A DNA stretch of 64,000 nucleotides, taken from NCBI GenBank assembly GCA_009103225.1, contig RHPI01002048.1, positions 299,702 through 363,701 of the forward strand, in the 5' to 3' direction. Every line of letters begins with the position of its first letter. The first letter of the stretch is position 1. A program made the position numbers and the translations under genes. Shown here one piece after another: positions 1-64,000 of the stretch. This DNA is from Chlorokybus atmophyticus. Lineage: Eukaryota; Plantae; Mesostigma and Chlorokybus algae. The notes beneath the pieces are model-generated. The model saw nothing but the letters and a program-made list of their open reading frames with translations, did not search any database and was not told the DNA's origin.

Positions 1-535
1 AGACAAGCAGTCATTGAGCTATTCGTCGCTACAGTTCCTTAATCAACCAAGCTCTAAGAATGTGCATGCGCCCTCGCTGGAAAGTCTAGCTTATCGACCA
101 GCATAGTGTAGCTGGTTAACAACACCCGCCTTTGGCACTACACCTCAACCTGCCGCCACGCTGACACAGCCAGGCCAGAGTCGATCAGGCCACAATACCA
201 GCTTGATGACAGTTAACCTCTCAGCTTCCTACAAGCTAGTTTGCCCGCCCGCGACACTCGCACTCAACTCGCAGCGCGCATTAGCGTCCACCTTCCGACC
301 TCTTCAATTAGGGTTTGTTGAACGCAACCAATCGATCAGACTACACCAGGCCAGGCCAGGCCAAGCTAGGGCAGTGCTGCTTGCGCCGGATGGGGCTGAG
401 GCGCACTGGTTGGAGCTGAAGTGGTGGAATGCCGGCGGCGGTTGCGGACATCGGCGCATGCCTGGAGCTGGGCGTCCAAGATGTAGTACGCTACATCTGT
501 AGGAAGGGGTTGATAGCTGGCTGATGTGAGGTGGC

Positions 536-3500
536 ATGGCGGCGACTTTGGCTGCAGTGAAGCCTAGGCCTGATGTTTCATTGGGAAGACAGGTACTCTA
601 TAGGTCGCAATCACACCTCAGGTGCTGCAGATCTGTTGGTGCGTCCACCCTTGCTCCTAACTGTCTGTAGTGCTTGCTTGAGACAGTTGGATTTGCTCAG
701 TTGTTCAATTTGTTAGCACTATTGAGCTGTGCAAGTTATCATCTGGTGGCTGAGTTGATGAAAGATACAGCTTGTACTGCACATACCTAGGTCACAACAC
801 GGACAAGATGTGCAGCTCAATGGTAGCGCAAACAACTTTGTTGTGGCAATGAAGCAGCATTCCTCTCTGCGCTTGATAATCGGGTACCAATGCGGATCTC
901 AATTTCGTCTTGAAACTGCTTGTAACAACTAGCAGTGGGTATGTTGAGATTCATGCTCCTGAGTTGGTCGTGTTGGTGATGACTCGCCAAGTGCACACCA
1001 CGTTTGTTGACTACGCTGCATGATGCTCGCAAATTTGTCCTGACTATAAATCGTGCGTGCATGTCAACGCAATGCACGCGTGACGCGTGCATTGCGTATG
1101 ACCATGCGCACTATGCATTGTGCGTGGTACATATGACCACGCACAATGCATAGTGTGCGTGGTCATATGTGTTGGTGCGCTGTCAAGAGTGCATATGATG
1201 ACGCCTTCGGTGGCAGGCATCCTCGCCACTGAGGCGTGCCATTTCAACGCCAAGAGGCAAGCACACAGGAGAAGATGGCGCCAGCCGAGCGCCGGACTTG
1301 GACTCGGCCGGCTTCAGTGTCATTGATTTTGTCAACCAGATTTTCCCCAATGGTGGTGACAATTCCCCCAGTAATATGCACATGGTTATCAGTGTACCGG
1401 TCTCATTGTCCCCCAATGTGCAGAAGCCTCGTTGGTTGGTGTTGACCCGCTCATAAACAAGTTGAAGAACCGCATAAGACATGTCGATGCGGAGATACTC
1501 ACCGCAGTCCGGCAGCAGGTAAGGCTTACAACACCACTAGTGTGAACATATGGAGTCACACAGTTTTTGAGTGATATACGTCAGTACCAGTCCAGCCTTT
1601 GAATGTGCGCATGTGCGTGACACATTGCATTATCTGCAGAGCACATCTGGCTCGCAAGCGCGACACGATCTCGCCGACGCTCAAAGGGCAATACAGGTAG
1701 AATTGACGGTTCGGTAATGTGTGTGCCAGGCGTTATGCGCTATTGTCAAATAATGGTTGTGCGTGTCATCTAGGAGCTGTTCACCAAGATCAAGGAGATC
1801 AAGAAGAAGGCAGAGCAGAGTGAAGTCATGGTCCAGGAGATCTGCAGGGACATCAAGAAGCTCGACTACGCGAAGAAGCACCTTACAACCACCATCACAG
1901 CACTCCGGCGCCTTGCTATGCTCGGTGCGTTACCTTTGGCGTGCATGTGCATGTATGTGTATGTGGGGCGTGTGTGCGTGTGCGTGCATGGCTCCTTGAC
2001 ATCTAGACGAACTTACTCTTGCGCTCGCAGTGTCGGCTGTTGATCAGCTGCAGGACATGGCCGCCAACAGGCAGTATTCGGATGCAGCCAATCTGCTGGA
2101 GGCTGTCAACCAGCTCTCAGCGCACTTTGAGACTTACCAACAGATACCAAAGATCTCAGAACTGCGCAGCAAGTTCCAGAACATAAAGCGCAATCTGCGA
2201 AATGCCATCTTTGACGACTTTACAGCGTATGCACCCTGCCATTGTCCATCGATGACAGCATGTGATTGTTGTCATGTTTCATGACAGTCAGAACACTGCC
2301 CGTGCAGCCTCAAAGCACTCAGCGGTGCAGAAGAGACAGGCGTTATCATTCGGGAACGGCTTGCCGCAGCTTGTCAGGTGGATTAAGTAATGTCTCAGAG
2401 AAAGTTGCCTTCTGCTACTCTCAATGCATAAATTGCATGCTTGATGTCAAAGCCACTGATGAAGGCTGCGTGGTAGGTGGTTGACTCTCTGGAGCCTTCT
2501 GTACGCGAGGAGCTAGTCTCCAGCATATGCGGCAAAGAGTTGTTGCCATACCAGCAAATTTTCCAAGGCACCGGTAAGGGTTTGAGCAACAACAACTGCA
2601 TTGTTTTCGCTTGTGCACGCATGCGCTTTGACTTCATCGGCGCAGCCACTGTGTGTATTGCACAGTGAGACAGGTCATGGTCATCGCGTAGGTGATGTCA
2701 CCAAGCTTGACAAGGCTGAGCGCCGGTACAGCTGGATCAAGCGGCAGCTGGCCACCATTGAGGAGACGTGGAGCAGCATCTTCCCTGCCAACTGGCGCAT
2801 GCAGCAGCTTCTCTGCATGGAGTTCTGCAAAATTACCAGGTTATTACACTCATCTGCGGTTAGCACATTCAGACATTTGTTTTGCTTGCGCAATCGTGTA
2901 GTGTAAGTCTCAACAACACAATGCGCTCTCTCAACAGTTTGTGACAGCTTGCGGTTGTGCTCTGTAGGGCGCAGATGATGGAGAGTTTGGATGCGCAGAA
3001 AGGTAACATTGATGTGGCAGCGCTCCTGCAAGCTCTGCAGCGCACTCTCGACTTTGAAGCGGAGCTTGCCCAGCGCTTTGGCTCCAAAGACACCGTGAAG
3101 ACTGTCACGCGTAAGCAGCTTCGTACATGTTGTTTATTGCTGCATAATGACAGGTGCCAGTATAACTTGCGTGCACGTGCGCGCATCTTGTTCTGGCGCG
3201 CACACATGCACGCACGCCCGCACGCGTACAAGCGTCAATAGCAGACCTGTCGACCTTGCACATGTGTAATGCAGACTTGCTCATCCACAGTGTTGCAGCT
3301 ACGGAAAGCGAGGATGAGGCGGATGTTGACGACGAGCCGAACCAGCGTGTGGATGCCAAGGCCGTGCGCAGCAAGTACGCTCAGCTCAAGAACCCCCCGA
3401 AGCAGGACGAGCAGCTCACGCCCAATGAGCTGGAGGATCGCAAGCAGTCCGCCCTCGCAGCCGCAGCTGCCCGCTTCAACTTTCGAGGAACCATTTCCAG

Positions 3501-5617
3501 CGCATTCGAGCCGTACATGCAGGTTAGTTGTGCACTCTGCTGCAGTGTAACTTGCCTCTGCAGCAAATACACATAAAAACTGAAACAGATGTGTGATGCA
3601 AGTTTGCATGGAAGTTGGTGACTTTTGTTTCTTGCTTGGTATGCAGGTGTATGTGGATCTTGAGGAGAAGACTCTCATAGAGACGCTTGAAAAGCTGATT
3701 GCAGAAGAGTCGTGGTCGCCAGATGATGCAACGCACTCAAAAATCCTCACATCGTCCACTCAGGTCAGAAGGGTTGGCACTTGCGTGTGCGTGTGTTTGT
3801 TGTGTAAACACATTTGCGCTGAGGCTGTTTTTCGCAGGTTTTTCTGAACATCAAGAGGAGTCTCAAGCGATGCAGTGCACTCACAACCGGTCAGACTCTT
3901 TTCAACTTGTTCAAGGTGTGCTGCCCGAGCAGTTGCATGTATCAACCTGTCTGGCCCCTTCGCTGTCTCCGTCAAACAATCTGCCTGTGCAAACGCTGAA
4001 CACGCAAGGATTCTGATTATTACCAACAGGTGTTCCAAAAAGTGCTGCGGGCGTATGCGGCCAAACTCAATGGAAAGTTGCCCAAAACTGCGGGCCCGCT
4101 GGTTGCGAGCTCGGCAGGCACAACAGACTGGCATGTAAGGCATACATAGACGCAGTGATGCATGCTGTGATGATGTTGGTTGACGCAGTTCCTTGCGCTC
4201 GTTTGTGACAATACTTTTACTTGATGCACAGGTAAAACTGGACAGCAGAGAGGAGCGTACCCTTTGCTTCATCATCAACACAGGAGAGTACTGCTCGGAA
4301 ACTGCTGAGCAGCTCAGGCAAAGTGTTGCTAAGGTTGGTACTGCAAAGCCAATGACACTGCATTGAGATAGGTGACTCCGACCTGAATACTAGCCAAGTA
4401 TGGTAAAAATGTTCGAGCACATGCTGAACAAACTCCATGCCACAGGTGATTAATGCAAGCTTCATTGAGCAAATGGATATGTCTGGCGAGCAAGAACAGT
4501 TCAGCGGTCTTATCACGCGTGCGCTTGCCATCCTCGTACTCGGTATTGAGACCAGATTGGAAGCCGCTTTACAGGTGCGTTGGTGTGACGTGTCCATTAC
4601 ATCCGTATGCTGCCAAACAACTTGCGCAATTATAATTATTCAATGTTTGGTAGCTAAGTTGTTGTTGGTATTGTGCAAAGGGGATGGCGAAGACCAACTG
4701 GGGCAGCTTGGAGGGCGTTGGTGACCAGTCGGAGTACGTGAACATGATCAACCAGGTTTTGACGTCCTCGGTGCCACAGATGCACGAGCTGATGCCGCCA
4801 CTGTACTTCCGCTTCTTCTGCGACAAGCTCGCGGCGTCCTTCGCACCCCGCTTCTATGTCAACATCTTCAAGTGCAAGAGGATATCCGAGACCGGAGCCC
4901 AGCAGATGTTGCTCGATACGCACGCCATCAAGACGCTTCTCATGGATGTGCCGACAATGGGCAGCCAGGCAAGTGTACACGTTTGTGTTGACTACGAGAG
5001 CGTGTCGGGTTTGGTCGTGTTGTTGGCTGAATTGTGTACATTGCAGCAGGGTGTTCCTGTGCCTGCCAGCTACAGCAAGTACGTTACACGAGAGATGGGC
5101 AAGGCAGAAGCGCTGTTGAAGGTCATTCTGTCACCAGCAGAAGGCCTTGCCGACACGTACAAGGCGCTGCTGCCGGACTCCGCACCGGCAGACTTCCAGC
5201 GGGTGTTGGAGCTCAAGGTATGTGCAACACGCACACACATGGTTGATACCTTTGGCAGACAGTGACCAGTTGATGGGTACATGCGACAAGGGCATCATGC
5301 ATTAAGTGTGGTTTGGCAATACATCTGCTTACTATACACCACATCAACAAGCATACTGTTGTTTACAGGGGTTGAAGAAGAGCGAGCAGCAGTCGTTGGT
5401 GGACGAGTACGGACGGTTGGGGGGCGGCAGGACAGTTCCATCAACCAACCCGGTTGCGTCTGCATCGGCAACGGCGTCTCTGTCTCTTCCGGGGCGGGCG
5501 GCGGTGATGCAGCAGGCGGCGGCCGCGGCCGTGGCGTCCAGCAGCGGTCTCAAGAAGATATTCAACCTGGCGGAGTCATCGAAGAAAGAAAGCTCTTTCC
5601 GCAAACTGTTCCAATGA
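536..5617 (+). CDS. VPS53: Vacuolar protein sorting-associated protein 53 (GARP/EARP subunit), multi-exon
   Basis: GT-AG exons spell [57 protein letters not shown]...[43 protein letters not shown] and end ...SSFRKLFQ* at 5617. These match the plant VPS53/HIT1 family. The first exon (ATG 536, donor 593, acceptor about 1217) is inferred from phase compatibility. Confidence 0.95.
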
Positions 5618-8256
5618 TATGCCTTGTCGACACAGACAGTAGCATATGCATTGGGGCAATGGCAGTTGTACAGGCTTACTAAATGGTGTGGTTATGCCTC
5701 TGATGCGCAAGCTGCTGCTGACATGAGGTGCGCATCTTTCCAGTCAAAACTACAGACACCACACGGGCGTCATGGGAGTAGGCAGCTTCTTTGTTGGTTG
5801 TGATAGGAGCGCACGGCGATCTGGAACCTTGCCACAATCATTACATGCAGGTTGTTTTACATCAGTAAACCCCCTATCAATATCAACGCAGCAATGGCGA
5901 GGAGAGAAGCATAGGCGTATTCTGAGTAGTGTTCGCTGCTGGCACACATTGTTAAGTCATTTTGGCAACCCTTTCTGCATCTGCTCAGTGGCGGCTTTGC
6001 CCCGGCCTGCTCAATAGTATGGTAGCGCAAACAAGTGTAGAATTGCCTCTTCCAGATGTTCCCAGTGTCTTTTTGTGCTGAACGGTATAGCATTTTGCGT
6101 ACCAACCAACTGTACATACAATGTGGCCTGCATGTGTGTGCATGATAACAACACGCACACGTAGCGCATGTGCAACGTACAGTGCAACACCCCTACATCA
6201 CCAGAAACCGTAGCGGCAAATGCTAAGTTCGCCAGACTGCATACCCAGTGCTGCGTCTTCTGGCATATGAGCCTTGAGAAGTGTGCGTAGCTTAAAATGT
6301 GCAACATGGCTATCATTAATATCATTTTGCACATTTCATTGTCCTACGAGTGCGTTTAGCTAGCCCTCCATACCAACCGACTCACCCTGGCATACTGTAC
6401 AAAATGCGATCATACGCACGTGCCTGCGCTTATGGTGAGTCTCGCACACTTCATTGCATGCAAGTACGTTCACAGGTAACTTCTAACGCGTGTGCAACTT
6501 GCATTTGCACTCCTTCGTAATAATTTGTGTAGCTGCTTGTGACACAGCCTGCTTCATGCACACAAGCACAGTGTCATTGCGCGACTATACCGGAACAGTT
6601 TCGTGATGCTAAGAGGCGGTGACTGCAATGTGGCGTGAAGGATGTGGTGTGGTGTGCGTGGTAGGGACTGGCGCTGTGATGCACTTATGTATATTGGTAT
6701 GTTGGTATAGACTAGACTCGTTGTCATATATGCATGCATTTTAGAAACTGAGTGTATACAACTGCATGTGTGTCCGCATATTTGCAAAGAGTAAGCAAGT
6801 ATGCAATCCAACTCTCTACTACATTGCCAAGCGTTGAGCTGACTCGCGCAGCTACCATGCCACAAACACACCCGCACGCCGTCGCTACACATATTATACG
6901 CACCACGCATGGGCACAACTACTAAGTCTGTGCCTGGGTTTGTGCTATTTGTGTATAGTCCGCACGTGGCCCCCATACTCATAGCCTACCCTAGCTGAAA
7001 CAACACGCAGCACACCACATCGACACGCCCGCAGGCATGCAAGCGCACACGCACATGTATGAGCTGTACGTGCGTGAGCGCATGTGCGTGTGCATTTGCG
7101 CGTGCTTGCGTGTTTGTACCTGTGTGCAAGTGGCAGCAAACTGACAAAGCGAGGGCTATTTCGCTAAGGCTAAACTGCTGGTCATGACACCTGACTCGAA
7201 CGCAGGTACTTGCTTGCTCTTCCGTCCCTGTTGCTTGACTATGACTGAGTGCGCGTAGTTACATGCTCCTGTATGGGCCAAGGCTTCCAGTCAGCTGGTG
7301 AGAGGTTGTGCAGTGTTGCTGTTCAGTGCGTCCGCCATGTGGTTGCATGCGTGTGCGTGTGCGTATGGGCGTGCAAATTGGTTCGCTGACCATATGGCAG
7401 AGCATGCCACTTGTCATAGCCAAAAATTGCAAAGGTTTGCAAATGGACAACAAAAGAGCGTGCCATTAATAATATATGCAACTAGCAGCATCCGCTGTGT
7501 CACATCTCTTGTCGAACACAACTGGCTGCAGATTCTATAGTGAATGTGTTACTAGATAACATAACGCATGCATTGACTGTCAGCGCCCGTCCCTGACAAG
7601 TCACACACCACGTAAATCCCACTGCCGTCATCACCCACACCAAACACATGGTCAGACACACTGCACACCACGCACATTGAACGTATATTCGTACCGCACA
7701 TACACTACGGCACCTCGCATATCCTGTATATACAACCACACAGCGTCACGCGAGGCTACAACACCGTTGTTGTTGGCGTTGCTCGCCCGCATGTTGTCGC
7801 CGTCCCCAGCATTGCCAGCACTGCTACTCGGTCAGCATTGCTGAGCGTTCACTACGTCGCTAGCACACGTCCCGGCAGACAGCTATGCTTGAGAAAGATT
7901 TTTAGATGTGGAGGCCAGCTTATCATGGCAGCTGGCACAAGGCATAGTGCAAGCAGCCGACACAACACAAAACACTATTGCTGTTATATTGCAACACAAG
8001 TGAGGGTTCCACGAGTGCTATATCTGACCTAACAACACACATATATGGCACTGGCCACATAAGCTATGCATCCATTAACACAAGCAAAGTTGGCTTCTGC
8101 CCCATGCTGGATGGCAACAGCAGCATTGTGGCTGCTTCAGCAAAAGATCAACGAGGTTGAGCAATGCAGGGAAGTTGTATGTCACTACGTACAGAGAAGT
8201 GTTATGCTACAGCTCTATGCCATGTTTGTCAGCCCAAATCAGGCGCCAGCGTATAC

Positions 8257-11200
8257 TCAACCCCTGGCGGCGATACTGGGCAGGCCTGTCAGGAGGTGTT
8301 CGGGCTCAAAGTTGGCGGTGGTATCCTTAATGTAGGGTCCATTCCATATAGACAGCGCAGTGACGCGATCCGAGTACTCCAGGTCCGGCAGCAGCTTGGG
8401 CGTGAGCAGGAAGCATTGCGGCGTGTCGGGTCGGCTTGTGATCTGCACCAGCTGGCGGAAGATGGTGCGCTCGTTGGTGGGGTCCATGCCCTGGTTGATC
8501 TCGTCCACGACGCGGAAGGGGCACGAGGTCAGGTCCTGCATGGACAGGAGATACAACATGGTCGCAACGGAGCGCTCCCCGCCAGACTGGCGCTGCGCGC
8601 TGAGGATCTGAAGCGACTCTGTCGCTCTGTACTTCACGCGGATCTGCATCTCGAGCTTGGAGAAGTCTTCGTGCTCCACGAGAGAGACCTGCCCCTCGCA
8701 GCCTCTAGCGGCCTCGCTGAAGAAGCGGCTGAAGGAAGCGTTGATGCGTTCTGCCAGTGTGCGTACCTCAGGCAGCCACTTGTCCTGCAACAACCGTTGA
8801 GCATGTGTATGATGATGCCGATAGTAATCAACTCCATGGCCAACACTGAACTGTCTGAAGTCAGGCAGCGCATGCGTGGTCATGGAAAACTGCGTTGAGC
8901 ACACAAACTTCAATGAAACCTATTGAGTACCTTCACGGCATTGACATCCGCTAGGCCATGTTCGCGAAGGTTTTGAGACTCTGCAAGCTGCTGTTCCATC
9001 TCAGCAATCTCCTCCTTCCGCCTGTGATACTGCTCCAAGACATGAGGATTCAGACAATGTATACCGTCCCGCTCCAACTCTTTCGCTTGTATGTCGGCAA
9101 GCAGCTGCTCGGAGTTTGTCGCAAACTGCAGCCACACAACATGACCATCAGCACATGTCTCATTGCAACCACTGCACACTTGGCGCAGACGTGTTCATGA
9201 GTACCGTTGTGAACACTTCTTTCAGCTCATCAGTAAGTGGAGCTTCCTCCACCGCCTTTTTGTGAAGCGTCTGACACCTTGCCTTGTCGCCCGCCACAAT
9301 GGATGCACCTATGCTAGCGAGTTTGAGCATCTATATGGGTGCGTGCCATGCCGAGCACACCAAACAGCTCTTACATTGCTCTACAATCCTTTCCGCCTGC
9401 TGCAGAGCATCTGAAATCGCTTTTTTGTCTTGCTCCAATCCGGCTACCTGCAAGAAGCACACGTCATATATTGGATGGATGCGCTTGCTGCCAGCCAACA
9501 GTGTGCGGTCAAGATGCGCACCTGCTCATCCACTTCGTAAAATGCCAGAGTGGCAGCGGCTTCTGCCATCATATCAGCAGGCAGCGATGCCAACACGCCC
9601 TGCACACGCAATGGATGTCGGTTGCATTCCTTATAGAGTTTGGTGGAATGTCAGCTGAGTCTGCAGATTAATCACGTGCAGACTGTCCAAACAACAGTAC
9701 CTGCAATTGAAGCACTTGTTTTAGGCGCTTTTTGTTGACTCTGTCAATCTCGCCGAGAATTTCCTCTTCAGACCGGTGAGATGGTCGCTCTGCTTTGAAG
9801 CGGTTGTAACGCTCCAACTTTTGTTCTGTACAAAATACGAGGTAAGAGAAAGACCATGTCAGTACAGCTCAATCACAAGCTGTTTGCCAGTACAACTTGC
9901 TGGGATTGACATTGTCCGAACAACTGCAGTCTTACTCAGGGTGTTCGCAATCCTCTGGCGATTCCTCTTGGATTCCATATACGTTTTATGGATTGAACCC
10001 TGTTCAAACCATGCCTTTCAGGCACACTGCAAGTGCATGCTAGCGCTTTTGCAAAGAACTCACATGCTGACTGCGTAGAGCAGCGGCTTTGCTTTCCAAC
10101 TCCCGTTCTTGCGCGGCAAGTTGGGTGATATAAGCTGTCATCTGCTGGACCTCTAGTTCCAGCCTATTAGCCGTATTCAGCATGGTGTCCCTCTCAGTTG
10201 CATCTTGATCTGCGTTGCAGACATGCATCATAACATGTACCAACGCAGCCACAGAAACGGTAGGTAACCTTGTACATGCAGGCTTAATGTCATACCTGCT
10301 ATAATGATGAGCCGAGCCGACCGTATTTGGTTGCTTGCGAGCGATGATGAATTGGCATAACGGGAGACAGTCTTCCTGATATGACCATCAGGCATGTAGA
10401 GATCCTGAATTGGTGTTCTCTGGAACAGCTCATCTTGCATGCTTTCCGTTTCGCGTGTGCCAACATACTGCATACCACAACATAATTAAATCTCAATACC
10501 AATCAGAACGCTGCCTTTCCAGTTGCCCCAGATCTGCTGCTGCCTGCTAAATTAACACATAGCAATGCCGCACAGTGCTGCTGGCTTACTGAGCAATTAA
10601 CGGCAGAGAGGTCGCAGATCACATGCTTCACCACCAGAGGTGCTTCAAACACCTCGTCCAACGTGTGTGTGATACCATAGTTCGTGTACTGCAATAAGCA
10701 TATTAGATGTCAAACCTGCACAGCCGCACGTTTTACAAAACAGGAACAATGGCGTGACAGTACCTGCGATGCATCTCCCGAAGGATGCTGCAGAGGGGCA
10801 TTAGGGTCGGCTGCGTAGTTTGTGCAGAGGGCTAGACAACCCGCATTTTGCACAACTTCGCGGAGGAGTTCCGCATCCTCGCGATTGGTAGTCACAAACG
10901 ACTGCACAGACACAACGCATTTTCATTACAATAAACAGTCAAATGAACAGGTTAGCATGAGGGCATAGCAAGTCCTCGCGATTGGTAGTCACAAACGACT
11001 GCACAGACACAACGCATTTTCATTACAATAAACAGTCAAATGAACAGGTTAGCATGAGGGCATAGCAATCAATGAATATCACTTACTGTCCACACAGATC
11101 TGGCGCAATGCATCTCGAGGTACTTGGCATGCTCCTGGACTGGTACGTTCACCTGCCAACATATGATTTGTCTCGTTATCATATACAACAGCAGGGTCCT

Positions 11201-13597
11201 GCAGAAGTAAACCGATCAAAATCATTACCTCTAACAGAAGCGGTCCATACACAGGTTCCTTGAATTCTTGTTGCCTTCTTTGCACCTCCGCATAAACAAC
11301 CGGCAAATTCGCCATTTTCGGCAATTGCGCAAGATACCGCATCTTTTGAGCTTTTGTACTACTGTACTCTGCCAACCTGTGACGTTACTAGTCAGCCCTG
11401 CACCACTCACAAGTCTGCAGCAACTGTTGGTATCCAAGTTTACGCACTTGCTCTGCAAGTGCTCCAACTGCCTTCGTGGTAGCACTAGTTCTTCTTCTGC
11501 TACTTGCTTGTTGCTTTGCACATCCACCATTTGTTTCTCAAGTGCCGAGGCCTCTGCGTCCAAGCGTTCCTGGCGGTACGTTAATAAGCTTCTTCAGAGA
11601 TAAACTTACTCAGGCCTTGCTCAGCAGCGTGCTTGGAACCCATGCAGTAGTGCACAGATGCAAGTGAGCAGATGGCCTCTTGCAACTGCATAAGCAGGTT
11701 CGTACCAGATCTGGTGGCGGTGCAGTAATCTCAGGTTCTTTGTCCAGATCGCTTTGCAGTCGCTGGACTTCATTCTCAAACCCTATTAACTTTTGCGCTC
11801 GGTCTGCTCTATCTTGCCTGGAGTGTTCGAGCTGCTGATCCAGTGTTGCCACTTTGTTCTCCTGCAGGTTGGTTTGAGAACTAGCCAACTGTACGCATCG
11901 ACATGCACACAACAACGTGTTTACTTACCAACTCAAAAAGCTTTACCATCAAGGATGTCTTGCTTTGGTCGGTTTGTTCAATTTGGCGTCTAGCATTTTC
12001 TGCAGCGACTTTACATCTCTGTCGTTCCTCCTTTTTGGCTCTACACCACACCGGTTGCTGATCACTTCAGCATACGCATACGCCAACACAGTGCCGCGGG
12101 CCACAACTCACTTGATCGGCTGGTCAAATTGAGTCAGCTCAGCCCTTCTCTGGGTTCGTACAGCCTTGGCCTCTTTCTCCTTATTCTTACTTTCGTCCAA
12201 TTGCTGCTTGGCAGCGTGGTATGCCAGCCATGGCAACTTCAACTTCATCAAATTGATCTGAGAAGGACGAGTCAGGCAATGCTGTGCGCTACGTTGCCAT
12301 TGGGGGCAACTCTAGCAGTGCCGGAGTTGTGCTGTGCACTTACCTGTTCTTCAATAGCCTGCCTCTCTTGCAAGCGCGTGACATCCTTTTCAACATCACG
12401 GTTCTGCTGCTGAAGCCTGTCAAGCCGATCCGTATGCTTGCGGACATTCTAACAAAAGAGGCTCGACTCAGGGCACGAGAAAAACCTGGCCCTGCGCAAC
12501 TACAGCACTGTCATGTGTCGCATGTACCTGATCAAGCGCTCTAAGCTTGGCTCCCAACTCAACCAGCTGGTGGTGTTGCGCCAGCAACTCGGGATCGCCG
12601 ACAGCCTTTTCGGTTTCTACCAGCAGCTGAGCGGGGTTGAGCTTGGCAAACTCACAGACCCTGTCTTGCGGTAGAAACTGCAGCATGACGTTATCGGCAT
12701 GGCATACAGAAGTTTGGTTTCTTGTAAACCAAGTTGTAAGCAACTTGAGGTGGATGCTGATGCTAACCTGACATAAGTTGTCAAGCTGTATGCCAAGCTC
12801 CTTGACCTTCTTCTCGATGGTCCGCACTCCAACTGGCTTGCCTGCAAGCCCACAGCATGTCAACTGTGAGCTTTGATACGAACACACATCATGCAACACA
12901 CAGGACTTGCTTGCCATTCAGTTTCCACTCGGAAGGCTTTTCTTTAATCAACTTGCGGAAGATAACGACATCGTCGCCAGTCTCGGTGACGATGGATATC
13001 TCAGTGGTGCCCCAATATTTGGTGCGCATGATATACTCGTCTATATGTTCAGCACGCCCAAGTAACTGCCATGCAATGAACAACGGTGTGAGACTAGGGT
13101 TATCAACGCATGATACCGGTAGTTAATATCAAAGCACACTTCGAATAAGCTACTGCCTTGACTGATGTGACGTAAGTGTGCACAGCATCAATCGCAAATG
13201 CATGCATAGGCATGAAAGCAGCAGCTTCCAGTCAAGCAAACTCACTACGGCTCAATGTCAGCACAGCATCACGCTCTTGTAATAAGCAAGCTGACGCTGC
13301 AGCATGAGCGAACAGTCTGCTTGCCAGCGCGAGAGCTCTTGCGCGTACCTTCGGTGAAGCACCCAGGCCGAGAGCAATGGCGCACACAAAAGACGACTTG
13401 CCGCTACCATTGGGCCCAAAGATGACATTCAGGTTGCTACCAGGCTCCAGGGTGCACTCGGAGTAGGTCATAAACTGCACCACCCTGACCGTCCGAATGC
13501 TGCCCGGGCGGAGGGTCGGACCGCGCTTCTGGCGCTTGACCGACCTGCCGTGCGGCGCAACGTCCTCCTCCAGCTGGCTGTCATTGTCCTGCATCAT
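8257..13597 (-). CDS. SMC5: Structural maintenance of chromosomes protein 5, multi-exon
   Basis: N-terminal VQFMTYSECTLEPGSNLNVIFGPNGSGKSSFVCAIALGL (Walker A) and LDNLCQFLPQDRVCEFA. Coiled-coil exons follow. C-terminal QSGGERSVATMLYLLSMQDLTSCPFRVVDEINQGMDPTNER is SMC5-diagnostic. TGA at 8257-8259. Confidence 0.97.
10877..11068. repeat. Two-copy 97-bp-period tandem duplication spanning an SMC5 intron/exon junction
   Basis: cctcgcgattggtagtcacaaacgactgcacagacac...gggcatagcaa occurs identically at 10877 and 10974. Confidence 0.95.
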
Positions 13598-13605
13598 GGC
13601 GACCT

Positions 13606-13637
<32 letters not shown>

Positions 13638-13990
13638 TACGCCACCGTCGCCTTTGCCGCCAATTAGGACTTAGCGGCTCAACCAAGCCAAACATTTCGA
13701 TTTGGATGCCTGTTCGCGGGAAACGTACCGCTGAAGAGATGCCCAGCTGCGGCTTCTGCCCGCCGCGCCGCAGAGCGCATCACTTCCCCGCCCAAATTCT
13801 GAAGCCTCGATCCGGGTAGGAGATGCTTGGCATCGAAACAGGTTTGGTTGATCCTGAACACAGCTACGAGTATAAATATAGCTTGGCCAGGCCGGAGCCA
13901 CGCCAGGCCAGGCCAGACCGGACCAGGCCAGGCCGGACCAGGCCGGCGGTCGAGAGACGCTCGGGGTTTAGGTGTGACCGTCTAGGTTTG
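13598..13990. promoter_or_regulatory. Divergent (bidirectional) promoter region between SMC5 and SPATA17
   Basis: Only about 390 bp separate the two start codons. TATAAATATA at about 13871 is followed by a run of CCAGG/CCGGA pentamers (about 13885-13945). Confidence 0.6.
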
Positions 13991-15769
13991 ATGGCGGCTT
14001 TGGCGGAGCTGTTGGCGCAGAGAGAGAGCGTCATACAGTCGTACTTTGAGCTCACGAGGTAGCGTGTGTACGCAGAGAAGTTGATGTGTGTAGGCAGAGA
14101 TGACGATGTGTGTGCGTGTGTGCGTGTGTGTGCGTGTGCGTGTGTGCGTGTTTGTATTATACAGCATCCTATCCATTTGTTGCAGGGAAGCTGAGCTCAA
14201 CAGACCCAGAGAGCAAGCATCAGCCATAAAGATCCAGGTAACAATCTGCACCACCACCACCACCACAACAACAACAACAACAACAACAACAACACTAGCA
14301 TCCGCCCAATGCACTCGCTGTTGTCAGGCTTCTTGGCGTGGTCACGCGGTGAGGCGGGAGCTGAGTCGGCTGCGCGCGTCCGCCACGCAAGCGCAGCGTC
14401 TGGTGCGCGGCCACCTCGCGCGACTCAATGCCGACCGCAAACGTAACGACCGGGACCGACACAGGAGACAGGTACACTGTTAGTACAGTGCGTGTGTGGT
14501 GGTGGTGGTGGTGGTGATGGTGTCATTGTTGCTGGTGCCACCGCTGCTGCAGCTGTTAATGCTGCTATAGTTGTAGCAGTAGTACTAGTTGTTAATGCGT
14601 GCGTTTTATTGGTGGTGGTAGTGGTGGTGGTGGTGGGCAACAACATACACTATTGTGTCTATTGTTGTTGGTGTAGTTACTACTGCTACTACGTCCAATT
14701 TGCACATCGCTGATGATGGCATTGATGTTACAGATGTACTTTGACTGGTCAGCTACTACGGTTCAGCGTCATTGGCGTGGCCACTGGAGCCGCAAGAATG
14801 TGCACAACTACTACTCGCTCAAAGCTTACCTCGCAGCCATCATGGAGGTACAACCTTCACGCTTGCACAACAACAACAACATCAACAACATCATACATTT
14901 TCGTGTTGTTGTGCGCAATGTTGCAGAAAACACAGCAGCTCAGACTGGAGCTGGCGGAGTACAGCGAGCGGCAGCTGCGTGAGATTGCCGAACGGGAAGA
15001 GGTGCGCATGCAGAACATGTTGGGTGTTTAGTCACACACCATTATCGGCATTTTCTGACTGTGATTGTATGTGACTGTGGTGCACCAGGCGGAGAGGCAT
15101 GAGAGGTTGCAGAAGGCACTGTCCAAGAAGCACCACCTGTTGAGCACCAAAGCCTGCGCGGGAGTGTTCAACCCGCCTTGGGCAGAACTGACAGGTGCGG
15201 CAAGTGGGAGCGTACACATGCATGCGAACGTGTGCACACACATATATACACAGTGTTGTCGTGCAGGTACAAAGCCATCCGTGTCAGGCACGCCGGTTGA
15301 GGACTTGCTGCGCGACTCATCGAGGCGGGCTCTGCGTGAGTGGGGTGGAGGCTCGTCATGGGATGCGCGTTCCCACATGTCGGGCTGCAGCGGCAGTGCC
15401 AACAACAACACCCACAACAAGTGCACCCGCAGAGACGAGGTGAGGCGTACCATCCGCAAGCCCACGGTGCGTACCTCGGGCCCCTACGACGCTGAGCACC
15501 AGGAGCAAATTCGTGCCGACGCCGTGTCGCGACAGATGCGCGAGCGGGTATCGGAACAACCTTTTCGCACTGCTGTCAAGAGCAGAGAGAACTCCTCTGA
15601 GGGTGAGCCAAGGCCGCTCAGCGTGGGCGCGCCGTTTGTGGAGGCGTGGGAGACAGAGAGGGCCGAGTCGAGAAACTCAGCGGGGAAGCGGTTGTCAACA
15701 GAACCGTTCTATACCGCCGTGCATACCACAAAGCTGATCGAGGACGCTGGCACGCGACTCAGCACTTGA
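13991..15769 (+). CDS. SPATA17: IQ-motif flagellar/ciliary protein, SPATA17 family, multi-exon
   Basis: Spliced MAALAELLAQRESVIQSYFELTR-EAELNRPREQASAIKIQ-ASWRGHAVR..., ATTVQRHWRGHWSRKNVHNYYSLKAYL, KHHLLSTKACAGVFNPPW. Three IQ-like motifs plus the H(Y/H)LLST..PG.(Y/F)N.P motif of SPATA17. Confidence 0.85.
14098..14680. repeat. Intronic microsatellites (GT/GTGC, CAC/AAC, GGT runs) in SPATA17 introns
   Basis: Directly visible low-complexity runs, e.g. (CAC)n(AAC)n at 14249-14293 and (GGT)n at about 14497-14520. Confidence 0.85.
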
Positions 15770-16080
15770 TGTTGGTTGAGTTGGTTGGGGCATCAGCTGA
15801 GATATGCAAACAGTGTGCATGGGATATGTGATGGACACTCGGTAACAGCAACTGCATGTGCAGCACTATTGCATGCAGCCATCATCAGAGGGTGAAACTG
15901 CCAACGTTGTTATCAAGGCGCGGTGCATACGTCTATATAATTCACGGTCTTTCAACTCATGCACATGACGTGACAACCGCACCCGCATCAGAACTCATGG
16001 CTTGAAAGGCCCTCATGACAACGGCCCAGTTGCATATGCAAAGCCCCTCTCCCGCCCCCCCCCCCCCCCCCCCCCCCCCC

Positions 16081-16510
16081 NNNNNNNNNNNNNNNNNNNN
16101 NNNNNNNNNNNNNNNNNNNNNNNNNNNNNNNNNNNNNNNNNNNNNNNNNNNNNNNNNNNNNNNNNNNNNNNNNNNNNNNNNNNNNNNNNNNNNNNNNNNN
16201 NNNNNNNNNNNNNNNNNNNNNNNNNNNNNNNNNNNNNNNNNNNNNNNNNNNNNNNNNNNNNNNNNNNNNNNNNNNNNNNNNNNNNNNNNNNNNNNNNNNN
16301 NNNNNNNNNNNNNNNNNNNNNNNNNNNNNNNNNNNNNNNNNNNNNNNNNNNNNNNNNNNNNNNNNNNNNNNNNNNNNNNNNNNNNNNNNNNNNNNNNNNN
16401 NNNNNNNNNNNNNNNNNNNNNNNNNNNNNNNNNNNNNNNNNNNNNNNNNNNNNNNNNNNNNNNNNNNNNNNNNNNNNNNNNNNNNNNNNNNNNNNNNNNN
16501 NNNNNNNNNN
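16081..16510. other. Assembly gap (430 N) flanked by poly-C homopolymers
   Basis: N run with C runs of about 20-26 nt on both sides. Confidence 0.99.
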
Positions 16511-17280
16511 CCCCCCCCCCCCCCCCCCCGCCCGGGCGGCATGGGCGGGTGCGGTGACACCAAGTGGGAATGTATACACCATGCAAACCGACGTGCACAT
16601 GCAGTTCAACCAACACCACCAACACTCACCACATCAACCACCGGGGCAAGGCGCCTACATGCTGCCTGCTGACTACCTCTAAGTCTACCACTACCGGCCC
16701 CCTGTTAGACATGCATGCATGCATGGCATTTGCAGTCACCTGCGCTTGTGTCTTTGTCAGCGGCCTTGCTGCATCCACACATCGACCACAGCAACATGCA
16801 GACGTGGACTTCCCCTTCCTCCGCCATCTCCCTCGTCCACACCCTCGCCGCCGCCGCCTGTGCTGCCATTCAAAACGCAACTCAAGCCATTTGATGCAAT
16901 GTACGACAGTGGTTAGTGGCAGGGGTGATGGCACATCACAGCTGGCTGCATGTCCAGTGATGCAGCACTGTGCCACCAAAAACCAACCCAGTTTGTTATT
17001 CTGCATGTTGGGCACCAATGCGAAAAGCACCAACACAGTCTTGCCAACGCAGTATGGGGCCCGACCAAGCACAGTGATGCGCACGCAGTGGTTAGACCAA
17101 AACAAGCTGCCTAGCTACGAGACACTCAATCACCTAAACTACCTAGCACACGCATAATATGATGCTGAACTGCGGCTGCACCACCTTCGATGCAATGACA
17201 CAGACGACACTACACACTCAAGAGTTGTTTCTACCCTACACTACACCTTGCTGAAAACATCTTATATGTACACTGCCCAA

Positions 17281-20200
17281 TTAAGAAGAGCAGGATAGCT
17301 GGCAGATTCCTTTGCGCTGTGCCCACTTGGGAGCGGGCTGCGTGTACTTAGCATCGACTTCTGGCTGCTCGTCATACGGGCGCGAAAGGATCTTCTTGAG
17401 GGTCTCCAGCTCAGTTGTGTCACCGTTCGCCTCAATTGCCTCGATGGCAACGTGCGCGAGGTGGTTGCGCAGGATGAACTTGGGGTTCACCTTGTTCATT
17501 GCCTCCGCGCGCTCGCTATCCGATCTGCAACACGAAGCATACTGTGAGCCAACCATGCTACTTATATGCGCAATGGCATAGTTTCGTTTGACTACAGCAT
17601 CATGGTCACATGCTTGATCCCAAAGTCACCTGTTCTCCCTTAATAGCCTGGTAGAGTACTTTATCATCCAGCTCCTCCAGGATTCCTTGCGCTCAGCACT
17701 GTCGTTATCATTTGCGTTTAAGCACACCTCTTATATGTTCATCACAACCCAAACCAACTCAACATTTTGCAATTTGCGCAAACAGGCTTACTTGTCTTGA
17801 AGGGAAGGCGCAGTAGCCTCTGCAATCGCAACACCTGTGTCGCAACCGTAGTCAGACACGCTGTTACACCCTGTGGGTCTGCACAGACCCACAGGGTGCA
17901 TACTTCTAGACAGCATTGACACACAAACAAGCTAATGTGGCTCACCCTTGTCCCCCGTGGTGTCACTGGCGGGCACACGGGAGAGGGATCGGAAAAAGTT
18001 GGTGAAGTCTGCTGAGTCTGTTTGCATGTAGTTCAACAGCTCTTCCAACATCTGCGGGTCTTCATTGCCAACCCAAGTCTGCAAGCCTAGCTTTTGCCTG
18101 AACTCCTCATAAAATGCCGTCGAGAATGTGGACTGGAAGTTGTTGACAGTGGTCTGCAACATGTGGTGGTGAGTGACAAGAGCAAGGCAATCTTTCAAAG
18201 AGAAACAAGCAAGTCAACCTTGACACCCACCTGCAAGGCCTCTCTATCAACGAGCGGGGTGAGTGCATTACCAAAACGCACACAGTTCCACATAGCAATG
18301 GTCGGCTGCACAAAATGACTGGTAGCAGTGAGTAATACAGTTGTCGTCTGAAAGTCGCTGTGCAGTGGGAAAGTACACCCATTTGAACAACTGAGGTTGC
18401 AGCAGTTGACATGCACAGCTGCCACCAGCGCTGAAAACTGAACATAACTTCGACATGCATGCGCCCAAGGCGTACCTGGTTGACATAGCAGTAGCGCTTG
18501 GTGTAATCTGACGTGTTTGCAACGAAGTCTTCATCATAAGCATCCAAGTAACCATATGGACCGTAATCGATGGTCAAGCCCAGAATGGACAAGTTGTCTG
18601 TGTTCATAACGCCATGCACGAAGCCCACTGCTTGCCACTTGGCAATCAGCTTGGCTGTCGACTCCACAACAACCCTGTACCACTCTCCATACCTGAGGTA
18701 ATCGACAATAACAGTCATAACACTGGTAATCGTTGACTGTTCAACTGGAACATGCCATTGTTTTAGCAGGACACTAAATTGTCAATCAGTGCATCTTGGT
18801 TATGAGGTGGCGGGCATGGACTGCCTACCTCTTTGGCACTGGCAAGTCAGCCAGCTCCGGAAAATGATGCTGTATGGCATAATCAGCAAGCTTGGTCAAG
18901 TTGTCCACATCTTTCCTAGAGTAGAAGAGCTCAAAATTGCCAAAGCGCAGGAACGACGGAGCCACTCGGCAAACCACCGCACCCGGCTCAACCTGGCATG
19001 GTATGGAAATGTTACCATTTATGCAAATCAACACATGGTTTTTTCATAGTGCCCAAGCCTTCCTCACCTGAAGGTTGCCGTCATAAAACTGATCTCTCAA
19101 CACTCCCTCGCCCGTAGCCACCAAGCTCAAGGCACGCGTGGTTGGTACTCCAAGCGCATGCATGGCTTCTGAAACAAGATACTCCCTGACAGATGAGCGG
19201 ACCACCGCACGACCATCCGCAGTTCTGCCAACACCGGCATGTCAACACATATATTCCAACAAGAACAGCTACAAGGCTCTAGACAAACCACACATAGGAC
19301 ACCTGCCTTGAGTATGGTGTGCGGCCAGCGCCTTTGAGCTGTAGCTCCCAGCGCTCACCCCGTTGGTTGATAGCCTGCAGCAGAGCTCAAGTTGAATCGA
19401 CCTGGAATATTGTCAAGCTGCTGCAGGACAAGCGCTGGATGCAGTCACTGACCTCGCCCAAAGATATGGCTCGCCCATCTCCCAACTGGCCGGCCCAGGA
19501 GCCAAATTGATGCCCGCCATAGCACGCAGCGAACGGCTCCATGCCTGGGACCAACTTGTTTCCTGCGAATACCTGTCACACCACAGGTAAGAAGGGTGCT
19601 GACCACCATCTCAAGCAGTAAATGAGTTGACGAAACGTATGTAGCAACAGACCTGTGCGAAAGCATCGCTGGTGATGTCCTCAGGCGACAAGTCCTGGGA
19701 ACATAAGGGCATGGCACATGTTAGTGTGTGCTTGTTCCAGAGCATAATATCATTTCTTGCAAACCGAGAGCAGTATGCACACGCATGAACACACACAAGC
19801 CAGCCTACCAGCAAAGCAGCACATGAAGGTGAGTAGCTCAACAGCTTGGGTGCTTTCACTGGCGTAGGCTCAACCTTTGAATACGCTGCTCCAAGGACCT
19901 GTCAGAACGTATCTCTCAGCATCAGAAGCAAGCCACAACCGTAAGCAAGTTGGCATGCTGCGGTAAGAACCCGTATGCACCAGACCAACTACACAGGATG
20001 ACCTAGACAGCACCTGGCGGACGTGATTCTCCTCGACAGGGTCAGCTGGCAGGTTGCGCACGAACGTGTTGTCAAAGTGCAACTTGTCCAGCCCGCTTGC
20101 AGTGTCCAGCATGGCTGCCTGCAAGTCATACTAACTGAGTCTGAGTCTGAGCCGTCAAGCAATACCAGAGACTGACCGCTCATTGCAGGCGATGCTGAGG

Positions 20201-21167
20201 GATGTACACTGCATGAAGCATCGGTAGACAGCAAGAAACACATGCCAACACATACGGAACTGATAGTGCACACATGCTGACAGTGGTGTTTCCTGTGCTG
20301 CATGCAAGGCTTATACAGCAAGCGCTGGTTTACAACAGACCTAGAGAGTGGACTAAACTTTATTGTAAACTGAGACCCCGCCTGACAATGGATTATTTGC
20401 ATAACCACCAAAATCAACTTGTAAACTGTCGTTATGAGTCCAATTCACCTTGCATGAGCCACAAACACGCAACAGCGTGAGAACAAGCGACGGGTTACCA
20501 GCTCGTCTGCGGTAGCTCAGATTCCTCGGAACAAATGACCATACAGGCTGTGTGCATGCAACTGCAGATGATTCAATCGATACAGCTCTATGCATGTAAC
20601 AAACTACGTAACCCTCCCCGCCCACACACCACCGCCTCTTGCCACGTTTATACAGATGCACAGACCAGCGCAGCTGTAGCTTTATCACGCAACGATTTGG
20701 TGCAACGAACAAGGCATGTGTCACCTGACTATAGCGGGTTAGCACATACCTCAACTTACTTACTTACCTGAAATACGATTGCCCAGCAACCGACCAACAA
20801 CAGCGTACTAGAGTGGACGACAAGCATGCCTTCGGGTGCAGCAAGCACAAACAGGCTTCAGGTGTTATGGCAAACACCAAACTTGACTGCTAGTCTGATG
20901 TAACCGGGATAGTGTGGCAAAGGCTACTACATGCGTACGACAACAGTTTGCAGCTTCGCTACAAGGATCCAACATCAGAATGCGTCAGCTCACCTGCCCA
21001 GCAGCTGCGCGCACCCGTAGTCTATCGCTACCAGCAGGCCGGACCGCAGAGACTCGTCTGCGGCAGACCGACGGCAAAGAAAACCTACGCAGGCCAAACA
21101 CAGAGGCGGAGACCGACGACACCCCTGAAGACAAGACGCCGGCCACCGCCGCCGCCGCCGCCACCAT
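17281..21167 (-). CDS. SELO: Protein adenylyltransferase SelO (YdiU/UPF0061 family) with N-terminal organelle transit peptide, multi-exon
   Basis: Exons spell [126 protein letters not shown] and end GICQLSCSS*. Exon 1 ([28 protein letters not shown]...) is Ser/Ala/Arg-rich and joins in phase 0. Confidence 0.95.
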
Positions 21168-21649
21168 AGTGCCCGCCACCCTGCCAGCCGACGTGGCAAA
21201 GCGCTGTGATCAGTGATCGCCCATCACTAATCCACCGACAATGATCTGCTAACAAGCTCCATGGATCAGTGATCCTTGAACACCGACAGTCAGCACCGTT
21301 GCTGCTACCAGCGCCGACGGTCGTCACTCGCAATGTCTACAATTTTTGAGCCGTGGCGCGAAAAGCTCCGTTGTGTAAACCGGGTTTCAAGCCGATGAAG
21401 CTGGTTACATTACGCTTGCGAACCTGTGCGAACCGGAAAACGGGGCACGCTGTAGTCCGGTTAGCGGTTTGTTGTGAGAGTCGAGGTTGGTTTACGGTTG
21501 ATTACAGTTTGTTGAGGTACAGTGACAGCTGGCGTCTTGCGGTTGAGGCGGGTGACGGTAGTGACAGCTTAGGCGGCGGCGGCGGCGGTCAGGGTGCTGT
21601 GACCTGGTGAGCTTCTCCTTTCCTGCAGCCCTGCACCGCTGCCACCAAC

Positions 21650-24167
21650 ATGACGAAGGAGAGCCTTGTGTCGGCGGCGCGCACGCTTGCCGCAAACACG
21701 GGCGGCAGCATTCGGCATGAGGAGGTGGAGCAGGCAGTAGACGGGTACGCTGAAGCTTTGGTGTTGTGTGTCCTGTGTGCTAAATTAGCGCGTAAGGCTT
21801 AGGCTGTTACTGTCTTTTCAGTGCCGGTGACAGTTGGTTTGACCTTCTGGCAACAACAGCTGTCACTGGAAGCCTGTCAGCATGCTTACTTCAACACATA
21901 AGATTATCTTTCGTCATGTATACAGTTACCAGAAGTACCATTCTAGCTTTGGAGGCAGCGTTGACGCACGCAAAGCGCAGTATGCAGACATGGTAAGCAT
22001 CGCAGTTGCTTGCACAATGACGTCAGTTTTGTGCAGCACATGCTTTTAGGGTTTTGGGGTTGCGTGTTTGAACAGTTGACTGAATTGCCTTCAGGTCAAT
22101 AAGTACTACGATCTCGCCACAAGCTTCTACGAGTATGGCTGGGGCGAGTCGTTCCACTTCGCACACAGGTGCGTGTATACACCGGAAAACCTTGTGCAAG
22201 ACTCGCATCAGGGCCACTTCATGCAAGGCTATCGCAGAACTCTATACTTAGAGTGCTCAGACTTTGTGCTTGTCTGTATCAACGGTTGTAAAACTCCAAT
22301 GGTGGTAGGCAGCAAGGAGAATCACTGCGTGAGAGCATAAAAAGACACGAGCATTACTTGGCGTTGCGGCTAGCATTGAGACCGGGAATGCAGGTATTGA
22401 TGCAAGGGTGGCAAAGGACAGAGAATGTGTGCATTGTTTATTACCCATAGACCAATCTGGATGCACCAACATTGGTCATTTCATGTAGTGTATGCATGCA
22501 GAATGAAGCTCTATAAGCTATTGGTGACTGCAGGTTGTAGACGTGGGTTGTGGTGTTGGTGGTCCGTTGAGGGAGATTGCTGCTTTCAGGTTGGTTTGAA
22601 CACAATTGTTTCTAGTATCTGCATTGTTGCTTGTCCTTGGTCAGTGGATTGGTGGAACACTACATTGCTGGCATGTGCCAACAAGAGGTGGGTTTTGCTT
22701 CTGTCATGTGGCTTATGTGTTATGTTGCGCAGTGGTGCTAGCATAGTTGGCCTCAACAACAATGCATACCAGATAACAAGAGGACAGGTGTGCTTTGTGG
22801 TGCTAGATTATTGCCTCCACAAGCGGAGCAGTGGTTATGCTAACTGTGGGCAAGGGTCAGCATCATTCACTTATGCGTCACTGTGTTTCAGGCCATCAAT
22901 GAAAGGATGGGGCGAGACAGACTGTGCTCGTTCTTGAAGGTGCCTGTTTACAGCTGCTTGGTTATTGGTACCATTCATGTGCATGCCTTGCCTCAAACTC
23001 AGCATTGATGCGCATAATACAGGCTGACTTTATGAACATTCCTGTTGAGGATGGCACGTACGATGCGGCGTACCAGATTGAGGCTACCTGCCATGCGCCG
23101 GATGCGGTAAGACTACATACCTGAAACTTCAGTATGTTGCTTATGCAGTCAGTGTTGTTAGCAAAGTTGTCACAACATAGGCCAACACCTGTTGCTGACA
23201 CAGGTCGGAGTCTATAAAGAAATACATCGCGTTCTCAAACCTGGCAGTCTTTTTGCCGGGTATGAATGGTGTATGACGGAGGAGTACAACCCTGCTGACG
23301 AGCACCATCGCACACTCAAGGTACATGAGCCTGCCCAGGAATAAAGGAACTTTGCCTCTATGTCCTAGTTTGTGTCAGGTGGACTTGCTGCTAATCTTGC
23401 AGCACCATCGCCTTCCATGGGTGTGTGTCTGTCCCTCAACTTGACACCACGTGCCTGCTTTATTTGTAAAGTTTCATTCACTGTTGTTGTGTCTGTGCCA
23501 GGCAGATATTGAACTAGGGAATGGCCTGCCCGACATCAGGACAACCAAAGAGTGCTTTGCTGCGTTGCGTGCAGCCGGCTTTGAGGCAAGTGCGATACCA
23601 TCACGTTGTCAAATGAGCGTTGGCAATGATCCCCGGTTGCAACTGACACTTGCTCCCTTGGTTTGCAGGTTGAGCATTCAGAGGACCTTGCCTTAACTGC
23701 GCAAGTACCCTGGTATCAGCCTCTAGCTCCCAGCCTGTTTTCATGGTCTGGTTTCAGGTTGACAACACCAGGCCGCTTCCTCACGCGGAACTTGGTATGC
23801 GTTGCGTTCTGGTTGAGTTACTGCAGCGTGTTGTTGCAACTGTTCCACGCGCTAATAGCCACCAGCATTGGTGTGCTTGCCATGACTATGATATGTCATG
23901 CTGCACAGGTCTTTCTACTTGAAAAAGCGAGGCTGGCGCCAGCTGGCAGTTCACAAGTTAGTCAGTTTTTGGAGCGGGGCGCAGATGCTCTTGTTGCTGG
24001 CGGAAGGTAGTCAATCGCATGTGCTGTGTGCAACTGGTTAACTAGGAGTCGGATCGTTGTTTGCTTACAGCCTTGCCTTTGCCTGCAGGGCGAACATCTT
24101 CACACCAATGTTTTTCTTTGTCGCGCGAAAGCCAAGTCACAGATCACCACCTGCCGGCCAGATATGA
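21650..24167 (+). CDS. SMT1: Sterol C-24 methyltransferase (cycloartenol C-24 methyltransferase type), multi-exon
   Basis: [106 protein letters not shown] match the plant SMT1 family. Confidence 0.95.
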
Positions 24168-24509
24168 GTGAGGACTTGTATCCGCTGCAGTTTTGGTAGC
24201 AGCACATACCTCTTTTGTAAGTTAGTCTATTGTCAAGTATTCCAAAGTCGCCAATGCCTGCATCGGCTTCCTGGTGGTTGGTGGAGAGCAGCTTGACACA
24301 CAGTGTCGCGCTGCTGGTAGCTTTCCAATTATTTATTCTTTTGAGTTTATATTAGTGCCTTGAGTGGAGAACACTGTTGTTCGTGGTTAATTGACGCATT
24401 GCCACACTTTCTCAAGACGTGTTCACAGACTTAGCTTGGCACCCTGGCTTTGAAGGACCTGCTGCAGGTAAGTTGATGTGATGGCATAGCGTAACAATTG
24501 CCCCCCCCC

Positions 24510-25257
24510 NNNNNNNNNNNNNNNNNNNNNNNNNNNNNNNNNNNNNNNNNNNNNNNNNNNNNNNNNNNNNNNNNNNNNNNNNNNNNNNNNNNNNNNNNNN
24601 NNNNNNNNNNNNNNNNNNNNNNNNNNNNNNNNNNNNNNNNNNNNNNNNNNNNNNNNNNNNNNNNNNNNNNNNNNNNNNNNNNNNNNNNNNNNNNNNNNNN
24701 NNNNNNNNNNNNNNNNNNNNNNNNNNNNNNNNNNNNNNNNNNNNNNNNNNNNNNNNNNNNNNNNNNNNNNNNNNNNNNNNNNNNNNNNNNNNNNNNNNNN
24801 NNNNNNNNNNNNNNNNNNNNNNNNNNNNNNNNNNNNNNNNNNNNNNNNNNNNNNNNNNNNNNNNNNNNNNNNNNNNNNNNNNNNNNNNNNNNNNNNNNNN
24901 NNNNNNNNNNNNNNNNNNNNNNNNNNNNNNNNNNNNNNNNNNNNNNNNNNNNNNNNNNNNNNNNNNNNNNNNNNNNNNNNNNNNNNNNNNNNNNNNNNNN
25001 NNNNNNNNNNNNNNNNNNNNNNNNNNNNNNNNNNNNNNNNNNNNNNNNNNNNNNNNNNNNNNNNNNNNNNNNNNNNNNNNNNNNNNNNNNNNNNNNNNNN
25101 NNNNNNNNNNNNNNNNNNNNNNNNNNNNNNNNNNNNNNNNNNNNNNNNNNNNNNNNNNNNNNNNNNNNNNNNNNNNNNNNNNNNNNNNNNNNNNNNNNNN
25201 NNNNNNNNNNNNNNNNNNNNNNNNNNNNNNNNNNNNNNNNNNNNNNNNNNNNNNNNN
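24510..25257. other. Assembly gap (748 N)
   Basis: N run bounded by a C9 run on the left and a microsatellite on the right. Confidence 0.99.
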
Positions 25258-25433
25258 CTCTCGCTCTCGCTCTCGCTCTCGCTCTCGCTCTCGCTCTCGC
25301 TCTCGCTCTCGCTCTCGCTCGCTCTCGCTCGCTCGCTCTCTCTCTCGCGCTCTCTCTCGCGCTCGCGCTCTTGCTCTCGCTCTCGCTCTCGCTCTCGCTC
25401 TCTCTCGCTCTCGCGCTCGCTCGCTCGCGCTCG
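25258..25433. repeat. (CTCTCG)n / (CTCG)n microsatellite
   Basis: Directly visible hexamer/tetramer array. Confidence 0.95.
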
Positions 25434-27117
25434 CGTGTGCGCAGCACACTGTCATGTAATGCACATGCATGCACAGCACACGCACATCCCCAGACTCTTC
25501 CCAGCACTGTCACCACCACATAGTTCAGCAGCCGGGGGCTTGCTGGCGTCGGAGCCGGGGTGTGAGTGTTGCATGGTACTTGTGCAAGCGGTGGAGCTAC
25601 CAAGACCACCCGCCCGCAGCGTCTTCGCCTCGCTGCGGTGACCCATGGTACCCTAGGTGAGGACTTCTACTCCTCAACCTGTCTATCTTCCTCAAACTCT
25701 GCGCCCGTTCAGCAATGATTTTAGGCGTGGTAAGTGTGCGCATCATTGCAAAAGCTTCGTCACGCTGTTCTGCCAGCACGTGTGCACAGCGTGCGCGAGG
25801 TGTGGTCAGTACTGGAGCAGCAGCGGTGGCGGGGTGGGAGCCCTTGTAGGCAGCACCGCTGACGCTGGAGGTAGCCCTGGCGCTGGCAGCATCAGTGTAA
25901 CTGCGTCAGCGGCCGGGCTGAATAGTAGCGTGCATGTATGTCATGCTTGTGCGGCGTGTTAAGGTGACAGCGTGTGCAGCCAGACCATGTATATTGTTTG
26001 TAGGTGGCTGCACACGAGCATCGACGCCCTCGTTGCAGCACAGTCACCAACATAAAGTGCGATGCACACACCGCCGTACAGCATCACTATAAGTCATCAG
26101 ACCTTAGGAAGTCGTGCTATCATTCTGATGGCATTGTTAACAAGCAGTGGCTTCTGGTCGTTATAGATTCTATGGGCAGCACAAGGTCCATCAAGGGCAG
26201 CAGTTAAAAAACGAGCAGAACCAGCACAGTTCAACAGAGCACTCCTCAACCGTCACCGCTCACAGCAGACCGCAAGCAAGCAAAGCATGCCAGCAACGGA
26301 GTAAGCTGCGTTAAGCCTCGTAGGCCAGGCTGCGTGAGTTACAGATGTAACCGGGCCAGGAGACCGTGGCTGCTAGCCTCGCCCGCGCTCCATTGCAGCC
26401 TCACGCACAACCACCCCGCTGGTTTTGTGGTAATCACAATCTCTACATTTAATTAACTCAAATGGTCACAAGGTCCCAGTGTCAATGCCATAACGCTAAC
26501 CCAACAACGCAAAACCAAACACTAATATGAGTCACATGCACAGCATTGCATATTTTCTACTGATATGAGTGCAAGTGAATCTGGTGTGCATCAAACTGTG
26601 CATGTTGCCAGCCTAATTCACACCATGCAGCACAGCAGCATACTCCTTCTATACGCTACCGTTGCACATCACAATACAATTGTGCGCGTCAGTCACAATT
26701 GTACCTGTGCCTTCAAAAATAGCAAGGTCTAGTCTGCAATCGACTTAAGCAAAACAAAGCACCATAATTGAAACACATCATATGCTAATGCGCAGGTAGC
26801 GCACACAATGATCACTCAGTGCACCGAGCAATGCATACGCCATGGTGATTTGGGCGAAAGGCAACATCGCAATTGCTATCAGTACACAAAGCACGTCACT
26901 AGAAAAGCAGGCAGCGTTCTGTGTTGTTGAAATGATACGTGCTGCATTTCGCCCTAGATTGTCTATCCGTTGGTAAGTATGTCACAAAAACATCATTGTT
27001 CACGATGCAAGTCGCATAATCAAGTTCGCACGCTACTGAGTGCAACCAATGTATGGTACAGTGGGTTGGGGTATATGTGCTCAGCGCACCATCCAAGGTG
27101 CACATAGGACTGCACAA

Positions 27118-30100
27118 TTACGCCAGTGTGTACGAAGGAGCTGGCAAATTCAACACGGTGGTTTTGATCTTTGTCATCATGATAATGCTGTTTGTAATGC
27201 CTTGCGAGCCGATACCACTGTCACGCACACCCTGCACAGTTGAAGAGGTCAACATTGTTGAACAACTCGAGCACCGGAAGCCAACCCCATGCGGCCGCTC
27301 ATGAACACGCAGAAAGGGCATGACAAAGGATGAAGCATACCTGAAATGGGAAGTGATCAGGTCCACGTGCCGGCGCTGCGTTGACCTGCACAGTGCCAGT
27401 CTCCATGCCATCGCTGACAAGAATGGCCTTGTTGATGTCTTGGGTGAACACGCAACCCTGAATGTTCCAGCCACATTAATAGCAAGACACACAAGTGCAT
27501 AGACAAACACTTGCAGTATGCATATTATACCTGGAGACCATAGTTGGAGTTGTTGGCAATCGACAGCGCCTCCTCCACGGTCTGCACGCGGACAAGCGGA
27601 AGCACCTGCAGAACAACAATTATTTGAAACACGACAACACCGGTGATGATGATATCTGCGTGCATGTGCAACACAGAAACATCAGTGTGTGCAGATTGTT
27701 GTCCCACTTGCACACAGGCAGGTTATCACTCCTTATGATGATATGCATTGGTCCTTACTGGTCCAAAGGGCTCCTCCCAGCAGAGTCGGTGATCTTTGGT
27801 GACGTTGTCGATGAGGAGCGGGTATATCAAGTTGCCCTCACGCTTGTATGGCTGCAAACGGTTGAAGGCAATGAATTTCGTATTCCACCAACAGAGGGCA
27901 AACAAGAGAACACAGACAATGCTGTGATATGCACTGCTCGTACCCAACCATGAAAGAACAGATGGATGGCTTGCAGCTTCACAACATTACCTGCAACAGC
28001 TTGGCACCCTTCCCTTCAGCATCTTTAACAAGGCCTTCAATGAAGTCGGCGGAGCTCTGGCTGATCACTGGTGTGATGTCGCAGTCATCCTCGGGAGCAC
28101 CCACCTTGAGCTTCGACATGCCCTCAAGCACCTGTGCATGTGGTACATCATGTCACCCTGGTTTACTCATCTTGCTTGTGTGTACATCCTCAGAACTGCT
28201 ACTGAGATGACAGCTTGCTTGATATTGCCAACTCGCATGCACACATTCCTCGTGTGAGGTTGAGCAGCAACACACGGGGCTCAACACGTTGCTGCATGTG
28301 TAAATATGTGAAGCGTACCAGCCTGATAAGCTCATCGGCAATAGGTGCCAATGCCAGCACCAGCTTCACTGCCGTGCACCGCTGCCCACTGCAAGCACGC
28401 AGATTCAAAACCATAACTCCACACTAGCTCAACCATCATGACAATTGTCCCCTTTCCACAACGCTGTGGTCACCTGTACGAGTAGCCGCCCTTCACAATA
28501 TGCTTCGCGGCGAGCGCGAGATCTGCATCCTCAAGCACAATAGCGGCGTCCTTGCCGCCGAGCTCCATTTGAAGAGGAACCATGCCAGCCTTGCGGCTGA
28601 TGGAGAGGCCTGTATCGCCGCCAGTAAAGCTGCCAACCATTGCCATGTACAATAAACTTGCTTAATGTATGCATCCCTTATCCAGTTGATGTTGCCTATT
28701 GTTGCATCGATCTACTGCTGTGTATACCTGATGCAGTTGACCAGCTTGTGAGTAGTCAGGTAGTCACCGATCTCAGAGCCCTTTCCAGTGACAACAGACA
28801 CGAGGCCGGGTGGGAAGCCTGCCCTTGCAAAGCACTGCGCCATGTGCAGGCCCGCCACTGCGCCCTGCAGTGGTCATAGTGGTGAGTGTCGAGTGTTTCA
28901 TCTAGCAGCAACTACCACCTGGAGTCAGGGGCTGTGACGTAGAGGCAGAGGGGTCGATTATACTCAGCAATTCTTGGGGTTGTGACTGTGTCAATTGGCT
29001 AAAATTGCATGTGATATCTGTTGACCGACGGCTGGTTAGTAGTCAGCTTGCAGCATCACCTGCGTGGGTGGCTTAAGCACGATGGAGTTTCCGGCAATGA
29101 TCGCTGGCGCGAGCTTGGACACGGCGAGGTTGACGGGGTAGTTGAAAGGAGGGATGCAGAGGACGACTCCAAGAGGGACCTGTGGGACACTGTTAATTGG
29201 GCTCACAAGCAAAGATTGAGTAAGTCTTGACAACGTCACACTTCCATTTTGCCACCTTAGATGAAAGACAGAGCTTTGACCGGTCGGTGCCAGGGAACGA
29301 GTCAGACATTAGCAGCTTGCCCTCGCCAAGGATGCGCACGCCCTCTTCGGCTGTATAGTCGATCAGATCTGCTGACCGCAACACCTGCAACCACCGTACT
29401 TCAGCATCAACACTTCAGCTGGACCTCTGGCACTAGTAGCCACTAGGCTACGAGCTGTTGGACACGGTGCTGTAACGGTGATTTTTCTTGGAATGTCATT
29501 ACGCAATGGCTTATGCCTGTAGTATATACATACTGAGCAGTCTAGTCGAAGGACTTGCACTGCCCGGTGTGCGTACCCTTGTTTAAGTATGCGCAGCAGC
29601 AGTGCGGGGTGCTTGCAACCGTTAGCACGCACAATTCGCAGAGCAACACCAGTGTACCTCAGACATTGCATCCTTTTTGGGCTTTGCAATCTCCTTGACG
29701 AGGGTGTCCGCCATTTCCTGCAATGGCAATCAGCCCGCTTTCACTTACCACTGAACTGACACGCACGCACGCACAGTAAATGTGCATTCGTACAGCCACT
29801 TGACATGCAGATTTGCCGGCGCATGCAACATGACCAAGGAATGTAGTCACAGTTCACGCGCACATGAAGCACACACTCGTGTTGAACACTGACGACTACG
29901 CAATAGTCGGTGTCTCATGTGCACTGATAGACGTGACATAGCAGCCTGCGTTCCATATATATCGCCCATGAGCTAGTTCTTTCAATTTGACAACGTAGAT
30001 GGACAAGCATGCACAGCACTCTCCTCACAGATTTGTTGTCTGGCATGACAGAAGCTATCACCTTGGGATGCTCACGCATGAGCTTCGCGGCAGCGTGAAG

Positions 30101-30425
30101 CAGTTCGGCCCGCTTGTAAAGGGGCGTCCTGGCCCACTGCTGTTGAGCAGCCTTGGCGCAATTGAAAACCTCATCCACCTCGCTTTGCGTGCAAGCTGGA
30201 CCGACAAGCAATGCAACAATCAGCCTCCACCAACCTCAGCATGAGCTCATTCAGTCAAAGTTGGAACACATGCAAACCCTAACCCTGCATGGTGTAGCAT
30301 TTCTCGTTGGTGCTTGGGTTCAGGTTGGACACCGTCTTGCCGCTCTCGCTCACCGTCCACTTGCCGTTGCTGAGAAACTTGTACACGTCGCCATTCTTGA
30401 TTTCGTCATAGAAAGCGTCCGCCAT
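27118..30425 (-). CDS. GAPN: NADP-dependent non-phosphorylating glyceraldehyde-3-phosphate dehydrogenase (ALDH11 family), multi-exon
   Basis: MADAFYDEIKNGDVYKFLSNGKW, WARTPLYKRAELLH, EEGVRILGEGKLLMSDSFPG, PLGVVLCIPPFNYPVNLAVSK, FTGGDTG...PLQMELGGKDA, YSGQRCTAVK, WEEPFGP, RGPDHFPFQG, DSGIGSQGITNSI...LPAPSYTLA*. Confidence 0.97.
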
Positions 30426-31348
30426 GTGGAACAAGCCTGTTGCACCCTAACAGTTTTTGCTGATAGCTCGCTGCGCACACAATCTGCAAATGCTCAATTT
30501 ACAATTTTGTGCAATGCACGGAACCGAAGCTCAACACACGAAGAACTCAGGCTCAAAGCCAACCGGCTGCTTGCATATGAAGACGGTCAACAGCGATGAG
30601 AGACACCTCGACTATCAGCACAACCACGACGACATCTACCTGGGCCTCGCAGCCGCCACTGTACAGGGTTGAAAGCAATAACACCCAGCACTGGGCAACA
30701 CTGTTGCAAAAGTGAGCACAGTGTGTGGTGCAATGCGTTAGGCTTACGTACGGCACACATCCCAAAGACTTCCACGCCGGTCAACTTTAACTGTAGAGTG
30801 GTTTTGGTTCTACGGTTAGAGCGCAGCTTAGACGCAAATGGAGACTATTTGTTCGCTCGTGATGGCGGTCAACACCCCACAGAGCTGTCCCGATCCCAGT
30901 CAACACAGCCGAGTCTCTGGTCGATAGGTACGGACCTGGCTGCTTTCCCTGTTCGACGTTCGACAAGCAGAAGTCCGTCCGTCAATCAAGGGCGGTTACG
31001 CGAGAGAACTTGATTCTCTAGCTCGGAGGGACCGTTTCGTAACATTGAACTTCGACCCTTGGTGATGCCAGCATGGAACCTTCTAACCTTGCCTTGTGCA
31101 CGACAAGTTGTGCTGATTTTGATCAGCAGTAACGCACTTGTTAGCTAGCCATCACCATTCTTAGTGTTCAATGCAATTAACGAAAGTCGCTTACATAAGC
31201 AATATGAGCCAGCTCTTAATCGGTGTTACACATAATGTATATGTTGATTGTCCATTGTGATCTATCGCATGTGTTTGCGTGCAATATATATGTTAGTAAA
31301 TATATGCAAATTACGCCAAGTTACATCATGCATGTTTTCACACGTATA

Positions 31349-34292
31349 CATGGGCCCTGCAGGCCGTGCCAGTACTGGCACGAACCGGTTATGCCAATAA
31401 CTATACCTGTCCTTTGGGTGTTCTCTCACAACCCCCCGAAACTGGCACAAAACCACTTGAACTAGTAATAAGTTTAAATTCATTAACTGATCGCTGGCTC
31501 AAGTGGTTTTGTGCAAGTACTAACATACCAAAAATGGGGCCAAACTTGCACAAAAACATTGATGGCATGCTTGACAAGAGTGCCGGAACTGGCGCACATA
31601 ATTCATTTACCAGTTCTGGCACGGGCGTTTTAGGTGCTGATGCGACTCTCACTGTGCCGAAACTGGCACCAGCTATCGAACATAGTGTGTTAAAACTTGG
31701 CGATATCTCATTGTGACGACGCTGGCACCAGATGATGATATGTCAGCTTGAGTACTAGGTAATGCATAGCATATATTAAATTATGATAATGTATCAAGAA
31801 ATGGTTGTCTCAACATGCCCTCACCACATGTAGCAACAATAGCTAATGATAATCACTTGCTAAGCTTAAGCTTGTCTTTGAGCTAGCAGTAGCTGTAGCT
31901 CAATGTTGCGCGCTCAGACCCAAGACCTGCCCATGCAGACCCAAGACTTGCTGCGCCTCTTGCGCACAAGCTTAGAGGTGTATATAGCCGCCAGCAGCGT
32001 CGACATGGTTGCCACACGGTTGGTGGCTGCTGCCAAAAACCCTCCGCTCTACAGCATCGCGACCAATGCTGACAAGACCTGTAGACCAGTAGACTAGAAT
32101 AAGACCAGGCTCACAAACAGCACATACCAGCAAACTGACCGTATCAATGCCGACGACCAGCAGCGACAGCGCGTTGTTGCCAAAGCTAAACCGGTCCCAG
32201 AATTGACCACAACAGCTTTGTGTAGCCATGTTGTAAACTCTCTTTGGTATGGTATAACTTCTTAAGATCTTGATACATAGCAACACAGCAACCATTGCAC
32301 AAAAATGAGATGGTTGTTTAACCTAGTTTTATAAGCCTAAATCACAAGCTGACATGGGTGCTGTCCACATATATAAAGCGTACCCGTTAAACAGGCGGTC
32401 AATAATGTACAACGACTATTTCTTCTACCACACCTATTGCTGACGGGCTTCAAGGCTAGCAGGCTCGCCGTTAATGGGGACTCGCAAGTTGAGCGCATTT
32501 AATACTTGCTTCAATAAGTTGTGGAAGCAAGTATCCTAATGAATGTAACGTGCTTGCAAACAACAGCAAAACTTCCAGCTGCAACAGAGCACCTTCTTTA
32601 ATGAGTGGAACAGTTCATGTTTGCAGCTTGTCTTTTTGCTTATGTGACATAGTTTTAGTGACAAGCGTTGCAACTAGATAATTAACACTGTGCTTAAAAC
32701 CTACACACTTGGAAACAAAGAACATTTTGCACACAAGAGGTTGTTGAGCAATTGTACCGGTGATGATGTTGATACTTTTAGGGTTGTTAAATGCCTTCAG
32801 CAAACTTTCACATCAAGGGGCAGTGTCATTAGCATGTGCTTTTTTACTTGGTGTAGCTTTTGTATGAAATAAGTCACATACGGACCGCCAGTAAGCCACG
32901 TGCTTCCAATGCTGACATGACAGTGCTAACGTAGATGCGAATCCACTTGCATGTGAGCAAACGCTTGCTGTGCACATTAATGCAGATAGGACAATAAGAA
33001 ATGAGCACGCCTGCTGCCCGGCTTGCCTCTGATATCTAGCAGCACAACACTTAGCTGATCATGTAAACAAGTACAAACACATGCTTACACCACACCCACC
33101 CACACAGACACCAAAAAAGAATAAGAAATAAAGGCCGGAAGAACGACAGCTGCCGCAGCAGGCAGCAAGCAAGTGGCTGCTGGCAGCTTTGCGCTTACTG
33201 CTGACTTGCTGCGTCTATCTGCTCGGCCGAGCAGCTGGACGCAGCAAGCCAGCAGTCAGCCACGCGCTTGCCTGCGTGCTACCTGCTGCTAAACAGCGTT
33301 AAGCAGCAGGTAGCATGCAGCAAGAAACAATCGCAAGACCATGAAAACTGCTTAAAAACTATGACAATCAAGGCAGCACTTGAAAAAGTAATTAGCAGCT
33401 TGCAAGCATTGCCGATGGTACAAACGCAAGCAACCATACCTCAGCTAAAGGGGCGTCCTCGCCGAGCGCCCGGCGAGGCCCTCCTGAGGCGATCTCTTCA
33501 GCAAGTCCGCAAGCAGCAAGCACTAGCCGCAGCAGGTCGTGCCTAACTGCGTAGTTGCATCAAGCCGCTCAGTCGAGCAGGTTGAAGCATCTTAGCAGCC
33601 AGCTGCGCCCGTCACCACACCTACGTCAGCCGCCTTCGTCACGCTCTCCCCACTTAAGCTTACAATTGCCGGCTGCACTACTGTGGTGTTGGGCGGGAAC
33701 TCACACAAATTTACAAGGCGGGAAACTCAGAAGCTTGTAGCGTATAAAAGGCTTTGTTAACAATAAACTACACGGTGTTAGCAAATGACAAGCCGGGCTG
33801 GTACGGGTCACGGGGTGGGGTGTTAACTGACTCATGCAGCTTGAGCTGACAATCAAGGTCTGAGTGACTCGGTAAGTTAGGCTCTATACTGATCCGGTTC
33901 TTTCAAGTCTCAATGGAAGTTTTCGCTAAGTCTGCCGCCACGGCGGGGTTGAAGCTATTTGGATTAAGCTATTGATGCTAGTCTTGGAGTCTTAAGGTCT
34001 TATATCAATAACGTCATTGATTTAATTAGTTACAAAAAATGGCACAAGCTATTTGATCCTTGACTGGTCCGAGCTTGTACCAGTGTTGGCGCGGCTTGTG
34101 AAAGCGATGCCATTGCTAGCACAGTACTTGTGCTATTACAGGCGTATCAATTATGAACCAGTAATGGCACAGTTTGTGCCAGTACTAGCACAAGTCTTTT
34201 GCAAGTTGCCTGTACTTGCAAAGTTTTCGCGCCAGTACTGCCACGGAGCGGCCCCGTGCCAGTACCACATGTCCAGCAGCGCTAGACCCATG
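31349..34292. mobile_element. Decayed TIR DNA transposon, hAT-like (tentative)
   Basis: Termini CATGGG (31349) and CCCATG (ending 34292). Both ends carry clusters of (A)CTGGCAC motifs, including the palindrome CGTGCCAGTACTGGCACG (31365-31382) and variants at about 34176 and 34228. The interior is AT-richer, with faint minus-strand remnants LPLDVKVC* (cf. hAT LDV.TRWNS) and VERRVFGS. No 8-bp TSD is visible. Confidence 0.45.
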
Positions 34293-34849
34293 TGATAGAA
34301 TAGGGTCCTTCTTAACAGATGTGCTATTGCAATATCTATAAGTACTAATCAGCTGCTCATATGTAGCAAAACATGATAACACTCTATGTACGAAGCTCGC
34401 AATTGAACCCCCACATCATTACGGATGTTATGAACATTAATACTGGCCACCACCACCACCATCTTTAGCCTACAAAGGCTCTGCTTTACGTGGATGCAAG
34501 TGCGTTGTAGATTCAGTTAGAGGGGAGCAGCGGGCATAACCTGCAGCATATTAATGCAGAGGTTTGGCGTGGTGGTGGGTTGGATGGATGGATGACGCAA
34601 TGCTTGTGTCATATTGTGTATGTGTCCCCCCCCNCTCCTTATCGTAAGCACTGTCGTTGCCACCAGCGGAGCAGAGCAGTATCTGCTTCAGGTGGGCGGA
34701 CTACCTACCTGCCCTTTGCGTGCACATATACATAAGCTTTGGGCTGTTTGCTTTGCTCATGGCATCACGCTGCTACTATTAGATTTCTCGCCGATCGTGC
34801 TTGCTGGGTATACTTTGTGGCCCCTCTGTTCCATTATAAAGCACGTATA

Positions 34850-34964
34850 TATTTAAAATCTAATACTATTTTTAGAAGGTTTAAAAATGCACTCGATAGC
34901 CTCATGTAATTATTAATCATACAAATAGCACTAAACATATGACCAATATGTATACATAGTTACA

Positions 34965-35006
<42 letters not shown>

Positions 35007-35350
35007 TATGTATATATATACACTATACATATATGTCAATCACATAGCGTTGTATGGCAATTAATAAACATAATATCCTCGCTTGCATTGCGGCATAAAT
35101 ACTATTTATGCATGCTTGTGTTGAAGACTTTATTCGAAATTAATGGTGTATCCATGTATACATATGATCATTTGAATTTGTTTACAACGCACATTGGTAC
35201 ATGCATGTCGTATGACGCTATAGGGCCAACCCCACGCGATGTGAATTAATCGTATTGGATGCATATGTGTGAAACGTGAGCCACTTTTACTGATTTAATT
35301 ATGCAAGGTAATAGTCATTACGATTTTGTGATAGCATTGAGGTTTTATAA
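34850..35350. repeat. AT-rich tract with (TA)n microsatellite (about 34967-35020)
   Basis: Directly visible. Confidence 0.85.
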
Positions 35351-36984
35351 AATGCCAACTACATAGCTCAAAGCCGCAGCCCGGTCGCCGCAGTTACGAA
35401 CCGGCTTGATTACAGGGACTGCACCTTTACGTATCCGTGATTCGCGGGTGCGCAGGTTGCGGGGGGCGCGACCAGCCATGGTCCGATCAATCGGACCATG
35501 CCATCCGGCTCTTGGACCAGACCGCTAATCACGCGGAATTAGCACGACACCAGTATGCTACAACGTATCAGACATGGTCTGCGGGCCGCATACGGCTGGT
35601 CTGCGCATAGAAATCCCTGTGCAAACAGGCGTTGCATGCCAGTTGCTCCGTGAGAGGCAGCATCCACGCCTCCTCCACCAACCTTCTGGTTGAAAGCACA
35701 TTACTTGAGCATTCGCTTGCATGATCTTGCAAGTCAACTCAAGCCACACCAGCCATACAAGCAAATTCATCTGACGAAGTCACTTGTACAGCTTTGGGCA
35801 CAACGCAAGCAGCTTCTGCGCAGCAATCAACATGCGCAATTGCACTTTCTATGTTCATCCGTAACCAAGCTAGCAGCTAGCAGCTGCCAACTTGGTATGT
35901 CTGTATTAGACGAGAGGCACGCTTGTCTGTTGCAATCAATGATCCAAATGCAAGCCACTGAGCCAGCTATTGACGAAACGCAAGCACATGCAGTGACAAC
36001 ACTCTCACATGCATAAGCGTTAAAAGAGCAGCACTTACAACGAGCATTAACAATTGCTGCCGGCAGGGGTCTAGTAAAGGGGTATTTTTATCGCAATCTT
36101 AGCAACAACAAGCCAATAACAGCTGTGGCAGCAGCAGCCGCTGTAACACTGTGCTTGCATGAAGACTACAGCAAGGTTTTTAGCAGTGCTACGGTACACA
36201 GAACGCTTTAGCTGTCAGCAGCAGCGTATTAACATACCACCTACCGCTTATCATCACTACCCGCACCGCCGTCGCCGCCATCTTGGTTTGCACCTGCAAC
36301 GACAGCTCGGCAGGATGCATTAACACTCCAGCAAGGACGGATAACTACAAGCTGCAGGCTGCTTGCGCGTCTACTTATGTATGCTTGTTCCAATCCGTTA
36401 GGTCAGCGGCAATGAGCAATTGTACCATGTATGGTGCGCAAGCAATGCATTTGTATCAACGCGTGTGTATTGCTATATAAATCCTCTGGCGGGGCACGCG
36501 ACCTGCACTGACGCGATTACTGGTAAAGGACCATGTCCGGTGCGTGGCGACCACCGTGGTTTTTGGACCAGCGGCTGCTCTAAGAGGGTCTTTACACCTA
36601 AGGTTCGAGCCTCGCGGTTATCAGACGTGGCGGCGCTTTTCGTTCTAACCTAATGGAGGCACCAGTTACACTAGTCGATTAGGCCGCCGGTTAGTATCGA
36701 GCTGCTTAACCTCGATGCCAGCGTGGCTATTTGTCTGCAATGCATTGCAGTGCATTATCAACTTTTCCTAAACCACCTCCCAAGCGGCTTTAGGAAATGT
36801 TAAGGGGGGCCGCGGCAGTTGCGGTCGCGTCTGAGTGGACGACAAAGCCTGAGCTGATACTCGCGCCTTTTGTCGTGTATTTCAAACATGCCGACGCTGG
36901 GGTTTTTTTAAAGACTGCGACGGCGGAGTTCGCAGGGCAGGCGGAGGCGGTGGCATTGCGAGGTGGTTTGTTGTGTTGCTTGCT

Positions 36985-39228
36985 ATGGACGCTCAGCACA
37001 TGCAGCATCTGTGGCATGCAATGCAAGCTAGTCAACCCACTGCTGCACCAGGTAGACTGCACTATGCTGCGTCCACGTCACCGGATGTAACCCTTGATGG
37101 CTATTGGGCGCAGCGAGCGCATGAGCTACTGCAGCACATCCCTCCCAACCCAGCCACAGGACCTCATCTGGTGCAGGTGTGATTGCACGTGCGTGCATGC
37201 GTGCGTGCGTGTGTGTTCATGCGTATGTGTGTGTGTGTTTGTGCGTGTGTGTAAGAGTGTGATTGCGTATGTGAGTGCGTGCGTGTATGTGCAGTGCAGT
37301 ATAGTGCGTGCGTGCGTGAGTGTGAGAGTGTGATTGTACTTGTGAGTGTGTGCGTGTGTGTAAGAGTGTAATTGCAGATGTGAGTGCGTGTGTGTGTGTG
37401 CGAGTGAGCTTGCATGCGTGCGTGCGTGCATTCAATTCATGCATCACTCAGCGGCGTGATTCCGATCTGCAGATGCCCATCCCAGCACCCGCAATGTCTT
37501 GGCCAGACGCACGCCCCGACTCGCCGCCCAGCACCGTGCCGACTGAGCCCATTCCGGCTCAAGAGCCCCCCGCGCACTCCGAAACTGCGCCGGTGCATTG
37601 CCCAACGTCTGAGCATGTTGCGCGAAGTGCCCCTTCGAAGAAGAAGAAGGCCACGCCTGCAGCAGCAGGTACACGTGTGTGCACAGTCTGGATGAGCTTG
37701 CGTGCTGCATGCATGTGCTAGAATGTGCACGTGTGCGCAGTGCGAATGTGTTTGTGTGCTGTGATGTATGTGTGTGTAGAGTCAAGCAATTCGTGCATGT
37801 GCGTGCATGGTGATACAATAACTGTGCATGTGTGTGCACAGTCAGAATCTGCTAGCATGCATGTGTGTGCACACTCACAGCACCTGCGTGCACGTGCACA
37901 GTCAGTGTTGAAGTTTGTACATGTGCATGGCTAGAGGCTGTGCGCGTGCAGGTGTGTAGATTGATAGGTGCTTGCATGTGTGTGCATGGTGATACAATAA
38001 ATGTGCGTGTGTGTGCACAGTCAGAATCTGCTAGCGTGCATGTGTGTGCACACTCACAGCACCTGCGTGCACGTGCACAGTCAGTGTTGAAGTTTGTACA
38101 TGTGCATGGCTAGAGGCTGTGCGCGTGCAGGTGTGTAGATTGATAGGTGCTTGCATGTGTGTGCATGGTGATACAATAAATGTGCGTGTGTGTGCACAGT
38201 CAGAATCTGCTAGCGTGCATGTGTGTGCACACTCACAGCACCTGCGTGCACGTGCACAGTCAGTGTTGAAGTTTGTACATGTGCATGGCTAGAGGCTGCG
38301 CGCGTGCAGGTGTGTAGAATGAGAGTAGGTGCTTGCATGACTGCCCGGCGTGTACTGTGCAGGCAAAAAGCGTGCAGGAACGTGGAGTGCAGCGGAAAGC
38401 ATTTGGTTGATTGCTGCACACAAGGAGTCCCACGAGAAGTGGGCCACCGGCGTTTACCAAGCAAGCAAGAACAAGACCTTGAAGTGGAAGGAGATTGCAG
38501 CAGCTGCATCTAAGCTTGCCGAGGCAGCCAATGGGGTGTTCGAGCGCACACCCGCTCAGTGCGATGATATGTCAGCCACTTGCTGGTTGTTGTGTGCATG
38601 CGAACGTATGTATGCAGCCAGGGTTCGTGTATGTGAGTGGGTAGTGCGCCTTTCTAACATGTGCATGGGCTACAGGTGGAGCAACATGAGATCGCAATAC
38701 TATGAGATCCGTCGCTTTGCTAGGCGGTCAGGCGCACCCGACTACGTCAGCCTTGAGGTAGATCACAAGAAGGAGTGGGAAGTGCCCAACAACTTGCTGG
38801 GCAACAACATCCGTGTCTACGAGTTGATGGAGGACGCGTTGGGCAGCACCGCAGCTGCAGAGCCACCCACCTCTTTCACCGCCGGGGGAGGTGAGGAGGA
38901 GCCATCAAAGACTTGCCAAGGTATGTTCATGTTGTCAAGCAAGACTGCCTCACACTTGGCAATAGCATGCTTACGTTGTGCTATTCTAGATGAGACTGCT
39001 GGCACCACGGGTAAGAAGCGCAAGGCCAAGGTCTCTTCCATTAGTGACGCGATCAACCGCCAGTGTGAGCAGCAGGAACGTATGGCAGCGGAGCGCGCCG
39101 AAAGGGAGGCAGCTGCCAAGCAGATAGAGCTAGCAGCACTTAAGGCAGAGGGGGATAAGCAGTGCTCAGCTATTTTAAGTCTAGGAAAAATGCTGAGTGA
39201 GGCTATTATGACACTGCGTTCCGTTTGA
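36985..39228 (+). CDS. Harbinger-associated Myb/SANT-like (trihelix) DNA-binding protein, about 5 exons
   Basis: Phase-consistent exons give ...KKKKATPAAAG-KKRAGTWSAAESIWLIAAHKE...LKWKEIAAA...RTPAQCDDM-WSNMRSQYYEIRR, i.e. the W...W..I...R...QC..(K)W.N trihelix pattern, then an acidic linker and coiled-coil tail. No stops seen. Confidence 0.85.
37790..38340. repeat. 179-bp minisatellite, about 3 near-identical copies, in an intron of the Harbinger Myb gene
   Basis: gcatggtgatacaata...cagaatctgctagc...gttgaagtttgtacatgtgcatggctagaggctg recurs at 179-bp spacing; the ORF track repeats at 37865, 38044 and 38223. Confidence 0.93.
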
Positions 39229-39320
39229 GGGCATGTTGTAGCAAAATCATGCATTATGTATCTGTAGCAGGGAACAATGTTACAAGTAGGGTTAGTGTTG
39301 CAACGTGATAGCAATTTGCA

Positions 39321-40676
39321 CTACATGAATTGTTCCGCTAGTAGGTCTCTGACCAAGCTACCAGTGTTGTCCAGGTTGTCATTGTCTGCAGTAGCATGCA
39401 GGGCCATATCTCCATCAGCATCTAGCGCATAGTCTAAAGGCTCCTCCCCCGCTCTAACACAGAAGTTGTGAAGTACACAACATGCACCAATAACATAAGG
39501 CACGGACAACACGTCGCTACTGATAGTCTCCTTCAAGATGCGCCACCTGCTTTTTAGCACCCCGAACGCTCGTTCAACAGCCATGCGTGCGGACGAGTGG
39601 CGGAAGTTGAAAACACTCTGCCACTCAGGTAAAGCATCACGCTGTCCAGGGTAGGGCACGATCAGGTGTTGAGTTAACGGGTATGCAGCATCACCGAGAA
39701 TGTAAGGGGTCACACGATCACCAGAGTCAAGTGTCAGGATGGGCTCTTGCATGATGGTCTTGTCTTGGTAAATGGATCGATACAACCCGGAACTGCTGAA
39801 CACCCTTGCATCATGCACACTGCCGGGCCAGCCAATGTCGATATGGGTGAAATGCAGGTCGTAATCGACCACGGCCTGCAGCACGCATGCAATTTTATGT
39901 ACGACACAACTTGCGGCGACATAATGCATGGGTCATACTTGCATAGGTTGCATAGATAGGTACACGCTTACTTGAAGGATGATGGAGTAGCTGCCTTTGC
40001 GGTTGAAGTAATCAGCAGCGTGTGGAGTAGTCGGCTTCTTGATCATAATGTGACTGCCATCTATAGCGCCTACGCAGCCTGGGAATCCTTTACCCTCCCA
40101 ATGCGCCATTATTACTTGCCTCAAGCGCGCACCCTCCGGCCATGCTATTAAGGCACGCAGTTCTGCACTGACAACTCGCACAAACTGCTCACAAATTTGG
40201 CAAGCACTAGCAGTGCTTACACCCATCAACTCACCTAACACATGATAAGGGGTACCGTGTCCAAGCCTATGCAACCCTATGGCAACCCGCTTATGCAATG
40301 GTATCGCTTCTCTAAAGCGTGTATCGATTTTAAATAACTCAGTGTTAGATAAGGCCTGGCACAATGCATTGAATGAAGCTGCACTCGAACGAAAGTGAGT
40401 CTTCCACATAGCATCAGGCCAATGTACAGACACGACTCTATCAAACCACGCTTGTGTCCGCGGAAAGCAATACCAAATGCTGACATGCTCTCGCATCGTA
40501 GCAACAGCCGCCCATGCAGTGCTTGTGGAGTGCATGTCCTCTCCATCTGCTGGCAAGGATAGCAAACGCTGACGCCGAGCTTGGTGACTGGTCAACGCCT
40601 GCCTGATTGTGGCGATCAACGCCCCAATGATGGCCAGTAACATGCCTCGCATTACTGCTGCTGCTGGAGCATCCAT
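39321..40676 (-). CDS. PIF/Harbinger transposase (HARBI1-like DDE_Tnp_4 nuclease), 2 exons
   Basis: FREAIPLHKRVAIGLHRLGHG, FPGCVGAIDGSH (D), YFNRKGSYSIILQ|AVVD, GWPGSVHDARVF, ILGDAAYPL (D), FNFRHSSARMAVERAFGVLKSRWRIL (E), ACCVLHNFC. A 96-bp GT-AG intron lies at 39876-39971. Open throughout. Confidence 0.95.
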
Positions 40677-41649
40677 TGTGACTCTGCACACACAAAACGC
40701 TAAGAACTGACTGGACTAAATGAACAGCAACACACGCACACGCACAGGTCGGCTCTGCACACACATGCATATGCCAACTCTCATTGTGCATGCGCGAGCA
40801 CCCCCCCCCCCCCCCCTCCCCACACACAGCCTTTACGCTCACACACACGCACTCACTCGGCACACACATGCACAACACATGAACGGAGTCCGTCTCTGCA
40901 CACATAGAACCAACACACACTGACACATACACGCACGCACGCTGACTCTGAATCTGCACACATAATGACCCCTGCGCTCACGCACACACATGGACACGTA
41001 CGCATGCCTACCTGCCGTTGCCGACTTGCAAGCAGCTGTTCCCACCCACATGCTGCCCCCCACCGCCGCCACCCACCACGCCGCCTTTTAGGCCGCCTCG
41101 GCCGCCTCCCGTGTGAGCAAACCCTACACCAGTATCGCGGGAAACGACGCAAACTTTTGTTAATCTCACTGCCAAAAACATAGTCTGAACCCGGCAGTAA
41201 GATTAAGGGGGACGATTGCTTAACATGTGCTAACGTGGCAAGGTTAGGCGCTGTTAACCTTCGCACCTTTAACCTTAGATGTAAAGACCCTCTTAATTCG
41301 CAAGGCGCGGGGGCCGCGACCTGCCCTGGTCCAGCCGCACGGAACCCGTGCTGCACCACAGTGGTTCACTAGTTCGCAGACTGAGAGGCGAGCGACCAGC
41401 CTTCAGTCAGGAGGCTCGAGGGGTCTCAGTCTGCTATTCATTGCATAAGGCATTCCGACGCGATTTACTCCGTGATGACGTAATGATACAGCGACTGCTA
41501 ACGGTTGTCACTCTGATGTGACGTTCATGGGTATGGTCTGGTGTATCGGTCAGAGATGTGTGTCGGCGACTGACAACGCGATGACAGTCGATAATGTGTG
41601 CTCGATTGACGTCTGCGTCGGCATTGAGCGGCGTCATTGGAGTTGGATG

Positions 41650-42534
41650 CTAACATGACAGGAAGGAGCGAAGGTTTTGACGCCAGTGAGAGGTTGTAGG
41701 CTGAGGGTGGCGGCGGCAGTGTTGGCGGTATGGCTGGGGTTGTGGGTGGTGGCGCAAGCGGGGGCGGCCGTGGTTGGCGCAGCGAGAGCAGCGGTGAGAA
41801 CGGGGCCGGGGCAGCGCGGCTGTCCAAGCGATCATGGATATAGCGGCGTGGTTGCAGCCTGTTGGCGAAGGTTGCAATTGTCATACCGCCATGCGTGCTG
41901 GGGGTCCCCGGGGGGATCGGCGTCCTGCGCGTGTGCGGATGTCCGGAGTGCATCTGATAAGTGCGGATCTCCGGAGTGTCCAAGCAGGCGCGACACCAAC
42001 TTTGCCTTTCCCTTCATGTGTCAGGTATGGTTGTGATCTCAGTGTTGCCTGTGAGCAATGATGTGTGTTAGTGTGCTTAGAATGTTTGTCATATGCATGC
42101 AGGTGACTCTGCGGGGGATGATTCTGTGGCCCCGTGAACTTGAGTGTGGCGACCTCGAGACCCTCCACTTGGTTTTCTGCAATGGCTTTGAGTTGGCAAT
42201 GTCGTGTCACGCTGAGGAACCTTGCGCTGATGTGTGGGGCCCAGTGCTGCCGGACATTGTGAGTGTAGAGCATTTTGTTCATGGTGTGCCTCAAGCTCGG
42301 GCACTTTTTCAAATGGGAGACGACTCTGGCGCAGGTATTGCATGGAGCACACCGTGTAGCGGTGTTTGTATCATACGCTGTGATTGCAAGTTAACCTGCA
42401 TGCATGACCCTATTCTAATTGTCAATCTTGTGTATGTTTTGAACCCTGTGCAGGCAAGCGCTTGGCATGGCTGGACTTGGCTGCACGGGCAAGCGGTTAC
42501 ATGAGCGCTAGCCATGCCCAAGACTGCCAGTGAT
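41650..42534 (+). pseudogene. Small Gly/Cys-rich spliced ORF of unknown function, probably decayed
   Basis: Phase-consistent exons ...SPECPSRRDTNFAFPFMCQ|VTLRGMILWPRELECGDLE...MGDDSGA|GKRLAWLDLAARASG...CQ* with GT-AG junctions. The 5' part has stops. No family recognised. Confidence 0.3.
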
Positions 42535-42842
42535 TGCGACTACCATGAGTCACACGACTTCATGCAGCTTCCAAATAAGCAGGTGGACTGAGGCTGCTTG
42601 CTTCTAAGTGTTGTGTTAGTCTGCATGTGTTTGCTGCAGATATGTGGTAGTCTAGCCATGTACATGACATCCTGGGTAGTGTGTCTAACAATGTGTATAG
42701 TTGTGTGCGTTTGCTTTGTGTGTAATGACTTGCGGGTGGATGTCCATGTTCTAGCAGTGCGCATACAGATTGCATACATTGTACACAGTGTGATATAGCG
42801 TCGCAATGACTGACAATTGCTTTCAGCGTATGTCCTGGGGTG

Positions 42843-43334
42843 CTACCACGCTATGTCAGCAACCTGCACATGGTCCAACCATGCATGGACGTTGAATGTT
42901 GGCTCATCTTCTTCATCTGCTGACAGCTGATCTTTATCCTCATACTGAGTGGGGCGCATGTTCCCGTCCTGTGCCTCTGGGTTTTCTTCTGATTCTGAAC
43001 TACTAGTGTCTTCATCATCTGTCAACTTAGCTGATGGTTGTGTTTGTGTGGGCTCCACCTGCGTGGGGGCTTGGGTGTCTCCTTGATTCTGACGGTTGAG
43101 GCAGCCGCAGCTGGGCCCGCATCGGCTGCCATTCTTTCGGCATTTGCACTGCCTTGTATTGCATCTATTCTTCTTACAGTTGCAGCCATGCAACAAGAGT
43201 TGCGCTCTGATCTTGGCAGCTTCAATGGTCTCCGGAGTGTCGATCTGTGCCTTAAACAGCCCGTCCACAAGTACATATCCATACTCTAAAAGGGGTGGCA
43301 GCTGCAACTGAGCAGTACAGCTTTGCAGCCACAT
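42843..43334 (-). pseudogene. 3' end of Academ-like transposase/XPG gene (Cys-rich zinc-finger tail), separated from its 5' part by the 14.5-kb insertion
   Basis: MWLQSCTAQLQLPPLLEYGYVLVDG...LLHGCNCKKNRCNTRQCKCRKNGSRCGPSCGCLN followed by an acidic tail. It joins in frame to ...LELHAKRSIWVVA at 57863. Confidence 0.75.
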
Positions 43335-43520
43335 CGTCGCAATATGTTTTCCCTGCCGTCCGACTAAATAATGGCAACGGCCGTGCACTTGAGGACACTA
43401 ATTTAGACTGTCGTGGCTCAGGCCACCTGTAATCTTGATACAGGGACCTAATAATAACTTTCGTTACTGTAAGGCCCTTTTTGTTACTATTTAGTCTTTA
43501 ACAGTTGACTATGCCTAACT

Positions 43521-43800
43521 AACAGGCGCCTGTTAATCACCTATCAGGCCTTAACAGGTGACTTTATATAATTAACAGGCACCTCTTAGTCACACACCAG
43601 GCCTTAACAAATGACTTTGTGTAATTTACAGGCAACTGTTAGTTACACATCAGGCCTTATTAGGTGACTACAACAATCATAATCAACGGGCACCTGTAAG
43701 TTACACATCAGTCTTACATTGGTGACTCAGCCTATGTGACAGGCACCTGCAGGTTACACACCAGTCCAGCGCAGGCGACTAAGCCTAATTCGCAAGCACC
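43521..43800. repeat. Degenerate about 53-bp subterminal tandem repeats (about 5 copies) at the left end of the Plavaka element
   Basis: Unit about aacaggcrcctgttagttacacaycaggccttaacaggtgact starts at 43521, 43574, 43627, 43685 and 43738. Confidence 0.85.
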
Positions 43801-44160
43801 AACTAGGTAATTATCGACAAAATAAGGCATTCTTTAACAGCTGAAGGTGACTAATGCCTAACTGTCGTCATATGTATTTGCATAGCTTGACTACACGCAA
43901 CTGTCATTGACTTCCAGCATTGTTATGTGCCTGTGCTGTGTACATGTACCTGAAATGTGTACAGTGTCTCTCTAACACTTGCCAAGGCTTGTAGTTCGAT
44001 TATGTGACTCGAATGCAGTTCTGTTGTATATCATAGGGATGCAAGTATTAATGTGCATGAGCATAATGACGATTGACTGAGCTGGTTTAAGATGCACAAC
44101 ACTCAGTCACAAGAGCCTTGTAGCTATGTACACTACCAGCTAAACGGACTACCAACTGCG

Positions 44161-45989
44161 CTACAGCTCCTCTCCATCATCGCTTTGCTCGTCATTACGG
44201 AACAAAGCACCACGCGCTGGGGCATGTGGAGGAGACGCCGGAGCTTGCTCTTCCTCCTCAAACGGTTGTGCCAGCCAATCAAATGCCGCTTCTGCCTCAG
44301 CGAGCGGGTCACGAGCTGCTGTCTCTTGCGGCCGGCGCCGATTGGGATCTTTCAGGTATTCGACACAAGATGCAGTGCGGCGTTTCACAAGGGTGAATGG
44401 CTGGAGGGTTGCGTACCGTTGCCTCATCTCCCGCTTCATTGACATGTTCATGGTGTTGATTTCGCTGAGGTACTCTTCATGTGTGTCTATGCTGGCAGCT
44501 AGGAGAGGGTCTCCATCCTTGCCCTTCATAATGCGCTCCACCTGCGCAGTTTACAGGCATGTCTTAGTGGCATCGAAAGCCACTATTCACTGCAACGCGT
44601 CTGCAAGCCTGTAGTTTTGGGGCTACAGCACTCCTGAATTGCTAATGCTGGAGTTCAGAGTGCTCACCGTAAGCAACAGGTATGCGAGGTGGTTGACTGT
44701 CGGCTGCCGGCGACCAGGTGTAGTGACGGCGTAAGACCAGCATTGCACGATCATTTGCCAAATTATGGGATTGCCTCATTCATAGATGTGTCTCCTCCGC
44801 TCCGGGTCTGCAGTGTCGGTCACCTCAAATCTCCGCCATGACTTGTCTGCGACAGTCATACCGACAAGGTATTAGTCACGAAATAGATAGTTCAAGTTGA
44901 GCCTGCACCAGGCTAGAATAGTGCCTGTGACTTACTTTGGAGCGCGTTGCGCATCTGAGCTTTTTGGGTCTCGGGGTCCATTAGGGCGTCGATGTGCCTG
45001 ATCGAATTGGTTACAATAGGCGAGATGAGTACGTGTGTATGGAGGCTGAGTAAGAAGGCAGTGTTGCATAGCAGACATGGTGGTAAGGGACCCAACTCAC
45101 TTGCGCTTGTTGCTGTTAAACAATGTCCACTTGTACTCCTTCTCAAGAACATGCTTGATCTTGGTGACGTTCTCAGACCGGACCTGCGTAGCTTTCTTCA
45201 GGGCGACACTCCAGTGGAAGGGGCGCTCCTTGGGAGTCCAGTACACCTCATAGAACTTGGCCTCATCGGCCTCGTCGTCATGGTCGAAGCCAACTACCTG
45301 TCACGGGCAGGTTGGTCAGTGTCACAGTGCAGTGCGGTCATGAAGCATTCACAGCACCTGACACATGACGTTACGAATAGTGTCCTCCTTGGGATAAATG
45401 TGGCTCTCTACCCAGTGGCCGTTTATGATTTTAACGACGGCATCTCGCAAATGCTGTCCACAGAAGAACAATTTGTTACACACATACACACAGTGTCACA
45501 GTGTCACACAGTGCTTACCTCGTTGCCAATCTTCCACTTGCTTGGGGAAGGGTTGCTGACGGCCGAGGTTGCCACGTCACGGCCAAATGCGTTTGGGTTG
45601 GGGGTTCCAATCGACCCTCTGCAAGCACAACCACATGAGTCATGCTGCCAGCCATGAAAGATGCAACCCTCACAGTTGCAAAAGAAGAACAACGTGCACA
45701 GTGTATCCAGAACGCATGCAGTGAGTCACTGTGCTAGTCATGATAGAAGCAAGCATCCAAGTTAGAAGTTGAGCAAGAAGCAACGTGCACAGTGCAGCAA
45801 GAACGCATGCAGTCTAGCTTGCCCTTGCGACTGCGGTGTTTGGTGGAGTTGTTGTGATGTGCTGGGCGTTAGCGCGGGGTCTTGCTGCGATTGGTTGGCG
45901 ACGGTTGCCTGGTTGAACACTGGGGGCAATGTGGACAACTGGCGCCGACCTCCACGACGAGGTGCACTTACGGATGGACCACGAGGCAT
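44161..45989 (-). pseudogene. Orphan multi-exon cargo gene of the Plavaka element (unknown function; one premature TGA)
   Basis: Phase-consistent exons MPRGPSVSAPRRGG... / GSIGTPNPNAFG...KWKIGNE / HLRDAVVKIINGHWVESHIYPKED / VVGFDHDDEADEAKFYEVYWTPKERPFHWSVALKK / ... / WRRFEVTDTADPERRRHIYE*GNPIIW / VERIMKGKDGDP...DDGEEL*. The first intron is probably GC-AG. Confidence 0.6.
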
Positions 45990-46299
45990 CTCTCCAACTG
46001 ATAGTCGGGTGCCGCCTGTTTAGCTGTAAGTGGCGCTGCCGCCTCCAACGCTGCCGCCGCCAGTTGGCCCGCCCGAAGGTATGAGGCGCGAAAACGAAAA
46101 TGAGGCGGTTTTGAACGTGAGTCCCGCACTAGAGTCGCACTTGTAGTGCGTCCTTGCTCCTATGGTTGATGGTACGACTTATGCATTCGTGCCATGCATG
46201 CTTCGTACAACCATTGTTACCAATGGTTGTGTCGTAACATTTATGGTACGACAGAGGCATCTCTCGTCCAACCCCAGCGATTGCCGTACAATGGCTCTA

Positions 46300-46319
46300 T
46301 CGTACCATGCATGGTACGA
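46300..46319. promoter_or_regulatory. Perfect palindrome TCGTACCATGCATGGTACGA within a GTAC-rich intergenic cluster (about 46165-46330)
   Basis: Seen directly. It lies between divergent cargo genes. The regulatory role is inferred. Confidence 0.5.
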
Positions 46320-46429
46320 CAGAGGCATTGCTCGATCAGCCCAAATGGGAGTTAGCATGCACTCACCCAAACACGCTTCATTGATGGCCGGATAATGGCA
46401 CGCAGGGGCACCAGGTCGATGACGGGTCG

Positions 46430-49400
46430 AATGTCAGGCTTGATGGGCCTGGGTTCGACTAGGAGGCGGAGGACCAGGAGTCGGAGGCGGCGGCGGCGGC
46501 GTGGCACATCTTGCGAGAAGTTGTGGTCGTAAGAGTTCAAGCAGCGAAGCCAGCTACTACCGGTCGCCACGTCATGGATCATGGCAGGCGTCAGCAATGG
46601 GGCTGTCCAACATGCATCACCAACATTGGACAAACCAGCAGGCAAGCCATTAAAGACCATCTTCACACAGAGAGCTGCTTGGTGGCTCGCTTTCTGCAAC
46701 AGGGAGTGGATCAGGAGCTGCAGTCCTTTGAGCCCCTTGTCAGAACTATGCGGGACCAATTGCGGCTGTGGGAACAAGCACAAAGGAATGCAGAGGTACG
46801 CTCAACAGTCACATGCATTTCCTTGCAAGAGCAATTTGTTTTTTAGCGCAGTCCATGTGATATATGTAGCGTGGCTGCAGGCCTCCACTATTCACCCATA
46901 CCCACCCTACAGTCAAGCCGACATTGCGGAAGCAAGAGCAGATAAGATAGAGCTGGGCGGCGGTATGTTGTTGTCAATCTCGCTGTGCATGTTGACTGCA
47001 ATGTCGGCTTGAATGCATGCCTACCTTTGCATGCTAGGATGTGCGTGAGCGTGCGAAGTCGCGCGCGCGTGCCGAACGAAGTAGGCTGGGTTTGAGCACA
47101 GGAGCGCGTGGCCATTCGTCCGGCATTCAACCAATAGTGCATCAACCAGCAATGACGCAGTCCATGCAATCATTCGTGCATCAACCAGCAATGCCGCAGG
47201 TGACTGTTCGAAGCAACCAACTGATGACGGTGTGACGCAGTTGACTATTGCAATTGCAGTGTCGCAAGCATGCAGCTAACCCACATGTGATTGGTTGACA
47301 GCACCACAGTGCACTAAGTCCTGTTGAAGCTCCTATGCAAGCCTGGATTCAATCCCACCAACTGGTCCTTCAATCCCACTTGCTGATGGGCGCGGCGGCA
47401 ATGCGGCATCAGTTTAACATGCATGTTGGCCTGTTGAATCCCGACATGTCCATTGGGGCCGTGGCGCATGATGTGCCCATGGCTCACGAACTCCGTGACG
47501 AGTCTGCGATCGAGGGTGGCGAGGAGAGTGCACCCAACCACCTTGTCAGCCCCCATGGCTTCCCCTGCTCCATGCAGCTCACGGGCCATTGAGGTAAGTC
47601 GCTGTCTTTTATGCTCGTGCCTTGGTAACAATGCGTCAGGCACTGCATAAGCTTATATTCGTCCTTNGCAACATTGTGAGCCATCTTATCCTGGGTCCTG
47701 TATATAGCCCCCCTTGCTGCATGCACAAGTGGTCTCACCTGCAGCTCCTGCTCCCCTCCCAGCCAGAGCGCAACCACTTTCCGCGGCACCAGTCCTTCGT
47801 GCATTGCCATCTCCGCCACGAGCAGCACCGGTGATTGCGGGGCAACAATCCTTCTTGCCACCACCGGCGAGACCACAGCACAATGCAACAGCTGATGTGG
47901 CTTCTGCACCTACCTTACCCCACCCGCTGCAAATTAAAGCCGGCAGTCTGCCCCAAACTCAGGTACTTTATCAGTCACTGTGACTCTTGCCGTCCACAGT
48001 TGGACACACCATGTGAGTGCTGTATGCGCATGCAGCAGGGGTCACCACCTGCCAGCGAGTCATCAGAGGAGCTGGCCGCAACCCGCATACGGCCATCAGT
48101 CATGCTAGGTGGCCAGCTCGCCTCATGGGACCACTTCAATGCGCCAACGGATGGTAATTGCTTCTACCATTGTGTATATTGCGCCAGGCCATTCATAGCG
48201 CAAAGTGTCCTGGATGATCACAAGTGCCCCAGCTCGAGCAGATTTTGGGCCATGCTGGACACCATGGACAACGACGACAGGGGGCACACTCTCCGCAAAA
48301 ATCACCGCCAAGGCTGTCGATGCAGGCGTGGCGAGCAGAATCCTAGACTTCTGCAGAGCCACTGGTGCCGCGGGAGAGATGGCGCAGTATTACGACAAAC
48401 TGCCTGCGACCATGTTGGCTGATATCAACTGCAACATTGACCTAGCCATGGCCAAGGTGCGACAGATCGTGCGGAGAAAAGATGTGTACGTCGAGCACCT
48501 GCAGATGACCATGTTTGCCAACAAGCTGGGCTTGTTGATTGGCTGCGTGACCGTTCAGCGCGAGCATGGGGAGTGGGTGCCACGGCCCGGCAGCGCAGTT
48601 TGGGTTGGAAATAAAGAAGCCCCCAACTCAGTCCTGGTGGTGGGCAACACTGCTCCTGATGAGCCAGAAGCACACTTTTGGCTCCTCAAGCCTGCAAGCA
48701 CCGAACAGTGGTCATGGCCTATGCATGAAGTGCCACCGGAGGTAACACACCTGATCGGAGAGTGGCGGAGTGGCGTTGCCAATTCCGCTACCACCGGCTG
48801 TGACCCAAAGTGCTGCGCCAACGCCTCAGGCCTCGCCTTCGTGTGCTAGGCAAGAAGTAGCCGAGTGTTCTGCACAACCTGCCTCCCCTCAACCACAGCC
48901 ACATGCTCGCAATCCCAATTCAGCACCCTCTCTTCCTGCCGCGGAGACTCACTTGCCACCGCACTCTGACCATCCGGAGGCATCTCCATCAAAAAGCAGC
49001 TGTAGCTCGCCCTCTCCCTCTAAGCTTGCCACATTGATCCCAGCCTGTCTTGTTGGTAAAGAGATTGATCGAGGTGTCCTGAAAGCTGCGCTGAAAGACA
49101 AAGGCTTCATGCTCGACCTCATGAAGCAACATGAGGTCGTGGAGGAACGGGAGGCAACCAACAAGCGCAAGGCTGTGGAGCAAGAAGATAACGCCTTACC
49201 TCCTCTGAGTGACAGTGCCACGGAGAGCGCCTGCCAGGATGTGCAGGGTGACAAAAAAAAAAAGAAGAAGGTTGTTGGAACAAAGGGCGCTGACAGGATT
49301 AAAAGGGGCTGACTGTGTGTCCTGAGTAGGCACAGGCGGGTTTACAGCGTCAAGTGGTTGCTCAGCATCGTCCAGAGAGACAGCCGGTGCGGCACGAGCT

Positions 49401-50365
49401 GCCTAAGCTCAAAGCACCGACGCGCAGACGCTTTGGGGGGCTGACTCGTAGTGCAAAGGAGTTGATCACCCTACAGTACGCCCAAGACGCGCTGCATCAC
49501 CGCATGCGGCATGCCTCGAGGTGGGTGACGAAAGTTTGCAATAAGTGGGAGCAAACGCGGAGAATGCGGTCTAAACAGACCTCTGGGGATTGGCCGTGGT
49601 TGGAACCCATACACGATATGGCCATCCGTGGTACGTTGTTGCCCCTCGCCGTCCTCGATATGATGGTGCTGTTGCTGCCGCAGCACCCCGGCAATGTGCA
49701 AGAGCTATCTGCGGAGCAGAACTTCGACCTGCTGCAGCAGATGTACCTGTCGATGTCGACTAATGCGGGTCGAGATGTGTGCCACTACCTGAGCAAACAT
49801 ACTGGGTGGCAAGTAAAACCATTCGAGCTGTACTTGGCATGCTTTGGCTGGCAGTGGCTGTATGTCATACGGCACGTCGAGCTGATTCTGTGGAAGCTCG
49901 AAGAAAATGACGATGCGGGGGAGTACACGAGTGACGACAGCCATGTCGAGGGCCTGGATGAACGCATGCTGGACGAGACCACCAAGACCAGCAGGTGGTG
50001 TATGGCGTCAGGTGGGCGTCAGGTGATTGAGCAGGCAGTGGAGCGTTATGCTGCGCCATTTAGATGGGTGTCGTTACGCCTGCGACGCGATAACAGAGTT
50101 TGGTGGCAGAGGCAGCTTGCACACCCGCGTGCACCATGTGTGCTGATTTGTCGCATTGAAGAGCCACCCCCCCCCAGCGGATGGGGAGACGCCCTGTTGC
50201 AAGAAAGCGATGTGCCATGTCTGCATCATAGCACATCAGAAGACTGTGGCAAATAAATCAAAGAATCTACAAGCGTGTCCATTCTGCAAGCAACCTCACC
50301 CGTTTTGGTCGCCACGCCTGATGCAAGACGCCAACGTGTCGGCGGTGATTTGGCCCCCGCCTTGA
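46430..50365 (+). pseudogene. Cargo gene(s): N-terminal C2HC zinc finger, OTU-like cysteine protease domain, C-terminal RING finger; frameshifted
   Basis: WGCPTC...SRQAIKDHLHTESC at about 46600. OTU Cys motif APTDGNCFYHC (Cys 48159-48161), helix VYVEHLQMTMFANKLGLLIGCV and His motif PEAHFWLL (48673). RING PCVLIC...TPCCKKAMCHVC...ACPFC is broken by a shift at the C9 run 50167-50175. Whether this is one gene or two is not resolved. Confidence 0.6.
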
Positions 50366-50689
50366 TGCCAATTGTGCATGTATTGTAGTTTTGTGTTGGC
50401 TTCCTGTGAACCATGTAGGTACATGTATAGTTGCAGCATGGTGCATGGTGCACCAGAGATCTGCTGTTGTTAGAAGCATTGGCTGTACATGTGTATGATG
50501 ACTGCCCGGCGCATGAGTCAGTGCATGGCTTGCATACCTCGCTGGTTTAGAGCGTGGTTGACAGCAACAAACTCGGACAGCGCTCTGGGTTCCATGGCAT
50601 GACAGCACAGTATTACTCTATGATCGTGGTAGTATGCGAGAATCCTTGTACTGTAGTACCATTAACAGATGGAGTACCATTCATGTTGA

Positions 50690-50713
50690 TGCAGTACCAT
50701 GCATGGTACTGCA
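50690..50713. promoter_or_regulatory. Perfect palindrome TGCAGTACCATGCATGGTACTGCA upstream of the Tudor-MTase gene
   Basis: Seen directly, with further AGTACCATT copies at about 50655 and 50673. The regulatory role is inferred. Confidence 0.5.
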
Positions 50714-50848
50714 ATAGCGTATAAGGTACAGTCGTGCTTCACTTGAAGTTTGACCCATTTAGGGTTCGTAAGCTGGCAACCCTAAATTGATGCCCATACC
50801 CTAAAGTCTCGCTCAGTTTGTGGGCAGCCGTGCCGATTCCTATTTTGC

Positions 50849-52577
50849 ATGATGTCGGCGGCAGCAGTTGAATCACCCTCACCTAGGAGACCATGCTTGG
50901 TGTGCCCACAATGCAATGCGTACGTATGTGCCAATGGCCGTAGGCAGCAAATGCGAGCACACTTGACCGAATGCCAGAGAGTGCAGACAGTGTGCCACGG
51001 TTTTAGTGCTGCTTGTTGGCATCACACCACACACAATGTCGACGTGTTTGGCTGCCGCCTCGGCCAAGTGCTGTGCAAGAAACCCGAGTTTTTCCATTGC
51101 GTGCAGTGCGTGTGCGAATCGTGCTCGCGCTCATGCTTCGAGTGGCGAGGGGAACCCATGCGCTTCTTCACATGGACAACACCGGGACATGTGGTTAGTG
51201 GACAGGTGGTGGATGCTGAGGAGGTAATCCACAAGAGTGGACCGCGACGTATCACTGCATGTTATGTTGGGCGTATGCTTATTTCATGCATGTTGAAGCT
51301 GTTGTCGCATTTACAGCAATCTTGCACGGTGTGGGCGTGGGCAGTTCTATCCCCTGGCCGCTGTAGAGGAGGCAGACCATCGACCATTGCACAGCGCACT
51401 GCATCGGCTGCGGAACGCAGTTCAGTTGGGATGCGAGCAGCTGATTGGTGTGAGTGTCATGGTGCATTAGCCGCTGGACGGGGAATGGTATGCGGGCGTT
51501 GTGGAATCATTCAAGCAAGCGTCAGGTCAGCATCGCTTCGTGGCGTGCGAGATTCAAGACGCATCATATATGCATGGTGCAATGGAAAATGCCTTTGCAG
51601 GGCAGCACCGTATAGTATTCGATGACGGTGATCGACCACAAACCATCAACTTCAAAGGGCACAACGTACTCGCGTACACATCAGTTGACGGGGCACGCCA
51701 TGTTCTGCGCGCCGGAGGGGAGAACGTCAGTCGCAAAGTAAGCCCGGACGACATCATTGTTAGTCCCTGGCCAGCACCACGGCCAGCCTTGACCACATAC
51801 ACGCCATTTAACAACAAGCTGGGACGCACATGAAGACCAAGGGCACTCGACCTATTCTGCGGCGGTGGCGGTGCCAGTGTCGGTCTATACCATGCAGGCT
51901 TTGACCTGACCGGGATGGACATAAGTCCCTCCTCTGAGTACCCGCTGCCCTTCATACACCGCGATGTATGCACCCTGAGTGCAAGAGAGCTGAGCGAGTA
52001 CGAGCTCATTTGGGTCAGTCCACCATGCCAGGCCTATTCAGGTGCTATCCCGGCACCTCAACGGGCGGCACATGGCACATTCTGGAGACACCAGGATATG
52101 ATACCGCTCGTCCGACGTCTGCTGCTTTCAAGCCAGGTCAAGTTTGTGATTGAGAATGTGCCAGGAGCAGCTTCCTCATTCAGACCCAATCTGTCCCTTT
52201 GTGGCACGATGTTTAGCCTATCAACTTTCCGACACCGTCTGTTTGAGACACAGCCAGTGGTAGCTACCCCACCAGCACGCTGCTCGCACGCGGGCAAGGC
52301 AGTTGGACTGCTATCGCCGCACCTGTCCGCTAGCGCGAAGAAGACAATCGTGACATCAAACGCGCCACAGCAGATGTACCCGGTCTATGGCCTTTCAAGC
52401 ACCAGGGGCGGCATTGCTGCGTGGCAAACAGCGCTGGGAGTGCCATGGATGACCTCGGCCGTTTCCATAGCGAATGCAGTTCCTCCCGCAATGGCGGAGT
52501 GCATAGGGCGTCTCATGCTTGAAACAATGGATATGCGCTGTGACTACCCTCCTGTGTCATGGAACTATGAGGCTTGA
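50849..52577 (+). pseudogene. Zinc finger-Tudor-C5 cytosine DNA methyltransferase fusion; two in-frame stops (TAG 51468, TGA 51831)
   Basis: CPQC...RAHLTEC at the N-terminus. Tudor LIGVSVMVH*PLDGEWYAGVVESFKQASGQHRIVFDDGD (intron 51526-51600). MTase motifs I LDLFCGGGGAS, II GMDI, IV SPPCQAYS, VI IENVPG, VIII FRHRLF and X IANAVPPAM all lie in one frame. Confidence 0.85.
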
Positions 52578-52783
52578 GTGTGGTGCACTGTATTAATGAT
52601 GCTTAATGCCACACGGCGGACTGATTGTTGAATGTTGCATGGATCATTCGATTGTGGTGACAGTTGTGCAGTGACAGCTGCCCGGTATTGTATACGTCCA
52701 CATGCAAAAGTCTTAGCATACGATTAGCAATGCCTGACTGACTGATATGCCCCAAACTCAGAGTAGTGAGACAAGTACATGTG

Positions 52784-55700
52784 TCACGTGGAAGTGCAAT
52801 GAACGTTCACCCAATACTTGCCCTCTTGTACACGGGCGCTGTCCTTGTTAAACATGGGGAGCAGCTGGACAATGCCTTTTACTTGCTGCAGTGTCACGAC
52901 ATCGAGATGTGGACCGCCTCGACGCTTTTCCCATTCCAGAGCGATGCACTTTGTGTCGCTCATCACATCCAGCTTCGTGTACCAGCGGACAAACACGACC
53001 TCCTTCCACACGCGCTCGCCGCTACCACCCCACACCACCACGCGCAGAAAAAGGAGTGCCTGAGCCCACCACGTCACGTTCACACCGTCCTCATCACCTT
53101 CCAACTCAAGTGTAGAGAACCAAGGCCGCCCATGGAACATCCCAGTTGCGCGCGCCATGCTGACTCCTGATGTCATGTACACCGCTGCGCCTCCGTTCAC
53201 CACGCGAACAGCACGCCACCCGTCAGCCAACTCCAGTTGTTCCCTCCTCAACCAGCTGTCTAGGGTGGCAGGCAGCTTGTCGGCGAATGGAGTCTTCAAG
53301 GCGACTTGGCGGCTACGCGCAGATCCGCTCCAGTACGGGCTGGACTCCCTCCTTGTCAGCACATCCATCCGTAGCAACTTGTCCGTCTTCTCCATGACAT
53401 TACAGCACTGCTGCCGCGCCTGCGCCATGACCGAGCGCATCTCGGGATCCACGACCATGCCATCCTCTTTCACATATTCCGCACAGCTCCATGCCTTCAG
53501 GATACGTGCCTGGTGGTCCCGGTTGTTGCCACCATGCGCCCACCGTTTGATATTTTGGGCGTGCGTCTGCTCCATGCGCTTGGCGCTGAACCAATCTGGG
53601 TGTCCACTGCGGACAATTGCCGGCCCAAAATGAGTGAGCTGATGCATCTTCTCGATCTTCCAACCTGACTTCTGTGCAGAATATGACGACAGTAGCGGAT
53701 GCAACACTGCAGCTTTGAAGGCAGCCAGCTCGTTGTCGGATGTGGTCAGGGTCTCTCTTGTGTGTTCATGAGCCTTCAGCAACTTCTTGTTCCACTGGGC
53801 AAGCGATGTGGCAGCAATGGTGAAGAAATCGTTGCCCTCACTGTCGAGCAGCAAACCGTCTGCGAGGACCGGCAGCAGCTGCAGCACCGCCACTTTCTCC
53901 ACCACCTGAAAGGAGTGGTCGGACAGGAAGAAATCTACTGTGCTTGTGGGTGCCTTGAAGTGCGAAACCCGCAGAGAAACTCGCCTTGCATGCATTTAGC
54001 CTGTGCACATCTGCTCGTGAGCACGTGTTGTTGGCTTTTGTGTTCAACACAAAAGCAACACCAAAGACGTGCCTGGCCTGCAGAATCTGTCTCGTGGATG
54101 GACGCATTCGTTCCTTCGCGGCGTCGAACACAGCAGCAAGCAGGTGGTCAATGATGCCTCCCAGCACATGCATTGCGTCAGGGGCAAGACGAGAGTAGCA
54201 GTCAGCTCCCGGCACCCGCGACTGTCGCCAACCCCACAATGCATTCTGTTGCCAAACCACATTGCCTGGTTTCACGGAAAGCCATTCATCCTTACGAATG
54301 CCGATAATTTGACCATTACCTCCTCGACAAGCATGGAGTGCTGCTCTTTGAAAGCCTTGGCTGTCTGGCGTGCATTCCTAACACCGCTATGCAGGTCCGC
54401 CCGCAGCTGACATATTGCTGGTGTGTAGAAGGCCTCGGTTCTCAATTCCCGGTCCTCATCCATCTCCAACAGATCTGATTTGGTGACGAGACAAACATCG
54501 CAAGGATGTCGTGTTTGGTTGCCCGACACAGTGCGTGCGAGTGTGGCAGTCTCCTACCACACGACAAACTCAGATATTCTACTGACAACATCCTCCATGC
54601 ACTGTTTGCTGGCAGGCTGCATCCGGTTACAACCATTCATGCCCACAACCTGCAAATCGCTAATGTAGTTAGCAAGCGTGGGAAACACACGACGCTCGAT
54701 GCATTTCGGGTCGATGAGCTGCAGACCTTCCCAACTCGCCCGCTTCACATCCCCTAACACTACATTCAAAGCGTCATGAAAAATCTCACGTTTTTGAATG
54801 GAGAACGATTCCTTGCCCTGCGCTCAGGTGGGATGCCCGGCCACTGCGTGAACCACCGGCAGAAGCGCTATCATAACAACCCCCATGTTGCTAGCATACA
54901 TGTCCCAACTGTAGTTGGCAAGCGATGCCATCAGAGGGTAGCCAGAGCGCTTGCCCGCGCTGTCCAGCGTGGTCTTGTCACTGTACAGAATGGCAGGCGC
55001 CAAGTAGGACGCTTCCCCCACCTCTCTCCTCAAATCCACCTCCACATCCTTCCACCAATCGCCCGTGGAAGGATGGCCAAAGCTGTGCTCGTCACCAGTG
55101 TACTGGAGATTGAAGCCATTGGCGGCATGTGGATTGCCATACAACCGCGCGAGCCATACCTGCTCCGACCAAGAGCATTACTTACTATGCTGGCCTCAGA
55201 ATAGATACTGCATCGATACTGCATTAGGTACTGCATTTCACAGACCTTGGCCGGCATATATGTGACGCAGATGTCCTGATCCTCAGGGTCTCCAGGCTTG
55301 CGCAGGTCAGCCGTCACGTAGTTCTGATACGGCAGCACACTCGCATGTGCATATGTGACATGGCTCTGATGGTTGAAGCACATGCACCGCACACCGTGAA
55401 CACACCTCAGACTGAGAGAAAGCAATCGTGGTCCGGAGGTAGCTGGCCGCATGCACACCGGTCTCCCACTGGAGCTCTTCCGTCAGGAAGTGTGCATTTC
55501 GGATGCACTTGATGATCCGCCCCATGTCGGAGGCCGACAGGCCTTGGCCGTTGTTGCACTGCACGAATGCCACTGCAAGAGCATGCTCCGAGCCATACCA
55601 CCTGGATTCCGACGCGTGCGAAGGGACGCCTCCACTTCCATGTTGGCGTGCCACAGGTTTCTCAGGCACACGCACACATCGAAAGCCCTCGTTCACTTCC

Positions 55701-55930
55701 TCCTCCTCCTGTTGCTGCTGTGCGTGTGTCTCCTGGAGGAATCCTTCAGCATCAAGCATGTGAGCATCCTGGATCGAACTCCCCGGTTCAACATGACCCG
55801 CATCGTACTGTAATGGACGCTGGCCGACATACAGCTTGATCTGCTTGCACACCCTGCTGCTAATAATGTGCATGTAGACCGAGCTGCGTGTGGCGAAGCG
55901 CATGTGGCAATACGGACAAAGGACTCCCAT
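52784..55930 (-). pseudogene. Plavaka-family transposase with N-terminal C2H2/C2HC finger; interrupted by a stop and frameshift(s)
   Basis: CPYCHMRFATRSSVYMH, WLARLYGNP, HPSTGDWW...PAILYSDKTTLD...GYPLMASLAN...ALLP, FFHDALNVVL...RRVFPTLANYISD, CDVCLV, PDAMHVLGGIIDHL, KMHQLTHFGPAIVRSG...SAKRMEQTH..NIK, RATGMFHGRPWFS...VFVRWY. These are the conserved blocks of Plavaka transposases as recalled from fungal members. Confidence 0.82.
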
Positions 55931-56087
55931 ATCTCACTACTAACGTCGACACAGGTGTCGCCAATGTAACCTGCATCATATCCAGCAACACGCACACCCG
56001 CCGCCGCCGCCGCCGCCGCCACCGCCACCGCTACCGCTACCCTTGCATGCCAGAGGCGGGAAACTTGGCCGCCAGTCACTGGCTCCG

Positions 56088-56258
56088 TCGTACCATTATA
56101 ATGGTACGATCGAGCCATTGCACGTCCAGGGTGAGTCTCTGGATATATATATATACATATATATTCTGATTGAACCGTTTCAATGGTACGAAGATGCCTT
56201 TGCCAAAAGGTATAGGCATTGTACAAAGGTACCATTGAAATGGTACCTTTGTACAATG
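56088..56258. promoter_or_regulatory. Palindrome TCGTACCATTATAATGGTACGA (56088-56109) and 20-bp-stem hairpin CATTGTACAAAGGTACCATT-GA-AATGGTACCTTTGTACAATG (56217-56258)
   Basis: Seen directly. Located between the transposase start (55930, -) and the orphan ORF at about 56420 (+). Confidence 0.55.
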
Positions 56259-56421
56259 GCAATGGCAGTTCGTACCATTGACAACTCTGGCAATGTCAGT
56301 CCCCCTGCGCATGAAAACACCATTGATAGCTCCGCCAAGCTATGCCCTTACAGGGGCGTGATGCCGAGGGTATGTGGCGTTTGGAAGATCGTTGGCGGCG
56401 CTGCCAGGGGCGTAGTGGGCA

Positions 56422-57295
56422 TTGTGGTCGAGGTCCGGGATGAATTCCATGTTCGCACAGGGCGGGCAGGGTGCCGGAGGGGTGTCCTCGGTGTCAAACC
56501 CCACCAAGACTACCAAGGGCACATCCAATGACAACAGTGACTCGGGCGATATCTTACAGGGCTCCCCCTCCGAGTGGGCAAAGGCACACCACAATACTGC
56601 CTCTAAGAAAATCCGACCCACCAGCAGCTGCGACCACGGCGACATGATTGAAGGGACCAAACAAGACTGGCATAACCAAGGTGGGTTACGATGCACTGTC
56701 AATGCCACATGCTAGGGTTCTTTTATCTTGCACATGCACAGCCTCAAGTATCTTGCACTTGACATACATTGTCAATACGACATGCACACCCTCATGCACA
56801 ACCTCCAGTGTCATGCACATGAACAGCATGACCAATCTCGCAAATGCACAGCCTATTTCTACTTGCGGGAGCTCACAAGTCGCAAAAGAGAAGCTGCGGA
56901 GTCAAACGAACGGGTAATCTATGACCTAGTTTAATGTTTCCAGCGGTAATTAAGCAGTATGCTTGCAGATTGCCATGTTGGTCAGAGTGAACCAAGAGCA
57001 GCGCGGCAGGCTGACTGTCTGCCTGGCGGAGTGCAACAAAGCGGAAGACGAGGTAAGCGTGTGTATGCTGATGGGCTAGTCCTCTGGCAGCACGCCACTC
57101 TTACAGCATTACCAAATGCAGGTGGTCACTCTCAAAGCGACCATCAAGCGCATGCGCGTGCACGGCAAGGCGCTGACATTCAAGCTGAAGGACGAAGTAG
57201 CCGCTGTACTGTCAGCGAGCGAGGCAGCGGATGAAGATGACTCCGGCGTTGAAGCAGAAGACTCGTCGGAGGAAGAACAGGAGGAGGGGGTTTGA
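56422..57295 (+). CDS. Small spliced orphan cargo gene with basic/coiled-coil middle and acidic tail
   Basis: Likely exons MFAQGGQGAGG...KQDWHNQ / ELTSRKREAAESNERVIYDL / ...QVVTLKATIKRMRVHGKALTFKLKDEVAAVLSASEAADEDDSGVEAEDSSEEEQEEGV*. The exon structure is uncertain. Confidence 0.35.
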
Positions 57296-57499
57296 GGAGG
57301 AGTTCTGAGGCAGGCACCACGGGTTGACAAGCTGCGCATGAGTCCGACAGCTAGACTCAATGTTATAGGGTAGTTTCATGCGCAAGTCGGCTGCTCAGTT
57401 GTAAGTGGACATACTCTCACCACTGCCCGTACATTGTATATATTGTGGGCTTTTAGGTGCAAGACCAAACAATCAGTCCAAGGTTTGTACAAGCTGCAT

Positions 57500-57862
57500 G
57501 GCATGTTAGTGTTGGCTTACGGCAAGAATTGCCAACTTTTGTCAAACGGCAAGGGTCACATATTAACAGCAGTGTAACGGCAAAGAAACTGCCGGCTATT
57601 GCTGTCAGCTGTCCGTAACTACCGGCTAACGGCCGTCTGTGCACATCGACCAAAGGGTAACTGGTTGACAACTCTCGGCCGGTTATGGCCATTGACAACC
57701 ACTTTCGGCCCGCGGCCGTCTGCGTCAGTTCACTTAAGCCAACGGCAAACCCAACAGTTCAAAAGTAATATTCCAGGCAGCGACAGGCAGGCTCAGGCAG
57801 GCTCAGGCACCAGTCAGTCCCTCAGTCAGTCCTTAGTCAGTCACCGTGTAAAATTTGCGACG
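57500..57862. repeat. Right subterminal region of the Plavaka element: dispersed AACGGC motifs and CAGT/CAGGC short repeats
   Basis: (A/T)ACGGC recurs at about 57519, 57546, 57577, 57628 and 57741. The same motif occurs next to the left terminus (ctgccgtc about 43354, aacggccgt about 43377). Confidence 0.6.
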
Positions 57863-60800
57863 ATAGCGACCACCCAGATGCTCCTTTTCGCGTGCAACTC
57901 CAGCGCTGAAGGTGAGTGCATTTCTTCCTTGCTGTCGCCAACTTCATTCCATATACCTTGTGCTATTGTGTGGAACGCTTGGCGAAGTGCCTGCAGGTCC
58001 CCTGTCGAGGCTGCGACACCATTGGTGTCGTAAAAGATGCTAGCAGCACTATTGTAGCTTGGGAAAACTACTTTGTGCTTTGCGAAGTATGCGCACCCGA
58101 TGAGGCGCATCAAGACTGCAATGCACTCATGCTCATTGAGGTCAGAACAGCGTGTGATAAACTCTGTTTCTCTTGCAAGTACATCTGATTAGAAATAGAT
58201 CTTGCTGATGCCTGCAAAATAGTTGGTTTAGTCGCATCCCGTGCCCGTGAAGAATTGCAGCAAGAAGTACATCTGATGGTGTGATGTGGCGTAGTTGTGG
58301 AATCTGAGCCAAGTGAGTGTATAGGGCCGACAGGTCGATGAAGGGAGCCCTTGCAGTGCAGTGGGAGTTGGAAGAATACTTTGCGTTCTGAGGTCTGCCA
58401 CTGCTCCAGAGCGGACAGCCCTATGATCGACACATCTGTGTCTGATGAGTAGATGAGAGCAGTTGGGTAACCACACAGCAGAGCATGGAGCCATACTCTG
58501 CTGTCTGCTTCCGCATGGTTGCACTGATACGCACTGCTTTTAAAAGATTGGAGACCATTGACCGTTTGTGCTACCACTCTCGCATTGTAGGCAAGGGAGC
58601 CTGACCCATCAGCAATGATGATGGTTTGGCCAAGTCTCAGATAAGGAGATACCAGCTCAGGTAAGTGCGTTGTCAAGAGGCAGCACAGGCTACGCTTCGT
58701 AGTGCGGACAGCAAGCAGATCCCGTCAGCACCTGGGGACCTCGCTCTCCAGAGTTAAGGTGCGTGTTGATCTGCCAGCACCACTGTCTCTGCAAGACTGC
58801 AGGCTTCTTTTGACGCCAATGGCGTGTGCAGGATCGTCAAACACCACGTGCAGGGATCGGACGCTGGGGTTGAATAAACGAGGGAGCAAGCAAGTGCGAA
58901 CTATATGAAGCAGATAGTCCCGCATTGTGACCACACCTGTGCTGAAGCCTTTGTTGGTGATGAACATGCCTCTAGTGATAATGGCTTGCACACCTGGTGG
59001 GTGTTTGAGCACCTGGAACGTTGGGCATGTGGTACTTAAGAGGTTGAGGAACTTGGCCTTGTCCCCCTTCCTCATGTCTCCCTTTTTTGTCAAGATAGCC
59101 TTTGGGATGGCCTAATAAGATGCAATCACTGCCTCCACCGGAGCACCAGATTTTGCCAACTTCTTCAAGACGAGTGTCTTGGTTTCTTGCATGCGTTGCA
59201 ATGCCCTCCCTTTCTGCACAATTGCTTTTTCACTTGCATACTCTTGAGTCCAAACCTCCTGCCTATGTTGACTTCATGCATCTCATGGCAATGCACTGCT
59301 TTGACAAACAGCGGGAACTGGTCATGCCCAAGTGCGTAGTGCTTGCCTAGGTGAGCTGTTGCGGATGGGCTGGCTTCCCTTCCAGTCACGATGAACGAGT
59401 TGTGCTTCGCGGTGGACACTGAGCACCTCAGATGTCTCCAGAAGATGCAGCATGGCTTCCACATTAATAGTAGTTTTGTCGCTTGGCATTATGACTGTGT
59501 CAACAGGTGCTGCAGTGTCCTCCTTAATTCTCATCACGTGCAGCAGCCTCTTCAGCCCCACAGCTCGGTGGGACACATGAGCGGTTTTGCGTGTCATGTA
59601 ACCAGGATTTAGTCTTGTCAGCGTGCTGTTCAGATCCTTGTTGATCAAGCACTCGTGGGCCTCATCTTGCGCCACATTGCTGCTACTCTTGCCCGTGATG
59701 CTGATTGTGAAGGCACCCTGCTGCAGTTGCTCCAGTATATCAGGTTGCTGAATGTCCACTAAGTGCTGACTCATGAGGCGCTGGTAATGTGGTCTATCCC
59801 ATGCGAAGGATAGCGGAGAGAGCGCCTTGTATGATGCAACACGCAAGTCCCATTGGCTGGTGCGCAGGGTAAAGTACAACGCCAGATACGCTGCGGCATC
59901 ACAGGTGGTGAAGTTCCACCACAATGCCCAAGTAGCATCCTCCTCCGCTCTGTTGGCACCATAGAACGAAGAACTCAGTGCAGTGTCTGGGGTTATTGAG
60001 GTCGATGTCCTCCTGACTAAAAATGCCAAGTTTCTCCAATATACCTGAGTGAGATTGCATGAACATGTAGAGCTGCTACCTATAGATGCCCTCCCAGCAC
60101 TGCAACATGTATGCGTGCATGCGCTTCCAATTGGAACCCTCTGCCAGCATGTTGCGTGCAGGGATACCAGCACACACACACACATCTCGTCCAGTCATGC
60201 ATCCAAATACACTTTGAAGAGGACAGGTAACAAGTTGTACATAGCGTGCCAGTCGCCTAGGAGTAGGAGCAGCAAGTCCCAGTAGCCAGGTTGAGTGTGC
60301 TTGAGTGTTGTCATAAGGCTGAACGTTTTTTGATCCTCCGCCACTAACACCTTACAACCTGTCAGATCAACACGAAGTTGCTCGTGCAACTCAACAGGGC
60401 AAATTTCAAGTGGTTTGGCTTGTCCGGGGTGAAGGGCAGTAGCGGCATGTAACACACCTGATTGGCAGAGGCAGCGTCCCCACCTCCCAATAGGGATTAC
60501 AGCACATCCTTCAGCTTGTCTTGATTGAGCTCAGGCACTTCAGTCCTCTTTCACACAGTGTTGTGCAACGCCATTTGAAAACTGGCAAAGCTGTCAGCTT
60601 CGTTATGTGTCTGACATGTAATCTGCTCGCTTGCAGGTGGTGGCATGTTAGTGCGAGGCCTGGGCAGCTGTGGAGGTAATTTTGCTGTGTGGTTGATGTG
60701 GAAACATACCAGCTTGTGACAGAGTCCTGAACCTTTGCGGGCACCTCTTCCATGCGCACCGATCCAAAGTGTGCAGGCTTGGGTATAGCAACGTGAGTGG

Positions 60801-63800
60801 TGGTGCGATGCAAGTCTTTATCTGCACCTCCCTTGTACCTCAATTGCCCTTGGCATCTAAAATTCCAATTGTCAACACTTGCAATTACCAACTGTTCTCC
60901 TCCAGCTCGCACAGAACAAGGGTTGTTGCTGGCCTCGATGTTGCGCGACATGATGTGCCGATCAAGTGTCGCCTTGCTGATGCACACTTCCAATCTGTTG
61001 AATATAATTGGCAGTGTAGGAGATGCACTGAAAGCCTCCACAGCCTCCCCCAACGCCACGTGAAGACGCGAGTATGCATGGGAGTTCCTTGTGTATATCA
61101 CTCCGCTCAGCAGGTACATCGCTCTCAAGTGCTTCACCCTCTCCCACTGCTTCATGTTGTCATGGACAGGTGGCGTCCTTGTTAGCGCCTCAAAGAGGCG
61201 CACCAGATCTGAGTGGTAGCCCTGCAACTCCTTCTCCTCATCAAGGAATCTAACATCAGCGCATGTCTTGCTGTTAACTTCACACCTCTTCTTGGCCTCA
61301 TCCTTGACAAGCTGCCTGATGTATGTCAGAGTCCTTGAGGACAAGCCTTCCTGATGTCCACTCCGCTCTAGAGGGTTATGCACTATGCCCAGCATACAGG
61401 CGACTGGGTCCACCTAGCTTCTGAGCAGCAGAGTCTCATTGCGCTTGGAGGCAGTCACCACAAACAGGGCTTCTCCAAGCACACGCCTCACAGTGCGAAC
61501 CAAATTGCAACATCAATGGTGAGACAGCTTGTAAAGTGTCCCCACGTCACTCATCTTGACAGGAACTCTACCGAGCCATGATTGGTGCGCAATGTATCTC
61601 ATTGGCTCCGCGGGCAACTCAGCATGGCCCACCACACCCGCCACTTGCTTCAGCAAGACCATATGCTCTACCTCTCGACCAAGTTGCTGCTGCCAAGACA
61701 ATCCGCCAAGTGATATTGAGTCTCTCAGAATATCCATGGCATCTAATAGCTTTGACACCTCGCAGTGCAGGTCCTTAATCTGCAAAGAGCCATGTGCATC
61801 CTGCTTCTCAGCCTCCTGCGCACGGGCATACATCTCCCGTGCATCATCCACAGCATCCATAACCTCACTGCAACCCTGCAAGAGCCATGATGAGTCGCTG
61901 CAATTCAGCACTACCACTGCACACCCATACTGTCAACTTCCTTCTCGACACACAGCACAACCAAATGCACTCACCGCAATTGTATCTCTCTATGTGCGTG
62001 ACTCAGTCTGCAGCTGGCACACCAACGCCTTGGTAATTGCATCCAAGCGCTCTAACTCAATCACCCTTGCAGCAGCAGGTTGGCACGCGTGGTGGCCTCA
62101 TCGCCAACACTCCTGCAAGGTGTGAAGATTCTATGTTGAGCGGTGCTTGACGTGCAGCCGGAGACGAGTGCAATACCCACCATGCTTTTGCTTACTTGCA
62201 CAGAGATTGCAAGCTTACCTGCTTAGTTTGTTGCGCAGTTGAGTCTGCTAATGACGCACGGTGCTCTTGCTCAGCCAATTGCGCAGCCAAGTTGTTGGCG
62301 AGCTTGGTGGCATAACCCTCTGCCACCTTCAACCACTGGCAGGCAGGTAACATCAGTCATGCTATTGCAAGCATTGCAACACCAATGTGTCATTCTTCAG
62401 TGTATTAACCTCTTGCTGACCTGACAGGCATGAAGCTCCCGCAGCATGTCCTCCAGCGCGCCCCCACGCTCGGCCAACAAACCCAGCAAAACCACTAACC
62501 TCCACAGCGGTATTCTCCCTTGCCAACACAGTTTAAGTGCACAGCTCCTCGACACTTGGAGACTTTGCGCGCAACACCCGCAGCTCTTGCTCCAAGAACA
62601 ATCCATACTCTTGCCAGCGCTCACACTCACGCGCAGCCTCATCAGCATCCCTGGCCCGGTCTAACTACTCTTGCTATATCCTCTGCTGCAATGCTGCTAG
62701 GCTCTGAGACAGATCACTACTAGGAAGTTTAGAGTCTTCACTCATTTGAGACAGGATTGAAGCTGTCTGGCTGCCACCTTCTGATGCCTGAGTCATTCCA
62801 CAGCCTTCGTTCTGATGAAGGCTTAACGCATGAGACATTCTTGCATTAGCTAGCTCCGCAGCAGCCAATGCAGTGGACACACCCTCCAGTTGTTGCATTA
62901 GTCCACACCTATCTGTTCCCCACGCAGCCACCACATCCTGCACCAATTGATGAGCACTCTCTTTAGAATTGAACACCATCATTGTGCACCGGTAGTACAG
63001 CTCAGCTTGTGCCAATATAGCAGCCCACCACAGCACACAGCAGCGTTGTTGATACTTACAACTTGATCAACTTGACCAACCTGATACTTACAACTCGAGA
63101 CTGCAGCACTTGCAAGTCTTGCCTCACCCCATAAGACACCATTGCAGCGTTGCATGTGGAACACACGCACACACTGTGGCATCCATGCATCCAGCACTCA
63201 CAAGCACACACACACACACGGTGGCATCCATGCATCTAGCACTCACAAGCACACACACACATACACACACACACACACACATGCTGACCTGCAGTGAGGA
63301 CATGTTCTCCGCACTCAAGGTCTTGTTGAATACCGGCACACTCCCATCTAGCGCATTGCCAACCTCAAAACCTAAGGCATAACATAGTTTGCGTCAAGTA
63401 TCTATACAAATTAAGGATATGTATACGGGCGAACATAAGGACGATGCGGACCTCCGCCATAAGTGCTGCTGCGCGCCTGGTTACCTGCTCTTGTATGCCG
63501 AGAGCCATGCAGCACACTGTTGTCACAACTTTAGCTAACATATAGGTGGGCTGCGCAGGCTCGGAGGGCTGAACATTGCTGTCATATGCTTCCGGAGGCA
63601 GACTGCCATGCAGCCCACCACCTAGTTGTGCAAAGCGTCCTCCACCCTCTCCCGCACGGTCTACATTCTTCTGATTTTCAGTCCGCCCACTCTGCAACCA
63701 CCAAGATGGTCATGACCAATGCAATGTCACCCTTAGTATGCATCCTCATACCCCCTTATCCACAGCATCACTCACCACATAAACACTGCCAAGAGGAGGG

Positions 63801-64000
63801 CTGATGTACGGGGTTGATACTCTCCTCACCACCTCCTCCTGCAGCCCAACAGATCCTGGTGGACGCCACTCAGGGTGTATACCCTGCACATTACACAGCA
63901 CACATTGCCATACACCACACACACGCAGCACATAATACACGGTTATTGGGGACACACTCACCTGCAGCATATGCAGAGTACGCCTATCAGAACCTAACCT
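57863..64000 (-). pseudogene. Academ-like (AcademX-type) DNA transposon gene, 5' and central part: transposase-like domain plus XPG/PIN-type nuclease; many stops and frameshifts; runs off the window
   Basis: LVAEDQKTF...LLLGDWHAMYN, LRTSQWDLRVASYKALSPLSFAWDRPHYQR, GAFTISITG...VAQDEAHECLINKD, GDMRKGDKAKF, VVFDDP, CNHAEADSRVWLHA, IYSSDTDVSIIG, FTGTGCD*TNYFAGISK (EAD / DTD / G.D acidic pattern of XPG-FEN1 nucleases), SPSALELHAKR. The domain order transposase-XPG-Cys finger is that described for Academ. Confidence 0.72.

Follow-up and report, generated by a model that had tools for sequence, protein, structure and literature searches.

A decayed Plavaka-lineage DNA transposon that appears to carry a Tudor-linked C5 DNA methylase of giant-virus affinity

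Relation to known mobile elements

Giant Plavaka transposons with chromatin-modifying accessory genes (PAG1-3) have been described in the red algae Bostrychia moritziana and Chondrus crispus (bioRxiv 10.1101/2025.02.11.637652), Plavaka elements are present in green algae (PMC12633428), and Plavaka is now set apart from KDZ (PMC12730594); the view taken in the first-pass annotation, that Plavaka/KDZ elements are known mainly from fungi, is thus outdated. Giant algal Plavaka elements being already known, what is new in the element analysed here is its cargo, a C5 methylase of giant-virus affinity combined with a plant-type Tudor domain. Within a window of 64,000 nucleotides (the whole stretch analysed), positions 43335-57862 are, in our judgement, quite likely to be one decayed copy of a multi-copy, autonomous Plavaka-lineage DNA transposon of ~14.5 kb (with a CACTA/EnSpm-related DDE transposase), inserted with AT duplication in another transposon-like gene and belonging to a family with a Tudor-C5 methylase and an OTU/RING-like frame.

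The red-algal giants, like this element, combine a Plavaka transposase with several accessory genes bearing chromatin- or DNA-modifying domains, have repeats beside these genes and occur in high copy number, mostly as degenerate copies. They are larger (17-19 kb versus 14.5 kb) and their cargo differs, comprising one protein with N6-adenine methylase and SET domains, a second that combines ParB-like and 2OG-oxygenase parts, and a third of unknown kind. None of these domains was detected in Pfam scans of the ORFs of the element, which instead carries the Tudor-linked, giant-virus-type C5 methylase and the OTU/RING-like frame. The host lineage also differs, red for the giants and green-looking, from the plant-type Tudor, for the element. 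Fungal PlavakaA/B share with it the PF18759 transposase, a 2-bp target duplication and a CxxC after the second catalytic D, whereas fungal termini read TGT..ACA or CATCA..TGATG, against CGTCGCAA..TTGCGACG here (PMC12730594). Fungal Plavaka/KDZ elements with TET/JBP dioxygenases likewise have an accessory gene acting on 5-methylcytosine biology, but that cargo strips or oxidises 5mC (PMC12730594), whereas the cargo of the present element would write it; a Pfam scan of the ORFs of the element gave no TET/JBP match.

Mobile elements of algae and protists that encode their own C5 methylase with conserved catalytic residues include the retrotransposons SymbioLINE-Dnmt and SymbioDIRS-Dnmt3 in Symbiodinium and KnitGypsy-Dnmt3 in Klebsormidium nitens, in which eukaryotic Dnmt3-type or lineage-specific domains lie within the polyprotein or ORF1 (PMC5890265). 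By contrast, the present element is of the cut-and-paste type, and its methylase, which is of short virus/bacterial type and linked to a Tudor, has a spliced gene of its own. Mariner-1_OLpv, a Tc/mariner transposon in Organic Lake phycodnavirus whose C5 methylase adjoins an endonuclease (PMC3627910), is also a cut-and-paste element with a C5 methylase, and it belongs to the giant-virus world from which the methylase clade of our element probably derives. It differs in residing in a virus genome, in its restriction-like endonuclease partner, in having no histone reader and in its transposase superfamily. In Arabidopsis, VANDAL (Mutator-like) elements encode the accessory protein VANC, for which an effect on the epigenetic state of its own element has likewise been proposed. 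It binds DNA sequence-specifically, leading to loss of methylation, and lacks methylase, Tudor, OTU and RING domains. Self-targeting by the cargo of the present element is a proposal by analogy; a comparison with VANDAL anti-silencing has also been drawn for the red-algal giants (bioRxiv 10.1101/2025.02.11.637652).

Ends, transposase and copy number

The ends and the transposase comprise the following features.

43333-43334, unstranded: candidate target-site duplication (TSD), left copy (AT), direct reading
43335-43342, plus strand: left terminal inverted repeat (TIR), CGTCGCAA, direct reading
43476-43780, unstranded: left subterminal imperfect 53-bp repeats, family D1, four copies, 64-100% alike
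52787-55933, minus strand: Plavaka transposase gene, multi-exon, ~1000 codons (PF18759 and motifs)
55895-55918, minus strand: N-terminal C2H2-like finger of the transposase
54965-54985, minus strand: first D of the transposase
54824-54826, minus strand: in-frame TGA in the transposase
54650-54664, minus strand: second D of the transposase
54491-54502, minus strand: CxxC of the transposase
57855-57862, minus strand: right TIR, plus-strand letters TTGCGACG, direct reading
57863-57864, unstranded: candidate TSD, right copy (AT), direct reading

The TIRs form an exact inverted match of 8 bp with AT directly outside both ends; target-site duplications of Plavaka families are 2 or 3 bp long (PMC12730594). 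When 43335-57864 (the element and one AT) is deleted in silico, the flanks form a continuous minus-strand ORF of 271 codons: the minus-strand frames on either flank stay open up to the proposed ends, and the junction is in frame. TIR, AT/AT and restored ORF together document one directly seen insertion. The defined ends claimed in the first-pass annotation stand to this extent, the weak point being the TIR, which is only 8 bp long (likeness between the two ends stops there) and whose octamer, found at three places in the window where 1.7 are expected, with an extra copy near the element at 42799, is not significant on its own.

The transposase, already assigned to Plavaka and to the minus strand, is confirmed by two PF18759 matches above the gathering score, at 54827-55177 (E=4.5e-12) and 54557-54823 (E=1.8e-6), on consecutive ORF pieces that align with positions 76-165 and 175-234 of the profile. 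The gene has a probable frameshift around 54290-54330, and searches of protein collections with its C-terminal ORF found no relative.

Copy number was assessed over 47700-53600 of the element using contigs from two organisms, of which 147 and 356, respectively, align to this range. All 30 bins are covered, at a word depth of 71-358 compared with 3-8 for single variant contigs, and the matching pieces, hundreds in number and 85-100% alike, run from below 90% to above 99% likeness. Cover is contiguous and uniformly high from the OTU/RING-like frame through the Tudor-methylase gene into the 3' part of the transposase, and one 1319-nt contig links the end of the RING-like frame to the methylase gene. 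Because this even multi-copy cover of 47.7-53.6 kb is seen in two organisms, the tested cargo belongs to the repeated unit. These results bear on the idea that the boundaries are wrong, a smaller, transposase-only Plavaka element lying beside unrelated host or viral genes with a coincidental 8-bp inverted repeat and AT/AT. An 8-bp inverted match can arise by chance if positions are free, and the left 4.4 kb (43335-47700), which lies beyond the range of the coverage test, holds no gene recognisable by a Pfam scan of its ORFs. However, both flanking frames are open to the proposed ends and fuse in frame, the cargo and the transposase 3' part are evenly multi-copy in both organisms, some contigs running from one gene into the next, and the motif clusters described below extend over 46.2-56.3 kb, so that we regard misplaced boundaries as very improbable.

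A Tudor-linked methylase of giant-virus affinity

The methylase gene, as reconstructed, consists of three modules with introns.

50849-52577, plus strand: Cys-rich/zinc-finger, Tudor and C5 DNA methylase gene; inferred exons 50849-51223, 51471-51525 and 51601-52577 (PF00145, motifs, spliced Tudor match, tree)

In a Pfam scan, plus-strand positions 51834-52574 match PF00145, and methylase motifs I, IV and VI and the C-terminal end are present (FCGGGG, PPCQ, ENV, FRHRLFE and AVPP intact). The upstream part of this gene supplies a Cys-rich N-terminus as well as a Tudor-like segment; the latter scores 23.4 bits against a fragment of PDB 7DE9 (E~5e-4 at PDB size) after removal of a predicted 75-nt GT..AG intron, on which this E-value rests. 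As 7DE9 is the Tudor of Arabidopsis PDS5C/RDM15 in complex with H3K4me1, the segment resembles a plant H3K4me1 reader, and its histone-mark specificity may be similar. An in-frame TGA at 51831-51833 separates Tudor from methylase; given this codon, the two may be separate proteins in this copy. The zinc finger-Tudor-C5 methyltransferase of the first-pass annotation is accordingly retained in its modules, with its continuity interrupted here.

The tree groups the methylase with those of giant-virus-like contigs in a clade of 18 rows (UFBoot 95, SH-aLRT 92). This clade takes in all seven proteins whose contigs bear PolB, Rpb1, TopoII, RNR or capping-enzyme genes, and a 9-residue insertion after PPCQ and a QMYPVYG motif are shared by the methylase with virus-context proteins only. 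Its branch is long, with every catalytic motif retained. Since the clade is otherwise found in giant-virus-like contigs, the catalytic domain was probably captured from such a source, a direction of transfer suggested by the sequence relationships. Giant-virus C5 methylases with chromatin readers belong to this same clade: P0224 has a zf-CW and P0123, P0126 and P0130 an MBD, where the element has a Tudor, the common design coupling a short C5 methylase to a chromatin or 5mC reader. The viral genes, however, have no introns and are located on virus-like contigs outside transposons, whereas that of the element is spliced and lies in a transposon.

That the nearest relatives all lie in giant-virus-like contigs would also fit an endogenised giant-virus remnant hit by a transposon, the methylase being viral DNA in place and not cargo. 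Yet tblastx of the element against three virus-like contigs (L001-L003) found the methylase alone in common, Pfam scans of the element ORFs found no viral hallmark families, the methylase gene combines introns of spliceosomal type with a plant-type Tudor, and the unit is a 14.5-kb repeat in many near-identical copies. We hold this to be the least probable of the readings considered, and treat the methylase as transposon cargo.

OTU-like, RING-like and left-side frames

The remaining frames lie to the left of the methylase gene.

44077-45657, unstranded: ORFs, candidate orphan gene 1 (no family)
46533-47831, plus strand: ORFs 46533-47009, 47299-47589 and 47598-47831, candidate orphan gene 2, or else 5' exons belonging to the OTU/RING gene
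47835-49309, plus strand: OTU-like reading frame (motifs only)
48150-48170, plus strand: OTU Cys-loop DGNCFYH (longer reading TDGNCFYHC)
48667-48687, plus strand: OTU His-loop EAHFWLL
49330-50365, plus strand: frame ending in a RING-like finger (part-profile match)

The OTU protease domain and RING finger proposed earlier are kept as candidates. The OTU-like frame has both loops, 172 codons apart, but gave no Pfam match, no homologue in the protein collections searched and no usable fold. The RING-like finger (50137-50287) resembles zf-C3HC4 in its second half (profile positions 17-40, E=0.037, below threshold), but its first half lies in a different frame. Deubiquitinase and E3 ligase are thus candidate calls from motif-level evidence only. 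The two orphan genes fared less well: the ORFs at 44077-45657 matched no Pfam family at E<=10, and their 221-codon ORF (44992-45654) has an atlas recognition score of 998, within the non-protein range and unlike a real protein. The ORFs at 46533-47831 gave no family in the Pfam scan, by which alone 46533-47009 was judged; the sequence has a single N at 47667.

This copy looks dead, because of three homopolymer frameshifts in the OTU/RING frame, in-frame TGAs in methylase and transposase, and 1.6% divergence from the majority of contigs. The OTU-like frame is disrupted by an additional A at 48297 and by the loss of CC after 48784, the RING-like frame by an additional C at 50167; these frameshifts are private to this copy, most contigs reading through. 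All three fall within homopolymer stretches, and the assembly is a gapped draft, so that assembly error may account for some of them. The copy is also ~57-59 nt shorter than the majority contigs at 49246-49305.

A common intergenic palindrome and the possible role of the cargo

Three clusters of a palindromic motif lie between the genes.

46165-46342, unstranded: cluster 1 (GTACCAT..ATGGTAC, CGTAC core), candidate promoter region
50656-50730, unstranded: cluster 2, preceding the ATG of the methylase gene by 120-190 bp
56077-56290, unstranded: cluster 3, with AT-rich sequence, preceding the transposase ATG (55930, minus strand) by 150-360 bp

These clusters, each adjoining a gene start, hold 14 of the 22 GTACCAT/ATGGTAC heptamers in the window. 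CGTACCAT occurs nine times in the window against 1.28 expected (none of 100 shuffles reached this count), eight times inside the element, and the 16-mer GTACCATGCATGGTAC of cluster 2 exactly matches a 16-mer at 46302.

We propose that the transposase would excise and reinsert the unit at its CGTCGCAA ends, and that the genes would be driven from intergenic regions with the common palindrome. In intact copies, the Tudor-methylase could be enzymatically active as a reader-guided de novo 5mC writer on transcribed, H3K4-methylated chromatin; its targets may include the element itself, whose epigenetic state would thereby be modulated, possibly to its benefit. The earlier notion of a transposon with chromatin-type cargo survives in that this cargo lies within a TIR/TSD-bounded unit with multi-copy cover and a common palindrome; its ubiquitin part is at motif level, its orphan genes have no family and this copy is broken.

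CACTA-type and Pack-MULE elements pick up gene fragments, the CACTA-type ones from host genes. With capture of host gene fragments familiar in CACTA-type elements, every extra gene interrupted in this copy, and OTU and RING at motif level only, the extra genes might be inert passengers, captured once, amplified with the element and of no service to it. We consider this unlikely, if less so than the two alternatives above: the frameshifts are private to this copy while the majority of contigs read through, the methylase keeps all catalytic motifs despite its long branch, its gene is a three-module composite with introns and no fragment, and the same palindrome lies upstream of it as of the transposase.

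Boundaries of the element and the interrupted gene

The Plavaka-type element begins with CGTCGCAA at 43335 and finishes with the reverse complement at 57862, exactly the coordinates proposed in the first-pass annotation. The sequence AT lies on either side of these ends, a candidate target-site duplication in this single insertion; Plavaka elements make duplications of 2 or 3 bp, and a length of 2 bp agrees with the families described so far (PMC12730594). The termini are CG..CG (CGTCGCAA..TTGCGACG), unlike the TGT..ACA and CATCA..TGATG of fungal subgroups or the CA..TG of most CMCT, which points to a lineage outside the fungal subgroups PlavakaA and PlavakaB, without excluding the element from Plavaka. 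End-to-end similarity is limited to 8 bp; a longer terminal inverted repeat (TIR) and shared inverted subterminal words were sought and found no more than in shuffles. The window contains three copies of the CGTCGCAA octamer where 1.7 are expected, so the TIR by itself proves little. AT at both ends and the restored flanking frame add weight to the TIR-based boundaries: minus-strand open frames reach both element ends (57844-58188 and 42846-43397), and in-silico removal of the element with one AT (14,530 nt) gives a 271-codon ORF that continues into a Tesmin/CXC-like Cys-rich domain. The third CGTCGCAA, at 42799-42806 (536 bp left of the element), was considered as an alternative end; it has no extended similarity to either end and is probably a chance occurrence.

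The interrupted gene consists of 42846-43334 joined to 57865-60194 on the minus strand, with its Tesmin/CXC-like match (PF03638, E=3.7e-4) just under threshold. Its upstream ORFs contain the motif HAEADSRVWLH...SSDTDV and matched no Pfam family. The gene appears to belong to another mobile element. The subterminal regions of the element differ, with imperfect 53-bp units on the left (43476-43780) and GGCTCAGGCA plus CAGTC/GACTGA units on the right (57780-57850); the palindrome ACGGCCGT is located near both ends (43377 and 57629).

Transposase

Recognized parts of the element (window coordinates)
about 55930 to 52787, minus strand: transposase gene (Pfam Plavaka match and ORF reading)
50849-51223, plus strand: exon 1 of the methylase gene, Cys-rich, beginning with a C-x2-C...H-x3-C finger
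51834-52574, plus strand: C5 methylase ORF of 247 codons (PF00145, E=1.4e-5), in the gene 50849-52577

The element had been said to encode a Plavaka transposase, and Pfam bears this out: PF18759 matched on the minus strand above its gathering score (cut-off 26.3), scoring 46.3 bits at 54827-55177 and 27.8 bits at 54557-54823. The element had no match to any further transposase family. Pfam and folding inputs were ORF pieces as they stand in the window, neither spliced nor frame-corrected, and the Plavaka matches are two consecutive pieces in the same frame (profile positions 76-165 and 175-234) split by a TGA at 54824-54826. An intronic location would take an intron of only 36 nt, and the profile crosses the TGA, so we read it as a nonsense change in the window copy. 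A TAG at 54554-54556 sits in a plausible 96-nt GT..AG intron (54554-54649); stop-codon reassignment was rejected, since the in-frame stops mix TGA and TAG and the TAG falls in that intron. The frame changes again near 54290-54330, more likely through a frameshift, the intron alternative being only 29 nt. CDVC (54491-54502) follows the second D (54650-54664); the H motif and the E are not placeable in this broken or unspliced part of the gene model. A C2H2-like finger stands at the N-terminus. The C-terminal ORF is intact over 403 codons, and no relatives of it were found among 5.8 billion proteins or in viral contigs.

The methylase gene and its relatives

The first-pass annotation also described a gene fusing a zinc finger, a Tudor domain and a C5 methyltransferase. 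The methylase and the Cys-rich finger stand. PF00145 matched and the catalytic motifs are all kept, in the order FCGGGG (51855-51872), PPCQ (52020-52031), ENV (52152-52160), FRHRLFE and ANAVPP. The Tudor domain emerges by an inferred splice only. Downstream of exon 1, a putative 247-nt intron (51224-51470) is followed by PLDGEWYAGVVESFKQAS, a putative 75-nt GT..AG intron (51526-51600, acceptor cctttgcag) and then GQHRIVFDDGD. Unspliced, this piece matched PDB 7DE9, the Arabidopsis PDS5C/RDM15 Tudor in complex with H3K4me1, at E=1.7; with the 75-nt intron taken out, its score against the 7DE9 fragment rose to 23.4 bits, equivalent to E=5e-4 in a database as large as the PDB, with identity at 12 of 25 residues and the aromatic positions retained as W/Y/F. 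This match is supportive, not independent, because we chose the splice. Pfam Tudor families gave no match on the element ORFs, and the single-sequence AlphaFold (AF2) model of the piece was unusable (pLDDT 37).

Beyond the Tudor, the frame stays open over 53 codons; a TGA (51831-51833) directly ahead of RPRALDLFCGGGG then separates it from the methylase. The TGA is either a nonsense change in the window copy (CGA or TGG to TGA) or is removed by a phase-compatible 162-nt intron, 51674-51835; this position is absent among the 40 best-supported read differences.

The methylase matches its relatives in phmmer with E as low as 4e-64. These comprise short methylases of ~210 residues from bacteria and phages, and longer proteins at 42-48% identity; the search of representative proteins gave no match above 50% identity. 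We inspected the contigs of eight longer homologues (P0001, P0002, P0123, P0124, P0125, P0126, P0132 and P0224). Giant-virus hallmark genes are present on five of these contigs (DNA polymerase B, intein-bearing Rpb1, topoisomerase II, ribonucleotide reductase or mRNA capping triphosphatase); the contigs of P0224 and P0123 are shorter and gene-dense, with no hallmark genes recorded, and that of P0126 is too short to judge. A maximum-likelihood tree built from 70 sequences places the element methylase, on a long branch, within an 18-member clade (95/92) that includes all seven proteins labelled virus-like by context. It is sister (94/70) to a subgroup with an MBD in P0123, P0126 and P0130 and an adjacent MBD gene in P0132, and another member of the clade carries zf-CW. 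The MBD-bearing relatives hint that CpG may be the context methylated. The nearest relatives of the element methylase are zf-CW- or MBD-linked methylases of giant-virus-like contigs, which suggests that the short methylase scaffold has been joined repeatedly to chromatin readers. The element methylase and its clade have in common the motif QMYPVYG and, after PPCQ, an insertion of 9 residues; bacterial-type sequences have neither. The element methylase has a giant-virus affinity; the direction of transfer cannot be shown.

Reader-joined short C5 methylases lie in giant-virus-like contigs at L006:1639-2940, L008:2028-3050, L010:447-1616 and L011:9239-10534. Placement of the reader varies: zf-CW is N-terminal in P0224, MBD is internal in P0123, P0126 and P0130, and the MBD gene is a separate neighbour in L011.

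The OTU- and RING-like frame

An OTU protease domain and a RING finger had been proposed as further cargo. Their motifs are present in a repeated reading frame; the matches are at the level of motifs, and neither biochemical identity is confirmed statistically. In the frame from 47835, TDGNCFYHC resembles the OTU Cys-loop and EAHFWLL, which is His-loop-like, follows 172 codons on. OTU (PF02338) had no Pfam match on either piece of the frame. In a phmmer search of the PDB, the OTU piece retrieved nairovirus OTU domains at the Cys-loop with E of about 1, and the stretch also resembles a C2H2 finger. The Atlas search placed the piece, with a score of 0.87, with a cluster in which 18% is OTU; no homologues of it were found among 5.8 billion proteins. 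Its single-sequence AlphaFold model was unusable (pLDDT 43), and Foldseek on that model returned noise. Over profile positions 17-40, zf-C3HC4 matched the second half of the RING-like finger at a sub-threshold E=0.037. The first pair (CVLIC) is spaced C-x3-C and is out of frame unless an extra C at 50167 is dropped. For the region between OTU and RING, the Atlas search returned nothing.

Reads from two organisms show that the frame changes in this region are private to the window copy. Contigs of both organisms mostly lack the A at 48297 and the C at 50167; two additional C after 48784 are present in roughly half the word depth of one organism and in most of that of the second; and at 49246-49305 the majority is 57-59 nt longer than the window copy. 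Three small corrections restore a frame at 47835-49309 and a second at 49330-50365, the latter terminating in C-x3-C...CC-x4-CH-x-C...C-x2-C. As all three indels fall in homopolymer runs, they could be assembly errors, and the draft status of the assembly bears on such frameshifts.

A C-x2-C...H zinc-finger-like motif occurs in all three recognizable genes (55895-55918, 48159-48215 and 50894-50965), with the spacing C-x2-C-x12-H in the transposase and the OTU-like frame and C-x2-C-x15-H-x3-C in the methylase gene. The copy within the OTU-like frame overlaps the putative catalytic Cys-loop, so the finger and OTU readings compete. A 647-nt contig (depth 43) from X5, a run guessed to be RNA, aligns at 48746-49333, the low-complexity linker after the OTU-like domain, and contains the CC missing from the window. 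Given that guess, the contig may be a hint of transcription.

Repetition and decay

The evidence for repetition is confined to the 5.9 kb at 47700-53600. Here, a fraction of 0.56-0.59 of 31-mers is present in runs of at least two organisms, a share that fits about 1.6% divergence. Aligned contigs number 147 and 356 in the two organisms, hundreds of them at 85-100%, and range from <90% to >99% likeness. Word depth is 71-358 across all 30 bins, and variant contigs singly reach 3-8. One 1319-nt contig runs from the RING end across the intergenic palindromes into the start of the methylase gene, and the interval between methylase and transposase has the depth of the neighbouring genes. Because coverage is evenly multi-copy and contigs bridge the genes, the OTU/RING frame, the methylase gene and the 3' part of the transposase form one repeated unit. 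The notion of a transposon with cargo is thereby upheld, as DNA, for the methylase gene and the OTU/RING-like frame: in both organisms this stretch is repeated, and the cargo genes are not single-copy host genes. The two orphan genes proposed for the element fared less well: the left 4.4 kb holds ORFs without a Pfam family, the longest of which drew no match in the Atlas search and looks unlike protein.

No further copies were found within the window by blastn, and no relatives were found in viral contigs or, by terminal 20-mer and Plavaka core peptide, in metagenome contigs. The window copy has about 97 differences from the majority, with an A/T excess in the window (47 vs 17) and no CpG bias. 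A CpG-deamination signature was considered and rejected, only 6 of 25 transitions being at CpG. The window copy looks dead.

A shared palindromic motif

The window has 22 occurrences of GTACCAT or its complement; 14 fall within the element, where they form three clusters, at 46169-46311, 50656-50703 and 56090-56272. These build palindromes such as GTACCATGCATGGTAC, identical at 46302 and 50694, and CGTACCAT is observed 9 times against 1.28 expected, a count reached in none of 100 shuffles. One cluster precedes the methylase ATG and another the transposase ATG, at distances of 120-360 bp, and the third lies in the gap before the OTU-side ORFs, positions that suggest shared regulation of the element genes. 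The CGTAC core presumably resembles the sites of plant SBP-domain factors.

Comparison with known elements and possible function

Giant algal Plavaka elements with chromatin cargo are already known from published red-algal elements: with three accessory genes (PAG1-3), they account for one third of the genome in Bostrychia and are also present in other red algae (bioRxiv 10.1101/2025.02.11.637652). The cargo there is an N6-methylase with SET, a ParB-like protein with a 2OG oxygenase, and one unknown (bioRxiv 10.1101/2025.02.11.637652). Cargo of this type (N6-adenine methylase PF01555 with SET; ParB-like with 2OG-oxygenase) had no Pfam match on element ORF pieces of at least 80 codons. The element described here carries a Tudor-linked C5 methylase and an OTU/RING-like frame. 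Fungal Plavaka and KDZ elements carry TET/JBP (PMC12730594); by contrast, the Tet_JBP profile had no match at E<=10 in the left 4.4 kb ORFs or elsewhere in our element, whose ends differ from the fungal ones as well. Plavaka elements are also present in the green alga Auxenochlorella (PMC12633428), and C5 methylases have been described in retrotransposons of Symbiodinium and Klebsormidium (PMC5890265) and in a mariner element of a phycodnavirus (PMC3627910). No paper retrieved in our literature search describes a DNA transposon with a Tudor-linked C5 methylase or with an OTU/RING frame. What is new here is the Tudor-linked C5 methylase with OTU/RING-like cargo, and the putative viral origin of the methylase.

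Transposons are as a rule targets of DNA methylation. The first-pass annotation had envisaged an element that may set its own methylation or counter silencing; the ends, transposase, methylase and repeated cargo of the element stand, and OTU and RING are seen at the level of motifs. We tentatively propose, while considering it rather unlikely in full, that the family acquired a giant-virus C5 methylase and fused it to a plant-type H3K4me1-reading Tudor, and that its intact copies would write 5mC on transcribed chromatin, the element's own genes among it; a ubiquitin module (OTU/RING) and a palindromic promoter element common to the genes would complete a self-regulating epigenetic cassette. 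If so, a reader-guided 5mC writer belonging to a DNA transposon would be undescribed. It would link virus-to-host gene flow, the capture of cargo by transposons and the origin of reader-writer fusions resembling host enzymes such as DNMT3 or chromomethylases, and would offer a compact, testable reader-writer pair. Since the window copy looks dead, this value rests with the element family.

Other features of the window

The assembly is a draft, and the window, which is eukaryotic nuclear DNA, has two runs of N (16081-16510 and 24510-25257) and two single Ns (34634 and 47667). The plant-type Tudor points to an alga as the source. The window contains two host genes and a second transposase.

Genes outside the element
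4654-5262, plus strand: VPS53 C-terminal domain, host gene (E=3.8e-13)
18110-18781, minus strand: SelO protein adenylyltransferase, host gene (E=1.1e-34)
39324-40715 in the region 38341-40715, minus strand: PIF/Harbinger-type transposase (DDE_Tnp_4, E=9e-31; Plant_tran, E=1.8e-15)

The gap at 24.4-25.5 kb is bordered by GA/TC-type simple repeats, and a 295-codon ORF on the opposite strand adjoins the PIF/Harbinger-type transposase.
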